Origin: Octopus sinensis
Lineage: Eukaryota
Reading direction: 5' to 3'
Assembly (NCBI RefSeq): GCF_006345805.1
Contig: NC_043023.1
Span: 19,096,001 to 19,160,000, forward strand
DNA length: 64,000 nt
Shown: piece after piece, positions 1-64,000 of the stretch
Numbering within the stretch: position 1 is the stretch's first letter
Layout of the letters: every line of letters starts with the position of its first letter
The notes under the pieces: model-generated
The model's database searches: none
Told to the model about the DNA's origin: nothing
Seen by the model: only the letters and a program-made list of their open reading frames with translations
Translations under genes and position numbers: made by a program

Positions 1-340
1 TGGCACCTTGGGCAAGTGTTTTCTACTATAGCCTTGGGCCGACCGAAGCCTTGTGAGTGGATTTGGTAGATGGAAACTGAAAGAAGCCCGTCGTATATAT
101 GTATATATATATGTGTGTGTGTGTATGTTTGAATATGTGTTTGTCCCCCACCAATATCGCTTGACAACCAATGCTGGTGTGTTTACGTTCCCGTAACTTA
201 GCGATTCGGCAAAAGATACCGATAGAATAAATACTAGGCTTACAAAGAATAAATCCTGGGGTCGATTTGCTCGACTAAAGGCGGTGCTCCAGCATGGCCG
301 CAGTCAAATGACTGAAACAAGTAAAAGAGTAATAGAGTAA
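1..340 (+). mobile_element. SINE family A (tRNA head + core, (TA)n/(TG)n spacer, tail ending in GAGTAAAA repeats), 5' end cut by the window
   Basis: Matches the full copies at 55285 and 57072. Confidence 0.9.
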
Positions 341-418
341 GCTAAATGTTTTCTACACCCGACATGTTTTCTACGTGTATATCTGGAAAATTTTGTTGGA
401 GTATTCATTTTTAAAGCA

Positions 419-474
<56 letters not shown>

Positions 475-678
475 CAGGGAAAGGAATGATTCTAAAAAAA
501 ATATTTCCAATTCCACCCTTCATAGTTACAATCTTTGGAGGAATTCAGCAAAATCATTTCTTCCTAATTTGTATCTCTGGAAATTTTCGTCATAAAATCG
601 GTCGGTGGAGCATACGTCTATATTTTGGGAATGTAATTACGTTACATATTTTATATATATTTTAAATTCCTACAGAAT

Positions 679-1250
679 AGGTGCAGGAGTGGCTGTGTGG
701 TAAGTAGCTTGTCTATCAACCACATGGTTCTGGGTTCAGTCCCACTGCGTGGCATCTTGGGTAAGCGTCTTCTACTACTACAGGCTCAGGCCGACCAAAG
801 CCTTGTGAGTGGATTTGGTAGACGGAAACTGAAAGAAGCCCATTGTATATATGTATATATATATATATATGCGTGTGTGTGTTTGTGTGTCTGTGTTTAT
901 TCCCCTAGCATTGCTTGACAACCGATGCTGGTGTGTTTATGTCCCCGTTACTTATGACTGAAACAAGTAAAAGAGTAAAAGAGTATATATATATATATAT
1001 ATTATATAGAGGGCATTATTACACATAAATGCCTCACACTAAGAGGGACATAAGTCATTACTACCCCTAGCATTGCTTGACAACCGATGCTGGTGTGTTT
1101 ACGTCCCCGTCACTTAGCGGTTCGGCAAAAAGCGACCGATAGAATAAGTACTGGGCTTACAAAAGAATAAGTCCCGGGGTCGAGTTCCTCGATTAAAGGC
1201 GGTGCTCCAGCATGGCCGCAGTCAAATGACTGAAACAAGTAAAATAGTAA
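679..1250 (+). mobile_element. SINE family A with duplicated tail half; specific to copy 1
   Basis: TSD AGAAT at 674-678 and 1251-1255; empty site TTCCTACAGAATGGGTG at about 24781 in copy 2; A-box-like TGGCTGTGTGG and B-box-like GGTTCAGTCCC. Confidence 0.92.
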
Positions 1251-2368
1251 AGAATGGGTGAATGTTTTAAATACTTCTATTATTTACAAACATCGTTGAT
1301 TTACCTATTTCCAGGTGTGAATACAGAGTAATTGCTTCAATTTGAACCTGGTCTGGGGAGTTTCTCACCTGGGATTTCTAATGGTTATATAAATGGGATC
1401 CAGTCCAATCATAAATTCACAAATTGTTATTGTATTTCAGCAGGAAAAACAAAAAGAAAAGAGTTAAAAAGAACGAACTATACATAAGGGTGGAGTTCAG
1501 GTCTAAGCACCCTTCTCCTTCCTTTTCTTTTTTTTTTTCTCTCCCCCAAATTTCTTCGGATTCCTGTTTTCCTAATAACTTCAAGAAAAAGGGTATTTTT
1601 AATGAAAGAGTTATGAAATAATTACAATTGCCGAGTTTGTGTGTCTGTCATAAATGTCATAGGTATCCTTTATCTTTTACATGTTTCGGTCATTTGACTG
1701 CGACCATACTGGGGCACCGCCTTGAAGGTTTTAGTCGAACGATCGATTCCAGGACTTTTTTTTTAAGCCTTATATTTATTCTATCGGCCTTTTTCGCAAA
1801 ACCAGGACATAAACACACCAACACCTGTTGTCAAACGGTGATAGGATACAAACGCAAACAAACTATACATAAGAGTGGAGTTCAGGTCTAAGCACCCTCC
1901 TCCTTCCTTTTCTGTTTTTTTTCTCTCCCCCAAATTTCTTCGGATTCCTGTTTTCCTAATAACTTCAAGAAAAACGGATATTTTTAATGAAATTTTCTAT
2001 AAATACGCTTCAGATGGTACAAACTCCGATTATATCAGAATTTGTTGAGGAAGAATTTTTCTGTGGGTGAGAAAAGGGGTTTCAGAAAATCCCAACGAGT
2101 CGGGGTGAGGCACACAAGTAGAGGTAGGCTGAATTTTCTTACCTGTTGCTTTCTTTAGTCCGGATATTTTTAGTATCCTAATTTGACACAGCAAACTTCT
2201 GTTTTGAATGTGAATGTTGTCTTGAATGACATAATTTTAAATACAAAGGTAGGCGTACTAAACAGAAAGAGGAATATTTATGAATGGTGATAGGGGGGAT
2301 AGTAAGAGATAAGAGGAAGGGAGGGAAAGGCTGTTGTGACATAAAGGTGTCAACTGCTTTATATTATA

Positions 2369-2752
2369 CTAGCAGTATCGCCCGGCGTTGCTCAGGTTTG
2401 TAAGGGAAATAACTATAAAGCATTTTTAGAGAGTTATAGCCAAAAAATAGCAAAAAAATGGAAAAAAAATGATGGTAAATTTTTTTTGAGGATTAAAAAA
2501 GGTGGAGTTGCGTCCCCTAGACGGTCTGTGGTTTGGGTTTCAGATTCTCGACCCCATGTCGAATTTATCGATTTTTTTCAGAACTGGGGGAACTTTTCAA
2601 AATATTCGCTGCGTTAGTTTTGAATTATGACATTGGGCTATGTGTGTGTCAAGTTTCATCAGAATCGGTTGAAAGCCGTGGTCAGAGTGAGGGTACGAGA
2701 AAACAGACACACAGAAAACGCACAGACAAACTGCCGTTTATATATAGAGAGA
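2369..2752 (-). mobile_element. Non-autonomous Helitron
   Basis: Minus strand 5'-TC...hairpin...CTAG-3' inserted between A and T with no TSD; empty site TTTATATTATATATCACGTG at about 25961. Confidence 0.9.
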
Positions 2753-3053
2753 TATCACGTGATCACGTGACCGACCAGGCTATCAGATGTAGTTACACAT
2801 CGCTGGTCACAATGCATTCGCATTGTTTTAGCCTTCGAATGACGTCACCCCGCTGGCTAAGCGAGCAGGCCAACAGAAGAAAGAGTGAGAGAAAGTTGTG
2901 GCGAAAGAGTAGAGCAGGGGTCGCCACCACCCCCTGCCGGAGCCTCGTGGAGCTTTTAGGTGTTTTCGCTCAATAAACACACACAACGCCCGGTCTGGGA
3001 ATCGAAACCGCGATCCTACGACCGCTGCCCTAACTACTGGGCCATTGCGCCTC
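2753..3053 (-). mobile_element. SINE family C (tRNA-derived; head GGAGGCGCAATGGCCCAGTGG)
   Basis: Reverse complement of the plus-strand copy at 49348-49635; Pol III A/B box-like motifs. Confidence 0.85.
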
Positions 3054-3193
3054 TACATATTATATATACTTTATACTATATATATAAATCAACAGCAAAG
3101 TAACAATACCTCATTCTTTCTTCTTATCAGTTACCGGGGGGGGGGGGCCTTATGTGTGTGTGTGTGTGTCTTTGTGTCAGTATTTGACAACTG

Positions 3194-4035
3194 GGATCTT
3201 TTCCGTTTGAACGGCAGTTTTTTCTACCGGTGTCATATGAAATTGTCACCCATAATTATGACCCTAGTATCGATCTATTGCATTTCAATCTGTTTTAGGG
3301 TTAGGGGTGAGTTAGGGGTGGTGGAAGGGTATCTTTTTTTGTCTTCACAAATGTAAATAAACCCAATCTGTTTCTTAAACGAGGGACATTTTCATATGGC
3401 ACAGAATGTTTTCATCTCAATAGACGTCATTGATTGGTTGAAATTGCAGAAATTGAAGAAAAAAAAAACAACAAATATCTTACAAACTATAGAATTTTCT
3501 CAATAAAGCCAAGAGAAAAAGATGTTTTATAAACACATTCTACCAGTATACGAAGTTAAAAGTGTTTAGTTACCTACTCTTTTACTCTTTTACTTGTTTC
3601 AGTCATTTGACTGCGGCCATGCTGGAGCACACGCCTTTAGTCGAGCATATCGACCCCGGAACTTATTCTTTGGAAGCCCAGTACTTATTCTATCAGTATC
3701 TTTTGCCGAAACGCTAAGTAAGTAATGGGGACGTAAACACACCAGCATCGGTGTCAAGCAATGCTAGGGGAACAAACACAGACACAAAACATATACACAC
3801 ACACTTATACATATATACATATATACGACGGGCTTCTTTCAGTTTCTGTCTCCCAAATCCACTCACAAGGCATTGGTCGGCCCGTGGCTATAGCAGAAGA
3901 CACTTGCCCAAGATGCCACGCAGTGGGACTGAACCCGGAACCATGTGGTTGGTTAGCAAGCTACTTACCACACAGCCACTTTATATATACCTAGAAATTA
4001 TTTTAAAAAACTAACGTTCAAACCGAAAAGATATC
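3194..4035. mobile_element. About 410-bp MITE (TIR GGATCTTTTCGGTTTGAACGGCAGTTTTT) interrupted by a SINE A
   Basis: TIRs at both ends; same element at 26858, 41389 and 49996. Confidence 0.85.
3577..3987 (-). mobile_element. SINE family A nested in the MITE
   Basis: Near-full reverse-complement copy, head slightly truncated; TSD TACCTA at 3571-3576 and 3988-3993. Confidence 0.88.
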
Positions 4036-5224
4036 TGACAATGGTGTGTTTATGTCACCTTGACATAGCAGTTCAACAGAAAAAACCGATAGAATAAGTA
4101 CTATGCTTCAAATATATAACATTCTGCTTCATTTTTATTTCTTTTCATTACCATTTTGTCTTTGTCTTTTTAATTAAAAAACAAACAAACCATTCCTTCT
4201 AACATCATTAGCAGAAACTGTAACATCAAAGATGTTATGAATATAATAACAACTACCGAGTCTGTGTGTCTGTCGTAAATGTCATGGGTATCATATATCT
4301 TTTACATGTTTCAGTCATTCGACTGCGACCATACTGGGGCACCGCCTTGAAGTGTTTTAGTCGAACGAATCGATTCCAGGACTTTTTTTTTAAAACCTTA
4401 TACTTATTCTATCGGCCTTTTTCGCAAAACCAGGACATAAACACACCAACACCTGTTGTCAAACGGTGATAGGACACAAACGCAAACACACGCACACGCA
4501 CACACACACACGTACACTGAGCTTCCTTTCAGTTTCCATCTACCAGATCCATTCGCAAGGCCTTAGCGAGTCCGAGGAAATAGAAGACACTTGCCCGAGA
4601 TATATCAAAACAAAAAGGGGATTTATAAGGTATTCGTAATCAAGAGGAAACACATCTTAAGCTCTTTGGGATTAAAAAATTTCAGTCAAACATTCCACCT
4701 ATCGGCCTTTTTCGCAAAACCAGGACATAAACCACACCAACACCTGTTGTCAAACGGTGATAGGACACAAACGCAAACACACGCACACGCACACACACAC
4801 ACACACGTACACTGGGCTTCCATTCAGTTTCCATCTACCAGATCCATTCGCAAGGCCTTAGTGAGTCCGAGGAAATAGAAGACACTTGCCCGAGATATAT
4901 CAAAACAAAAAGGGGATTTATTAGGTATTCGTAATCAAGAGGAAACACACCTTAAGCTCTTTGGGATTAAAAAATTTCAGTCAAACATTCCATCAAGATA
5001 TAAAGTTGTGCTATCAACCCTCCCTTAGTTAAGTAGATATGGAAGGTGGGGGTGGGTGCTTTCTGATAAAAATGAACATGGATTCTATCACAAAATTTTA
5101 CCTGATTTTCATTGGTCTGAGTGGATGACAAAAGGACGTTAAATTCTCAATCTGACACATAGGAAATTTCAGATTTCACTACACCTTAATGTAAAGCTAT
5201 TCTTTCCCCCCCCTCTCTCTCTCT

Positions 5225-5261
<37 letters not shown>

Positions 5262-5375
5262 CAATTATTTCCTTTCCAGATGCAATCTGTAAATAGTAAC
5301 TATTTTTTGTTGTTTTTTTTTGCTGTTGTACTTTTTCTCTGCCACCCAGCTTTTCTTTTTATTGTTGTTAAACAA

Positions 5376-5543
5376 GGCACAGGAGTGGCTGTGTGGTAAG
5401 TAGCTTGCTAACCAACCACATGGTTCCAGGTTCAGTCCCACTGCGTGACACCTTGGGCAAGTGTCTTCTATAGCCTCGGGCCGACCAATGCCTTGTGAGT
5501 GGATTTGGTAGACGGAAACTGAAAGAAGCCCGTCGTATATATG

Positions 5544-5578
<35 letters not shown>

Positions 5579-5799
5579 TTGTGTGTCTATGTTTGTCCCC
5601 CCTAGCATTGCTTGACAACCGATGCTGGTGTGTTTATGTCCCCGTCACTTAGCGGTTCGGCAAAAGAGACCGATAGAATAAGTACTGGGCTTACAAAAGA
5701 ATAAGTCCCGGGGTCGAATTGCTCGATTAAAGGCGGTGCTCCAGCATTGCCGCAGTCAAAATGACTGAAACAAGTAAAAGAGTAAAAGGGTAAAAGAGT
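5376..5799 (+). mobile_element. SINE family A
   Basis: Full head-spacer-tail structure. Confidence 0.9.
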
Positions 5800-5904
5800 T
5801 ATACAAGAAAAAAAAAACTCGTCTCTCATGGTTTTAAAACGCTTGCCTTCTTCTTTATATCATCCACAACGTAAAACATTAATGCAAAATAGGTGACCCT
5901 CACC

Positions 5905-6781
5905 TCTCTTTTACTCTTTACTCTTTTACTTGTTTCAGTCATTTGACTGTGGCCATGCTGGAGCACCACCTTTTTAGACAAGCAAATCGATCCCCCCCAG
6001 GACTTATTCTTCGTAAGCCTAGTACTTGTTCTATCGGTCTCTTTTGCCGAACCGCTAAGTTTACTCTTTTACTCGTTTCAGTCATTTGACTGTGGCCATG
6101 CTGGAGCACCACTTTTTTAGTCGAGCAAATCGAACCCAGGACTTATTCTTTGTAAGCCTAGTACTTGTTCTATCGGTCTCTTTTGCCGAACCGCTAAGTT
6201 TACTCTTTTACTCGTTTCAGTCATTTGACTGTGGCCATGCTGGAGCACCACCTTTTTAGTTGAGCAAATCGACACCAGGACTTATTCTTCGTAAGCCTAG
6301 TACATTTTCTATCGGTCTCTTTTGCCGAACCGCTAAGTTACGGGGACGTAAACACACCAGCATCGGTTGTCAAGCGATGTTGGGGGGACAAACACAGACA
6401 CCCACACACACACATATATATATGTATACATATATATACGACAGGTTTCTTTCAGTTTCCGTCTACGAAATCCACTCACAAGGCTTTGGTTGGCCCGAGG
6501 CTATAGTAGAAGACACTTGCCCAAGATGCCACGCAGTGGACTGAACCCGGAACCATCTGGTTGGTAAGCAAGCTACTTACCACACAGCAACTCCTGCGCT
6601 TATATATATATACATATATACGACGGGTTTCTTTCAGTTTCCGTCTACCAAATCCACTCACAAGGCTTTGGTCGGCCGAGGCTATAGTAGAAGACACTTG
6701 CCCAGGTGCCACGCAGTGGGACTGAAACCGGAACCATGTGGTTGGTAAGCAAGCTACTTACCACACAGCAACTCCTGCGCT
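5905..6781 (-). mobile_element. SINE family A with three tail modules and two head modules
   Basis: Tail block repeated at about 5905, 6060 and 6200; head block at about 6440 and 6620. Confidence 0.85.
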
Positions 6782-7160
6782 TATATATATATCTATGTTC
6801 GATTATTTGCTTTCCAGATGCAATCGGTAAAAAGTAACTTTTCTTTGTTGTTTTTTTTTACTGTTGTACTCTTTTCTCGGTGACCCAGCTTTTCTGTTTA
6901 TTGTTGTTAAACAAAGTATCTTTATACAAGAAAAAAACTCGTCTGTCATGGTTTTAAAACGCTTGCCTTCTTTTTATATATCATCCAAACATAAAACATT
7001 AATGCAAATAGGTGACCCTGACCTGTGGAATCTTATTTGGCAACTGACGCAAATAATGATCAAAACAAACTTCTACAACTTTTAAGCAAACTTTTTCAGA
7101 TTTGTGAACAATACAGGTGAATGGTTGTATTACTATTTTGTGAATATTTGTGAACAATAC

Positions 7161-7905
7161 AGGTGCAGGAGTGGCTGTGTGGTAAGTAGCTTGCTTACCA
7201 ACCACATGGTTCTGGGTTCAGTCCCACTGAGTGGGACCTTGGGCAGGTATCTTCTTCTATAGTCTTGGGCCAACCAAAGCCTTGTGACTGGATGTAGTAG
7301 ACGGAATCTGAAAAAAGCCCGTTGTATATATGTGTCTGGCACCTGTGTTGGTGGCACATAAAAAACACCATCCGAGCGTGGCCGTCTGCCAGCCTCGTCT
7401 GGCACCTGTGTTGGTGGCACATAAAAAACACCATCCGAGCGTGGCCGTCTGCCAGCCTCGTCTGGCACCTGTGTCGGTGGCACATAAAATCACCCACTAC
7501 ATTCTCGGAGTGGTTGGCGTTAGGAAGGGCATCCAGCTGTAGAAACACTGCCAGATCTGACTGGCCTGGTGCAGCCTTTGGGCTTGCCAGACCCCAGTTG
7601 AACCGTCCAACCCATGCTAGCATGGAAAGCGGACGTTAAACGATGATGATGATGATGATGATATATATATCACCATCCGAGCGTGGCCGTTCGCCAGCCT
7701 CGTCTGGCACCTGTGTCGGTGGCACATAAAATCACCCACTACATTCTCGGAGTGGTTGGCGTTAGGAAGGGCATCCAGCTGTAGAAACACTGCCAGATCT
7801 GACTGGCCTGGTGCAGCCTTCGGGCTCCCCAGACCCCAGTTGAACCGTCCAACCCATGCTAGCATGGAAAGCGGACGTTAAACGATGATGATGATATATA
7901 ATATG

Positions 7906-7954
<49 letters not shown>

Positions 7955-8198
7955 ATATATTATATATATATATATATATGTATATGTATGTTTGCGTGTC
8001 TGTGTTTGTCCCCCCAACATCACTTGACAATCGATGCTGGGTATTTACGTCCCCGTAACTAAGTGGTTCGGCAAAAGAGACCAATAGAATAAGTACTGGG
8101 CTTACAAAGAATAAGTCCTGGGGTCGATTTGCTCGACTAAAGGTGGTGCTCCAGCATGGCCACAGTCACAAAAGAGTAAAAAACAAAAGAGTAAAAGA
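7161..8198 (+). mobile_element. SINE family A interrupted by two RTE-tail elements
   Basis: Head at 7161, tail at about 8000-8198; the paralog at 31693-32127 is uninterrupted. Confidence 0.85.
7330..7895 (+). mobile_element. Two tandem RTE-type-tail SINE-like elements ending in (GAT)n
   Basis: GGAAGGGCATCCAGCTGTAGAAAC...AAACGATGATGATG twice; short internal tandem unit at 7335-7490. Confidence 0.75.
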
Positions 8199-8519
8199 GA
8201 ATATAACCATTCACCTTTCTCTCTCTCTCTCTCTCTCTCTCTCCCTCTTTCTCTCCCCCTCTCTCGCTTTCTTTCACTCTCTTCCTCTTCCTCTCCCCCA
8301 CTCTCTCTCTCTTTCTTTTGCTGAGCTAGCAGAATCATTAGACTGTGGCCATTCTGGGGCACCACCTTAAAGAACTTTCAGTCGAGGCAATTGAACCGAA
8401 GACTTTTTTTTAAAGCCAGGTTCTCCTTTTGCCGAACCGCTAATCTAAAGAGATGCAAAATACACAGGAACTATGGTCAAGCGCTGGGTGAATCCAATCA
8501 CAGACGGAAAGACACACAC

Positions 8520-8991
8520 ACACACACATGTGTGTGTGTAATATATATATATATATATAATAGTATATAATAATATATAATACTATATATATACATACAT
8601 ACATACATTATTGATATGTATGTATGTCTATATATATATATATGTATATGTATATATACATATATATATACGATAATGTATACATATATATTATATACAT
8701 ATATATAATATATATAATATATATATAACATATACAGTTTTTTACATATATATTTACGTATAGATATTACATATATATACATACTATATATATTATACAT
8801 ATTATACATATATATATATATAACTATATATTATATATATATAACATATATATACAAACATATATATAAATACATATATATACATATATAGACCATACAT
8901 AATATAACATACATATATACTACATATATATATATACACATAGCCTATATACATATATATTACATATATATATACATATATTATATATAGA

Positions 8992-9023
<32 letters not shown>

Positions 9024-9068
9024 CTATATATTATATACATTATATTTATATATATACATATATATATA
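8520..9068. repeat. Degenerate (TA)n/(TACA)n microsatellite tract
   Basis: Directly visible. Confidence 0.95.
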
Positions 9069-11545
9069 AACTTAGATTAAACTTAGATATGTTTCGACCA
9101 AAGATTGGTCCAGGCCATGTCTAACTTAATAGCACCATGATAGGATTATTCAAATCCTTTTTAAGTCAAGTTTTGTTCAAGTAGTGAGTTCTTGTTGGGT
9201 GAGTTGTATCCAGTTTTTGTTCAAGTAGTGAGTTCTTGTGGGGTGAGTTGTATCCAGTTATGGGTGGCTTATCTGAAATTCTTTGAAGGAATCTATCCAG
9301 ACTCTGTTTAAAGTGATGGGATCCTTTTCCTCTTTGATCTCTCGGGACAATGTTAAATAGGGCAGGGCCTGTTGAGGAAAAGAATTATGTTGCTGTGTAC
9401 ATGTATGTTGTGATCTTGAATTGGGCAGGGGACGTATAGCCCATGGTCCAAGTCTTGGATGAATCTTGAAGCTAATGTTTAGGTCGTTTGGGCAAAGTTG
9501 GCGGTATATTCTCCACATTGTACAAATGATGTACCGCTCACGGCGACGCTGGAGGGAGTAAAGTTTCAAGGCTTAATGCGATCCCAATAATCGAGAGCAG
9601 CCATGCCTTCAATTCGTTTAGTGAGTGCCCTCTGGGGTGACTCAATTCTGGAGGTGTTTTGTCCTTGTGTGAGGAGACCACAGTGGGCAGCAGTATTCAA
9701 GGGTGTGGCCGTCAAAGGAGGAAAAAAGTGTATGATGACACTTGTTCTCTGGACCGGAAAGTTCTTAAGATCCAGGAACTCATCCTACGAGCTATATCGA
9801 CCTTCTTGTTGATGTGTGCACTCAACTGAGATCGTCATCAACAATTACACCCAGGTCTCTGATATTGTTAGAGGCTGTGAGCGGTTCCCCTGAAGGAAGA
9901 GTATGGTTGGTTTAGTTGAGGAGTTTCTTCAAAATGCATCAGCTCAAATTTTCCCTCATTCAGTTGCATTTTGTTTCTGTCTGCCCATTGACTCACAGCA
10001 TATAGATCAGACTGGAGTTGAGTTCGGTCTGCTTCTTCATTGACGATTTGCTGGAGCTTGGTGTCATCAGCAAATATTTTCACTTTGCAGTAATGTATGA
10101 CACTGGAAAGGTCGTTTATGTAGATTATGAAGAGTAGCGGACCCAAGACAGTCCCCTGGGGGACACCGCTGGTAACTTTTGCTGGGCTTGAGTGGACTCC
10201 ATCAACTACAACATGTTGTGTTCTATTCGCCAGGAAATACTTAATCCAGTGTAGAACTTTTCCACGGATTCCAACATTTGCCAATTTTGAGAGTAGGATA
10301 TTATGGTCTACCCTGTCGAACGCTTTACTGAAGTCAAGATATATGACGTCAGAGTTCGAACCTGTTCCCAAGGCTTTGAGTACATCTTCAATGTGGTGTA
10401 AGAGATGTGTTAGACAGTCCCTGCCACAGCAAAAGCCATGCTGTTTTGCATTTAGGAGTTTCTGGGTCTCCAGGAAGTCAGCCATCCTTGATCTTAATAC
10501 TCTTTCAAACACTTTGATGATGTGGGAGGTGAGTGAGATTGGGCGATAGTTGAGTGCGAGGGATCTGTTTCCCTGTTTGAAAACCGGGATGACTGACTGG
10601 GATAGAAACTGTTTTGGTATATAACCTGCATCTAACGAATTTCTCCAGAGGTTGGTCAGAGGGACTGCAAGTTGGTGTTTACATTCCTTCAGGAGACTAG
10701 CGGGGAATCTATCAGGGCCTACAGCAGAGTAGTATTTGACCTCATTTATTGCTGCTACGATGTCAGTGGCAATGAAGGTTATGTCTGAGATTTTATGTTG
10801 GGAGTCAACTTCGTTCGCTTCTCTCTTACGTCAATATCAGTGGGAACACTGAAGACAGAGCAGTATTGTTTCTGCAGTATTTCTGCCATTTCTTTAGCAT
10901 CGTGTTGGGGAATGCCGTTATCATCAATCAATGGCCCAATGGGTGAGACAGTGGTTCTATGCTTATTTGCATAAGAATAGAACACTTTTGGGTTCTGTGT
11001 GATGTTTTTGATTACCCACTGTTCCTCCGCAGCTCTTTGATTTTCAATGGAGGTTTTCATGTCGGTCTGCAGATGAAGTTTTTCCAGCTCTAGCCTTTTC
11101 ATTGTTGTTGAACGTGGATGTTGTTTGTGGGAATATTTTAATTGGTTGATTTTTTTGTTAAGTCTTTTGATGCGCCTGATGAGTGTTTTCTTCTTTTTTA
11201 GGGAGCCGATTTCTGTTTGTGTTAGTAGATTCGTGGGAGCGTGTTTAGAGCATGTATATGTGACAATGTTTTCAAAGTGCTGCCATGCGGTCTCAATATG
11301 AGGGGAATTGAGAGTAAAAGACCAGTCGATGAAAGACAGATCCTTTCTGATTGCTCCCCAGTCCGCTTTGTGGAAGTTTATGTTGTCAAATGGGTGCCAT
11401 GGAGTGGGATTGGCTGGTTTGGTTTTTATATGTCGGGAATTGAAATTGCAGAGTACCATGTCGTGATCTGAGAGGAGAGTTTTTTCAACTGAAATACTGT
11501 GAACGAAGCTAGAGTGATTGGTCAATACCAGATCCAAGATCGTTT
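9068..11545 (-). mobile_element. 5'-truncated CR1/L2-group LINE (end of endonuclease, RT, C-terminus), frameshifted
   Basis: ORFs 10779-11537 (DLVLTN, SDH) and 9868-10512 (LDFSKAFDRVDH, SGVPQGTVLGPLLFIIYINDL, FADDTKL); 9258-9569 LYSLQRRRERY; short tandem 3' tail. Confidence 0.92.
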
Positions 11546-11640
11546 TATTCTCTCTCGTATATATAATTTGATGGAATATTATTCCAGACTTACAGGGAAA
11601 AATTCAATTTAGAAATACTAAATCAAATTAGAAAAAAAAA

Positions 11641-11887
11641 ACACCTTTATATCCATTCAAAATGAAAAATTAAATTACACACCATCTAGAAAATTACATA
11701 TAATAGAAGATTAAATATACGATAAAAAATATAACATTAATTAAGTAATATGCAAATATATACGTTTATTTATTATTTTGCACATTACTTAATTATCGTT
11801 ATTTTTTATCTTACATTTAATCTTCTATTATATGTAATTTTCTAGATGGTGTAATTTAATTTTTCATTTTGAATTGATAAAAGGTGG
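11641..11887. mobile_element. AT-rich fold-back (palindromic) element; also at 33981-34230
   Basis: Arms CACCTTT..TCAAAATGAAAAATTAAATTACACCATCTAGAAAATTACATATAATAGAA and its reverse complement. Confidence 0.75.
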
Positions 11888-12044
11888 TTTTCTGAAAGCA
11901 GAATTCTTCCCACAGAACAATTAAAAGCTAAAAGATGATTAGATCAATGCTCCACAACCTTTGTTTTATATTCTTTGCAAAATTCGGTGGCACACCTGGA
12001 CTAGAAATATGACTAATAGTATAGGGGAAAAAAATTATATTGAG

Positions 12045-12365
12045 GTTACACTACGGGACACCTAGCGTCGTCTCATGGCACACCATTGTGCCGCAGTAAA
12101 CTGGTTGAGGGGCACTGGTTCAGATGGTGCCTCAGAAGCAATCCAAAGAATTTGAACCTGCAATTTTTTGAAATCAAATTTTACTTTTTTGAAATTATAT
12201 TTTGAAATTATATTCAGGTTACACTACGGGACACCTAGCATCGTCTCATGGCACACCATTGTGCCACAGTAAACCAGTTGAGGGACACTGGTTTCGATGG
12301 TGCCTCAGAAGCAATCAAAATAATTTGAACCTGCAATTTGTTTTAATGAAATTTTACTTTTTTCT
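12045..12365. repeat. Tandem copies of a hAT-MITE-like half (two here, three at 34395-34900)
   Basis: Unit AGGTTACACTACGGGACACC...GGTTGAGGGGCACTG...GAACCTGCAATTTTT; the GGTTGAGGGGCACTG motif resembles a hAT TIR. Confidence 0.6.
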
Positions 12366-14227
12366 TAATGTTAATCTGAATTGGATAATGCACATACCCT
12401 TTAAATATAAGTAAAATATAAATAACACAAAATATATCTTAAATGCATCTTAAATGTGTCTTTATTGCGCAAATCAAACATATATTGACATACTTTAAAG
12501 GCAAATGATATGTATTTACTGTAAATCCTCGAGTATAGTCCACCCTTGAGTATAATATACAGGGGATCTTTAGGTGCTTGTAGGCAAAATGTATTTTAAA
12601 TGCATTTTAAATATGTTTTTATTGAACAAATCAAAAATATATTGACATGATTTAAATGTAAATGATATGTATTTATTTGTATTAATACACATATTTAAAA
12701 CATGCATACACAAAAAGAAAGCATTACAGACATTTGAAACCTGTCCTTTCGAGTTATTTATAAATTATTTTAAAGCCATATTTTGAAAAATAGTATCACA
12801 AAAGTTTAATGAGAATCATTTTTTCTGCGATTTCTGTAATAAAAGTGCAATCTTCAAATTTATAATTGAAGATATAATTGCAGCAGCTGCAAAAGATGAT
12901 CAATAAACACATATACCCTTTTGTATTTAATAAAAGATAGTAATATCAATAAGGCTGAACCCTTTTGATCCCAGCCTGCTGAAAACTGCCTTTGTCTTTA
13001 TTGTATGAATTCCCTGTTTTGAAGAGATCTAAAGTAAAACCTTCCATCAAGGCTTCAAATAAACTTGTGTTCCAAAACACTAGCTTAGTAAGGACAAGGT
13101 TATTTCATTGAATTCTTTACTATTTCCAAAATGTATTGAAACAAAGGCAATAATAATAATAATAAAAATGTAGTCTTTAAAATTATAATGAAAAATATTA
13201 TGTGAAACTAATTAGCACACACACACACAGATATGCTCCACGTGACTTTGTCTCTTCATAGCTTTCAGAAAAATGAAAATTCTAAATTCCTTTCAGAGTT
13301 TGTAGATTGTAATTATATCAGAATTTAATATGAAAAAATAAATCGGTGGGATACGTACTAACACAAATCCCATTTTTTGGCAGAAAATTTTGTCGCATCA
13401 AATTCCATTATAAAAAGAATCTACACCATCTGAAGTGGATTTGTAGAAAATTTCCTTAAAAAAAAAATAGATTTTTGTGAAAGTCATGAGGTAAGTCTTT
13501 GGAACATTCATGTGTAGATGTGCCCCAGGTATTGCCCCTGGGTGGGTACTATGTGTCAAGGTGCATGCATTACCTGAATATCTCTTATTATAAAAGGCAG
13601 ATTTTATGCCTCCCTTTGTCTCTTATAGAAATCTACCAATATAGGATTTCTTCAATTACAATTTACCTAGCATTTTTAAGAGTAGAATGCATCGGGTTTG
13701 CCAGGTCCACTTTTTAAAATTTCAAACCCAATTAAGCAAAATTAGAGAAAAACTCACATTCTGGTGTATGAGTCAAATGCTTCTCTTAGTGTGGTCTACA
13801 GCACACGCACACACACAGTGTGCAACGAATAAAGTGAAAGTAATTCACTGTGTGTGTGTTGACAGGTAGACAATAGAATGCGATGGCGATGTAATATTTG
13901 TTTCTGTCTATGACGCTGATAGATACATGAGTAAAATGTATGGGAAGCTAAGAGATAAGAGTGAGTGAAAATGTTCTTGGAAGAGAGTAAATATCGAGAG
14001 TGATTTGAGGAAGAGCATCGTCACCTCATTCTACATGTCCCTGTAAATTTTGGAGCGAATCGGACGGGATAAAGTTATCTCTAAGAAACAGAAAGATCGC
14101 CCAAAAGTGTATATAGATATTTAAATGTATTTATATATTCATCTATACACACATGTATGTATAATGTGCGTGTATATATTTCCATAGAGGTAACCATTCA
14201 ATCCATACAAAGTTTTTAGGACGAAAA

Positions 14228-15067
14228 TATTTATATATAAAGAAAGGTTGTGTGTCTGTCTACTCCGATTTAGATTCCTAACTACTCCCACATTTGCGAT
14301 GCAGTTTAACCAAAACCGGGTATCTTATAGTCGTGATTCATATCGAGCCCTTCTGGGTATTAGCGCGCGTCTACGATGAGTCTATGATTTACAAATAATT
14401 TACCATCATTTTTTCCATTTTAATGCATATTTTTTAATAAAGGGAAGTAACTCTCAAACTTCACACCAATATGCGTGCTCATATGCGACGTAATATCACA
14501 TCAGCAGCATTTCCTCACACCCTCCTTGCACTTGGCGAAGGCAAAATACCAGGGGATGAAAATGGTAATATTGCCATCGATTCCATTTGTAACATTGTTA
14601 AGACGCCTTCTGATCTCAGAGATGCAGTGTTCCCAGATCTACAAGCTAATTATCAGAATATAGATTGGATTGGCAAAAAAGGCTATACTGGCCCCGAGGA
14701 ATAAAACTGTTCACCATATTAATGATGAAATGCTAAAAACTCATTCCTGGGGAAGTCTATGTATATCAGTCTATCGATACAACTCCTGACCCAGAGGACG
14801 TCATCAACTATCCAATAGAGGTACTCAATTCCTTTGAGCACCCCGGATACCACCACACTTTCTCAAACTTAAAGTTGGTGCCCCTATAATGCTCATCAGA
14901 AATTTGGTTTCCCCAAAACAATGCAATGGCATACGTTTGATCGTTAAGTCCTTATCCCACCACCGAAACTTATATCAATATTTGCTGAATAATCATCATA
15001 ATTCAGTGCAATCATTAACAGTACTTTCAAGCAATTCAGCCCGAGCAACGCCGGGCAATTCTGCTAG
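14228..15067 (+). mobile_element. Internally deleted Helitron retaining a PIF1-helicase fragment
   Basis: 3' hairpin GCCCGAGCAACGCCGGGC plus CTAG|T; the frameshifted translation of 14500-14960 gives AILAPRN...YPIEVLNS...HFLKLKVGAPIMLIRNLVSPKQCNGIRLIVKSL, typical of the RepHel C-terminus. Confidence 0.9.
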
Positions 15068-15475
15068 TAATATTATATATATAATATATAGATTATATTT
15101 ATATATATATATATATATATATTATTAAATTAGAGATATAAAACCACTATTAGGCAAATCAAACAGTGTAAAACATAACCAATACATAGAAATAAAGTTA
15201 ATTATATAAAATACAAAATATATAGAATTAATATTCAAAATTTAAATTATTTAAATTTAAAGTTAAAAATTTAAATTATTAATTTTATTTATAAATTTTT
15301 ATATATATATTTTATTTTTATTTATTTATTTATTTATTTACTTATTTTATTATTGAATATATATATAACTATCAAAAAGTATAAAAAGTTTAATATAAGA
15401 TAAAAAATATATATGTGTGTATGTGTGTGAATATATATATATATATATGTGTGTGTGTGCGTGTGTGTGTGGTGA

Positions 15476-15513
<38 letters not shown>

Positions 15514-15571
15514 AGGGAGTAATCCAAACTTACATGGAGAAATTAGATTTAGGATTAAATCTAATTTTACA

Positions 15572-15641
<70 letters not shown>

Positions 15642-15899
15642 TTAGAAATAAAACCAATATTAGGCAAATCAAACAGTGAAAAACATAAACCAAAATATAG
15701 AAATAAAATTAATTAATATTCTATATTCTATATATTTGTATATTATATTAATTAATTTATTTCTATGTATTGGTTTATGTTTTCATGTTTGATTTGCCTA
15801 ATAGTGGTTTATCTCTAATTTAATTTATATATGTGTGTGTGTGTGTGTGGTGTGTGCGTGTGTGTGTGTGTGGTGTATGTATAAAAAATATATATAAAC

Positions 15900-16115
15900 T
15901 GAGTCAAGAACGCAAAACACTCAAATAGACGACACAAAACACGGACGGGTCATTCGAAGCCTCTAATCTTCAGTCAAGAACCGGATCATCTTCACAATTA
16001 CGTCTGATTAATCTTGAGATTGCTCCCATCTGGCCAGCCCCAAGGAAAAACTAAGCTAAGAGCATTAGATTTCTTGGAAAAAGGATCGAATGTATACGAA
16101 ACAAGGACAGAAAAA
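15900..16115. repeat. Interspersed repeat, duplicated at 17490-17705; possibly a Penelope-like terminus
   Basis: Two near-identical copies; degenerate CTGAAGA...CGAA on the minus strand. Confidence 0.5.
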
Positions 16116-16164
16116 CGGATAGATATATATATATGTGTGTGTGTGTGTGTGTATATATACTACT

Positions 16165-16576
16165 GTAGGAGTGGCTGTGTGGTAAGTAGCTTGCTTACGA
16201 ACGACATGGTTCCGGGTTCAATCCCATTGCGTGGCACCTTGGGTAAGTGTCTTCTACTCTAGCCTCGGGCTGACCGAAGCTTTGTGAGTGGATTTGGAAG
16301 ACAGAAACTGAAAGAAGCCCGTTGTATAAATGTATATGTATATATATATATTATATGTGTGTGTGTGTTTGAATATGTGTTTATCCCCCCAACATCGCTT
16401 GACAACCAATGCTGGTGTGTTTACGTCCCCGTAACCTAGCGGTTTGGCAAAAGAGACCGATAGAATAAGTACTAGGCTTACAAAAAAAAAGTCCCGGGGT
16501 CAATTTGCTCGACTAAAGGTGGTGCTCCAGCATGGCCGCAGTCAAATGACTGAAACCAGTAAAAGAGTAAAAGAGT
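16165..16576 (+). mobile_element. SINE family A
   Basis: Head-spacer-tail; local duplicate of 17766-18163. Confidence 0.88.
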
Positions 16577-16781
16577 CTATTATATATATATATATATATA
16601 TATATAAATTAAATTAGAGATAAAACCACTATTAGGCAAATCAAACAGTGAAAAACATAAACCAAAACATAGAAATAAAATTAATTAATATAATATACAA
16701 AATATATAGAATATAAAATTCAAAATTTAAATTATTTAAAGTTAAGTTAAAAATTTAAAATTATTATTTATATTTATAAAT

Positions 16782-16850
<69 letters not shown>

Positions 16851-16994
16851 ATTTATTTTTATTTTTATTATTATTTTTCTTATTGAATATATATAACTAT
16901 CAAAATGTATAAAAAGTTTAATATAATATAAAAAAATATATGTGTGTGTCTATGTGAATATATATATTGTGTGTGTGTGTGCGTGTGTGTGTGA

Positions 16995-17054
<60 letters not shown>

Positions 17055-17419
17055 ATCATAATAATAATAATATTAGGGAGTAAATCCAAACTTACAGGGA
17101 AAAATTAGATTTAGATTAAATCTAATTTTACAGTATATAAATATGATTAAATTAGAGATAAAACCACTATTAGGCAAATCAAACAGTGAAAAACATAAAC
17201 CAATACATAGAAATAAAATTAATTAATATAATATACAAAATATATAGAATATAATTAATTAATTTTATTTCTATGATTTGGTTTATGTTTTCCACTGTTT
17301 GATTTGCCTAATAGTGGTTTTATTTCTAATTTAATATATATGTGTGTGTCTGTGTGTGTGTGTGGGGGGGGGTGTATGTATATATGTGTGTGTGGTGTGT
17401 TTATATATATATATATTTA

Positions 17420-17472
<53 letters not shown>

Positions 17473-17765
17473 AAAAAATATTTATAAGGTGGGACAAGAA
17501 CGCAAAACATTCAAATAGACGATACGAAAACGGACGGGTCATTCGAAGCCTCTAATCTTCAGTGAAGAACCGGATCATCCTCGCAATTTCGTCTGATTAA
17601 TCTTGAGATTGCTCCCATCTGGCCAGCCCCAAGGTAAAACTAAGCTAAGAGCATTAGATTTCTTGGAAAAAGGATCGAATGTACACGAAACAAGGACAGA
17701 AAAACGGATGTATATATATATATATATATATGTGTTGTGTGTGTGTGGTGTGTATATATACTACT

Positions 17766-18163
17766 GTAGGAGTGGATGGTGCGTAAGTAGCTTGCTTACG
17801 AACGACATGGTTCCGGGTTCAGTCCCATTGCGTGGCACCTTGGGTAAGTGTCTTCTACTCTAGCCTCGGGCCGACCGAAGCCTTGTGAGTGGATTGGAAG
17901 ACGGAAACTGAAGAAGCCCGTGTATATAGTATATGTATATATATATGTGTGTGTTGAATATGTGTTTGTCCCCCCAACATCGCTTGACAACTAATGCTGG
18001 TGTGTTTACGTCCCCGTAACTTAGCGGTTTGGCAAAAGATACCGATAGAATAAGTACTAGGCTTACAAAGAATAAGTCCTGGGGTCGATTCTCTCGACTA
18101 AAGGCGGTGCTCCAGCATGGCCACAGTCAAATGACTGAAATTAGTAAAAGAGTAAAAGAGTAA
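17766..18163 (+). mobile_element. SINE family A
   Basis: Paralog of 1-340. Confidence 0.88.
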
Positions 18164-18241
18164 GCCAAATGTTTTCTACACCCGACATGTTTTCTACGTG
18201 TATATCTGGAAAATTTTGTTGGAGTATTCATTTTTAAAGCA

Positions 18242-18296
<55 letters not shown>

Positions 18297-19379
18297 AAGG
18301 AATGATCCTAAAAAAAATATTTCCAATTCCACCCTTCATAGTTACAATCTTTGGAGGAATTCAGCAAAATCATTTCTTCCTAATATGTATCTCTGGAAAT
18401 TTTCTTCATAAACTCGGTCGGTGGAGCATAGGTCTATATTTTGGGAATGTAATCTTTATATATATAAAACTGAGAATGTGTGTCTGTCTGTCTGTGTGTC
18501 TGTCTGTCTGTGTGTCTGTCTGTCTGTGTGTTTCCCTAAAACTTGAGAACTACACAACCAATTTCATTCAAATTTTACACATGCCTTACTTAATGTCCGG
18601 GGAATGTCATTGAACTTTTTGCCTAGGGCGAGCCCACAGCAATATCATACCTTCTCCACTACGATTCCCTAAAACTTGAGAACTACATAACTAATTCCAT
18701 TCAAATTTTACACATGCCTTACTTAGGGTCTATGTAGTTTCATGGACAAAAAAATGTTCAACTTCTTGCCTAGAGCGAGCCCATAGCAATATCATATCTT
18801 CTCCACTATTTCAGTATTATATGTTAAAAGTGAAACAAAAACGTTTCTCTATTTTATGTCAGATACTTTCACTTTAACAATAAAAATAATAATAACAATT
18901 GAATTATATGTAGTAAGTAATAATTAAAATCAAACTAAAGTATAATATAATCGTAACATAAAAAAAAAGTAAAAATAGCAATTGGTATGGAATTGCATCA
19001 ATGATTTGAACTTGAATTAGTGGTTTCACATGAATGGGAATGAATTAAAAATAAAATTAGCGTGCAGACATGGAATAGTCCAGATGGATAATAAAAAATT
19101 AAATTAAAGAAAAGACTATTGTCTATAAAGTATACAATGTAGAGAAAAAAGATTTGAACACATGGAGGAAATCTATTTTTGAGTGTATAGTAAGTTATAA
19201 TATTGTGTATATTTTCTCCATTGTGATCTACTGTTTCTAGCTGTCTGTCTGTGTTGTTGTAAAACTGTTGAAGTAGGCCTTCGTGCGAGGGCTTCGTGTT
19301 GGTGTTTCCCCCCTCCGTGGGGGAAAGAGCTATCATTATCTTGGGTGTGCCAAGGGCTTGTTAAAGCCAGCTATCAGAG

Positions 19380-20364
19380 ATGGAATCCCCCATCTCGAAT
19401 TCAAGTGATGCAGGAACACCGGCGGTGTCGCCAAAGAAAAAAGAGGCGGGATCGCCAAAGGAAAAAGTCATTCCAGCCAGCGAGAAAAAATTTTCTGAAG
19501 TAGCTGGGAAGAAAATTAAAAAAATTAACGTGGACAACCTGGGAAAACATGCAGACTGTGTGTCAAAAGAGGGCACAGAAGTAACCGTGGCTTCAAACGC
19601 CCAAATACAAGAGGAAATTTCGAATAGGAGAATAATCTATAAGACATTCTATAACACAGCAAGCAATACAAAAAATAGAGGAAAAAAAGATCGAAAACTG
19701 CTTAAAGCCGATTATGGATAAAATAACATATATCAATCGAGGGAAGAAATTCGGCACAGTGGAGGTGAGATTCACGTCAGAGGAGGTGGCAAAGAAGCTA
19801 TCAATGGAACCCATAAAAGCAGAGGATATTGTTCTCCTACCCCTGTATAGGCAAGAGAACTTCCAAGATCACAATGAATAACATTCCGCCAAAGCGGATG
19901 CCGAAGTCCTGGTGGCAGCAGTTATGGTAGGCCTGGAGGAAAAAATAAACATCCTCCAGGCCACCGTAGAAGAAGAAGAATTCTGGAAAGGGCAAAAAAT
20001 AATAATAGCCATACAAGCAGAAGTACAAACCCTGGAAGAGATCCCAGAGACTCTAAAGATAAGTGAAGATGAAAGAGTCACAGTCTTTGTAGAGGGAAGA
20101 AAGCCGAGGTGCTTCGGCTGCGGTAAGAAAGGGCATGTAAGGGCCCTTGAAGAAGAAGAAGCCGTGTCGTCAGAAACAGCGCTGGTCGGCCCAGGAGGGA
20201 CGACTGAAAGTGTGGAGGCGACAAAGGCAGTGGAACCAACGGAGGAGGAAGAAAAAAGCGAGGAAACGAAAAAGGAGGAGGGGTGGTCAAAAATCACCCG
20301 GAAAAAAAGAAAAACTGAAACCACCCCTCCCAAAGTAAACCAAAAAAAAAAAGGGAGTCATTGA
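19380..20364 (+). pseudogene. Tx1 ORF1 (gag-like), frameshifted
   Basis: GKKFGTVEVRF...IVLLPLY; RKPRCFGCGKKGHVR knuckle remnant; basic tail WSKITRKKRK. Confidence 0.8.
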
Positions 20365-20643
20365 ACTCTTTTATGGCCGTTAAGGCCACGAACAATAGAC
20401 TTGGAAATGTGTTGGCAGCGATGGCCAAAGTAGAAAAAATAGGGAAAAAACGATTATGTTTTATACAGAATAGGCCGGAAGGATTACGGACGGATAAAGT
20501 CCGAATTTTTCCATGACGTAGGCCCGCTCAGAATGGATATAACATCTCCATATATATAGGGGCCTGCGTCAGACTCCCCCACGAGGCCCAGAAAAAGAGA
20601 AGGAAGAAGAGGAAAAAACCGAACCACTGATATAAGGTAAGTA

Positions 20644-23600
20644 ATGGATTACATTTATGTTGGTTGTTTAAATGTGCGCGGCCTGGGAGCAGGCTGGAAG
20701 CAAGGTCGCTTCCTGCATGATATCAGGTCGCGTAATTTAGATGTTATTGTTGCTACAGAAACCCGGTTAGAGGGGCCAAGAGGTCTACTCCCGCTGTTTG
20801 ACGGCTACGAGAGTTTTTTTCTCTCCTGGCAGTCCTACAGGCGGGAGTGGGGTGTTGGTCCTATTAAAAAGAAACCGGGTCTCTGAGAAAAAGTTAATTT
20901 TTGCAGATCCAGAAGGTAGGCTGGTCGTCATGGATTTGACGTTCAGTAACGGTAAAGTTATCAGACTGGTTGCAATTTACGCACCCAACCATACGGGGCA
21001 AAGTGATTATTTTCGTGAACTAGAAAACTTTCTTGGTACTTCGCATTCATTAGTGGTGCTAGGAGACTTCAACACAATTTGCAAAGCGGATGTAGATTAT
21101 GTTGGCTCGTGTCCAGATAGAAAAGGCAACAGTGGCTTCATGGAACTGCTAAGCCGCTTTGAGCTAGCAGATCCTTATAGGCTGGAATTTCCGTACGCTC
21201 CATTGTGGACATGGTCAAACAGCGACGGATCTTCCAGGTCATATCTAGATAGAATACTAATTAGAAAAGTAGACAGTAAAATAGCTAAGTGTCCACAGTT
21301 CTACCCGATCAGCTACAGTGATCATAAAATGGTCACTTGTAAGCTTGACATAGATAAGGTAAAATAGAGGATCCGGTTATGGAAACTTAATACGTCCCTT
21401 TTGGCGATTAAGGAGTACAAAGACCGGATTAGGGATATAATTCAGAGGGCACTATCTGGTACCATCATTAATAACAAATGGTGGTACGCCCTCAAACGAG
21501 CCATCAAGTTTGAGTCTATTAGATATAGCATAGGAGTAGTGGCTAGAGAGGCTAGAAGGGAAACTACTCTAGTTAAGGAATTAGAGGAAGCCATGAAAAC
21601 TGGCTCTGCGGCTCAGGTGGCGTCCAAGAGACTGGTGTTAAACCAGCACCTCGAGGCCAAACACATGGGCTGCATTGTCAGAGCTAGAATCCGTCATATG
21701 GGATGTGAAGGAATCAACGTCGTGAGATGGGCCCGAGTGGTGGAAGCTCAGCATGGTAACGATGCCACGATTCGATCTTTGACGAACCAACAAGGTGAGT
21801 TGATAAACGAACCCGAGGAGATGTGTGAGGCCTTTCAGGAGCACTTCGCTCAGCTTTTCGGTGAGTGCGGCGGGCTGGATAGGAGGAGGGCCTTTACGGA
21901 CCTACTCGACGGTCTGCCGCGCTTATCGGGGCGAGATGCGGAGGGCTGTGAAGGGCCAATCACGCCTGAGGAGGTGATTGAGGCAATGGCGGACTGCGGC
22001 GCGGACAAGGCGCCGGTTTGGATGGTCTACCCTATGAGTTATATAGAGTATGCCAGACTTGTTCGGGCACCTACTGGCGGAGGTCTATGCGAACTGGCAG
22101 CAGAACGGGCTTATACCCAGATCTGTGCGCCGGGGAGTAGTGACTCTCGTCAGAAAGGACCCGAGCAAGGGGAGTGGCATTGATAATTTCAGGCCCATCA
22201 CTCTGCTAAACACAGAGTTGAAGATTTTGGCCAAAGTGTTATCGAAAAGATTGGCGCGTGTCGCGGATGGTCTGATCGGAGAGGCACAGACATGTGCCGT
22301 TCCGGGCAGATCCATTCAGGATAATCTCCATCTAATGCGGTACACTATAGAGGGGTTTAATAGTGATTCTGGCAAGGGTGGGGCACTGGTCCATTTAGAC
22401 CAATCCAAAGCTTTTGATAGGGTCGACCATCGTTACCTGGTGTCTGCCTGGCACAGTTCGGGCTGAGCCTTGGCTTCCTCAGTGGATTATCCAAATTACG
22501 ACAACATCGACTCGGTAGTTCGGGTGAACGGCTTCTTGTCGAAGCCGTTCAAAATCAAACGCTCGGTTCGTCAAGGGTGTCCGCTCTCCCCGCTTTGTAC
22601 ATGATGGCTCTTGAGCCATTACTGCGAAAACTGAGCGGCATCCCGAGACAGCCAGGTAATGGAAAATCAGTGTCAGCGTACGGAGGATGACATCACCATC
22701 ATCGTAACCAAAGACCACCTATGTAAAGTAGGCAAGGCCATAGAGGTTACGAGACGGTGACAGGAGCAAAAGGTTAATCGCGAAAAGTCAGTCGGCTTGC
22801 AACTCGGCACCTGGAGAGGCAAGTCGGATGCCTCCTGACAGCGTCGTGGGAAGTTGGACGGAGGGTCCGATTAAACTGCTAGGGGTCTGGTTCGGTCCAG
22901 ACCTCCAAATAGAGAAGAATTGGGGCGAGGTAACGAGCAAGGTGGCTGCAGTAGCCAAGACCTGGTCTTGGCGGTGGCTTATCCCTGAAAGGGAGGGCGG
23001 AGGTGGCCAATGTGTTTATCGCATCGGTTATCACCTACCGCTTTCCGTCGTTCCTTGCCTGATTCGTGGTTGATCAAGTTGGAATGGAAGACGCTCTTCT
23101 ACTTCTTGTGGAAGGGCGGGAAACCACTTGTGAAACGCTCTACTTGCTGTCAACAACCGTTAAAGGGTGGGCTAGGGATGCCTTGGCTGATGATGCGCAG
23201 ACATGCGCTGAGGTTAAGACATCTGTGGCTCTACCTGGATGGTGAAACGGGGGTGGTCTTCGCTAGCAAAATGGATGTTTCCCAAGTTCACTAGTTTCGG
23301 TGGATTGGAAACCTGGCTGAATCGTAGATCGAAACTTGGTACTTGGTACACGGAGTGTCGCAAGGCTCTCCTGCTATTCCGTCGCTCGGGCAACGCCTGC
23401 GGTGGGGGTTCCACCACATTCCTCTATAGAGGGTTGGTAGAGGCGGAATGTGAAGATACCCTTGGGGGAAACCCTAGGTCTCGACGATAATCAGCTGGCC
23501 AGTCTGGTTCCGACGTACGTTCGAGCCGAGGACACTGGACAACTTCCAGAAGTCTCTGGCATGGCAATGCTACAGAGGAGCTCTACCTGTTCGGGATAAA

Positions 23601-24030
23601 CTCGCAAGGCACGGTGGCCAAGACAGTCCGATATGTCCAAGATGCGGGCGGGATAGGGAACCGTCCCGCACGCTATTTGTTCATTGTCCGGACGGTCTGA
23701 GGTGTGGGTTTATGCCGAACAGCTGTTGTCAGGTACACGAAGAGTACAGCTGTCGACTGAGTCGATTACAAAATTGACCCACCGGATTTCCTCGTGAATG
23801 AGGTAAGTTTCGTTTTCTTGTTGTAGTAGCAATGCGAAAGAAGTGATATGGAAGACGAGAATGAAAGGTTTACAGTCAGGCAAGTTCATCTCCGGCCCTG
23901 GTTTGATGAATTACTTCATCTTTCACCTGAAAAGGAAGATAGGGCTGAGAGAAAGTGCCTGACTGGGAGAGTGTATGAAGAACGATGGAAGGATGTAGCA
24001 CGAAAGTTGCGAATGAAAGTCACAACATAA
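20644..24030 (+). pseudogene. Tx1 ORF2 (APE endonuclease, reverse transcriptase, zf), several frameshifts
   Basis: GCLNVRGL, VATETRL, VLGDFN, YLDRILI, SDHKMV; FRPITLLNTELKILAKVLSKRL, LDQSKAFDRVDH, RQGCPLSP, SAYxDDIT; RGALPVRDKL...CPRCGRDRE. Confidence 0.92.
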
Positions 24031-24269
24031 AATGTAATACCAAGTGCAACCAAAAGTATCAGTGGGAGGCGGGGCTCGTGGGGTCCGAGCTGAACCGCAA
24101 CCACACTCCATCTGAATGTCTTCCGGTCTATTCCATCATCCGATTTGTGTGTTATTTTTGTAATTTCATGATATTTTTAATTCGATTTTGTGTAAAAACA
24201 TCTGTATGTCTGACCCAAATCGATTGTTTGTCCCCTCTATGTTCGCCCTTGTGGGTAGTAATAAAACAA

Positions 24270-24590
24270 CATGGAGGAGGAAAGCACCTTCGAAAAGTGT
24301 CTTGGTGCGACTATGAAAGGTATTTAATCAGAGCGGGTAAATTAACCACAATAGAAGCAAGGTTCGAGTCAACGGAGCGTGCAAGGGAGAGATCAACTCG
24401 AACTTGCAAAGTGGAAATATTTTATTTTTACCATGATATCTGGGACGTAGGACGTGCCGGGAAAAAATTAAAAAATGCCCCTTCTCCCCAGAGTAGATGT
24501 AGTCTGGATTGTAGCACACTTCTATACAAGAGGGGGACAAGATACAATTGATCGAAATTACAAGAGACGGGCTAACAATTCCAGTCTGTT
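24270..24590 (+). pseudogene. Fragment of a second, divergent Tx1-like ORF1
   Basis: EEESTFEKCLGATMKG..YLIRAGKLTTIEARFESTERA..ILFLP*YLGRR aligns with EEKKIENCLKPIMDKITYINR.GKKFGTVEVRFTSEEVA..IVLLPLY.GKR of the upstream element. Confidence 0.7.
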
Positions 24591-25593
24591 ATATTATTTT
24601 GAGTATTGTTATCACTAGCGATATCAAGATATAACTTTGTATTTTGTATTTTATGTGTAGATGTATATATCTAGATGTACATGTAATATGTACATATAAT
24701 ATATACACATATATACATGCACTAGCACTTTGACCCAGCAACGACGGGTCTTTAGTGCTAGTTACGTTATATATTTTAAATTCCTACAGAATGGGTGAAG
24801 GATTTAAATACTTCTATTATTTACAAAACATCATCGATTTACCTATTTCCAGGTGTGAATACAGAGTAATTGCTTCAATTTGAACCTGGTCTGGGGAGTT
24901 CTCACCTGGGATTTCTAATGGTTATATAAATGGGATCCAGTCCAATCATAAATTCACAAATTGTTATTGTATTTCAGCAGGAAAAACAAAAGAAAAGAGG
25001 TTAAAAAGAACGAACATACATAAGGGTGGAGTTCAGGTCTAAGCACCTCCTCCTTCCTTTTCTGTTTTTTTTTCTCTCCCCAAATTTCTTCGGATTCCTG
25101 TTTTCCTAATAACTTCAAGAAAAATGGGGTATTTTTAATGAAATTTTCTATAAAATACGCTTCAGATGGTACAAACTCCGATTATATCAGAATTTGTTGA
25201 GGAAGAATTTTTCTGTGGGTGAGAAAAGGGGTTTCAGAAAATCCTAATGAGGGGGGGTGAGGCACACAATAGAGATAGGCTGAATTTTCTTACCTGTTGC
25301 TTTCTTTAGTTCGGATATTTTTAGTATTCTAATTTGTTGGTCCGTAGGTCGTGACACAGCAAACTTCTGTTTCGAATGTGAATGTTAGGCGTAAGGTGTC
25401 TATATGACACCTTAATGTCACAACAACCTTTACCTCTCTTCCTCTTATCTATTACTATCCGCTTTCTGTTTAATACGCCTACCTTTCTATTTAAAATTAG
25501 TTCAGTCAAGACAACAACATGTTGTTGTCTTGAATGACCTAATTTTAAATAGGCGTATTAAACAGAAAGAGGAATATTTATGAATGGTGATAG

Positions 25594-25898
25594 GAGGGAT
25601 GGATGGAAGCACTCCGTCAGTTACGACGACGAGGGTTCCGGTTGATCCGAATCAACGGAACAGCCTGCTCGTGAAATTAACGTGTACCCTTAACGTAGTT
25701 CTCGGGGATATTCAGCGTGACCGGCCCTTTGAAATACAGGTACAACAGAAACAGGAAGTAAGAGTGAGAGAAAGTTGTGGTGAAAGAGTGCCGGAGCCTC
25801 GTGGAGCTTTTAGGTGTTTTCTCTCAATAAACACTCACAACGCCCGGTCTGGGAATCGAAACCGCGATCCTATGACCGCGAGTCCGCTGTACTAACCA
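25594..25898 (-). mobile_element. SINE family C variant (tail ...GAGTGCTTCCATCC), partly deleted
   Basis: Matches 36431-36820. Confidence 0.75.
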
Positions 25899-25973
25899 CT
25901 GATAGCAACAGATAAGAGGAAGGGAGGGAAAGATTGTTGTGACATTAAGGTGTCTACTGCTTTATATTATATA

Positions 25974-26725
25974 TCACGTGATCACGTGACCGACCAGAGC
26001 ATCGCTGGTCACAATGCGTTTGAAATAATAGAAGCCTTCGAATGACGCCACCCCGCTGGTCACACATCGCTGGTCACAATGCGTTTGCATTGTTTTAGCC
26101 TTTGAATGACGCCACCCCACTGGCTAAGCGAGCAGGCCAACAGAAGAAAGAGTGAGAGAAAGTTGTGGCGAAAGAGTAGAGCAGGGGTCGCCACCGCCCC
26201 CTGCCGGAGCCTCGTGGAGCTTTTAGGTGTTTTCGCTCAATAAACACTCACAACGCCCGGTCACACATCGCTGGTCACAATGCGTTTGCATTGTTTTAGC
26301 CTTTGAATGACGCCACCCCGCTGGCTAAGCGAGCAGGCCAACAGGAGAAAGAGTGAGAGAAAGTTGTGGCGAAAGAGTAGAGCAGGGGTAACCACCGGCC
26401 CCTGCCGGAGCATCGTGCAGCTTTTAGGTGTTTTCGCTCAATAAACACTCACAACGCCCGGTCACACATCGCTGGTCACAATGCGTTTGCATTGTTTTAG
26501 CCTTTGAATGACGCCACCCCGCTGGCTAAGCGAGCAGGCCAACAGAAGAAAGAGTGAGAGAAAGTTGTGGCGAAAGAGTAGAGCAGGGGTCGCCACCGCC
26601 CCCTGCCGGAGCATCGTGTAGCTTTTAGGTGTTTTCGCTCAATAAACACACACAACGCCCGGTCTGGGTATCGAAACCGCGATCCTACGACCGCTGCCCT
26701 AACCACTGGGCCATTGCGCCTCCAC
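25974..26725 (-). mobile_element. SINE family C with an internal 201-bp tandem amplification
   Basis: Units start at about 26061, 26262 and 26463; single-unit paralog at 2753-3053. Confidence 0.88.
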
Positions 26726-26857
26726 ATATTCTATATACTTTATACTATATATATAAATCAACAGCAAAGTAACAATACCTCATTCCTTCTTATCAGTGAC
26801 CGGGTGGGGGGGGCCTTATGTGTGTCTGTGTGTCTTTGTGTCAGTATTTGACAACTG

Positions 26858-27685
26858 GGATCCTTTCGGTTTGAACGGCAGTTTTTGCTAGCGGTGTCAT
26901 ATGAAATTGTCACCCATAATTATGACCCTAGTATCGATATATTGCATTTCAATCTGTTTTACGGTTAAGGGTGGGGGGAAGGGTATCTTTTTTCCTTCAC
27001 AAATGTAAATAAACCCAATCTGTTTCTTAAACGAGGGACATATTCATACGGCACAGAATGTTTTCACCTCAATAGACGGTCATTGATTGGTTGAAATTGC
27101 AGAAATTGAAGAAAAAAACAACAACAAATATCTTACAAACTATAGAATTTTCTCAATAAAGCCAAGAGAAAAAAGATGTTTAAAAACACATTCTACCAGT
27201 ATACGAAGTTTAAAAGTGTTTAGTTACCTACTCTTTTACTCTTTTACTTGTTCAGTCATTTGACTGCGGCCATGTTGGAGCACCGCCTTTAGTCGAGCAT
27301 ATCGACCCCGGGACTTATTCTTTGTAAGCCCAGTACTTATTCTATCGGTCTCTTTTGCCGAAACGCTCAGTAACGGGGACGTAAACACACCAGCATCGGT
27401 TGTCAAGCAATGCTGGGTGACAAACACAGACACACAAAAACAATACACACACGCTTATACATATATACATATATACGACAGGCTTCTTTCAGTTTCCGTC
27501 TACCAAATCCACTCACAAGGCATTGGTCGGCCCGGGGCTATAGCAGAACACTTTGCCCAAGATGCCACGCAGTGGGACTGAACCCGGAACCATGTGGTTG
27601 GTTAGCAAGCTACTTACCACACAGCCACTTTATATATACCTAGAAATTATTTTAAAAAAACTAACGTTCAAACCGAAAAGATATC
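26858..27685. mobile_element. GGATC-TIR MITE with nested minus-strand SINE A (27231-27629)
   Basis: Paralog of 3194-4035. Confidence 0.85.
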
Positions 27686-28140
27686 TGACAATGGTGTGTT
27701 TATGTCACCTTGACATAGCAGTTCAACAGAAAAAACCGATAGAATAAGTACTATGCTTCAAATATATAACATTCTGCTTCATTTTTATTTCTTTTCATTA
27801 CCATTTTGTCTTTGTCTTTTTAATTAAAAAACAAACAAACCATTCCTTCTAACATCATTAGCAGAAACTGTAACATCAAAGATGTTATGAATATAATAAC
27901 AACTACCGAGTCTGTGTGTCTGTCGTAAATGTCATGGGTATCATATATCTTTTACATGTTTCAGTCATTTGACTGCGACCATACTGGGGCACCGCCTTGA
28001 AGTGTTTTAGTCGAACGATTCGATTCCAGGACTTTTTTTTTAAGCCTTATACTTATTCTATCGGCCTTTTTCGCAAAACCAGGACATAAACACACCAACC
28101 CTGTTTGTCAAACGGTGATAGGACACAAACGCAAACACAC

Positions 28141-28175
<35 letters not shown>

Positions 28176-28765
28176 CCCACACACACACACACACACGTAC
28201 ACTGGGCTTCCATTCAGTTTCCATCTACCAGATCCATTCGCAAGGCCTTAGTGAGTCCGAGGAAATAGAAGACACTTGCCCGAGATATATCAAAACAAAA
28301 AGGGGATTTATAAGGTATTCGTAATCAAGAGGAAACACATCTTAAGCTCTTTGTGATTAAAAAATTTCAGTCAAACATTCCATCAAGATATAAAGTTGTG
28401 CTATCAACCTCCCTTAGTTAAGTAGATATGGAAGGTGGGGGTGGGTGCTTTCTGATAAAAATGAACATGGATTCTATCACAAAATTTACTGATTTTCATT
28501 GGTCTGAGTGGATGACAAAAGGACGTTAAATTCTCAATCTGACCATAGGAAATTTCATATTTCACTACACCTTAATGTAAGCTATTCTTTCCCCCTCCTC
28601 TCTTCTCTCTCTCTCTCTCTATATAATATATATAAATATATAATATATATTATTTATATATGCATGTATATATACATGTAGATGTAGGTACGTACATATA
28701 TGTTTGTATGTATGCATATATTTTTATATATATATATATATATTTTTTTTTTTTTTATTTATCTA

Positions 28766-28796
<31 letters not shown>

Positions 28797-28953
28797 TTTA
28801 TCTCCTATATATATATATATATATATATATTTCTATGTTCAATTATTTCCTTTCCGGATGCAATCTGTAAATAGTAACTATTTTTTGTTGTTTTTTTTTA
28901 CTGTTGTACTTTTTCTCTGTCACCCAGCTTTTCTTTTTATTGTTGTTAAACAA

Positions 28954-29380
28954 GGCACAGGAGTGGCTGTGTGGTAAGTAGCTTGTTTACCAACCACATG
29001 GTTCCAGGTTCAGTCCCACTGCATGACACCTTGGGCAAGTGTCTTCTATAGCCTCGGGCCGACCAATGCCTTGTGAGTGGATTTGGTAGACGGAAACTGA
29101 AAGAAGCCCGTCGTATATATGTATATATATGTATATATATATATGCGTGTGTGTGTGTGTTTGTGTGTCTATGTTTGTCCCCCCTAGCATTGCTTGACAA
29201 CCGATGCTGGTGTGTTTATGTCCCCATCACTTAGCAGTTCGGCAAAAGAGACCGATAGAATAAGTACTGGACTTACAAAAGAATAAGTACCGGGGTCGAA
29301 TTGCTCGATTAAAGGCGGTGCTCCAGCATGGCCGCAGTCAAAATGACTGAAACAAGTAAAAGAGTAAAAGGGTAAAAGAG
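28954..29380 (+). mobile_element. SINE family A
   Basis: Paralog of 5376-5799. Confidence 0.88.
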
Positions 29381-29489
29381 TTATACAAGAAAAAAAAAAG
29401 CTCGTCTCTCATGGTTTTAAAACGCTTGCCTTCTTCTTTATATCATCCACAACGTAAAACATTAATGCAAAATAGGTGACCCTCACCTC

Positions 29490-31312
29490 TCTTTTACTCT
29501 TTACTCTTTTACGTGTTTCAGTCATTTGACTGTGGCCATGCTGGAGCACCACCTTTTTAGTCAACCAAATCGATCCCCCCCAGGACTTATTCTTTGTAAG
29601 CCTAGTACTTATCTATCTCTCTTTTGCCGAACCGCTAGTTTACTCTTTTACTTGTTTGAGTCATTTGACTGTGGCCATGCTGGAGCACCACCTTTTTAGT
29701 CAAGCAAATCGATCCCCCCCAGGACTTATTCTTTGTAAGCCTAGTACTTATTCCATCAGTCTCTTTTGCCGAACCGCTAAGTTTACTCTTTTACTCGTTT
29801 CAGTCATTTGACTGTGGCCATGCTGGAGCACCACCTTTTTAGTCCAGCAAATCGATCCCCCCCAGGACTTATCTTGTAAGCCTAGTACTTATTCTATCGG
29901 TCTCTTTTGCCGAACCGCTAAGTTACGGGGACGTAAACACACAGCATCGGTTGTCAAGCGATGTTGGGGGGGACAAACACAGACACCCACACACACACAT
30001 ATATATTTTATACATTATATACGACGGGTTTCTTTCAGTTTCCGTCTACCAAATCCACTCACAAGGCTTTGGTCGGCCCGAGTCTATAGTAAAGACACTT
30101 GCCCAAGGTGCCACGCAGTGGGACTGAACCCAGAACCATCTGGTTGGTAAGCAAGCTACTACCACACAGCAACTCCTGCGCTTATATATATACATATATA
30201 CGACGGGTTTTCTTTCAGTTTCCCTCTAACCAATCCACTCACAAGCTTTGGTCGGCCCGAGTCATAGTAGAAACACTTGCCCAAGGTGCCACGCAGTGGA
30301 CTGAACCCGAACCATGTGGTTGGTAAGCAAGCTACTTACCACACAGCAACTCCTGCGCTTATATATTATCTATCATGTTCGATTATTTGCTTTCAGATCA
30401 ATCGGTAAAAAGTAACTTTTCTTTGTTGTTTTTTTTTACTGTTGTACTTCTTTCTTTCTCGGTGACCCAGCTTTTCTGTTTATTGTTGTTAACAAAGTAT
30501 CTTTATACAAGAAAAAAACTCGTCTGTCATGGTTTTAAAACGCTTGCCTTCTTTTTTATATCATCCACAACGTAAAACATTAATGCAATAGGTGACCCTC
30601 ACCTCTCTTTTACTCTTTACTCTTTTACGTGTTTCAGTCATTTGACTGTGGCCATGCTGGAGCACCACCTTTTTAGTCACCAAATCGATCCCCCCCCCCC
30701 CAGGACTTATTCTTTGTAAGCCTAGTACTTATTCTATCAGTCTCTTTTGCCGAACCGCTAAGTTACTCTTTTACTTGTTTGAGTCATTTGACTGGGCCAT
30801 GCTGGAGCACCACCTTTTTAGTCAAGCAAATCGATCCCCCCCAGGACTTATTCTTTGTAAGCCTAGTACTTATTCCATCAGTCTCTTTTGCCGAACCGCT
30901 AAGTTTACTCTTTTACTCGTTTCAGTCATTTGACTGTGGCCATGCTGGAGCACCACCTTTTTAGTCAAGCAAATCGATCCCCCCCAGGACTTATTCTTTG
31001 TAAGCCTAGTACTTATTCTATCGGTCTCTTTTGCCGAACCGCTAAGTTACGGGGACGTAAACACACCAGCATCGGTTGTCAAGCGATGTTGGGGGGGACA
31101 AACACAGACACCCACACACACACATATATATATGTATACATATATATACGACGGGTTTCTTTCAGTTTCCGTCTACCAAATCCACTCACAAGGCTTTGGT
31201 CGGCCCGAGTCTATAGTAGAAGACACTTGCCCAAGGTGCCACGCAGTGGGACTGAACCCGGAACCATGTGGTTGGTAAGCAAGCTACTTACCACACAGCA
31301 ACTCCTGCGCTT
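29490..31312 (-). mobile_element. Two multi-tailed SINE A copies within an approximately 1.1-kb local duplication
   Basis: 29490-30362 and 30606-31312, each with three tail modules; the spacer is duplicated from 29385-29490. Confidence 0.82.
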
Positions 31313-31692
31313 ATATATATATCTATGTTCGATTATTTGCTTTCCAGATACAATCGGTAAAAAGTAACTTTTCTTTGTTGTTTTTTTTTACTGTTGTACT
31401 TCTTTTCTCGGTGACCCAGCTTTTCTGTTTATTGTTGTTAAACAAAGTATCTTTATACAAGAAAAAAAACTCGTCTGTCATGGTTTTAAAACGCTTGCCT
31501 TCTTTTTTATATCATCCACAACGTAAAACATTAATGCAAAATAGGTGACCCTGACCTGTGGAATCTTATTTGGCAACTGACGCAAATAATGATCAAAACA
31601 ACTTCTACAACTTTTAAGCAAACTTTTTCAGATTTGTGAACAATCCAGGTGAATGGTTGTATTACTATTTTGTGAATATTTGTGAACAATAC

Positions 31693-31858
31693 AGGTGCAG
31701 GAGTGGCTGTGTGGTAAGTAGCTTGCTTACCAACCACATGGTTCCGGGTTCAGTCCCACTCGCTGGCACCTTGGGCAAGTGTCTTCTATTATAGTCTCGG
31801 GCCCACCAAAGCCTTGTGACTGGATTTGGTAGACGGAAACTGAAAGTAGCCCGTCGTA

Positions 31859-31909
<51 letters not shown>

Positions 31910-32127
31910 ATGTATGTATGTTTGTGTGTCTGTGTTTGTCTCCCCAACATCACTTGACAACCGATGCTGGTGTATTTACGTCCCCGTAACTAAGCGGTTC
32001 GGCAAAAGAGACTGATAGAATAAGTACTAGGCTTACAAAGAATAAGTCCTGGGGTCGATTTGCTCGACTAAAGGTGGTGCTCCAGCATGGCCACAGTCAC
32101 ATCACTGAAACAAAAGGGTAAAAGAGA
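31693..32127 (+). mobile_element. SINE family A
   Basis: Uninterrupted paralog of 7161-8198. Confidence 0.88.
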
Positions 32128-32525
32128 ATACAACCATTCAACTATTTCTCTCTCTCTCTCTCTTTCTCTCTCCCTCTCTCGCTTTCTTTCACTCTCTCCC
32201 TCTCCCCCACTCTCTCTCTCTTTCTTTTGGTGAGCTGGCAGAATCATTAGACTGTGGCCATTCTGGGGCACCACATTAAAGAACTTTCAGACGAGGCAAT
32301 TGAACCGAAGACTTCTTTTTTTTAAAGCCAGGTTCTCCTTTTGCCGAACCGCTAAGTTAAGGAGATGCAAATACACCAGGGACTATGGTCAAGCGCTGGG
32401 TCAATCCAATCACAGACAGAAAGACACACACACACACACACATGTATGTGTGTAGATATATACATATATATATATATATATATGATGATGATGATATACA
32501 TACATATATATATATATATATTATA

Positions 32526-32556
<31 letters not shown>

Positions 32557-32561
32557 CACAC

Positions 32562-32599
<38 letters not shown>

Positions 32600-32619
32600 T
32601 ATATACATATATTTTTTTT

Positions 32620-33527
32620 TTTTATTTTATCTAGATTCTGCTCACAAGCTGTGGCCATGCTGGGGCACCGCCATTTGGTGTTGCTACATGAATTTACTTC
32701 ACGAATGCTTTTTAGCAATTGCCATTTGGTGCATGAGAGAGTTCGATGCAGCTGCCCTCATCTGCACCTCCTGCCGTGAAGTTGGTTCATCTGGGATACC
32801 TGACAAGAAGAGATCCAGTTTCATTTTAAAGACATCTGCATCCACCCCATGCAGGTCTCTTAGGTTCTTCGGGAGGATATTGAAGAGCTGTGGGCCTCGG
32901 AAGCCCAGGCTATCACAGTATCTTGTCCTACATCTTGATGGCAAATTTGGAGTCCTTGGCACTATGCAGTGGCGCCCAGTTCTGGCATTTGTGTAACTCT
33001 CGATGCCAAAGTTTGGGACAAGTCCTTCTAGGATCTTCCAGATGTATATTATGGCATATCTTTCTCGCCTACACTTTAAGGAATAGAGTCTCAATCTCTT
33101 GAGTCTTTCCCAATAGCTTATATGCTGCACAGAGGCTATCTTCTTTGTGTAGCTTTGTTGGATTGCCTCAAGTTCAGTGATTAACTTGACACTGGATGGT
33201 GACCATAGCTGAGAGCAATAGTCAAAGTGGCTTAGGACAAGTGTCCTCCAGAGGACCATCATGGTTTCCTGGTCTCTTGTTCTAAAGGTTCTAAGAATCC
33301 ATCCGGTCAGCCGCCTACATCTCATTGCCAATTTAGCAACATGCACATGAAAAGTTGCATCATCACTCATGTAAATACCCAGGTCACGCACTGATTGTGC
33401 CTCTGGGATTGCAAATCCTCCGAGTCCAGTGTATTCATTGGGTATTGCATTCAGTTTTGCATGCTGATAGTATAAAGCTTGAAACTTTTCAGCATTGAAC
33501 TGCATGCTATTCTTTTCAGCCCACTTA
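32620..33527 (-). mobile_element. 3' fragment of a second CR1-group LINE with an intact C-terminal frame
   Basis: [52 protein letters not shown]; stop at 32699; short 3'UTR and A-rich tail. Confidence 0.92.
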
Positions 33528-33529
33528 CA

Positions 33530-33603
<74 letters not shown>

Positions 33604-33663
33604 GTATATATATATATGTATAATATATATATATACATATATATATTACATATATATATATAC

Positions 33664-33726
<63 letters not shown>

Positions 33727-33744
33727 CATACATTATATACATAC

Positions 33745-33799
<55 letters not shown>

Positions 33800-33818
33800 T
33801 ATACATACATATATATAC

Positions 33819-33872
<54 letters not shown>

Positions 33873-33885
33873 TATACATACATAT

Positions 33886-33950
<65 letters not shown>
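33528..33950. repeat. (TA)n/(TACA)n microsatellite tract
   Basis: Directly visible. Confidence 0.95.
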
Positions 33951-33954
<4 letters not shown>

Positions 33955-36275
33955 GAAATACTAAATCAATTAGAAAAAAAACACCTTTTATCAATTCAAA
34001 ATGAAAAATTAAATTACACCATCTAGAAAATTACATATAATAGAAAGATTAAATATACGATAAAAAATATAACATTAATTAAGTAATGTGCAAAATATAT
34101 ACGTTTTATTTATTATTTTGCACATTACTTAATTATCGTTATATATTTTATCTTACATTTAATCTTTCTATTATATGTAATTTTCTAGATAGTGTAATTT
34201 AATTTTTCATTTTGAATTGATAAAAGGTGGTTTTCTGAAAGCAGAATTCTTCCCACAGAACAATTAAAAGCTAAAAGATAATTCCCAAATGATTAGATCA
34301 ATGCTCCACAACCTTTGTTTTATATTCTTTGCAAAATTCGGTGGCACACCTGAACTAGAAATATGACTAATAGTATAGGGGAAAAAAATTATATTGAGGT
34401 TACACTACGGAACACCTAGCATTGCCTCCTGGCACACCATTGTGCCGCAGTAAACCAGTTGAAGGGCACTGGTTCAGATGGTGCCCCAGAAGCAATCCAA
34501 AGAATTTGAACCTGCAATTTTTTTTAATAAAATTTTACTTCTTTGAAATTATATTTTGAAATTATATTCAGGTTACACTACGGGACACCTAGCATCGTCT
34601 CCTGGCACACCATTGTGCCGTAGTAAACCGGTTGTGGGGCACTGGTTCAGATGGTGTCCCAGAAGCAATCCAAAGAATTTGAACCTGCAATTTTTTGAAA
34701 TAAAATTTTACTTTTTTGAAATTATATTTTGAAATTATGTTTTGAAATTATATTCAGGTTACACTACGGGACACCTAGCATCAACTCCTGGCACACCATT
34801 GTGCCACAGTAAACCAGTTGAGAGACACTGGTATAGATGGTGCCCCAGAAGCAATCCAAAGAATTTGAACCTGCAATTTTTTGAAATAAAATTTTACTTT
34901 TTTCTTAATGCTAATCTGATTTGGATAATGCACATACCCTTTAAATATAAACAAAATATAAATAACACAAAATATATTTTAAATGTGTCTTTATTGAAAA
35001 AATCAAAAATATATTGACATGATTTAAATGTAAATGATATGCTTTTATTTGTATTAATACACATATTTAAATACACATGATTTAAATGTAAATGATATGC
35101 TTTTATTTGTATTAATACACATATTTTAAACACGCATACACAGAGAGAAAGCATTACATATACATTTGAAACCTGGCCTGGATTTTAGGAAAGTCTCTGG
35201 AGTTATTTATGAATTGTTTTAAAGCCATTCTTTGAAAAATGGTATCACAGAAGTTTAATGAGAATCATTCAGTTCTGTCTATTTGTTCCGCGATTTCTAT
35301 AATAAAAGTGTAGTCTTTAAAATTATAATTGAAGATATTTACGTTAAAGCAATAAGCACACACACACGCAGATATGCTCCACTGACTTTGTCTCATCATA
35401 GATTTCAGAAAAACGAAAATTTCTACTAATTCCTTTCAGAGTCTGTAGATTGTAATTATATCAGAATTTAATATGAAAAAATAAATTGGTGGGATACGTA
35501 CTAACACAAATCCCATTTTTTGGCAGAAAATTTTGTCACATCAAATTCCAGTATAAAAAGAATCTACACCATCTGAAGTGTATTTGTAGAAAATTTCCTT
35601 AAAAAATATAGATTTTTGTGAAAGTCATGAGGCAAGTCTTTGGAGCATTCATGTGTAGATGTGCCTCAGGTATTGCCCCTGGGTGGTTACGATGTGTCAA
35701 GGTGCATGCATTACCTGAATATCCACAATAAATATGAGTTGTATTAAATTATAATCACAGATATATGTGTGTATGGGGGAAGGGGTCTTTGTGTCTGTGT
35801 TTGTCTTCCCTCCCCACTACTTGACAACCGGTGTTGGTGGGTTTATGTCCCTGTAACTTAGCAGTTTCACAAAAGAGATCAATAGAATAAGTACAAGGCT
35901 TCAACAAAAAAACATTTCTTCAAGGCAGTGCCCCAGTATGGCAATAAATACACATCAAGTAGGAAACTGCCTGGAGCGTGATCTTTCTGATGTGGAAACT
36001 GTGTGGAATCCCCTGGTCTAAATATATGTGTGTGTGTGTCTTTGTGTTTGTTCCCCCCACCACATGAGCAGGGTTTTTGAAAAAATGCTGCTAAACCAAG
36101 GATGATGATGAAGGTGTATATAATATGGAAGGAATTTAGCAGAAACCAAATATGCTACATCAAATGTGTTACATCATAAGGCACAAAAAGAAAATGACTC
36201 TCCCCAGACACAACAGAATATGTTAATGCAATCATTGAAAGTCTATAAGAAGAAAAATAAAAAAACATAGCAGTC

Positions 36276-36876
36276 TTATGCTGTAACCGGTGGATTCTGG
36301 TTTTTCATACAAGATATCCTGCGGGTGACACGGTTCATGATAGAAATGTAAAGACGCCATTTGGGTATGATACAGAAGATTATGAGAAGGATGTTTACAA
36401 GAACAAGTACAGAAACGATGACTACGGCATGGATGGAAGCACTCCGTTGGTTACGACGATGAGGGTTCCGGTTGATCTGAATCAACGGAACAGCCTGCTC
36501 GTGAAATTAACGTGTAAGTGGCTGAGCACTCCACAGACACGTGTACCCTTAACGTAGTTCTCGGGGATATTCAGCGTGACACAGAGAGTGACAAGGCTGG
36601 GTTCCTTTGAAATACAGGTACAACAGAAACAGGAAGTAAGAGTGAGAGAAAGTTGTGGTGAAAGAGTACAGCAGGGATCACCACCATCCCCTGCTGGAGC
36701 CTCGTGGAGCTTTAGGTGTTTTCGCTCAATAAACACTCACAACGCCTGGTCTGGGAATCAAAACCGCAATCCTATGACCGCGAGTCCACTGCCTTAACCA
36801 CTGGGCCATTGCACCTCCACGACTACGGCATAGGTGGATATGCATGTTCCTGATCCATTAGCTTCAAACCCAGTAG
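36276..36876 (-). pseudogene. Duplicate TM/cytoplasmic terminal exon disrupted by a SINE
   Basis: Acceptor TTCATCTTTTGCAG; with the SINE removed it reads TGFEANGSGTCISTYAVVIVSVLVLVNILLIIFCIIPKWRLYISIMNRVTRRISCMKNQNPPVTA*, homologous to 39344-39543. Confidence 0.85.
36431..36820 (-). mobile_element. SINE family C variant inserted in the TM exon
   Basis: 11-bp TSD GACTACGGCAT at 36420-36430 and 36821-36831. Confidence 0.93.
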
Positions 36877-39343
36877 CTGCAAAAGATGAACAAGAAAACA
36901 TATACTTTTTGTATTTAAGCAAAGATAGTAATATCAATAAGGCTGAACCCTTTTGATCCCAACCTGCTCAAAACCACCCTTGTTTTTATTGTATGAATTC
37001 CCTGTTTTGAAGAGATCTAAAGTAAAACCTTCCATCAAGGCTTCAAATAAACTTGTGTTCCAAACACTAGCTTAGTAAGGACGAGGTTATTTCATTGAAT
37101 TCTTTACTATTTCCAAAATTTATTGAAACAAAGGCAATGCATTTCAGCAGAAATATGGTAAGAAAAGGATTAACACACACAATTATCTTAAGACTATTAT
37201 GTCTAACTGATTAAATGACCCCCTTCAGATCAGTCCATCATTTAGAAAGGTTACGTAGTATTAACAAGGGGGACTGACTTCTCAACACAAAAAATGGATG
37301 GTCAACAGATCAGTCCATCATTTACCAGGGGCAGCATATACATTTACCCGTTATTTAAGCATAATTAATTTCCTCGTTATTCAAACAGAAACTGAAACTT
37401 TCTTGTTTATTAAATTAGATGCAAACTCTGCATGAGGCTTCCTAACATTTTTGTGTAATTAAATTTTGTGTATTGGTGTAATTTTTCATGCTGAATCTTA
37501 GGAGATAATTCACTTTTTCCACAAAAATATTAAAATAAGCTTCAGGGCTTTAAAGTTTGATCATTTTTACCCAGTCAGAAAACGGGATTTGGAAGCTGTC
37601 ATTTTGTGCATGGCTGCACATGTTGTGAACTGTAAACAAATGAAATATTGTTGGAATTCTGCTTTATGTATCCCATAAAACCCCTTAAGACATTTTTATT
37701 TTTATTTTTTGGAATCTTCAGAAAATTTTAGTGAATTTGCATTCTACACACAAAAATTCATACAGTTATGCAAACACAAAACAAAATGCATGATTTGAGA
37801 CCTATTTAGCTGTTATTTTTAGCACATCTGATGATCACTTCATACTGCATATGTTTTAAGCATTTGAAAACAGAGAAAAAGAACACATGGTAAGCAACTT
37901 GGCTTGTTGTTATGGAAACAAAAATTGTAGATATTGAAGTGAAAGCCAAGCAGAAATGATCTTAGTTTTACTAATTAATTAAACGACTTCAGTCTAACTT
38001 CACAGGAATTTAGTTTACATCACAGGTAATGGTCGAGCCTGATAAGGTACGATTTTTGACAAGGATTTACGATTGTTTACACAGCAATAAGATTTTTTTT
38101 TCAACAAGTTTCTTCCTACCACTTAGTCTTTCAAATTTTCACCTGATTACTTTTAAAAAAATATAGTTCTGATGTAGTTTTGGATACTGATAATGAAAAT
38201 CACAATCATTATTTCTAAAAACAAATAATAAAAAAGTTACATGCACTTAAAGTTAAGTAATTTTAGCCAATCGAAATCATCCATTGTTCACATATTGCTA
38301 TTGCCATGGAGATTAACACAAACATAACTATTATGTGGTCTCTTGACTTGTTAGAAATAGCTTTCAGAAAAAAATCACATTTTTTGGCAGAAAATTTTGT
38401 CACATCAAATTCCAGTATAAAAAGAATCTACACCATCTGAAGTGGATTTGTAGAAAATTTCCTTAAAAAATATAGACTTTTGTGAAAGTCATTGGAGCAT
38501 TCATGTGTAGATGTGCCCCAGGTATTGTCCCTGGGTGGTTACTATGTGTCATGGTGCATGCATTACCTGAATATCCATAATAAAAATAAATTGTATTCAA
38601 TTATAATCACAGACATATGTGTGTATGGGGGAAGGGGTCTTTGTGTCTGTGTTTGTCCTCCCTCCCCACTACTTGACAACAGGTGTTGGTGGGTTTATGT
38701 CCCTGTAACTTAGCAGTTTCGCAAAAGAGATCAAAAGAATAAGTACAAGGCTTCAATAACAAAAAATTTCTTCCAGGCAGTGCCCCAGTATGGCCATAAA
38801 TTGGGAGTGAAATGTGTTGATAACAATTAGCAACAAGTAGGAAACTACCTGGAGGGTGATCTTTCTGAGGTGGAAACTGTGTGGAAGCCCCTGGTCTATG
38901 TGTGTGTGTGTCTTTGTGTTTGTACCCCCCACCACTTGAGCAGGGTTTTTGAAAAGATGAGGCTAAACCAATGATGATGATGAAGGTGTATATAATATGG
39001 AAGGAATTTAGTAGAAACCAAATATGCTAATGACTTGACTTGACAGCATTCACCCGGGGTGGGCTGAGCTGGCTTCATTCATCCTCAATGCTGCATCTCT
39101 CACAAACGCTGACCAGACCTGGCGATTTGAGGCTCACGACCATGTGATCTCCAACCACTCCTTATTCCAGCAGCAAATGCCATAGATGTGGGGGCCTAGG
39201 TTGGGTTCCAGATCAGCCTTGACTGTCATCAGCCAGGTTTTTCGTTGTCCAATACCCTTCAAATATTCCTCATGTATATCGCAAAATATGCTAAAGCAAT
39301 CATTGAAATTCTATAAGAAAAAAAATCACAAAACATAGCATTC

Positions 39344-39543
39344 TTACGCTGTAGCCGGTGGATTCTTGTATCTCTTGCGAGATATCCACTTGTTGACACG
39401 GTTCCTGATCCAAATGAAAGGTTGGCATTTGAATATGATACAGAAGATTATGAAGATGGCTACAAGACCAAGTACAGAAATGACGACATAGATATGTATG
39501 CTGGTTCTTGATCCATTAGCTTCCAAACCTTTTGTTTCTTCAT
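39344..39543 (-). CDS. Terminal exon: stalk, transmembrane helix and basic cytoplasmic tail of a type-I membrane protein
   Basis: Acceptor TTCATCTTTTGCAG, phase 1; (D)EETKGLEANGSRTSIHIYVVISVLGLVAIFIIFCIIFKCQPFIWIRNRVNKWISRKRYKNPPATA*. Confidence 0.85.
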
Positions 39544-40246
39544 CTGCAAAAGATGAACAAGAAAACATATACTTTTTGTTTTTAAGCAAAGATAGTAATA
39601 TCAATAAGGCTGAACCCTTTTGATCCCAACCTGCTCAAAACCACCCTTGTTTTTATTGTACGAATTCCCTGTTTTAAAGAGATCTAAAGTAAAACCTTCC
39701 ATCAAGGCTTCAAATAAACTTGTGTTCCAAACACTAGCTTAGTAAGGACGAGGTTATTTCATTGAATTCTTTACTATTTCCAAAATTTATTGAAACAAAG
39801 GCAATGCATTTCAACAGAAATATGGTAAGAAAAGGATTAACACACACAATTATCTTAAGACTATTATGTCTAACTGATTAAATGACCCCCTTCAGATCAG
39901 TCCATCATTTAGAAAGGTTACGTAGCATTAACAAGGGGGACTGACTTTTCAACACAAAAGTGGATGGTCAACAGATGAGTCCATCATTTACCAGGGGCAG
40001 CATATACATTTACCCGTTATTTAAGCATAATTAATTTCCTCGTTATTGAAATAGAAACTGAAACTTTCTTATTTATTAAATTAGATGCAAACTCTGCACG
40101 AGGCTTCCTAACATTCTTGTGTAATTAAATTTGGTGGCTCAAACAAAATGTTAACAAATTCTAGCATTGAAAATGGCAGGTGTAAAGAATTGTGAGGTGA
40201 GATAATATTGAGGGTTACGGGGAAGGCAAAAGGGGGTCATTTCAAA

Positions 40247-40642
40247 TCTTTATATATAAATGTGAAGTTGTGTGTCTGTCTCCTACGATTTAGATTCCTA
40301 ACTACTCCCACATTTTGCGGTGCAGTGTAACCAAAAGCAGGTATCTTATAGTCGTGATTCATATCGAGCCCTTCTGGTTATTAGCGCGTGTCTACGATGA
40401 GTCTACGATTTAAAAAAAAATATTACCATCATTTTTTCCCATTTTTAATGCATTATTTTGCTATTATACAAGGGAAGTAACTCTCTAAAAATCGATTATT
40501 AAATCTCAGAACATAAAAAGCTACAGTAACACCCCTCTTTCTGGTTAGCCATATTGAGATGGCTATTATACTTTACATCTCTAAAACTGCTTATATAGTT
40601 ATTTCCCTTACAAACCCGAGCAACGCCGGGCGATACTGCTAG
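40247..40642 (+). mobile_element. Non-autonomous Helitron
   Basis: A|TCTTTATATATAAA...CCCGAGCAACGCCGGG...CTAG|T. Confidence 0.9.
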
Positions 40643-40772
40643 TTGTAAATATATCTGTAAAATAAATATAACCATTATCCTATAAGCTTTCATTAAGCAA
40701 AACGTAAATCTGATGCTAAAATAGATAATTAGTAAATATATATCCTGCAACTGATAGAAGGATTATACAGAA

Positions 40773-41145
40773 CTAGCATTATCGCCTGGCGTTGCTCGGG
40801 TTTGTAAGGGAAATAACTATAAAGCATTTTTAGAGAGTTATAGCCAAAAAATAGAAAAAAAATGAAGGTAAATTTTTTTTGAGAGTTAAAACGGTCGAGT
40901 TGCGTCCCCTAGACAGTCTGTGGTTTGTGTTTCTGATTCTCGACCCCATGTCGAATTTATCGATTTTTTTCAGAACTGGGGGAACTTTTCAAAATTTTCT
41001 CTGCGTTAGTTTTGAATTATGACATTGGGCTATGTGTGTGTCAAGTTTCATCAGAATCAGTTGAAAGCCGTGGTCAGGGTGAGGGTACAACCTGACAGAC
41101 ACACAGAAACACACACAGACAAACTGCCGTTTATATAGAGAGAGA
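40773..41145 (-). mobile_element. Non-autonomous Helitron (same subfamily as 2369-2752)
   Basis: Same termini and internal sequence. Confidence 0.88.
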
Positions 41146-41388
41146 TTGGTAAAGACATTGGTTTATGTCAATTTTTGCTCTTAATAATATTTTTCTCTTT
41201 GAATTCTTCTTTCACAAACTAGAAAATGCCAAATCCTTTCTATAACAATTAAATAGTACAACAGACAGACGATCCTCAAGAACGAAGCTAATTAATCCAT
41301 TCAGTCAACTACAAATATATCCCACCAAGGGTCATAATGAAAACTTCTTAACAGGAAAACAAAAAAAAACTAATTCAGAAGAAACTTT

Positions 41389-42347
41389 GGATCTTTTCGG
41401 TTTGAACGGCAGTTTTTTCGAGCGGTGTCATATGAAATTGTCACCCATAATTATGACCCTAGTATCGATCCATTGCATTTCAATCTGTTTTAGGGTTAGG
41501 GGTGGGGGGAAGGGTATCTTTTTTTCTACAGAAATGTAAATAAACCCAATCTGTTTCTTAAACGAGGGACATATTCATACGGCACAGAATGTTTTTTTTT
41601 TACCTCAATAGACGTGATTGATTGGTTGAAATTGCAGAAATTGAAGAAAAAAAACAACAAATATCTTACAAACAATAGAATTTTCTCAATAAAGCCAAGA
41701 GAAAAAGATATTTTATAAACACATTCTACCAGTATACGAAGTTTAAAAGTGTTCAGTTATGTGGAAATTAATTAAAAAAACTGCCGGTCAAACCGCAAAG
41801 ATCCTATTTCTTAAATGAGGGACATATTCATACGGTGCAGAATGATTTTTTACGTCAATAGATGTGATTGATTGGTTGAAATTGCAGAAATTGAAGAAAA
41901 AAAACAACAAATATCTTACAAACTAGAGAATTTTCTCAATAAAGCCAAGAGAAAAAGATGTTTTATAAACACATTCTACCAGTATACGAAGTTTAAAAGT
42001 GTTTAGTTACCTGGAAATTATGTTAAAAGAACTGCCGGTCAAACCGAAAAGACCCAAATCTCTTACAAACTATAGAATTTTCTCAATAAAGCCAAGAGAA
42101 AAAGATGTTTTATAAACACATTCTACCAGTATACGAAGTTTAAAAGTGTTTAGTTACGTGGAAATTATTTTTAAAAACTGCTGTTCAAACCGACAAGACC
42201 CAAATATCTTACAAACTATAGAATTTTCTCAATAAAACCAAGAGAATAAGATGTTTTATAAACACATTCTACCAGTATACGAAGTTTAAAAGTGTTTAGT
42301 TACCTGGAAATTATGTTAAAAAACTGCCGGTCAAATGGAAAAGATCC
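41389..42347. mobile_element. GGATC-TIR MITE with four tandem right ends
   Basis: AACTGCCGGTCAAACCGAAAAGA-like ends at about 41806, 42055, 42200 and 42347. Confidence 0.82.
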
Positions 42348-42718
42348 AAAATTTTTGTAATTGTTCAGTTACAAACTGTGATTTTGATTAAGTATTAGAA
42401 AAATATTTGCATGATGATGATGACAACGGGGGGGGAGGGGCAACGGCAGCGCGTGAGCTGCCAGAATCCTTTTTATGCTGGATGAAATGCTTAGCAGTTT
42501 TTCAGCTGTTGTCACATTCTGAGTTCAAACTCCACCAAGGTCTTTCATCCTTTCAGGGTCGATAAATTAAGTACCCATTAAACACTGAGGACAAAGTAAT
42601 TGTCCCCGCTCCACAAAATTCAGGCCTTGTACCTATGGCAAGGGTCTTACTATCATCATCATCATCATCGAAGGTGTGAGCTGACAGAACTATTACTGCA
42701 CCAGAAAAAAGGTCCTGT

Positions 42719-43406
42719 GGCGAGCTGGCAGAAACATTAGCACGCCGGGCAAAATGCATAGCCGTGTTTTGTCTGCCGTTATGTTCTGAGTTCAAATTCC
42801 GCCAAGGTGGACTTTGCCTTTCATGCTTTCGGGGTCGATAAATTAAGTACCAGTTACACACTGGGGTTGATGTAATCAGCTTAATACCTATGTCTGTCCT
42901 TGTTTGTCCCCTCTGTCTTTTAGGCCCTTGTGGGTAGTAAAGAAATAGGTATTTCGTCTGCCGCTACATTCATCATCATCATCATCGTTTAACGTCCGTT
43001 TTCTGCGCTAGCACAGGTTGGATGGTTCGACCAGGACCTGGGAAGCCAGGGGCTGCACCAGGCTCCAGTCTGATCTGGCAGTGTTTCTACAGCTGGATGC
43101 CCTTCCTAACGCCAACCACTCTGCGAGTGTAGTGGGTGCTTTTTACGTGCCACCAGCACAGGTGCCAGGGGAGTCTGGCATCGGCCACGATCGGTTGGTG
43201 CTTTTAACGTGCCAAGGCGGCGCTGGCATCGGCCAATTCTGAGTTCAAATTCCGCCAAGGTGGACTTTGCCTTTCATCCTTTCGGGGTCGATAAATTAAG
43301 TGCCAGTTACGCATTGGAGTTGATGTAATCAGCTTAATACCTATGTCTGTCCTTGTTTGTCCCCTCTGTCTTTTAAGCCCTTGTGGGTAGTAAAGAAATA
43401 GGTATT
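42719..43406 (+). mobile_element. SINE family B (head GGCGAGCTGGCAGAA; core GACTTTGCCTTTCATCCTTTCGGGGTCGATAAA) with an RTE-tail element inserted at about 42971-43232
   Basis: Two core-tail units separated by a minus-strand (GAT)n-tailed element. Confidence 0.8.
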
Positions 43407-43606
43407 TTTTTTTTACCCATTAACCCCTGAGTTCAAATACTGCTAAGGTCAGCTTTGCCTTTCATTCCTTTGGGGTTGATGAAATAAAGGACCGACTAAA
43501 TATACTCAAATTAATGGAATTGAGGAACCTCTTCCACATGAAATTCCTGACCTTGCACCAAAATTAGAATTATTATTGTTATTATTAGCAAAAGCGATTT
43601 CCTTAC

Positions 43607-43855
43607 CTTTCATCACCAAAGTATAACTTTCTGAGCAGAAATAGTAGTCACAAAAACTCCAAGTCAAATCTTGTTCAGTGACATTATGGATCAAAAGAGT
43701 TGAGCTGTTACCCTTGTAATGAACTTCATAATTTCCTTTATTCTCACAAGTATCTACACATTGAAGATAATTAAACTCGTTAACCCACAAAACTGGTGTT
43801 CCAATCAAGCTTGATTCGATATGAATAGTAGCATTTTTTCCTAATACAACTGGTG
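43607..43855 (-). CDS. Ig-like domain exon B
   Basis: Acceptor TTTTTATTTCAG, donor G|GTAAGG, 249 nt, phase 1-1; (A)PVVLGKNATIHIESSLIGTPVLWVNEFNYLQCVDTCENKGNYEVHYKGNSSTLLIHNVTEQDLTWSFCDYYFCSESYTLVMK; three N-glycosylation sequons. Confidence 0.85.
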
Positions 43856-44077
43856 CTGAAATAAAAAGGTAAAAGTCAATATTATTGATTTGTTTCCCAT
43901 ATGAAAGATTTCTGTTTTTTTTGTTATTTTTCATCATCATCGCCAATTTAACATTTATTTTTCCCTACTTGGGATCAGAGTTTTCTTTGTGCACAATTGG
44001 ATGCACTTCCTGTCCTAATAGGTACTCGGACTGCATAGGCAGTCCAATATCGCCTCCGCAGGTGGCTGCGGAGGTAA

Positions 44078-44372
44078 TCTTTATATATAAAACTAAAGTT
44101 GTGTGTGTGTCTGTCTACTCCGATTTAGATTCCTAACTACTCCCACATTTTGCGGTGCAGTTTAACCAAAAGCGGGTATCTTATAGTCATGATTCATATC
44201 GAGCCCTTCTGGGTTTTAGCGCGTGTCTACGATGAGTCTACGATTTAAAAAAAAAATTTACGTTCATTTTTCCGCATTATTAACGCATTGTTGCTCAGTT
44301 TATGTAAGGGAAGTAACTCTCTAAAAATGCTTATATAGTTATTTCCCTTACAATGCCGAGCGATACTATTAG
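44078..44372 (+). mobile_element. Non-autonomous Helitron, degenerate 3' end
   Basis: TCTTTATATATAAAA start; matches 40247-40642. Confidence 0.8.
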
Positions 44373-44884
44373 TAGAACATAAAATTCTATCAAGGGTCAT
44401 AGCGACCTTTGACAAGAAAGAGTTTGCTTTCCTCTTCACGGGCCCCAACTTGTCGGTGCAGAGTTGTCTGCAGGTGGCAAGGCAACTTGCTTGGGGGCTC
44501 CGATGAGGAGGATTCACCTTATTTCTATTGATATTTTTGTATTCGAGGGCTTGTTGTGTTCAATTGGATGTTCTTCCTGTCCTAATATCCCAGTTTGTTG
44601 AATAACAAAGAGCCTGGACATGCTTTACCTAGTAAACTGGAAACAAACGACCCCATATAAACGAGCCTTTTGTTTACTAAGATTGTGCAGAGTAAGATAC
44701 ACCCTTGTCACCCATAAAGTTAATCAAGTTGTACAGAAATTTCTATGCCACTGAAACCAGGAAACTGGCCCTTATGAGCCTGGCATCGCTTGAGAAGGAA
44801 ATCAAGTTGTAGTCAGATGTTACAAGCATAAAGGAGAGGCCTTAAATGTGATTGACCAGGTCAAGAAAGTTATAATTAATTAGA

Positions 44885-45123
44885 AACAGAATTAGACTTG
44901 ATGAGATGCAGTTTGATTTTCTGCCAGGAAGAAGGACTACTGCTGCCATCTACTGAGTAAAACAACTTCAGATGTATTTAGCTAAAAAATAAACCATTTC
45001 ACTTGGCATTTGTTGACTTGGAGACAGCTTTTGACAGGATATGGAGATCTCTGAGGAAGCTAGGAGTTGACAAATGGCTTGTGAGGGCTGGATACGCCAT
45101 GTATAGGGGTGCTGTAAGAGTTA
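44885..45123 (+). pseudogene. RTE-clade RT fragment
   Basis: DEMQFDFLPGRRTT..., LAFVDLETAFDR, SLRKLGVDKWLVR. Confidence 0.82.
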
Positions 45124-45137
45124 ATACAGCAGACGAA

Positions 45138-45554
45138 GGTGACGAGCTGGCAGAACCGTTAGCATGCCGGGCGAAATACCTAGCTGTATTTCGTTTGCCG
45201 TTACGTTGTGAGTTCAAATTCCGCCGAGGTCGACTTTGCCTTTCATCATTTCGGGGTCAATAAATTCAGTACCAGTTACGCACTGGGGTCAATATAATCG
45301 ACTTAATACCTTTCTCTGTCCTTGTTTGTCCCTTCTGTGTTTAGCCTCTTGTGGGTAATAAAGAAATAGGTATTTCGTCTGCCGTTATGTTCTGAGTTCA
45401 AATTCCACCAAGGTCAACTTTGCCTTTAATCCTTTCGGGGTCGATAAATTAAGTACCAGTTACACACTGGGGTTGATGTAATCGACTTAATTTGTTTGTC
45501 TGTCCTTGTTTGTCCCCCCTGTGTTTAGCCCCTTGTGGGTAATAAAAAGAAATA
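45138..45554 (+). mobile_element. SINE family B with two tandem core-tail units
   Basis: Head at 45138, units of about 175 bp. Confidence 0.85.
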
Positions 45555-45882
45555 AATACAGCAGTGAATTTAAGTTCCGGTAAGATTTCACCGAGGTTCC
45601 GTTCTCAGTACCTTCCTATTCATCAGTGTGCAGGCACATGGCCTAGTGGCTAGAGTTGGGGACACACAGTCGAGGGATCACGGGTTCGAATCTCAGACTG
45701 GGCGATGTATGTGTTTATGAGCAAAACACCTAAGCTCCACGTTGCTCTGGCAGAAGGTAATGGCAAACTGATCAGAAAAGCAAATAAAAAAGTAACCAAA
45801 AACTCTGAGTTAAGGGAAAGAAACAGAAGACAGAATTGGAAAGACAGTGTCTAGCGTAAAAGGAGTCTGTAAATCCATTTAC

Positions 45883-45921
45883 CATTTTGGGTTATCTTAT
45901 AAATTTCTATTCTTGTCGAAT
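45883..45921 (-). CDS. 39-nt mini-exon (linker and A-strand of Ig-like domain B)
   Basis: Acceptor TTTTCATCTTTTACAG, donor G|GTAAAT, phase 1-1; STRIEIYKITQN joins in frame to APVVLG. Confidence 0.75.
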
Positions 45922-46039
45922 CTGTAAAAGATGAAAACAAAAAAAGATGACAACAAAGAAAAAAGATGAAAACAAAAAAAGATGTGAACAAAAATTTTTG
46001 AGTTTCAGATTTTACATTCAATCAACAGGATTCATCATC

Positions 46040-48120
46040 ATCATCATCATCATCATCGTTTAACGTCCGTTTTCCATGCTAGCATGGGTTGGACGGTTCA
46101 ACTGGGGTCTGGGAAGCCAGGAGACTGCACCAGGCTCTAATCTGATCAGGCAGTGTTTCTACAGCTGGATGCCCTTCCTAATGCCAACCACTCCGTGAGT
46201 GTAGTGGGTGCTTTTTACGTGCCACCGGCACAGGTGCCAGGCGGGGCTGGCAATGGCCATGATCGGATTGGTGCTTTTTACGTTCCACCAACACAGGTGT
46301 CAGGTGAGGCTGGCAATGGCCATGATCGGATTGGTGCTTTTTACGTGCCACCAACACAGGTGTCAGGTGAGGCTGGCAATGGCCATGATCGGATTGGTGC
46401 TTTTTACGTGCCACCAACACAGGTGCCAGGTGAGGCTGGCAATGGCCATGATCGGATTGGTGCTTTTTACGTGCCACCGGCACAGGTGCCAGGTGAGGCT
46501 GGCAATGGCCATGATCGGATTGGTGCTTTTTACGTGCCACCAGCACAGGTGCCAGGCGAGGCTGGCAATGGCCACGATCGGATTGGTGCTTTTTATGTGC
46601 CACCGGCACAGGTGCCAGGCGAGGCTGGCAATGGCCATGATCGGATTGGTGCTTTTTATGTGCCACCGGCACAGGTGCCAGGCGAGGCTAGCAATAGCCA
46701 TGATCGGATTGGTGCTTTTTACGTGCCACCGGCACAGGTGCCAGGCGAGGCTAGCAATGGCCATGATCGGATTGGTGCTTTTTACGTGCCACCAACACAG
46801 GTGCCAGGCGAGGCTGGCAATGGCCATGATCGGATTGGTGCTTTTTATGTGCCACCGGCACAGGTGCCAGGCGAGGCTGGCAATAGCCATGATCGGATTG
46901 GTGCTTTTTACGTGCCACCGGCACAGGTGCCAGGCGAGGCTAGCAATGGCCATGATCGGATTGGTGCTTTTTACGTGCCACGGCACAGGTGCCAGGTGAG
47001 GCTGGCAATGGCCATGATCGGATTGGTGCTTTTTACGTGCCACCAACACAGGTGCCAGGTGAGGCTGGCAATGGCCATGATCGGATTGGTGCTTTTTACG
47101 TGCCACCAACACAGGTGCCAGGTGAGGCTGGCAATGGCCATGATCGGATTGGTGCTTTTTACGTGCCACCGGCACAGGTGCCAGGTGAGGCTGGCAATGG
47201 CCATGATCGGATTGGTGCTTTTTACGTGCCACCAACACAGGTGCCAGGTGAGGCTGGCAATGGCCATGATCGGATTGGTGCTTTTTACGTGCCACCAACA
47301 CAGGTGCCAGGTGAGGCTGGCAATGGCCATGATCGGATTGGTGCTTTTTACGTGCCACCAACACAGGTGCCAGGTGAGGCTGGCAATGGCCATGATCGGA
47401 TTGGTGCTTTTTACGTGCCACCGGCACAGGTGCCAGGTGAGGCTGGCAATGGCCATGATCGGATTGGTGCTTTTTACGTGCCACCAACACAGGTGCCAGG
47501 TGAGGCTGGCAATGGCCATGATCGGATTGGTGCTTTTTACGTGCCACCAACACAGGTGCCAGGTGAGGCTGGCAATGGCCATGATCGGATTGGTGCTTTT
47601 TACGTGCCACCAACACAGGTGCCAGGTGAGGCTGGCAATGGCCATGATCGGATTGGTGCTTTTTACGTGTCACCAACACAGGTGCCAGGTGAGGCTGGCA
47701 ATGGCCATGATCGGATTGGTGCTTTTTACGTGCCACCAACACAGGTGCCAGGCGAGGCTGGCAATGGCCATGATTGGATTGGTGCTTTTTACGTGCCACC
47801 AACACAGGTGCCAGGCGAGGCTGGCAATGGCCACGATCAGATGGTGCTTTTTAGGTGCCACCAGCACAGGTGCCAGGCGAGGCTGGCAATGGCCATGATT
47901 GGATTGGTGCTTTTTACGTGCCACCAACACAGGTGCCAGGCGAGGCTGGCAATGGCCATGATCGGATTGGTGCTTTTTACGTGCCACCACACAGGTGCCA
48001 GGCGAGGCTGGCAATGGCCATGATTGGATTGGTGCTTTTTACATGCTACCAACACGGAGGCCAGCTGACCCGGCGCTGGCAACGACCACGTTCTGATGGT
48101 CCTCTTACGTGCCACCGGCA
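46040..48120 (-). mobile_element. RTE-tail SINE-like element with a large internal VNTR
   Basis: (CAT)n at 46035-46060 is the reverse complement of the (GAT)n tail; body matches 7490-7660 and 42971-43232. Confidence 0.8.
46210..48045. repeat. 63-bp minisatellite, about 29 copies
   Basis: Unit GTGCCAGGTGAGGCTGGCAATGGCCATGATCGGATTGGTGCTTTTTACGTGCCACCAACACAG; 21-aa periodicity in the ORF track. Confidence 0.95.
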
Positions 48121-48172
48121 CTGGTATCACAACTACAATTTCCAAAAGTATCATTATAATTCATTTCCTTAC

Positions 48173-48417
48173 TGTTTATTTTCAGATGAAATATCCCTCC
48201 TTCGACGTTGTCGTCTAGAATTTCCAAGTCAAACATTTGTTAGTTATTCTCCTCATCCAAAGAGAAGACTTGTTGCCACTCTGACTCACTTGAAATTCAG
48301 TACCTTTGGCACATGATCTATCGCACTCGTATCTCTTATTGCCACAATACCACACAGCCGGTCTCTTCATGTTTTCAATTTCAATAGAGAGGGTGGCACT
48401 TCCTCCGAGTATTTCCC
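48173..48417 (-). CDS. Ig-like domain exon A (245 nt; one base missing near 48215-48222)
   Basis: Acceptor TTTCTTTATTTCAG, donor A|GTAAGG; (G)EILGGSATLSIEIENMKRPAVWYCGNKRYECDRSCAKGTEFQVSQSGNKSSLWMRRITNKCLTWKF, then in the shifted frame DDNVEGGIFHLKIN; clearly homologous to exon B. Confidence 0.8.
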
Positions 48418-48845
48418 CTGAAATAAAGAAATCAAGATGTTTACTTCCTAGTTACATGGGTCCAGGTTCAGTCTCACTTAGTGGCACCTTGGGCAAGGGC
48501 GTGCCACTATAGTCTTAGGACAACCAAGGCCTTGTGAGCAGATTTGGTAGGTGGAAACTGAAAGAAGACTGTCGTGTGTCTGCATGTGTGTGAGTGTGTC
48601 AGTGTATGTGCGTGGTTGTGTGTGTTTCAGCAAAGCAGTTCAGCAAAGGAGACCAACAAAATAAGTTCCAGACTGAGGTCAATTCATTTGACTAAAAATT
48701 CTTCAAGGTAGTGCCCCAGCATGGCCATAGTCTAATGACTGAAACAAGCAAGTGACCATCATGCTTGAATGGATCAGAGTTTTCATTTGTAACAGTAGGA
48801 TGCTCTTCCTGCCACTAACCTCCATCTGTTTCCCAGTCTATAGAT

Positions 48846-49064
48846 CAGTGGTTTTCAACCAGGGTTCCGCAGAACCTTAGGGTTCCACCAGTACAGTCCA
48901 GGGGTTCCGCAAGAAGTTACAATACTGCTAAAATTGGCAGTGATTTTTAATTCTCCTGTGCAGATATGTGTGCATAAGACAATTAAATTATTGCACAGGG
49001 GTTCCTCGAGCCAGTGGAATGTTTCCTTGGGGTTCCGCTCCAGCAAAAAGGTTGAAAAGCCCTG
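48846..49064. mobile_element. hAT-type MITE
   Basis: TIRs CAGTGGTTTTCAACC / GGTTGAAAAGCCCTG; 8-bp TSD CTATAGAT/CTATAGAA. Confidence 0.82.
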
Positions 49065-49347
49065 CTATAGAATAACAAACAGCCTGGATATGTTTTATGC
49101 AGGGAACTGGGAACAAACGACACCGTATAAATGGGCCTTTTGTTTACTAAGATTGTGCAACACAACAAGATTTTGTGGTGAACTTCAAGCAAATGACATC
49201 GCTGGGAAAACCATATTGTTGCAAGTAGCCATCTTTAAATAAGGGGCCAATTTGTGGTGACTGGCAATATGATGTAATGTCGTATTGCCGAAGAAATATC
49301 ATTGTCGTTTTTCCATTGGTTAATATAACTGCTCATATAAGGATTCT

Positions 49348-49635
49348 GTGGAGGCGCAATGGCCTAGTGGTTAGGGCAGCGGACTCGCGGTCGCAGGATT
49401 GCGGTTTCGATTCCCAGACCGGGCGTTGTATGTGTTTATTGAGCGAAAACACCCAAAAAGCTCCACGAGGCTCCGGCAGGGGTGGTGATCTCTGCTGTAC
49501 TCTTTCACCACTCTTTCTTCTGTCGGCCTGCTCGCTTAGCCAGCGGGGTGGCGTCATTCGAAGGCTAAAACAATGTGAACGCATTGTGACCAGCGATGTG
49601 TAACAACATCTGATGGTCTGGTCGGTCACGTGATA
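49348..49635 (+). mobile_element. SINE family C, full length
   Basis: A box TGGCCTAGTGG, B box GTTTCGATTCC, tail CACGTGAT. Confidence 0.88.
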
Positions 49636-49876
49636 TAAAGATTCTAAAAGTTACTTACAGAATATTGGTATGTAATTTCGATTCTTTAAAGTCAAGTTGA
49701 GCAGTTATAAAAACCCGGGATTTTGGGATGTAATTAAACCCCACGACACTCACTCCTTTGAGACATTGGGGATTTTTCATGCCATGTCCAAGGAAAATCC
49801 AACAATATAGTAAAATAAGTTTGTGGCATATTTTAACTTCTAAAACACCATATCTACCCAGTGCTGCCCTCTAGTG

Positions 49877-50546
49877 CAATGGTTCTCAACCATTCTTCAC
49901 CTATGGACCCCTTTGTTTCCTATTATACTCAGGTGGACCCTTATAACCATTTCTGGTTTAAAACATCCTAGTATATTCTTATAATCAAATATTTTGGATC
50001 TTTTTAGTTTGAACGGCAGTTTTTTCTAGCGGTGTCATATGAAATTGTCACTCATAATTATGACCCTAGTATCGATCTATTGCATTTCAATCTGTTTTAG
50101 GGTTAGGGGTGGGGGAAGGTATCTTTTTTTTCTTCACAAATGTAAATAAACCCAATCTGTTTTTTAAACGAGGGACATTTTCATACGGCACAGAATGTTT
50201 TTTACCTCAATGGACGTCATTGATTGGTTGAAATTGCAGAAATTGAAGAAAAACAACAAATATCATACAAACTATAGAATTTTCTCAATAAAGCCTAGAG
50301 AAAAAGATGTTTTATAAACACATTCTTCCAGTATACGAAGTTTAAAAGTGTTTAGTTACCTAGAAATTATTTTTAAAAACTGCCGGTCAAACCGAAAAGA
50401 TCCAATATTTTTAGGAATTATATAACAAAATTGTTAAAATATTTTGTGTACTGTAAAAATATAACCCATTAATTGTACATAAATTTTAACAACAAAATCC
50501 TATGTGGACCCCCAACAGCCATATTGACCCCGGTTAAAAACCACTA
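49877..50546. mobile_element. hAT-type MITE containing a nested GGATC MITE
   Basis: Degenerate TIRs CAATGGTTCTCAACC / GGTTAAAAACCACTA; TSD CTCTAGTG/TTCTAGTG. Confidence 0.7.
49996..50403. mobile_element. Complete GGATC-TIR MITE, Merlin-like termini
   Basis: TIR of about 30 bp starting GG; 8-bp TSD AATATTTT; empty site near 51600 in the tandem paralog. Confidence 0.85.
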
Positions 50547-50840
50547 TTCTAGTGGATTCCCCGATGAGTGATTCTGGCTCATTAGCCTTTATCAATGGGA
50601 AACTCCAGAGAAAGATAAACCTGAGCAGATTCAAAGCTGTTGTTTTATCTAAAGAGCAGTCACTATCAGTGACTGAGTTGTGCTAGTGAACTGCCTGGTC
50701 GGAATAAATGTTTTAAGAAATCAAAAAACACAAATGAAACAGTGAATAAAATTTATGAGTTGAGTTAAAGAAATAGAAGAGAGAATTGAAAAAGTTGTGT
50801 CTAGTTTAGAAGGCGAAAGGGGATAAGGTAATCCACTTAC

Positions 50841-50897
50841 CACTTTGGGTGAAATTTTTAACTCCTTCTGATCTCAAATCGTTTGCACTTGCCAAAT
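50841..50897 (-). CDS. 57-nt mini-exon, copy 2
   Basis: Acceptor TATTCATCTTCCACAG, donor G|GTAAGT, phase 1-1; LASANDLRSEGVKNFTQS. Confidence 0.75.
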
Positions 50898-52039
50898 CTG
50901 TGGAAGATGAATACAAGGACTTTTGAATTTCAGATTTTACATTCGATCAACAAGATTGTTTCCTATTTCTGTTACAATAATTAAATAGTAATTAACACGA
51001 GTAGATCTAATTACACATTATATATTGTACCACTGGTATGTTACTCCATACTCCTATTAGCAATAATCTACATAAACCTAACTTATACACTTAATCTAAG
51101 AAGCTCACACTTATGAACCTTTCAGAAAATATACGCGTGATGAGTTTTTCGTACTTACCAGCACTAAGTTATTTAAATGCACCCGAGCACTAAACATACT
51201 AGTCTGGCACACTACCCCCACCATAGCCTCTATGTCACGCTGGTGAGACCCATATATTTTATAATTATTGGTGCTACCTTGTTCATGGCTACTGTTTCTA
51301 GGATCCATGTTTCCAGGATTATTATTATTATTATTATTGTTATTTGTGCCCTAAGAGTGAAACTGCCAATCATAAGTAATCCCTCTTTAGTTAAAATATG
51401 TTTGTGACATATTTTAACTTCTAAAGGCAAATTTACTGCATTTACCAAAGAGAAGGATTTCTCACTGATGGTAAAAGGTGTGAAAACACCATATCTGCCC
51501 AGTGCTTACCTATAACACAATGCAACCCTTTTGATTTCTATTTCACTCAGGTGGACCCTTATAACCATTTTATGTTTTAAAAAATCCTATTTTTATAATT
51601 AAATATTATTAGGAATTGTATTTAAAAAACTGATTAAAAATTTGGTGTACTGTAAAGCTAAAACCAATTAATTGTACATAAATTTTAACAACAAAATCCT
51701 ATATGGACCCCCAACAGCCATACTGACCCCGGTTAAAAACCACTATTCTAGTGGATTCCCCGATGAGTGATTCTGGCTCATTGGCCTTTATCAATGGGAA
51801 ACTCCAGAGAAAGATAAACCTGAGCAGATTCAAAGCTGTTGTTTTATCTAAAGAGCAGTCACTATCAGTGACTGAGTTGTGCTAGTGAACTGCCTGGTTG
51901 GAATAAATGTTTTAAGAAATCAAAAAACACAAATGAAACAGTGACTAAAACCTATGAGTTAAGTAAAAGAAATAGAAGAGAGATTTGAAAAAGTTGTGTC
52001 TAGTTTAGAAGGCGAAAGGGGATAAGGTAATCCACTTAC

Positions 52040-52096
52040 CACTTTGGGTGAAATTTTTAACTCCTTCTGATCTCAAATCATTTGGACTTGCCAAAT
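52040..52096 (-). CDS. 57-nt mini-exon, copy 1
   Basis: Acceptor TATTCATCGTCCACAG, donor G|GTAAGT, phase 1-1; LASPNDLRSEGVKNFTQS. Confidence 0.75.
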
Positions 52097-52440
52097 CTGT
52101 GGACGATGAATACAAGGACTTTTGAATTTCAGATTTTACATTCGATCAACAAGATTGTTTCCTATTCTGTTACGATAATTAAATAGTAATTAACACGAGT
52201 AGATCTAATTACACATTATATACTGTACCACTGGTATGTTACTCCATACTCCTATTAGCAATAATCTACATAAACCTAACTTATACACTTAATCTAAGAA
52301 GCTCACACTTATGAACCTTTCAGAAAATATACGCGTGATGAGTTTTTCGTACTTACCAGCACTACGTTATTTAAATGCACCCGAGCACTAAACATACTAG
52401 TCTAGCACACTACCCCCACCATAGCCTCTATGTCACGCTG

Positions 52441-52935
52441 GGATTCATGCCTCTTCTCCTTATCTCCTCAAAGACATACATCATCTCGAAAGAGTCCAGA
52501 AGCCGGCTACCCGCATGGTTCTTGGTCTCAAGCATTTGTCTTATGAAGAAACGCTGAAGACACTTGACCTTTATTCTCTAGAAAAACGACGACGCCATGG
52601 TGATCTCATTCTCGCTCACAACATCATAAGCGGAAAGTGTAACCTCTCGAAAGAGCTGTTCTTCACTCCGGCTCCAGAGCGTCGGCTGCAGGGTCACTCC
52701 GAAAAGCTCTATCTACGATGATTTCATCTCAATCAAAGGAGAGGAGCTTTCTCCGTCCGGGTTGCGGATCTGTGGAATAAGCTGCCGGACGAGATAGTGA
52801 AGATGCCGACGACCGCTCGGTTCAAAGTCTCTCTTGACCAGAAAAGGCCTGAACTCTTTGCATGAACACCACCCTGTACATAACTCCATGTCCCCCTACA
52901 TGGCCTTGCGCTTTTTGAACCAATAAAAATTGAAT
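52441..52935 (+). mobile_element. 3' fragment of a third CR1-group LINE
   Basis: MVLGLKHLSYEETLKTLDLYSLEKRRRHGDLI...FSVRVADLWNKLP. Confidence 0.88.
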
Positions 52936-52947
52936 CGAATAACCCCC

Positions 52948-52984
<37 letters not shown>

Positions 52985-53219
52985 CTTATATACAATTAGA
53001 TATATATTATAGCTAAACTACCCATAGTTGATACATTTACCTAAACACAAACACCCCCAACTGCATCTAGAACTGATATAGTTTCTTCCCTAAGACCAAA
53101 ATAGAGCACCCCTTTTAACTACACCCAAACAAGACCATTTTAGATGAAAATAATGGTAATATGAATGAGATTAAAGAAATGAGTAATTATCTTAACGAAA
53201 TTACATGAATTAAATTATA

Positions 53220-53592
53220 GGCGCAGGAGTGGCTTGTTTACCAACCACATGGTTCCGGGTTCAGTCCCACTGCGTGGCACCTTGGGCAAGTGTCTTCTAC
53301 TACAGCCTAGAGCCGACCAATGCCCTGTGAGTGGATTTGGTAGACGGAAACTGAAAGAAGCCCGTCGTATATATGTATATATATATGTTTGTGTGTCTGT
53401 CCCCCTAGCATTGCTTGACAACCGATGCTGGTGTGTTTACGTCCCTGTCACTTAGCGGTTCGGCAAAAGAGACCGTTAGAATAAGTACTGGGCTTACAAA
53501 GAATAAGTCCCGGGGTCGATTTGCTCGACTAAAGGCGGTGCTCCAGCATGGCCACAGTCAAATGACTGAAACAAGTAAAAGAGTAAAGAGTA
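53220..53592 (+). mobile_element. SINE family A
   Basis: Head-spacer-tail with a small deletion in the head. Confidence 0.88.
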
Positions 53593-53667
53593 TGAGAGAT
53601 AAAATGAAAATTATATTTTGGAGGGGACATTTTCAGTGGTTAGTTAATGAAATCAAGCTGTTAGTAA

Positions 53668-53957
53668 TGACCCCCTTCGGTCAGACACTGACCATGGGTT
53701 TGCACCTAGAGAGTTACCCTCTGAGGCACAAGTCTGGGCAAGGTTGTTTTATGGAAGACCAGCAGTCGCCCATGCATACCGGCCTCCCCTCTCCGATACA
53801 GCAACTCATCGCAACTCATTTCTACAGCTGAGTGAACTGAAACATCGTGAAATAAAGTGTCTTGCTCAAGAACACAACACGCAGCCCGGTCCGGGATTCG
53901 AGCTCACAAACTCACGATCATAAGCTCGACGCTCTAACCACTGAGCCACGCGCCTTC
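53668..53957 (-). mobile_element. tRNA-derived SINE family D
   Basis: 13-bp TSD AAGCTGTTAGTAA (53655-53667, 53958-53970); minus-strand TGGCTCAGTGG A box and GCTCGAATCCC B-box-like motif. Confidence 0.88.
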
Positions 53958-54121
53958 AAGCTGTTAGTAAATAATATATTTAAAGTGTTAATGGCGAATG
54001 AAGTCAAGGAGTGGAAAAGAATGAGATGAATCGTAGCTTCGCTTCTCAAGATTGTTTGGAGGAGGAATGGGATGTTAGCAGAAAAAAAGCAAAAATAAAG
54101 CAAAAACGGAAGAAAACTTAC

Positions 54122-54163
54122 AAAAGCACCATGAAAACAAAAAGATCAACTTAAAGGGTCCAT
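54122..54163 (-). CDS. 42-nt signal-peptide exon
   Basis: Acceptor TATTTTTCAG, donor T|GTAAGT, phase 1-1; xGPFKLIFLFSWCF joins in frame to YLASP/YLASA. Confidence 0.7.
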
Positions 54164-54244
54164 CTGAAAAATATTTTGGAAAATATGCAAAAAATTGTTA
54201 GCATGCGAGACAAAATGTTTCGTGGTATATCGACCGTCTATATT

Positions 54245-54530
54245 CTCTGGGTTCAAATTCTGCTGAGGTCGACTTTGCCTTTCATCCTTTCGGGGTCAAT
54301 AAATTAAGTACCAGTTACGCACTGGGGTCGATGTAATCGACTTAATACCTATGTCTGTCCTTGTTTGTCCCCTCTGTGTTTAGCCCCTTGTGGATAATAA
54401 AGAAATAGGTATATTGACTGTCTATATTCTCTTGGTTCAAATTCTGCTGAGGTCGACTTTGTCCTTCATCCTTTCAGGGTCGATAAAATAAGTACCAGTT
54501 GAGAACTCGGGGGGGGGGGGGTCAATGTAA
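54245..54530 (+). mobile_element. SINE family B, 5'-truncated, about 1.5 units
   Basis: Core and tail motifs. Confidence 0.8.
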
Positions 54531-54925
54531 TCAACTTACCCCCACCCCTCCCCCAAACTTGCTAGCCGTATGCCAAAGTTTGAAAGCAATGTTACAAATT
54601 TAGTTGTTACCTTAATTCAAGGGCAATGCATGAATATCATCATCATCATCACCGTTTAACGTCGTTAATACTTTTTGATAGTTATATATATTTATAAAAT
54701 ATATATATATATATAAAATATATATATATATATTTATAAAATATATATATAATTTTAAAAAAATTTTTAATAAAAAATATAAATAAAAATATAAATAAAA
54801 ATAAAAATAATAATAAAAATAAATATAATAATAATAATAACAATAATAATAATAATAATATATATATGTACCGTGGGGATTTTTTTTCCTCTGTCTTCCC
54901 TTCTCTGGATCTTTCCTTTTCCTAT

Positions 54926-54960
54926 GTTTCCGACGAAGAGCTTCGCTCGAAACGTTAAAC
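54926..54960 (+). ncRNA. Minimal hammerhead-ribozyme-like motif of the Penelope type (variant core)
   Basis: GTTT-CCGACGA-A-GAGC(TTC)GCTC-GAAA-C-GTT-AAAC. Confidence 0.45.
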
Positions 54961-55284
54961 CCTCCTTCTTCCCTTCTTTCCTGAGCGTCCAATACTATAA
55001 TTGTTCCACGTCCTCGCGTTGTTGTGTTTTTTTGTGTTTTCTTGTTTGGATTAACTATAAATTTATAAGTATAAATTAATAATTAAAAAATTTTTTTTAA
55101 ATTTTAACTTTAAATTTAATTAATTTAAATTTTGAATTTTATATTTTATATATTTTGTATATTATATTAATTAATTTGATTTCTATGTTCTGGTTTATGT
55201 TTTTCACTGTTTGATTTGCCTAATAGTGGTTTTATCTCTAATTTAATATAAATATATATATATATATATATATAGGCGCATATA

Positions 55285-55680
55285 GGCGCAGGAGTGGCTG
55301 TGTGGTAAGTAGCTTGCTAACCAACGACATGGTTCCGGGTTCAGTCCCACTGCGTGGCATCTTGGGCAAGTGTCTTCTGCTATAGCCCCGGGCCGACCAA
55401 TGCCTTGTGAGTGAATTTGGTAGACGGAAACTGAAAGAAGCCTGTCGTATATATGTATATATATATATATATAAGTGTGTGTGTATATGTTTGTGTCTGT
55501 GTTTGTCCCCCTAGCATTGCTTGACAACCGATGCTGGTGTGTTTACGTCCCCGTCACTTAGCGGTTCGGCAAAGTACTGGGCTTACAAAGAATAAGTCCC
55601 GGGGTCGATTTGCTCGACTAATGGCGGTGCTCCAGCATGGCCGCAGTCAAATGACTGAAACAAGTAAAAGAGTAAAAGAG
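55285..55680 (+). mobile_element. SINE family A
   Basis: Full copy starting GGCGCAGGAGTGG. Confidence 0.9.
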
Positions 55681-55715
55681 AATATCATCCAGCTATAGAA
55701 ACTCTGCCAGATCAG

Positions 55716-55748
<33 letters not shown>

Positions 55749-55975
55749 AAGCACCATTTGGATGTGGCCGTTGCCAGTACCACCAAACTGGCCCTCGCGC
55801 CGGTGGCACGTAAAACCACCCACTACTCTCTCTGAGTGTTTGGCGTTAGGAAGGGCATCCAGCTGTAGAAACTCTGCCAGATCAGATTGGAGTCTGGTTC
55901 GCCATACCTCAGTCAAATCGTCCAACCCATGCTAGCATGGACAACGGACGTTAAAAGATGATATATATATATATA

Positions 55976-56745
55976 CTAGCAGTATCGCCGGCTTTGCTCG
56001 GGTTTGTAAGGGAAATAACTATATAAGCATTTTTAGAGAGTTATAGCCAAAAAATAGCCAAAAAATGCATTGAAAATGGAAAAAAAAAATGATGGTAAAT
56101 TTTTTTTAAATTGTTGACTCATTGTAGACATTTTTAGAGAGTTACTTCCCTTATATAATAGCGAAGAAAATGCATTAAAATGGGAAAAAATTACGGTAAA
56201 TTTTTTTTTAAATCGTAGACTCATCGTAGTCGCGCGCTAATACCCAGAAGGGCTCGATATGAATCACGACTATAAGATACCCGCTTTTGGTAAACTGCAC
56301 CGCAAAATGTGGGAGTAGTTAGGAATCTAAATCGTAGGAGACAGACACACAACTTCACTTTTATATATAACTAGCAGTATCGCCCGCGTTGCTCGGGTTT
56401 GTAAGGGAAATAACTATAAACCATTTTTAGAGAGTTATAGCCAAAAATTGCATTAAAAATGGAAAAAAAATGATGGTAAATTTTTTTTTAAATCGTTGAA
56501 TCATTGTAGACATTTTTAGAGAGTTACTTCCCTTATATAATAGCGAAGAAAATGCATTAAAATGGAAAAACAATACGGTAAATTGTTTTTTAAATCGTAG
56601 ATGCGCGCTAATACCCAGAAGGGCTCAATATGAATCACGACTATAAGATACCCGGTTTTGGTTAAACTGCACTGCAAAATGTGGGAGTAGTTAGGAATCT
56701 AAATCGTAGGAGACAGACACACAACTTCACTTTTATATATAAAGA
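55976..56745 (-). mobile_element. Two head-to-tail non-autonomous Helitrons
   Basis: CTAG termini at 55976 and 56371; TC 5' end at 56745. Confidence 0.88.
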
Positions 56746-57071
56746 TATATGTATGTATGTATGTATGTGTACGAGTATGTGGGATACATTTTCTCTATGG
56801 TTACAATTATGCTCCAGGTTACAATTATGCAGATGATGCTCATGAGGGCATCACCTGCTTGGCTTTTCCAAGCCGTCAGCCTCCCCATCAACCGTGTTAA
56901 TACTACAACCAATCGGAGCGCTTGCTACTGCATTGAGGCTATTTTTCTTCCTCCCCCCACACTTTCTTTTTTTTCCCCCTTTTAAAAAATTTCTTTGTCT
57001 TTCTTTTGTAAATGCTATTAATTTAGATTAATTAAAAATACTATAAATATTTTTATTTATATATATATATA

Positions 57072-58489
57072 GGCGCAGGAGTGGCTGTGTGGTAAGTAGC
57101 TTGTCTACCAACCACATGGTTCCGGGTTCAGTCCCACTGCGTGGCACCTTGGGCATGTGTCTTCTACTATAGCCTCGGGCCGACCAAAGCCTTGTGAGTG
57201 GATTTGGTAGACGGAAACTGAAAGAAGCCTGTCGCATATACGAGGGACGTTCAATAAGTAATGCCTCTGACCCACTTGCAGTTGTTTGATCTAGCTGAAA
57301 TTTTGCATGTGCAATCATTTATATGGTCGCCCCCTTCTGCCATTGATGAGGCATCTGTCTGTCAAGTTGAGGCTGCCATTTTGGAAGATCGACGCATAAT
57401 TATTTGCCAAATAGCCCATGAGGTCAAGTTTAGTACCGGGTCTGTGGAAACTATCATTCATGACCATTTGCATATGCAAAAGGTGTCTGCCAGATGGATT
57501 CCCAGGTTGCTCACGCCTTTCCAGAAGCAAGAACGCGTCGAGTGCTCGAGGGTGAATTTGGAGATGTGCCAAGAAGATGAGTCAAAATTTTTCAAAAGAC
57601 TGATTACACAGGATGAAACCTGGGTCCAGAGACCAAAGCCCAGTCAATGCAGTGGAAGCACCGTGACTCACCCCTCCAAAGAAGGCAAGGGTGCAGCCCT
57701 CTGCTGGCAAGGTCATGCTCACAGTCTTCTGGGACCAGGACGGAGTAGTGATGACAGATTTCCTGGCAAAGGGTACCACAATTGCAGGAGCCTATTATGC
57801 TTCACTTTTGAGGAAATTAAGAGAAGTTATCAAAATCAAGAGGCGGGGCAAGATCAGCAAAGGCATCCTCCTCCTGCAGGACAACGCTCCGGTCCACAAC
57901 TCGCTTGTCGCCAGATCAGAAGCACAGGCGTATGGCTATGAACTCCTCCCCATCCCCCCTACTTTCCTGACCTTGCACCCTCTGATTTTCACCTCTTCCA
58001 GCCATGAAGTTGTTTTTGAAAGGAAAGCGTTTCCCAGATGATGCAGCCTTGATTTCTGAAGTCACGTTGAGGTTGGAGGAACAAGCTGGGGTATTCTACA
58101 AAAACGGTCTCCAGAGCCGCATCAAACGATGGGAGAAATGCGTAACTCTGGGTGGTTCCTATGTAGAAAAAGACTAATAACTGTGCCAAGTTTCGTTGCT
58201 CTACTGCTATGGGAAGTGGGTCAGGGGCATTACTTATTGAACGCCCCTCGTATGTATATATATATAAGTGTGTGTATGTGTGTGTGTCTGTGTTTGTCCC
58301 CCTTGCATTGCTTGACAACCGATGCTGGTGTGTTTACGTCCCCGTCACTTAGTGGTTCGGCAAAAAGAGACCGATAGAATAAGTACTGGGCTTACAAAGA
58401 ATAGTCCCGGGGTCGATTTGCTCGACTAAAGGGCGGTGCTCCAGCATGGCCGCAGTCAAATGACTGAAACAAGTAAAGAGTAAAGAGTA
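57072..58489 (+). mobile_element. SINE family A split by the mariner
   Basis: Head 57072-57238, tail 58253-58489. Confidence 0.9.
57241..58250 (+). mobile_element. Mariner (DD34D-type) transposon, 1010 bp, deleted and frameshifted
   Basis: 37-bp TIRs CGAGGG(A/G)CGTTCAATAAGTAATGCC(T/C)CTGACCCACTT; TA TSD; motifs WIPRLL, ITQDETWV, GKVMLTVFWD, LLQDNAPVH, PPYFPDLAPSDFHLF. Confidence 0.95.
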
Positions 58490-58916
58490 TATATCATCTG
58501 GAAGGGGCAGAAGTCGGGTGTAAATATCCCCCCACCCTTCCACGTTTCAAACTTTTATTTCCAAAAATTACGATTTTGCCATAAACAAAAAAGAAGAGGA
58601 AGAAGAAGAAAGTATACGTGCAATGTTTCGGAGAAAGTTTACGAGAATTGAAAGTATTTGTTCGGCAATTTCCGTAAGAAATTAATATTTCTTTCATTGT
58701 ATTTTTTCGCGCCAAATCGTTTATATTTACCTATTTTTGTGTATATATGCGTTTATGTGTGCATGTATGTATATTTTTGTGGGTAATTTCTATATAAATT
58801 TCCAAGCAAATACTTCCAGTTCTTGTATACTTTCATCCTTAAACTAGAATCCTGTCCAACTCGTGAATAACAAAAAGAGAAGTGTAAAACAAGGAACGAA
58901 AGAAAAAATTAATTAA

Positions 58917-59400
58917 TGACGCCGTTTTGGAAGTCTGCATGTGTGAACGGACATCGCTCCTTTACTCATGTGAGGCATGGGCCCTTTACAAACGTCAATT
59001 AAGGGTCCTTGAACGCTTTCGTCAGAGACGTCTGAGACACTATCTAAATGTTGGCTGAACCTTAAAAACTCCAGACACACGAGTCCTGAGGACAGCTGAT
59101 AGTTACATTGGACTGGACACCTTATTAGAATGAAGGATAGCAGAATCCCTAAGGAGATGCTATACGGGGAACTTGTGAATGGAAAGAGACCCCGGCAGAA
59201 ACCGAGGCTGCGATTTAAGGACTGTGTCAAGTCCTCATTAAAGTCCTGTTATATGCTGGAGACTAACTGGGAGAGCAATGCCTGTCATCACCACAGATGG
59301 AAGAAGCAGGTTAAAGAGGAGGGCAAAACTTTTCAGAGAGCATATATTCTGTATGAATAATTTAAGCGTGCTGCTCGAAAGCGCATGGCTGTGTAGTGAA
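58917..59400 (+). pseudogene. RTE-clade LINE C-terminal fragment
   Basis: RMKDSRIPKEMLYGELVNGKRPRQKPRLRFKDCVKSSLK. Confidence 0.88.
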
Positions 59401-59443
59401 TAGGGAAAGCTTGGTTAGCAATGTTTGCCGTCTTGTATGCTTG

Positions 59444-59828
59444 TCGGCGAAATTTGAACTCGGAACCTAACGGCAGACGAAGTACCAATTTCTTTACAAG
59501 GGGCTAAACACATAGAGGACAAACAAGGACAGACAGATGGATTAAGTCGATTACATCGACGCCAGTGCGTAACTGGTACTTATTTAATCGACCCCGAAAG
59601 GATGAAAGGCAAAGTCGACCTCGGCGGAATTTAAACTCAGAACCTAACGGCAGACGAAATACCTATTTCTTTACTATCCACAAAGGGCTAAACACAGAGG
59701 GGACAAACAAAGGCAGACAAACGTATTAAGTCGATTATATTGACCCCAGTGCGTAAATGGTACTTATTTAATTGACCCCGAAAGGATGAAAGGCAAAGTC
59801 GACCTCGGCGGAATTTGAACTCAGAACT
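59444..59828 (-). mobile_element. SINE family B tandem units
   Basis: About 2.3 units of about 178 bp. Confidence 0.85.
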
Positions 59829-60218
59829 TATCATGGTGCGAATATAAGCGGTTTCGTGGAATTCGAAAAGGAAGTAGTTACAACACTTAACTTGCCGTTG
59901 TCTGACATAACAACCCTAGAAGTTTGTTCCCTTTCGTCTACGGACTGAATTACCTGGATTATAAACTCTCTGAATTGGACCTGATACTTAGGTGATTATG
60001 GAATTGTAAAAGTCTGGGACTCCTTAAGAAGTAAGTCAATCCTTATTTTGTGTTTTATTTACTTTGTTTAAAAAATTGCCAAAAAATTATTTACTTTGTG
60101 TTTTGGGGCGAACCTTCGGTATAGGTACACGTGTGGCTTTGTTCACATTTCTGAAGATAACAGAAACCCTTTTTTCCCACCCCTAACCCTAACCCCCCCC
60201 CCATATATAAAATCTACT

Positions 60219-60758
60219 TTCTTGAAATGTATCCGGTACATACACGGGTACCTAAACCGAAGTTACGCCCTTGAAATGTATCCGGTACTTAAACAGGTAC
60301 CTAAACCGAAGTTACGCCCTTGAAATGTATTCGGTACTTAAACAGGTACCTATACCGAAGTTACGCCCTTGAAATGTATCCGGTACATACACAGGTACCT
60401 ATACCGAAGTTACGCCCTTGAAATGTATTCGGTACTTAAACAGGTACCTATACTGAAGTTACGCCCTTGAAATGTATTCGGTACTTAAACAGGTACCTAT
60501 ACCGAAGTTACGCCCTTGAAATGTATTCGGTACATACACAGGTACCTATACCGAAGTTACGCCCTTGAAATGTATTCGGTACTTACACAGGTACCTATAC
60601 CGAAGTTACTCCCTTGAAATGTATCCGGTACATACACGGGTACCTATACCGAAGTTACGCCCTTGAAATGTATCCGGTACATACACGGGTACCTATACCG
60701 AAGTTACGCCCTTGAAATGTATTCGGTACATACACGGGTACCTATACCGAAGTTACGC
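60219..60758. repeat. 49-bp minisatellite, about 11 copies
   Basis: Unit CCCTTGAAATGTATTCGGTACTTAAACAGGTACCTATACCGAAGTTACG; starts at 60268, 60317 and onward. Confidence 0.95.
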
Positions 60759-60966
60759 CTTACTTTGGTTTAAGAAAATAATTTACTTTGGGTAAAAAAA
60801 TATTATTTATTTTGTGTTTTGTTTACTTTGCGGCGTAGTCCCTAAAAGTCTTTGTAAATGAGAGGGAACTATAACATAAAAAGATATAGGGTGTTTAAAC
60901 CAGAAATCCGTCTGGGCATTCTTTGATGAATTTTCTCGCAAATACCATCCGCAGTTTGTAAATTAC

Positions 60967-61343
60967 GGCGAGTTGGCAGAATCGTTAGCACGCTGGGCGA
61001 AAGTTCAAATTCCGCCGAGGTCGACTTTGCCTTTTATCCTTTCGGGGTCGATAAAATAAGTACCAGTTACGCACTGGGGTTGATATAATCGACTTAATAC
61101 CTATGTCTGTCCATGTTTGTCCCCTCTGTGTTTAGCCCTTTGTGGGTAGTAAAGAAATAGGTATTTCGTCTGTCTTCACGCTCTGAGTTCAAATTCCGCC
61201 GAGGTCGACTTTGTCTTTCATCCTTTCGTGGTCGATAAATTAAGTACCAGTTACGCACTGGGGTTGATATAATCGACTTAATCCATTTGTCTGTCCTTAT
61301 TTGTCCCCTCTGCGTTTAGCCCCTTGTGGGCAGTAAAGAAATA
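60967..61343 (+). mobile_element. SINE family B, two units
   Basis: Head GGCGAGTTGGCAGAATCGTTAGCACG plus two core-tail units. Confidence 0.85.
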
Positions 61344-61514
61344 TATATTGGAATTTGATTTGGAAAAAAAAAAAAACACTTCCTCCTTATTTCCTCACTC
61401 TGACAAATATTGAAATTTTTTCAATATTTTCTCCTCATTTATAGCAGAAATTCTTTTATGCTATTAAGAAAAATTGGCAATCTTTCGTCTCTAGTAGACC
61501 TTTCCGTCGATTTC

Positions 61515-61876
61515 CGTAAAAATTTTTTTTTTTTTACATATGGGCTTGCGGGAACTTTTGAAGTAATGAGAGCGAAAGAGACTAAGAGAAAGCGATTGTA
61601 TGACGAGGGAATTTCTTTTGAAGTTACCGTGCATGGCAAGCATTGATGTACACGTGTGTGTGTGTGTGTGGTGTGTGTGTGTTTGATGGGTGTGTGGGAG
61701 ACAGACAGTATGTTGTGTAAGTGAAGTGCTTCTGTTAGTGTGTGTGAAGAGACAGAGAGAGTAATGTGTGAAAGAGAGAGATAACTGAAATTTTTTACTC
61801 GGTGTATGTGTATATGTATGTATATTACTTCAAAAGTTCCCGCAAGCCCATATGTAAAAAAAAAAAATTTTTTACG
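61515..61876. mobile_element. MITE-like element with inverted termini of about 53 bp
   Basis: ...TACATATGGGCTTGCGGGAACTTTTGAAGTAAT at 61515-61567 and its reverse complement at 61824-61876. Confidence 0.75.
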
Positions 61877-61931
61877 AAAGATGCCGAAAAATTATTTTGA
61901 AAATTTGTAATATTTATCAACTTTAAAACTT

Positions 61932-62548
61932 AACGGTTATGGGATATGCTAGAAACAACAGCCAAATCTCCCTTAAATGGCACACCTTCTCGTCTGAAAA
62001 TATTTACTTTTTTTTTTATTGAAAAGTCTTCAATAGTTTTTAAGAGCTTAGTGCCCACAGAATCGACTAAAGATCCGTATATGCATCCACTAGCACAATG
62101 ACCCGGCAACGGTTATGGGATATGCTAGAAACAACAGCCAAATCTCCCTTCACACCTTCTCGTCTGAAAATATTTACTTTTTTTTTTATTGAAAAGTCTT
62201 CAATAGTTTTTAAGAGCTTAGTGCCCACAGAATCGACTAAAGATCCGTATATGCATCCACTAGCACAATGACCCGGCAACGGTTATGGGATATGCTAGAA
62301 ACAACAGCCAAATCTCCCTTAAATGGCACACCTTCTCGTCTGAAAATATTTACTTTTATTTTTATTGAAAAGTCTCCAATAGTTTTTAAGAGCTTAGTGT
62401 CCACACAATCGACTAAAGATCCGTATATGCATCCACTAGCACAATGACCCGGCAAGGGTTATGGGATATGCTAGAAACAACAGCCAAATCTCCCTTAAAT
62501 GGCATGCCTTCTCGTCTGAAAATATTTACTTTTTTTTTTTTATTGAAA
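61932..62548. repeat. 170-176-bp tandem repeat, about 3.5 copies
   Basis: Units start at 61932, 62108, 62278 and 62454. Confidence 0.93.
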
Positions 62549-62889
62549 ATATTTATTTGTTATATTTCGGAATGGTCATTTTGCCAGTTTAGCCAAAAAA
62601 AAACACACGCACAATATATTTGGTGTTACTTTGCTTCAGAGTTATTTATTTTTTACATTAATCTTAATCTTATTTCGGCGAGAGTTCTTTCGTCACACTC
62701 CTGTGACCGCATCAGTGGTCCTTTGTTTTCTTCTTTCTTATTTGTGTCTCTCCTTATTAACCGTCAGCCATTTCGTATTTCTATTGTATGTCTTCTTTTA
62801 CGCATTCTTATATCTCTATGTGCGTCTATGTTTATTTAGTGGTGGGGGGGTGGATGATGTAATATTTGTATCTTCTGTTTATATACGTT

Positions 62890-63032
62890 CTCTTTACTCT
62901 TTTACTTGTTTCAGTCATGTGACTGTTGCCATGCTGGAGCACCGCCTTTAGTCGAGCAAATCGACCCCAGGACTTATTCTTTGTGTGCCTAGTACTTATT
63001 CTATCGGTCCCTTTTGCCGAGCCGCTAAGTTA
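62890..63032 (-). mobile_element. SINE family A tail half
   Basis: Reverse complement of the tail module. Confidence 0.82.
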
Positions 63033-63114
63033 TGTAAATTTTTTTTTTTTTAATATTATTATTACTAGTATTGTTGTTATACATACATACAAGCATATGT
63101 AATGATATATTTCT

Positions 63115-63697
63115 TTATTGCCCACAAGGGGCTAAACATAAAGGGGACAGACATAGGTATTAAGTCGATTATATCGACCCGCAGTGCGTAACTGGTACTT
63201 AATTTATCGACCCCGAAAGGATGAAAGGCAAAGTCGACCTCGGCGTAATTTGAACTCAGAACGTAACGGCAGACGAAATACCTATTTCTTTATTACCCAC
63301 AAGGGGCTAAACACAGAGCGGACAAACAAGGACAGACATAGGTATTAAGTCGATTACATCGACCCCAGTGCGTAACTGGTACTTAATTTATCGACCCCGA
63401 AAGAATGAAAGGCAAAGTTGACCTCGGCGTAATTTGAACTCAGAACGTAACGGCAGACGAAATACCTATTTCTTTATTACCCACAAGGGGCTAAACACAG
63501 AGAGGACAAACAAGGACAGACATAGGTATTAAGTCGATTACCTCGACCCCAGTGCGTAACTGGTACTTAATTTATCGACCCCGAAAGGATGAAAGGCAAA
63601 GTCGACCCCGGCGGAATTTGAACTCAGAACGTAACGGCAGACGAAATACCGCTAAGCATTTCGCCCGGCGTGCTAACGTTTCTGCCAGCTCGCCGCC
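63115..63697 (-). mobile_element. SINE family B with one head and three core-tail units
   Basis: Head ends at 63697; units of about 177 bp. Confidence 0.88.
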
Positions 63698-63862
63698 TTA
63701 ATATATAATGATGATAAAAATAAGTGGATGTAAACACATGAACAAAATAAGAATAAACAAAAACAAATTACACGAAGGTAATATAAGGATGAAAATCACG
63801 GTAATGATTTTTATCAGGTAGTCAGCATGCTATAAAGATTTATAGGCAAATTATACAGTAAA

Positions 63863-64000
63863 TCTTTATATATAAAAGTCAAGTTGTGTGTCTGTCTCCT
63901 ACGATTTAGATTCCTAACTACTCCCACATTTTGCGGTGCAGTTTAACCAAAACCGGGTATCTTATAGTCGTGATTCATATCGAGCCCTTCTGGGTATTAG
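63863..64000 (+). mobile_element. Non-autonomous Helitron, cut by the window end
   Basis: A|TCTTTATATATAAAAG start; matches 40247. Confidence 0.85.

What the first reader, a model, noticed from the sequence alone, without database searches (positions are those of the whole stretch)
39344..54163. Hidden gene for a two-domain, atypical Ig-like cell-surface receptor
Six or seven phase-1 GT-AG exons splice in frame, given one restored base in exon A: xGPFKLIFLFSWCFYLASPNDLRSEGVKNFTQS[DLASANDLRSEGVKNFTQS]GEILGGSATLSIE...AVW...ECDRSC...GNKSSLWMRRITNKCLTWKFxDDNVEGGIFHLKINNSTRIEIYKITQNAPVVLGKNATIHIE...VLW...QCVDTC...GNSSTLLIHNVTEQDLTWSFCDYYFCSESYTLVMKDEETKGLEANGS..TM..basic tail*. The layout is signal peptide, two tandem domains of about 95 aa, TM helix and short tail, with several N-glycosylation sequons. 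The domains show V-set-like cues (TQ..., G..ATL/I, central Trp, S.L.I..VT..D). They lack the canonical B-strand Cys and the YxC motif, and share a CxxxC pair instead. I do not recognise the family. It may be a lineage-specific immune, adhesion or sensory receptor in a locus undergoing exon-level duplication. The Ig-fold assignment is an inference.
Basis: partly seen in the sequence, partly recalled or inferred. Interest (0 to 1): 0.9.

Follow-up and report, generated by a model that had tools for sequence, protein, structure and literature searches.

The report
Octopus-only divergent Ig-like membrane protein gene
The exons are real and encode a membrane glycoprotein with two unusual immunoglobulin-like domains. 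It belongs to an uncharacterised gene family found only in octopuses, and the gene is already in RefSeq, truncated at this locus by two single-base gaps.

Summary
Seven GT-AG, phase-1 exons on the minus strand (54163 to 39344) encode a signal peptide, two ~96-aa domains, a stalk, a TM helix and a short basic tail.

The window is Octopus sinensis chromosome CM016885.1 (about 19.10-19.16 Mb). The gene is RefSeq LOC115225279, so it is not unannotated. RefSeq calls only a 186/178-aa product starting at an internal ATG, because this copy lacks one base in each of two short homopolymers: A2 instead of A3 in exon 1, and T2 instead of T3 in exon 3. A 98-99 % identical unplaced contig, a third contig and the O. 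vulgaris ortholog all carry the intact 290-299-aa ORF.

The Ig fold is supported:
- AlphaFold2 gives pLDDT 92.5, and all top Foldseek hits are Ig V/I domains.
- hhalign against obscurin I-set domains gives 93.6 % probability.
- Pfam stays below threshold.

The canonical B-F cysteines are replaced by Ile/Phe. A CxxxC insertion is invariant, and a covarying C-F cysteine pair appears in its place.

An exhaustive search found relatives only in octopods (three Octopus species and Argonauta) with 1-4 such domains, several on the same chromosome. Function is untested; the most likely role is a cell-surface recognition or adhesion receptor. No paper found describes the family.

The parts
54122..54163 (-). 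Exon 1: start codon and signal peptide. The frame is broken by a 1-nt shorter A-run (AA at 54151-54152; intact copies have AAA).
52040..52096 (-). Exon 2a (57 nt, phase 1-1): LASPNDLRSEGVKNFTQS, the A-strand/linker segment of domain 1.
50841..50897 (-). Exon 2b: tandem duplicate of exon 2a (DLASANDLRSEGVKNFTQS). Both copies are included in the annotated intact proteins.
48173..48417 (-). Exon 3 (245 nt): the body of Ig-like domain 1. The frame is broken by a 1-nt shorter T-run (TT at 48219-48220; intact copies have TTT). The RefSeq CDS for this locus starts at the out-of-frame ATG at 48236.
45883..45921 (-). Exon 4 (39 nt): NSTRIEIYKITQN, the A-strand segment of domain 2.
43607..43855 (-). Exon 5 (249 nt): the body of Ig-like domain 2. 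It is 100 % identical in the haplotig and 99.2 % identical in O. vulgaris.
39344..39543 (-). Exon 6: stalk, TM helix and basic tail. It either ends at TAA (39344-39346) or is spliced at the GC|GT donor after 39348. An alternative acceptor 24 nt inside the exon gives isoform X2.
36864..36876 (-). Last coding piece of the RefSeq model (adds YWV and the stop). It uses the acceptor of the duplicated TM exon, read out of frame.
36279..36876 (-). E6': a second, diverged copy of the stalk/TM/tail exon. It is disrupted by a 390-nt interspersed repeat (36431-36820) flanked by an 11-nt target-site duplication.
46207..48055 (.). 63-nt x 29.4 tandem array inside the intron between exons 3 and 4. It is not coding for this gene.

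Best explanation
This is Octopus sinensis gene LOC115225279, a single-pass type I membrane glycoprotein. Its ectodomain is two tandem, highly divergent immunoglobulin-like (I-set-like) domains.

Each domain is encoded by a short exon plus a long exon, both phase 1-1. The usual buried B-F disulfide is replaced by hydrophobic residues (Ile and Phe). The fold is presumably braced instead by an invariant CxxxC in a 6-residue insertion after strand C', by a covarying Cys pair joining strand C to the E-F/F region in 'A-type' domains such as domain 1, and by an F-G hairpin pair in 'B-type' domains such as domain 2.

The gene belongs to an uncharacterised multigene family seen only in octopods. Members carry 1-4 such domains on a stalk, a TM helix and a short conserved tail (P-P-Y-I-W-I-K-x-R-V-x-x-W-I-S...Y-x-N-P-P). 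The family grows by exon and cassette duplication.

Inferred, not shown: the protein sits on the cell surface, binds a ligand or counter-receptor through the membrane-distal domain, and acts through its conserved juxtamembrane helix or YxN motif, or through a partner protein.

The two 1-nt homopolymer gaps that break the ORF in this chromosome copy are more likely uncorrected long-read assembly errors than a true null allele. The data here cannot settle that.
For: - Identity of the locus. The window is 100 % identical to CM016885.1, and the spliced window exons translate exactly to XP_029652077.1.
- Intact copies. These exist on contig VCDQ01005414.1, on VCDQ01005282.1 and in O. vulgaris OX597842.1. 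They differ from the window in coding sequence by the two homopolymer bases plus 2 to 8 substitutions across E1-E5.
- Fold. AF2 on a 31-sequence domain alignment gives pLDDT 92.5 and pTM 0.84. The top 50 Foldseek PDB hits are all Ig V/I-set domains, with TM 0.48-0.73. The full-length model shows a signal helix, two beta domains, a TM helix and a juxtamembrane helix, and it matches titin Ig tandems, scFvs and basigin. hhalign against obscurin Ig domains gives 93.6 % probability, E = 2e-7, with the C-strand Trp aligned and the B-strand Cys replaced by Ile.
- Cysteine covariation. For C38/C75, both are present in 15 domains, one only in 4, neither in 12. C45 is invariant and C49 is present in 30 of 31.
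- Family. There are 34 representatives among 1.84 billion proteins. All non-generic hits that were looked up are octopod. One member lies on an intronless contig from an octopus metatranscriptome.
- Selection and errors. Between the window and the haplotig, exons are depleted in substitutions (2 observed, 6.8 expected, P = 0.034) but not in 1-nt indels (2 observed, 2.3 expected). Most 1-nt indels between the two lie in homopolymers.
Against: - No expression, localisation or binding data for this gene were available. No paper mentions any family member.
- No domain reaches the Pfam Ig gathering score: 19.9 bits against 23.7. PDB sequence hits are not significant, E >= 0.02.
- The disulfide pattern is inferred from covariation, not from coordinates.
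- The frameshifts could be real. The window is the only one of four sequences carrying them, and reads were not available.
- The RefSeq models are computational predictions.
Confidence: 0.8

Rival explanations
1. The chromosome copy in the window is a genuine null allele or young pseudogene. Both 1-nt deletions are real, and only the haplotig allele or the paralogous locus makes full-length protein.
For: The window is the sole outlier at both sites among four sequences. Two independent frame breaks fall within 889 coding nt. The family shows birth-and-death features, namely a dead TM exon E6' with a repeat insertion and variable exon copy numbers.
Against: Apart from these two gaps, the window differs from the haplotig in coding sequence only by two substitutions in E4, so there is no other sign of decay. 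Both changes are 1-nt homopolymer length changes. They occur at the same density as the 84 1-nt indels seen over 32 kb between the two haplotypes, an indel-to-substitution ratio of about 0.5 that is high for true polymorphism.
Confidence: 0.35
2. It is not a gene. The frames are chance open stretches or exon-like debris from repeats in a repeat-rich region.
For: The region is dense in interspersed and tandem repeats. The ORF is broken twice.
Against: Seven exons all have consensus splice sites and the same phase. Exon identity to O. vulgaris (mostly 99-100 %) exceeds that of the surrounding DNA (about 97.4 %). There are 34 related protein clusters and a confident fold. A family member occurs as a spliced transcript.
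Confidence: 0.02
3. It is an intracellular muscle or cytoskeletal I-set protein fragment related to obscurin, titin or twitchin, not a surface protein.
For: The only non-octopod sequence matches are obscurin and other multi-Ig giants. Obscurin I-set domains are among the fold hits.
Against: The protein has an N-terminal hydrophobic leader, one 23-residue TM segment followed by a basic stretch, 9 N-x-S/T sequon matches and an even number of conserved cysteines in most domains (4 in 20 of 31). Per-domain scores against obscurin are at most 14.6 bits, which indicates generic Ig similarity.
Confidence: 0.03
4. The main products are secreted or soluble forms, made by donor read-through after domain 2 or by alternative 3' cassettes. 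The TM form is minor.
For: RefSeq LOC115228040 (P0007) and several representatives (P0012, P0035, P0038) end in the read-through peptide GKEI..NNNNNNS, which is identical to the window's intron after exon 5.
Against: Those models may simply be truncated predictions on short contigs. TM cassettes are conserved across paralogs and species.
Confidence: 0.1

Closest known systems
RefSeq uncharacterised proteins LOC115225279, LOC115231405, LOC115228040 and LOC118762043 (O. sinensis) and CAI9744052.1 (O. vulgaris)
   Same: LOC115225279 is this very locus, with an exact translation match for the annotated part. The others are an allele or very recent duplicates and the ortholog, sharing the same exons and 97-100 % exon identity.
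   Different: At this locus the annotation starts inside exon 3 in the shifted frame, so the signal peptide and domain 1 are missing. The O. vulgaris ortholog has a different TM/tail cassette: 80 % nt identity in the exon against 98 % in its upstream flank.
Octopod paralogs with 1-4 domains (for example LOC115225115 with 4 domains, LOC115229017, LOC115225372, O. bimaculoides LOC106867739, and the Argonauta hians protein GAB1602944.1)
   Same: They share the domain (W36, C45xxxC49, W78-x-F80-x-D82), the signal peptide, stalk, TM and short-tail layout, and the chromosome for several members.
   Different: Domain number and type differ: A-type only, or A-type followed by a B-type membrane-proximal domain. 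Some carry a second, unrelated Cys-rich module. Overall identity is 28-58 %.
Immunoglobulin I-set domains (Pfam PF07679; obscurin, titin, myotilin)
   Same: They share the beta-sandwich fold, the C-strand Trp and the E-strand L-x-I-x-x-V-T-x-x-D motif. hhalign probability is 93.6 %.
   Different: There is no B-F cysteine pair. A 6-residue CxxxC insertion follows C'. The score is below the Pfam gathering cut-off. The protein is extracellular, glycosylated and membrane-anchored rather than sarcomeric.
Two-Ig type I adhesion and recognition receptors of vertebrates (CD2/SLAM, JAM/CAR, basigin type)
   Same: The architecture is the same: signal peptide, two Ig-like domains, TM and a short tail. 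CD2 domain 1 also lacks the canonical disulfide (from general knowledge). CD2 is the top PDB sequence hit and basigin is among the fold hits.
   Different: No significant sequence relationship was found (E = 0.02). The cysteine framework and tail motif differ. This is a resemblance of design, not demonstrated homology.

Membership tests
Immunoglobulin superfamily, I-set-like domain | Seven- to nine-stranded Greek-key beta sandwich | tested here: met
   AF2 gives pLDDT 92.5 and pTM 0.84, with 7 strands. All top 50 Foldseek PDB hits are Ig V/I domains. The two-domain model matches titin tandems and scFvs.
Immunoglobulin superfamily, I-set-like domain | Significant profile match to curated Ig models | tested here: inconclusive
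   hhalign against obscurin I-set domains gives 93.6 % probability, E = 2e-7. Pfam I-set scores 19.9 bits against a gathering score of 23.7. Only 5 of 31 domains hit I-set, all sub-threshold.
Immunoglobulin superfamily, I-set-like domain | Invariant Trp in strand C | tested here: met
   W36 is invariant in 31 domains and aligns with the obscurin Trp.
Immunoglobulin superfamily, I-set-like domain | Canonical Cys(B)-Cys(F) disulfide and the D-x-G-x-Y-x-C motif | tested here: not met
   The B-strand position is Ile or another hydrophobic residue. The F strand reads W-x-F (W78, F80 near-invariant). Placing F80 at the canonical Cys position is my inference, because the hhalign alignment stops at column 76.
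Immunoglobulin superfamily, I-set-like domain | Domain bounded by phase-1 introns | tested here: met
   All introns are phase 1. Unusually, each domain is split into a 39-57-nt exon and a 245-249-nt exon.
Ig V-set | Extra C' and C'' strands, length about 110 aa | tested here: inconclusive
   The best fold hits are VL domains and nanobodies. However, the domain is 96 aa and the model shows only 7 strands of three or more residues.
Octopod LOC115231405-like family (unnamed) | Signal peptide, 1-4 domains with W...ECDxTC...TWxFxD, stalk, TM and short tail | tested here: met
Obscurin/titin-type sarcomeric Ig proteins | Cytoplasmic giant protein with no leader and no TM | tested here: not met
   A leader helix, a TM helix and 9 N-x-S/T sequon matches are present.
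CD2/SLAM- or JAM-type adhesion receptors | Demonstrable sequence homology | tested here: not met
   The best PDB profile hit is CD2 at E = 0.021, which is not significant.
CD2/SLAM- or JAM-type adhesion receptors | Homophilic or heterophilic binding at cell contacts | not testable with these tools
   This needs binding and cell-aggregation assays.

The most novel reading that the evidence does not exclude
The family is an octopod invention: a fast-evolving, chromosome-clustered set of non-canonical Ig receptors. It diversifies by duplicating domain exons and swapping TM/tail cassettes, and it serves lineage-specific recognition, such as innate immune or self/non-self sensing, or contact-dependent recognition in skin, suckers or the nervous system. 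This would be comparable in spirit to other invertebrate Ig expansions.
Probability: 0.2. Interest if true: 0.6.

Novelty: new variant of a known kind. Interest (0 to 1): 0.35.

Why it matters
Octopods have no antibody-based immunity, and their known large surface-protein expansion is the protocadherins. A second, octopod-restricted family of membrane Ig-like proteins would be a candidate set for recognition functions in immunity, skin and suckers, or neural wiring. The family has a re-engineered cysteine framework and modular exon duplication. It escapes Pfam Ig models, so domain-based surveys miss it. Practically, the result also corrects an annotation: LOC115225279 is called as a truncated protein because of two homopolymer gaps that are probably assembly errors.

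Tried and rejected
- Pfam on the spliced protein and on 31 domains gave only sub-threshold I-set and Ig_3 hits.
- PDB sequence searches with the protein and with the domain profile gave nothing significant. The best hit was CD2 at E = 0.02.
- The word-indexed homolog search with the domain profile returned only 2 proteins, far fewer than the exhaustive search, so it was uninformative for distribution.
- tblastn of all family domains and tails against the window found no second family gene in the 64 kb, only the dead TM exon copy.
- I considered an internal intron in exon 3 (GTGAGT...TTCTAG) as a way round the frame break. I rejected it because it would delete the most conserved part of the domain (reading of the sequence).
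- ARAGORN and Rfam found nothing in the window, so the repeat inserted in E6' could not be typed.
- Six literature searches, on LOC identifiers and on octopus Ig topics, found no description of the family.
- Exact look-up of P0008 on contigs failed.


Full report
**What is in the sequence.** The quoted peptides all lie on the minus strand. I placed seven exons:

| Exon | Coordinates | Length |
|---|---|---|
| E1 | 54122-54163 | 42 nt |
| E2a | 52040-52096 | 57 nt |
| E2b | 50841-50897 | 57 nt |
| E3 | 48173-48417 | 245 nt |
| E4 | 45883-45921 | 39 nt |
| E5 | 43607-43855 | 249 nt |
| E6 | 39344-39543 | 200 nt |

Every exon follows a pyrimidine tract plus AG and is followed by GTAAG or GTAAA. 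Every intron is phase 1. Domain 1 (E2+E3) and domain 2 (E4+E5) are 30 % identical over 83 residues, E = 3e-13.

**Where the window comes from, and whether the gene is hidden.** A protein search with the spliced product returned only Octopus proteins. Fetching the contig that encodes XP_029652077.1 gave a locus 100 % identical to window 58236-26864. The window is therefore Octopus sinensis GCA_006345805.1, chromosome CM016885.1, about 19,096,001-19,160,000.

Splicing window 48236-48173, 45921-45883, 43855-43607, 39543-39348 and 36876-36864 reproduces that RefSeq protein exactly: LOC115225279 isoform X1, 186 aa. Isoform X2 uses an acceptor 24 nt inside E6. So the locus is annotated, but only from an internal ATG in a shifted frame within E3.

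**The frame defects.**
- E1 begins with ATG, but the window reads ATGGACCCTTTAAGTTG.
- E3 is 245 nt, not a multiple of 3, and reads TGGAAATTCTAG.

Three other sequences each carry one more base at both sites, AAA and TTT:
- the unplaced contig VCDQ01005414.1, collinear with the window at 98-99 % identity over 32 kb;
- the contig VCDQ01005282.1;
- the syntenic O. vulgaris region OX597842.1, about 97.4 % identical.

They give MDPLKLIFLFSWCF... and ...TWKFLDDNV..., and intact proteins of 299, 244 and 290 aa. No upstream ATG exon is needed.

Between the window and the 32-kb haplotig alignment there are 247 substitutions and 84 one-base indels, most of them in homopolymers. Exons are depleted in substitutions (2 observed, 6.8 expected, P = 0.034) but not in one-base indels (2 observed, 2.3 expected). 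That contrast fits residual long-read assembly error better than a decaying allele. I put it at roughly 60:40, and only reads can settle it.

**Fold.**
- Pfam gives only a sub-threshold I-set hit: 19.9 bits against 23.7.
- An exhaustive phmmer search of 1.84 billion representatives with the intact allele found 34 proteins.
- From these I cut 31 non-redundant domain instances to make alignment A1.
- AlphaFold2 on A1 gave an all-beta model with pLDDT 92.5 and pTM 0.84.
- All 50 best Foldseek matches in the PDB are Ig variable or I-set domains, including obscurin I-set 2edw. TM-scores are 0.48-0.73, E about 4e-4.
- hhalign of A1 against ten obscurin Ig domains gave 93.6 % probability, E = 2e-7. 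The C-strand Trp is aligned, the B-strand Cys is replaced by Ile, and the CxxxC lies in a 6-residue insertion after C'.
- The obscurin and 'Ig-like domain' giants in the phmmer list score through many weak, in-register domain hits of at most 14.6 bits each.
- The full-length model of the intact allele shows a leader helix (3-16), a disordered stretch that covers the duplicated E2 peptide, two beta domains with pLDDT about 90, a disordered stalk, a TM helix (245-267) and a juxtamembrane helix (272-289). It matches titin Ig tandems, scFvs and basigin.
- Hydropathy gives one strong TM peak, and there are 9 N-x-S/T sequon matches.

The Ig-fold inference is therefore well supported. Strict Pfam membership is not met.

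**Cysteine framework.**
- In A1, W36 and C45 are invariant.
- E44, C49, V57, S64, W78, F80, D82 and L92 are at least 90 % conserved.
- C38 (two residues after the Trp) and C75 (three before W78) covary: both present in 15 domains, one only in 4, neither in 12. This suggests a C-to-F-region disulfide in 'A-type' domains such as domain 1.
- 'B-type' domains such as domain 2 instead carry C81 and C86 in the F-G hairpin.
- These pairings are inferred from covariation. I had no access to model coordinates.

**The family.**
- Named members are all octopod: O. sinensis, O. vulgaris, O. bimaculoides and Argonauta hians.
- Twelve representatives were not looked up but closely resemble these.
- No squid, cuttlefish, nautilus or other mollusc protein appeared at E < 1e-3.
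- Architectures range from one to four domains. A-type repeats are membrane-distal, and in some members a B-type domain is membrane-proximal.
- Several genes share the window's chromosome: LOC115225372 about 57 kb from the window start, and others at 12.28 and 5.52 Mb.
- One member sits on a 1,067-nt intronless contig from run SRR3401912, which a paper identifies as an octopus metatranscriptome. Family members are therefore transcribed and spliced.
- The best O. bimaculoides match is only about 48 % identical, which suggests fast turnover.

**Exon-level dynamics.**
- E2 lies in a roughly 1.2-kb tandem duplication: 51602-52441 against 50404-51243, 96 % identical. One related contig has a single copy.
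- The intron upstream of E6 is duplicated at 36877-37470 (97.5 %).
- The second stalk/TM/tail exon (E6', 36279-36876) is split by a 390-nt interspersed repeat with an 11-nt target-site duplication.
- The RefSeq model splices E6 to the E6' acceptor out of frame, adding only YWV.
- In O. vulgaris the TM/tail exon at the orthologous place is 80 % identical in nucleotides, while its upstream flank is 98 % identical. The cassette has been exchanged or converted.
- Tails of paralogs share P-P-Y-I-W-I-K-x-R-V-x-x-W-I-S...Y-x-N-P-P.

**How it most likely works.**
- Shown: gene structure, homologs, fold and topology features.
- Inferred: the protein is a glycosylated type I surface protein whose membrane-distal domain binds a ligand or counter-receptor. 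The conserved Trp/Arg-rich juxtamembrane helix and the Y-x-N motif are the likely points of coupling to the cell interior. pYxN is the known Grb2-SH2 preference; this comes from general knowledge and is speculative here.
- Whether the role is immune, adhesive or sensory cannot be decided. No paper found mentions any member.

**Verdict.** The gene is already in RefSeq as an uncharacterised protein, truncated at this locus by two probably artefactual one-base gaps. It represents a divergent, octopod-restricted variant of the Ig superfamily. This is of moderate interest mainly as an undescribed lineage-specific receptor family and as an annotation correction.

Noticed in passing
window 46207-48055: A GC-rich 63-nt tandem array of 29.4 copies (96 % matches) sits in the intron between exons 3 and 4. 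The array is longer in the haplotig contig L002. Its long open frames on the minus strand are repeat artefacts.
   Followed up: partly
window 50404-51243 and 51602-52441: A roughly 1.2-kb tandem duplication (96.3 % identical) carries exon 2, giving E2a and E2b. Both copies are spliced into the annotated intact proteins, while contig L003 has only one copy.
   Followed up: partly
window 36279-37470 vs 39344-40136: The stalk/TM/tail exon and its upstream intron are duplicated (intron 97.5 % identical). The downstream copy is broken by a 390-nt interspersed repeat (36431-36820) with the target-site duplication ATGCCGTAGTC. Other partial copies of that repeat lie at about 25596-25901, 2872-3056, 26541-26725 and 49348-49518.
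   Followed up: yes
L004 (O. vulgaris OX597842.1) 23429-23607 vs window 39344-39543: The TM/tail exon is only 80 % identical in nucleotides between the two species, while the adjacent upstream intron is 98 % identical. This suggests cassette replacement or gene conversion from a paralog.
   Followed up: partly
window ~3200-7335 and ~26864-31321: A roughly 4-kb segment is duplicated in the same orientation at 94-96 % identity. Each copy holds about 425-nt units (for example 5917-6339, 29500-29924, 30616-31048) that form a long tandem array in O. vulgaris (L004 30192-32313).
   Followed up: no
protein P0036 (XP_036358517.1, O. sinensis): A protein named 'zinc finger protein 239-like' carries C2H2 fingers followed by one domain of this family. 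This is probably a fused gene model.
   Followed up: no
proteins P0023, P0027, P0028, P0033, P0037: Some family members have one A-type domain followed by a different Cys-rich module of about 90 aa (KPKIE...C...CS.P.T.I.C...) before the TM segment. The Argonauta hians member is of this type.
   Followed up: no
CM016885.1 19,024,184-19,038,375 (L008): The two-domain paralog LOC115225372 lies about 57 kb from the window start on the same chromosome. Further members lie at 12.28 Mb and 5.52 Mb.
   Followed up: partly
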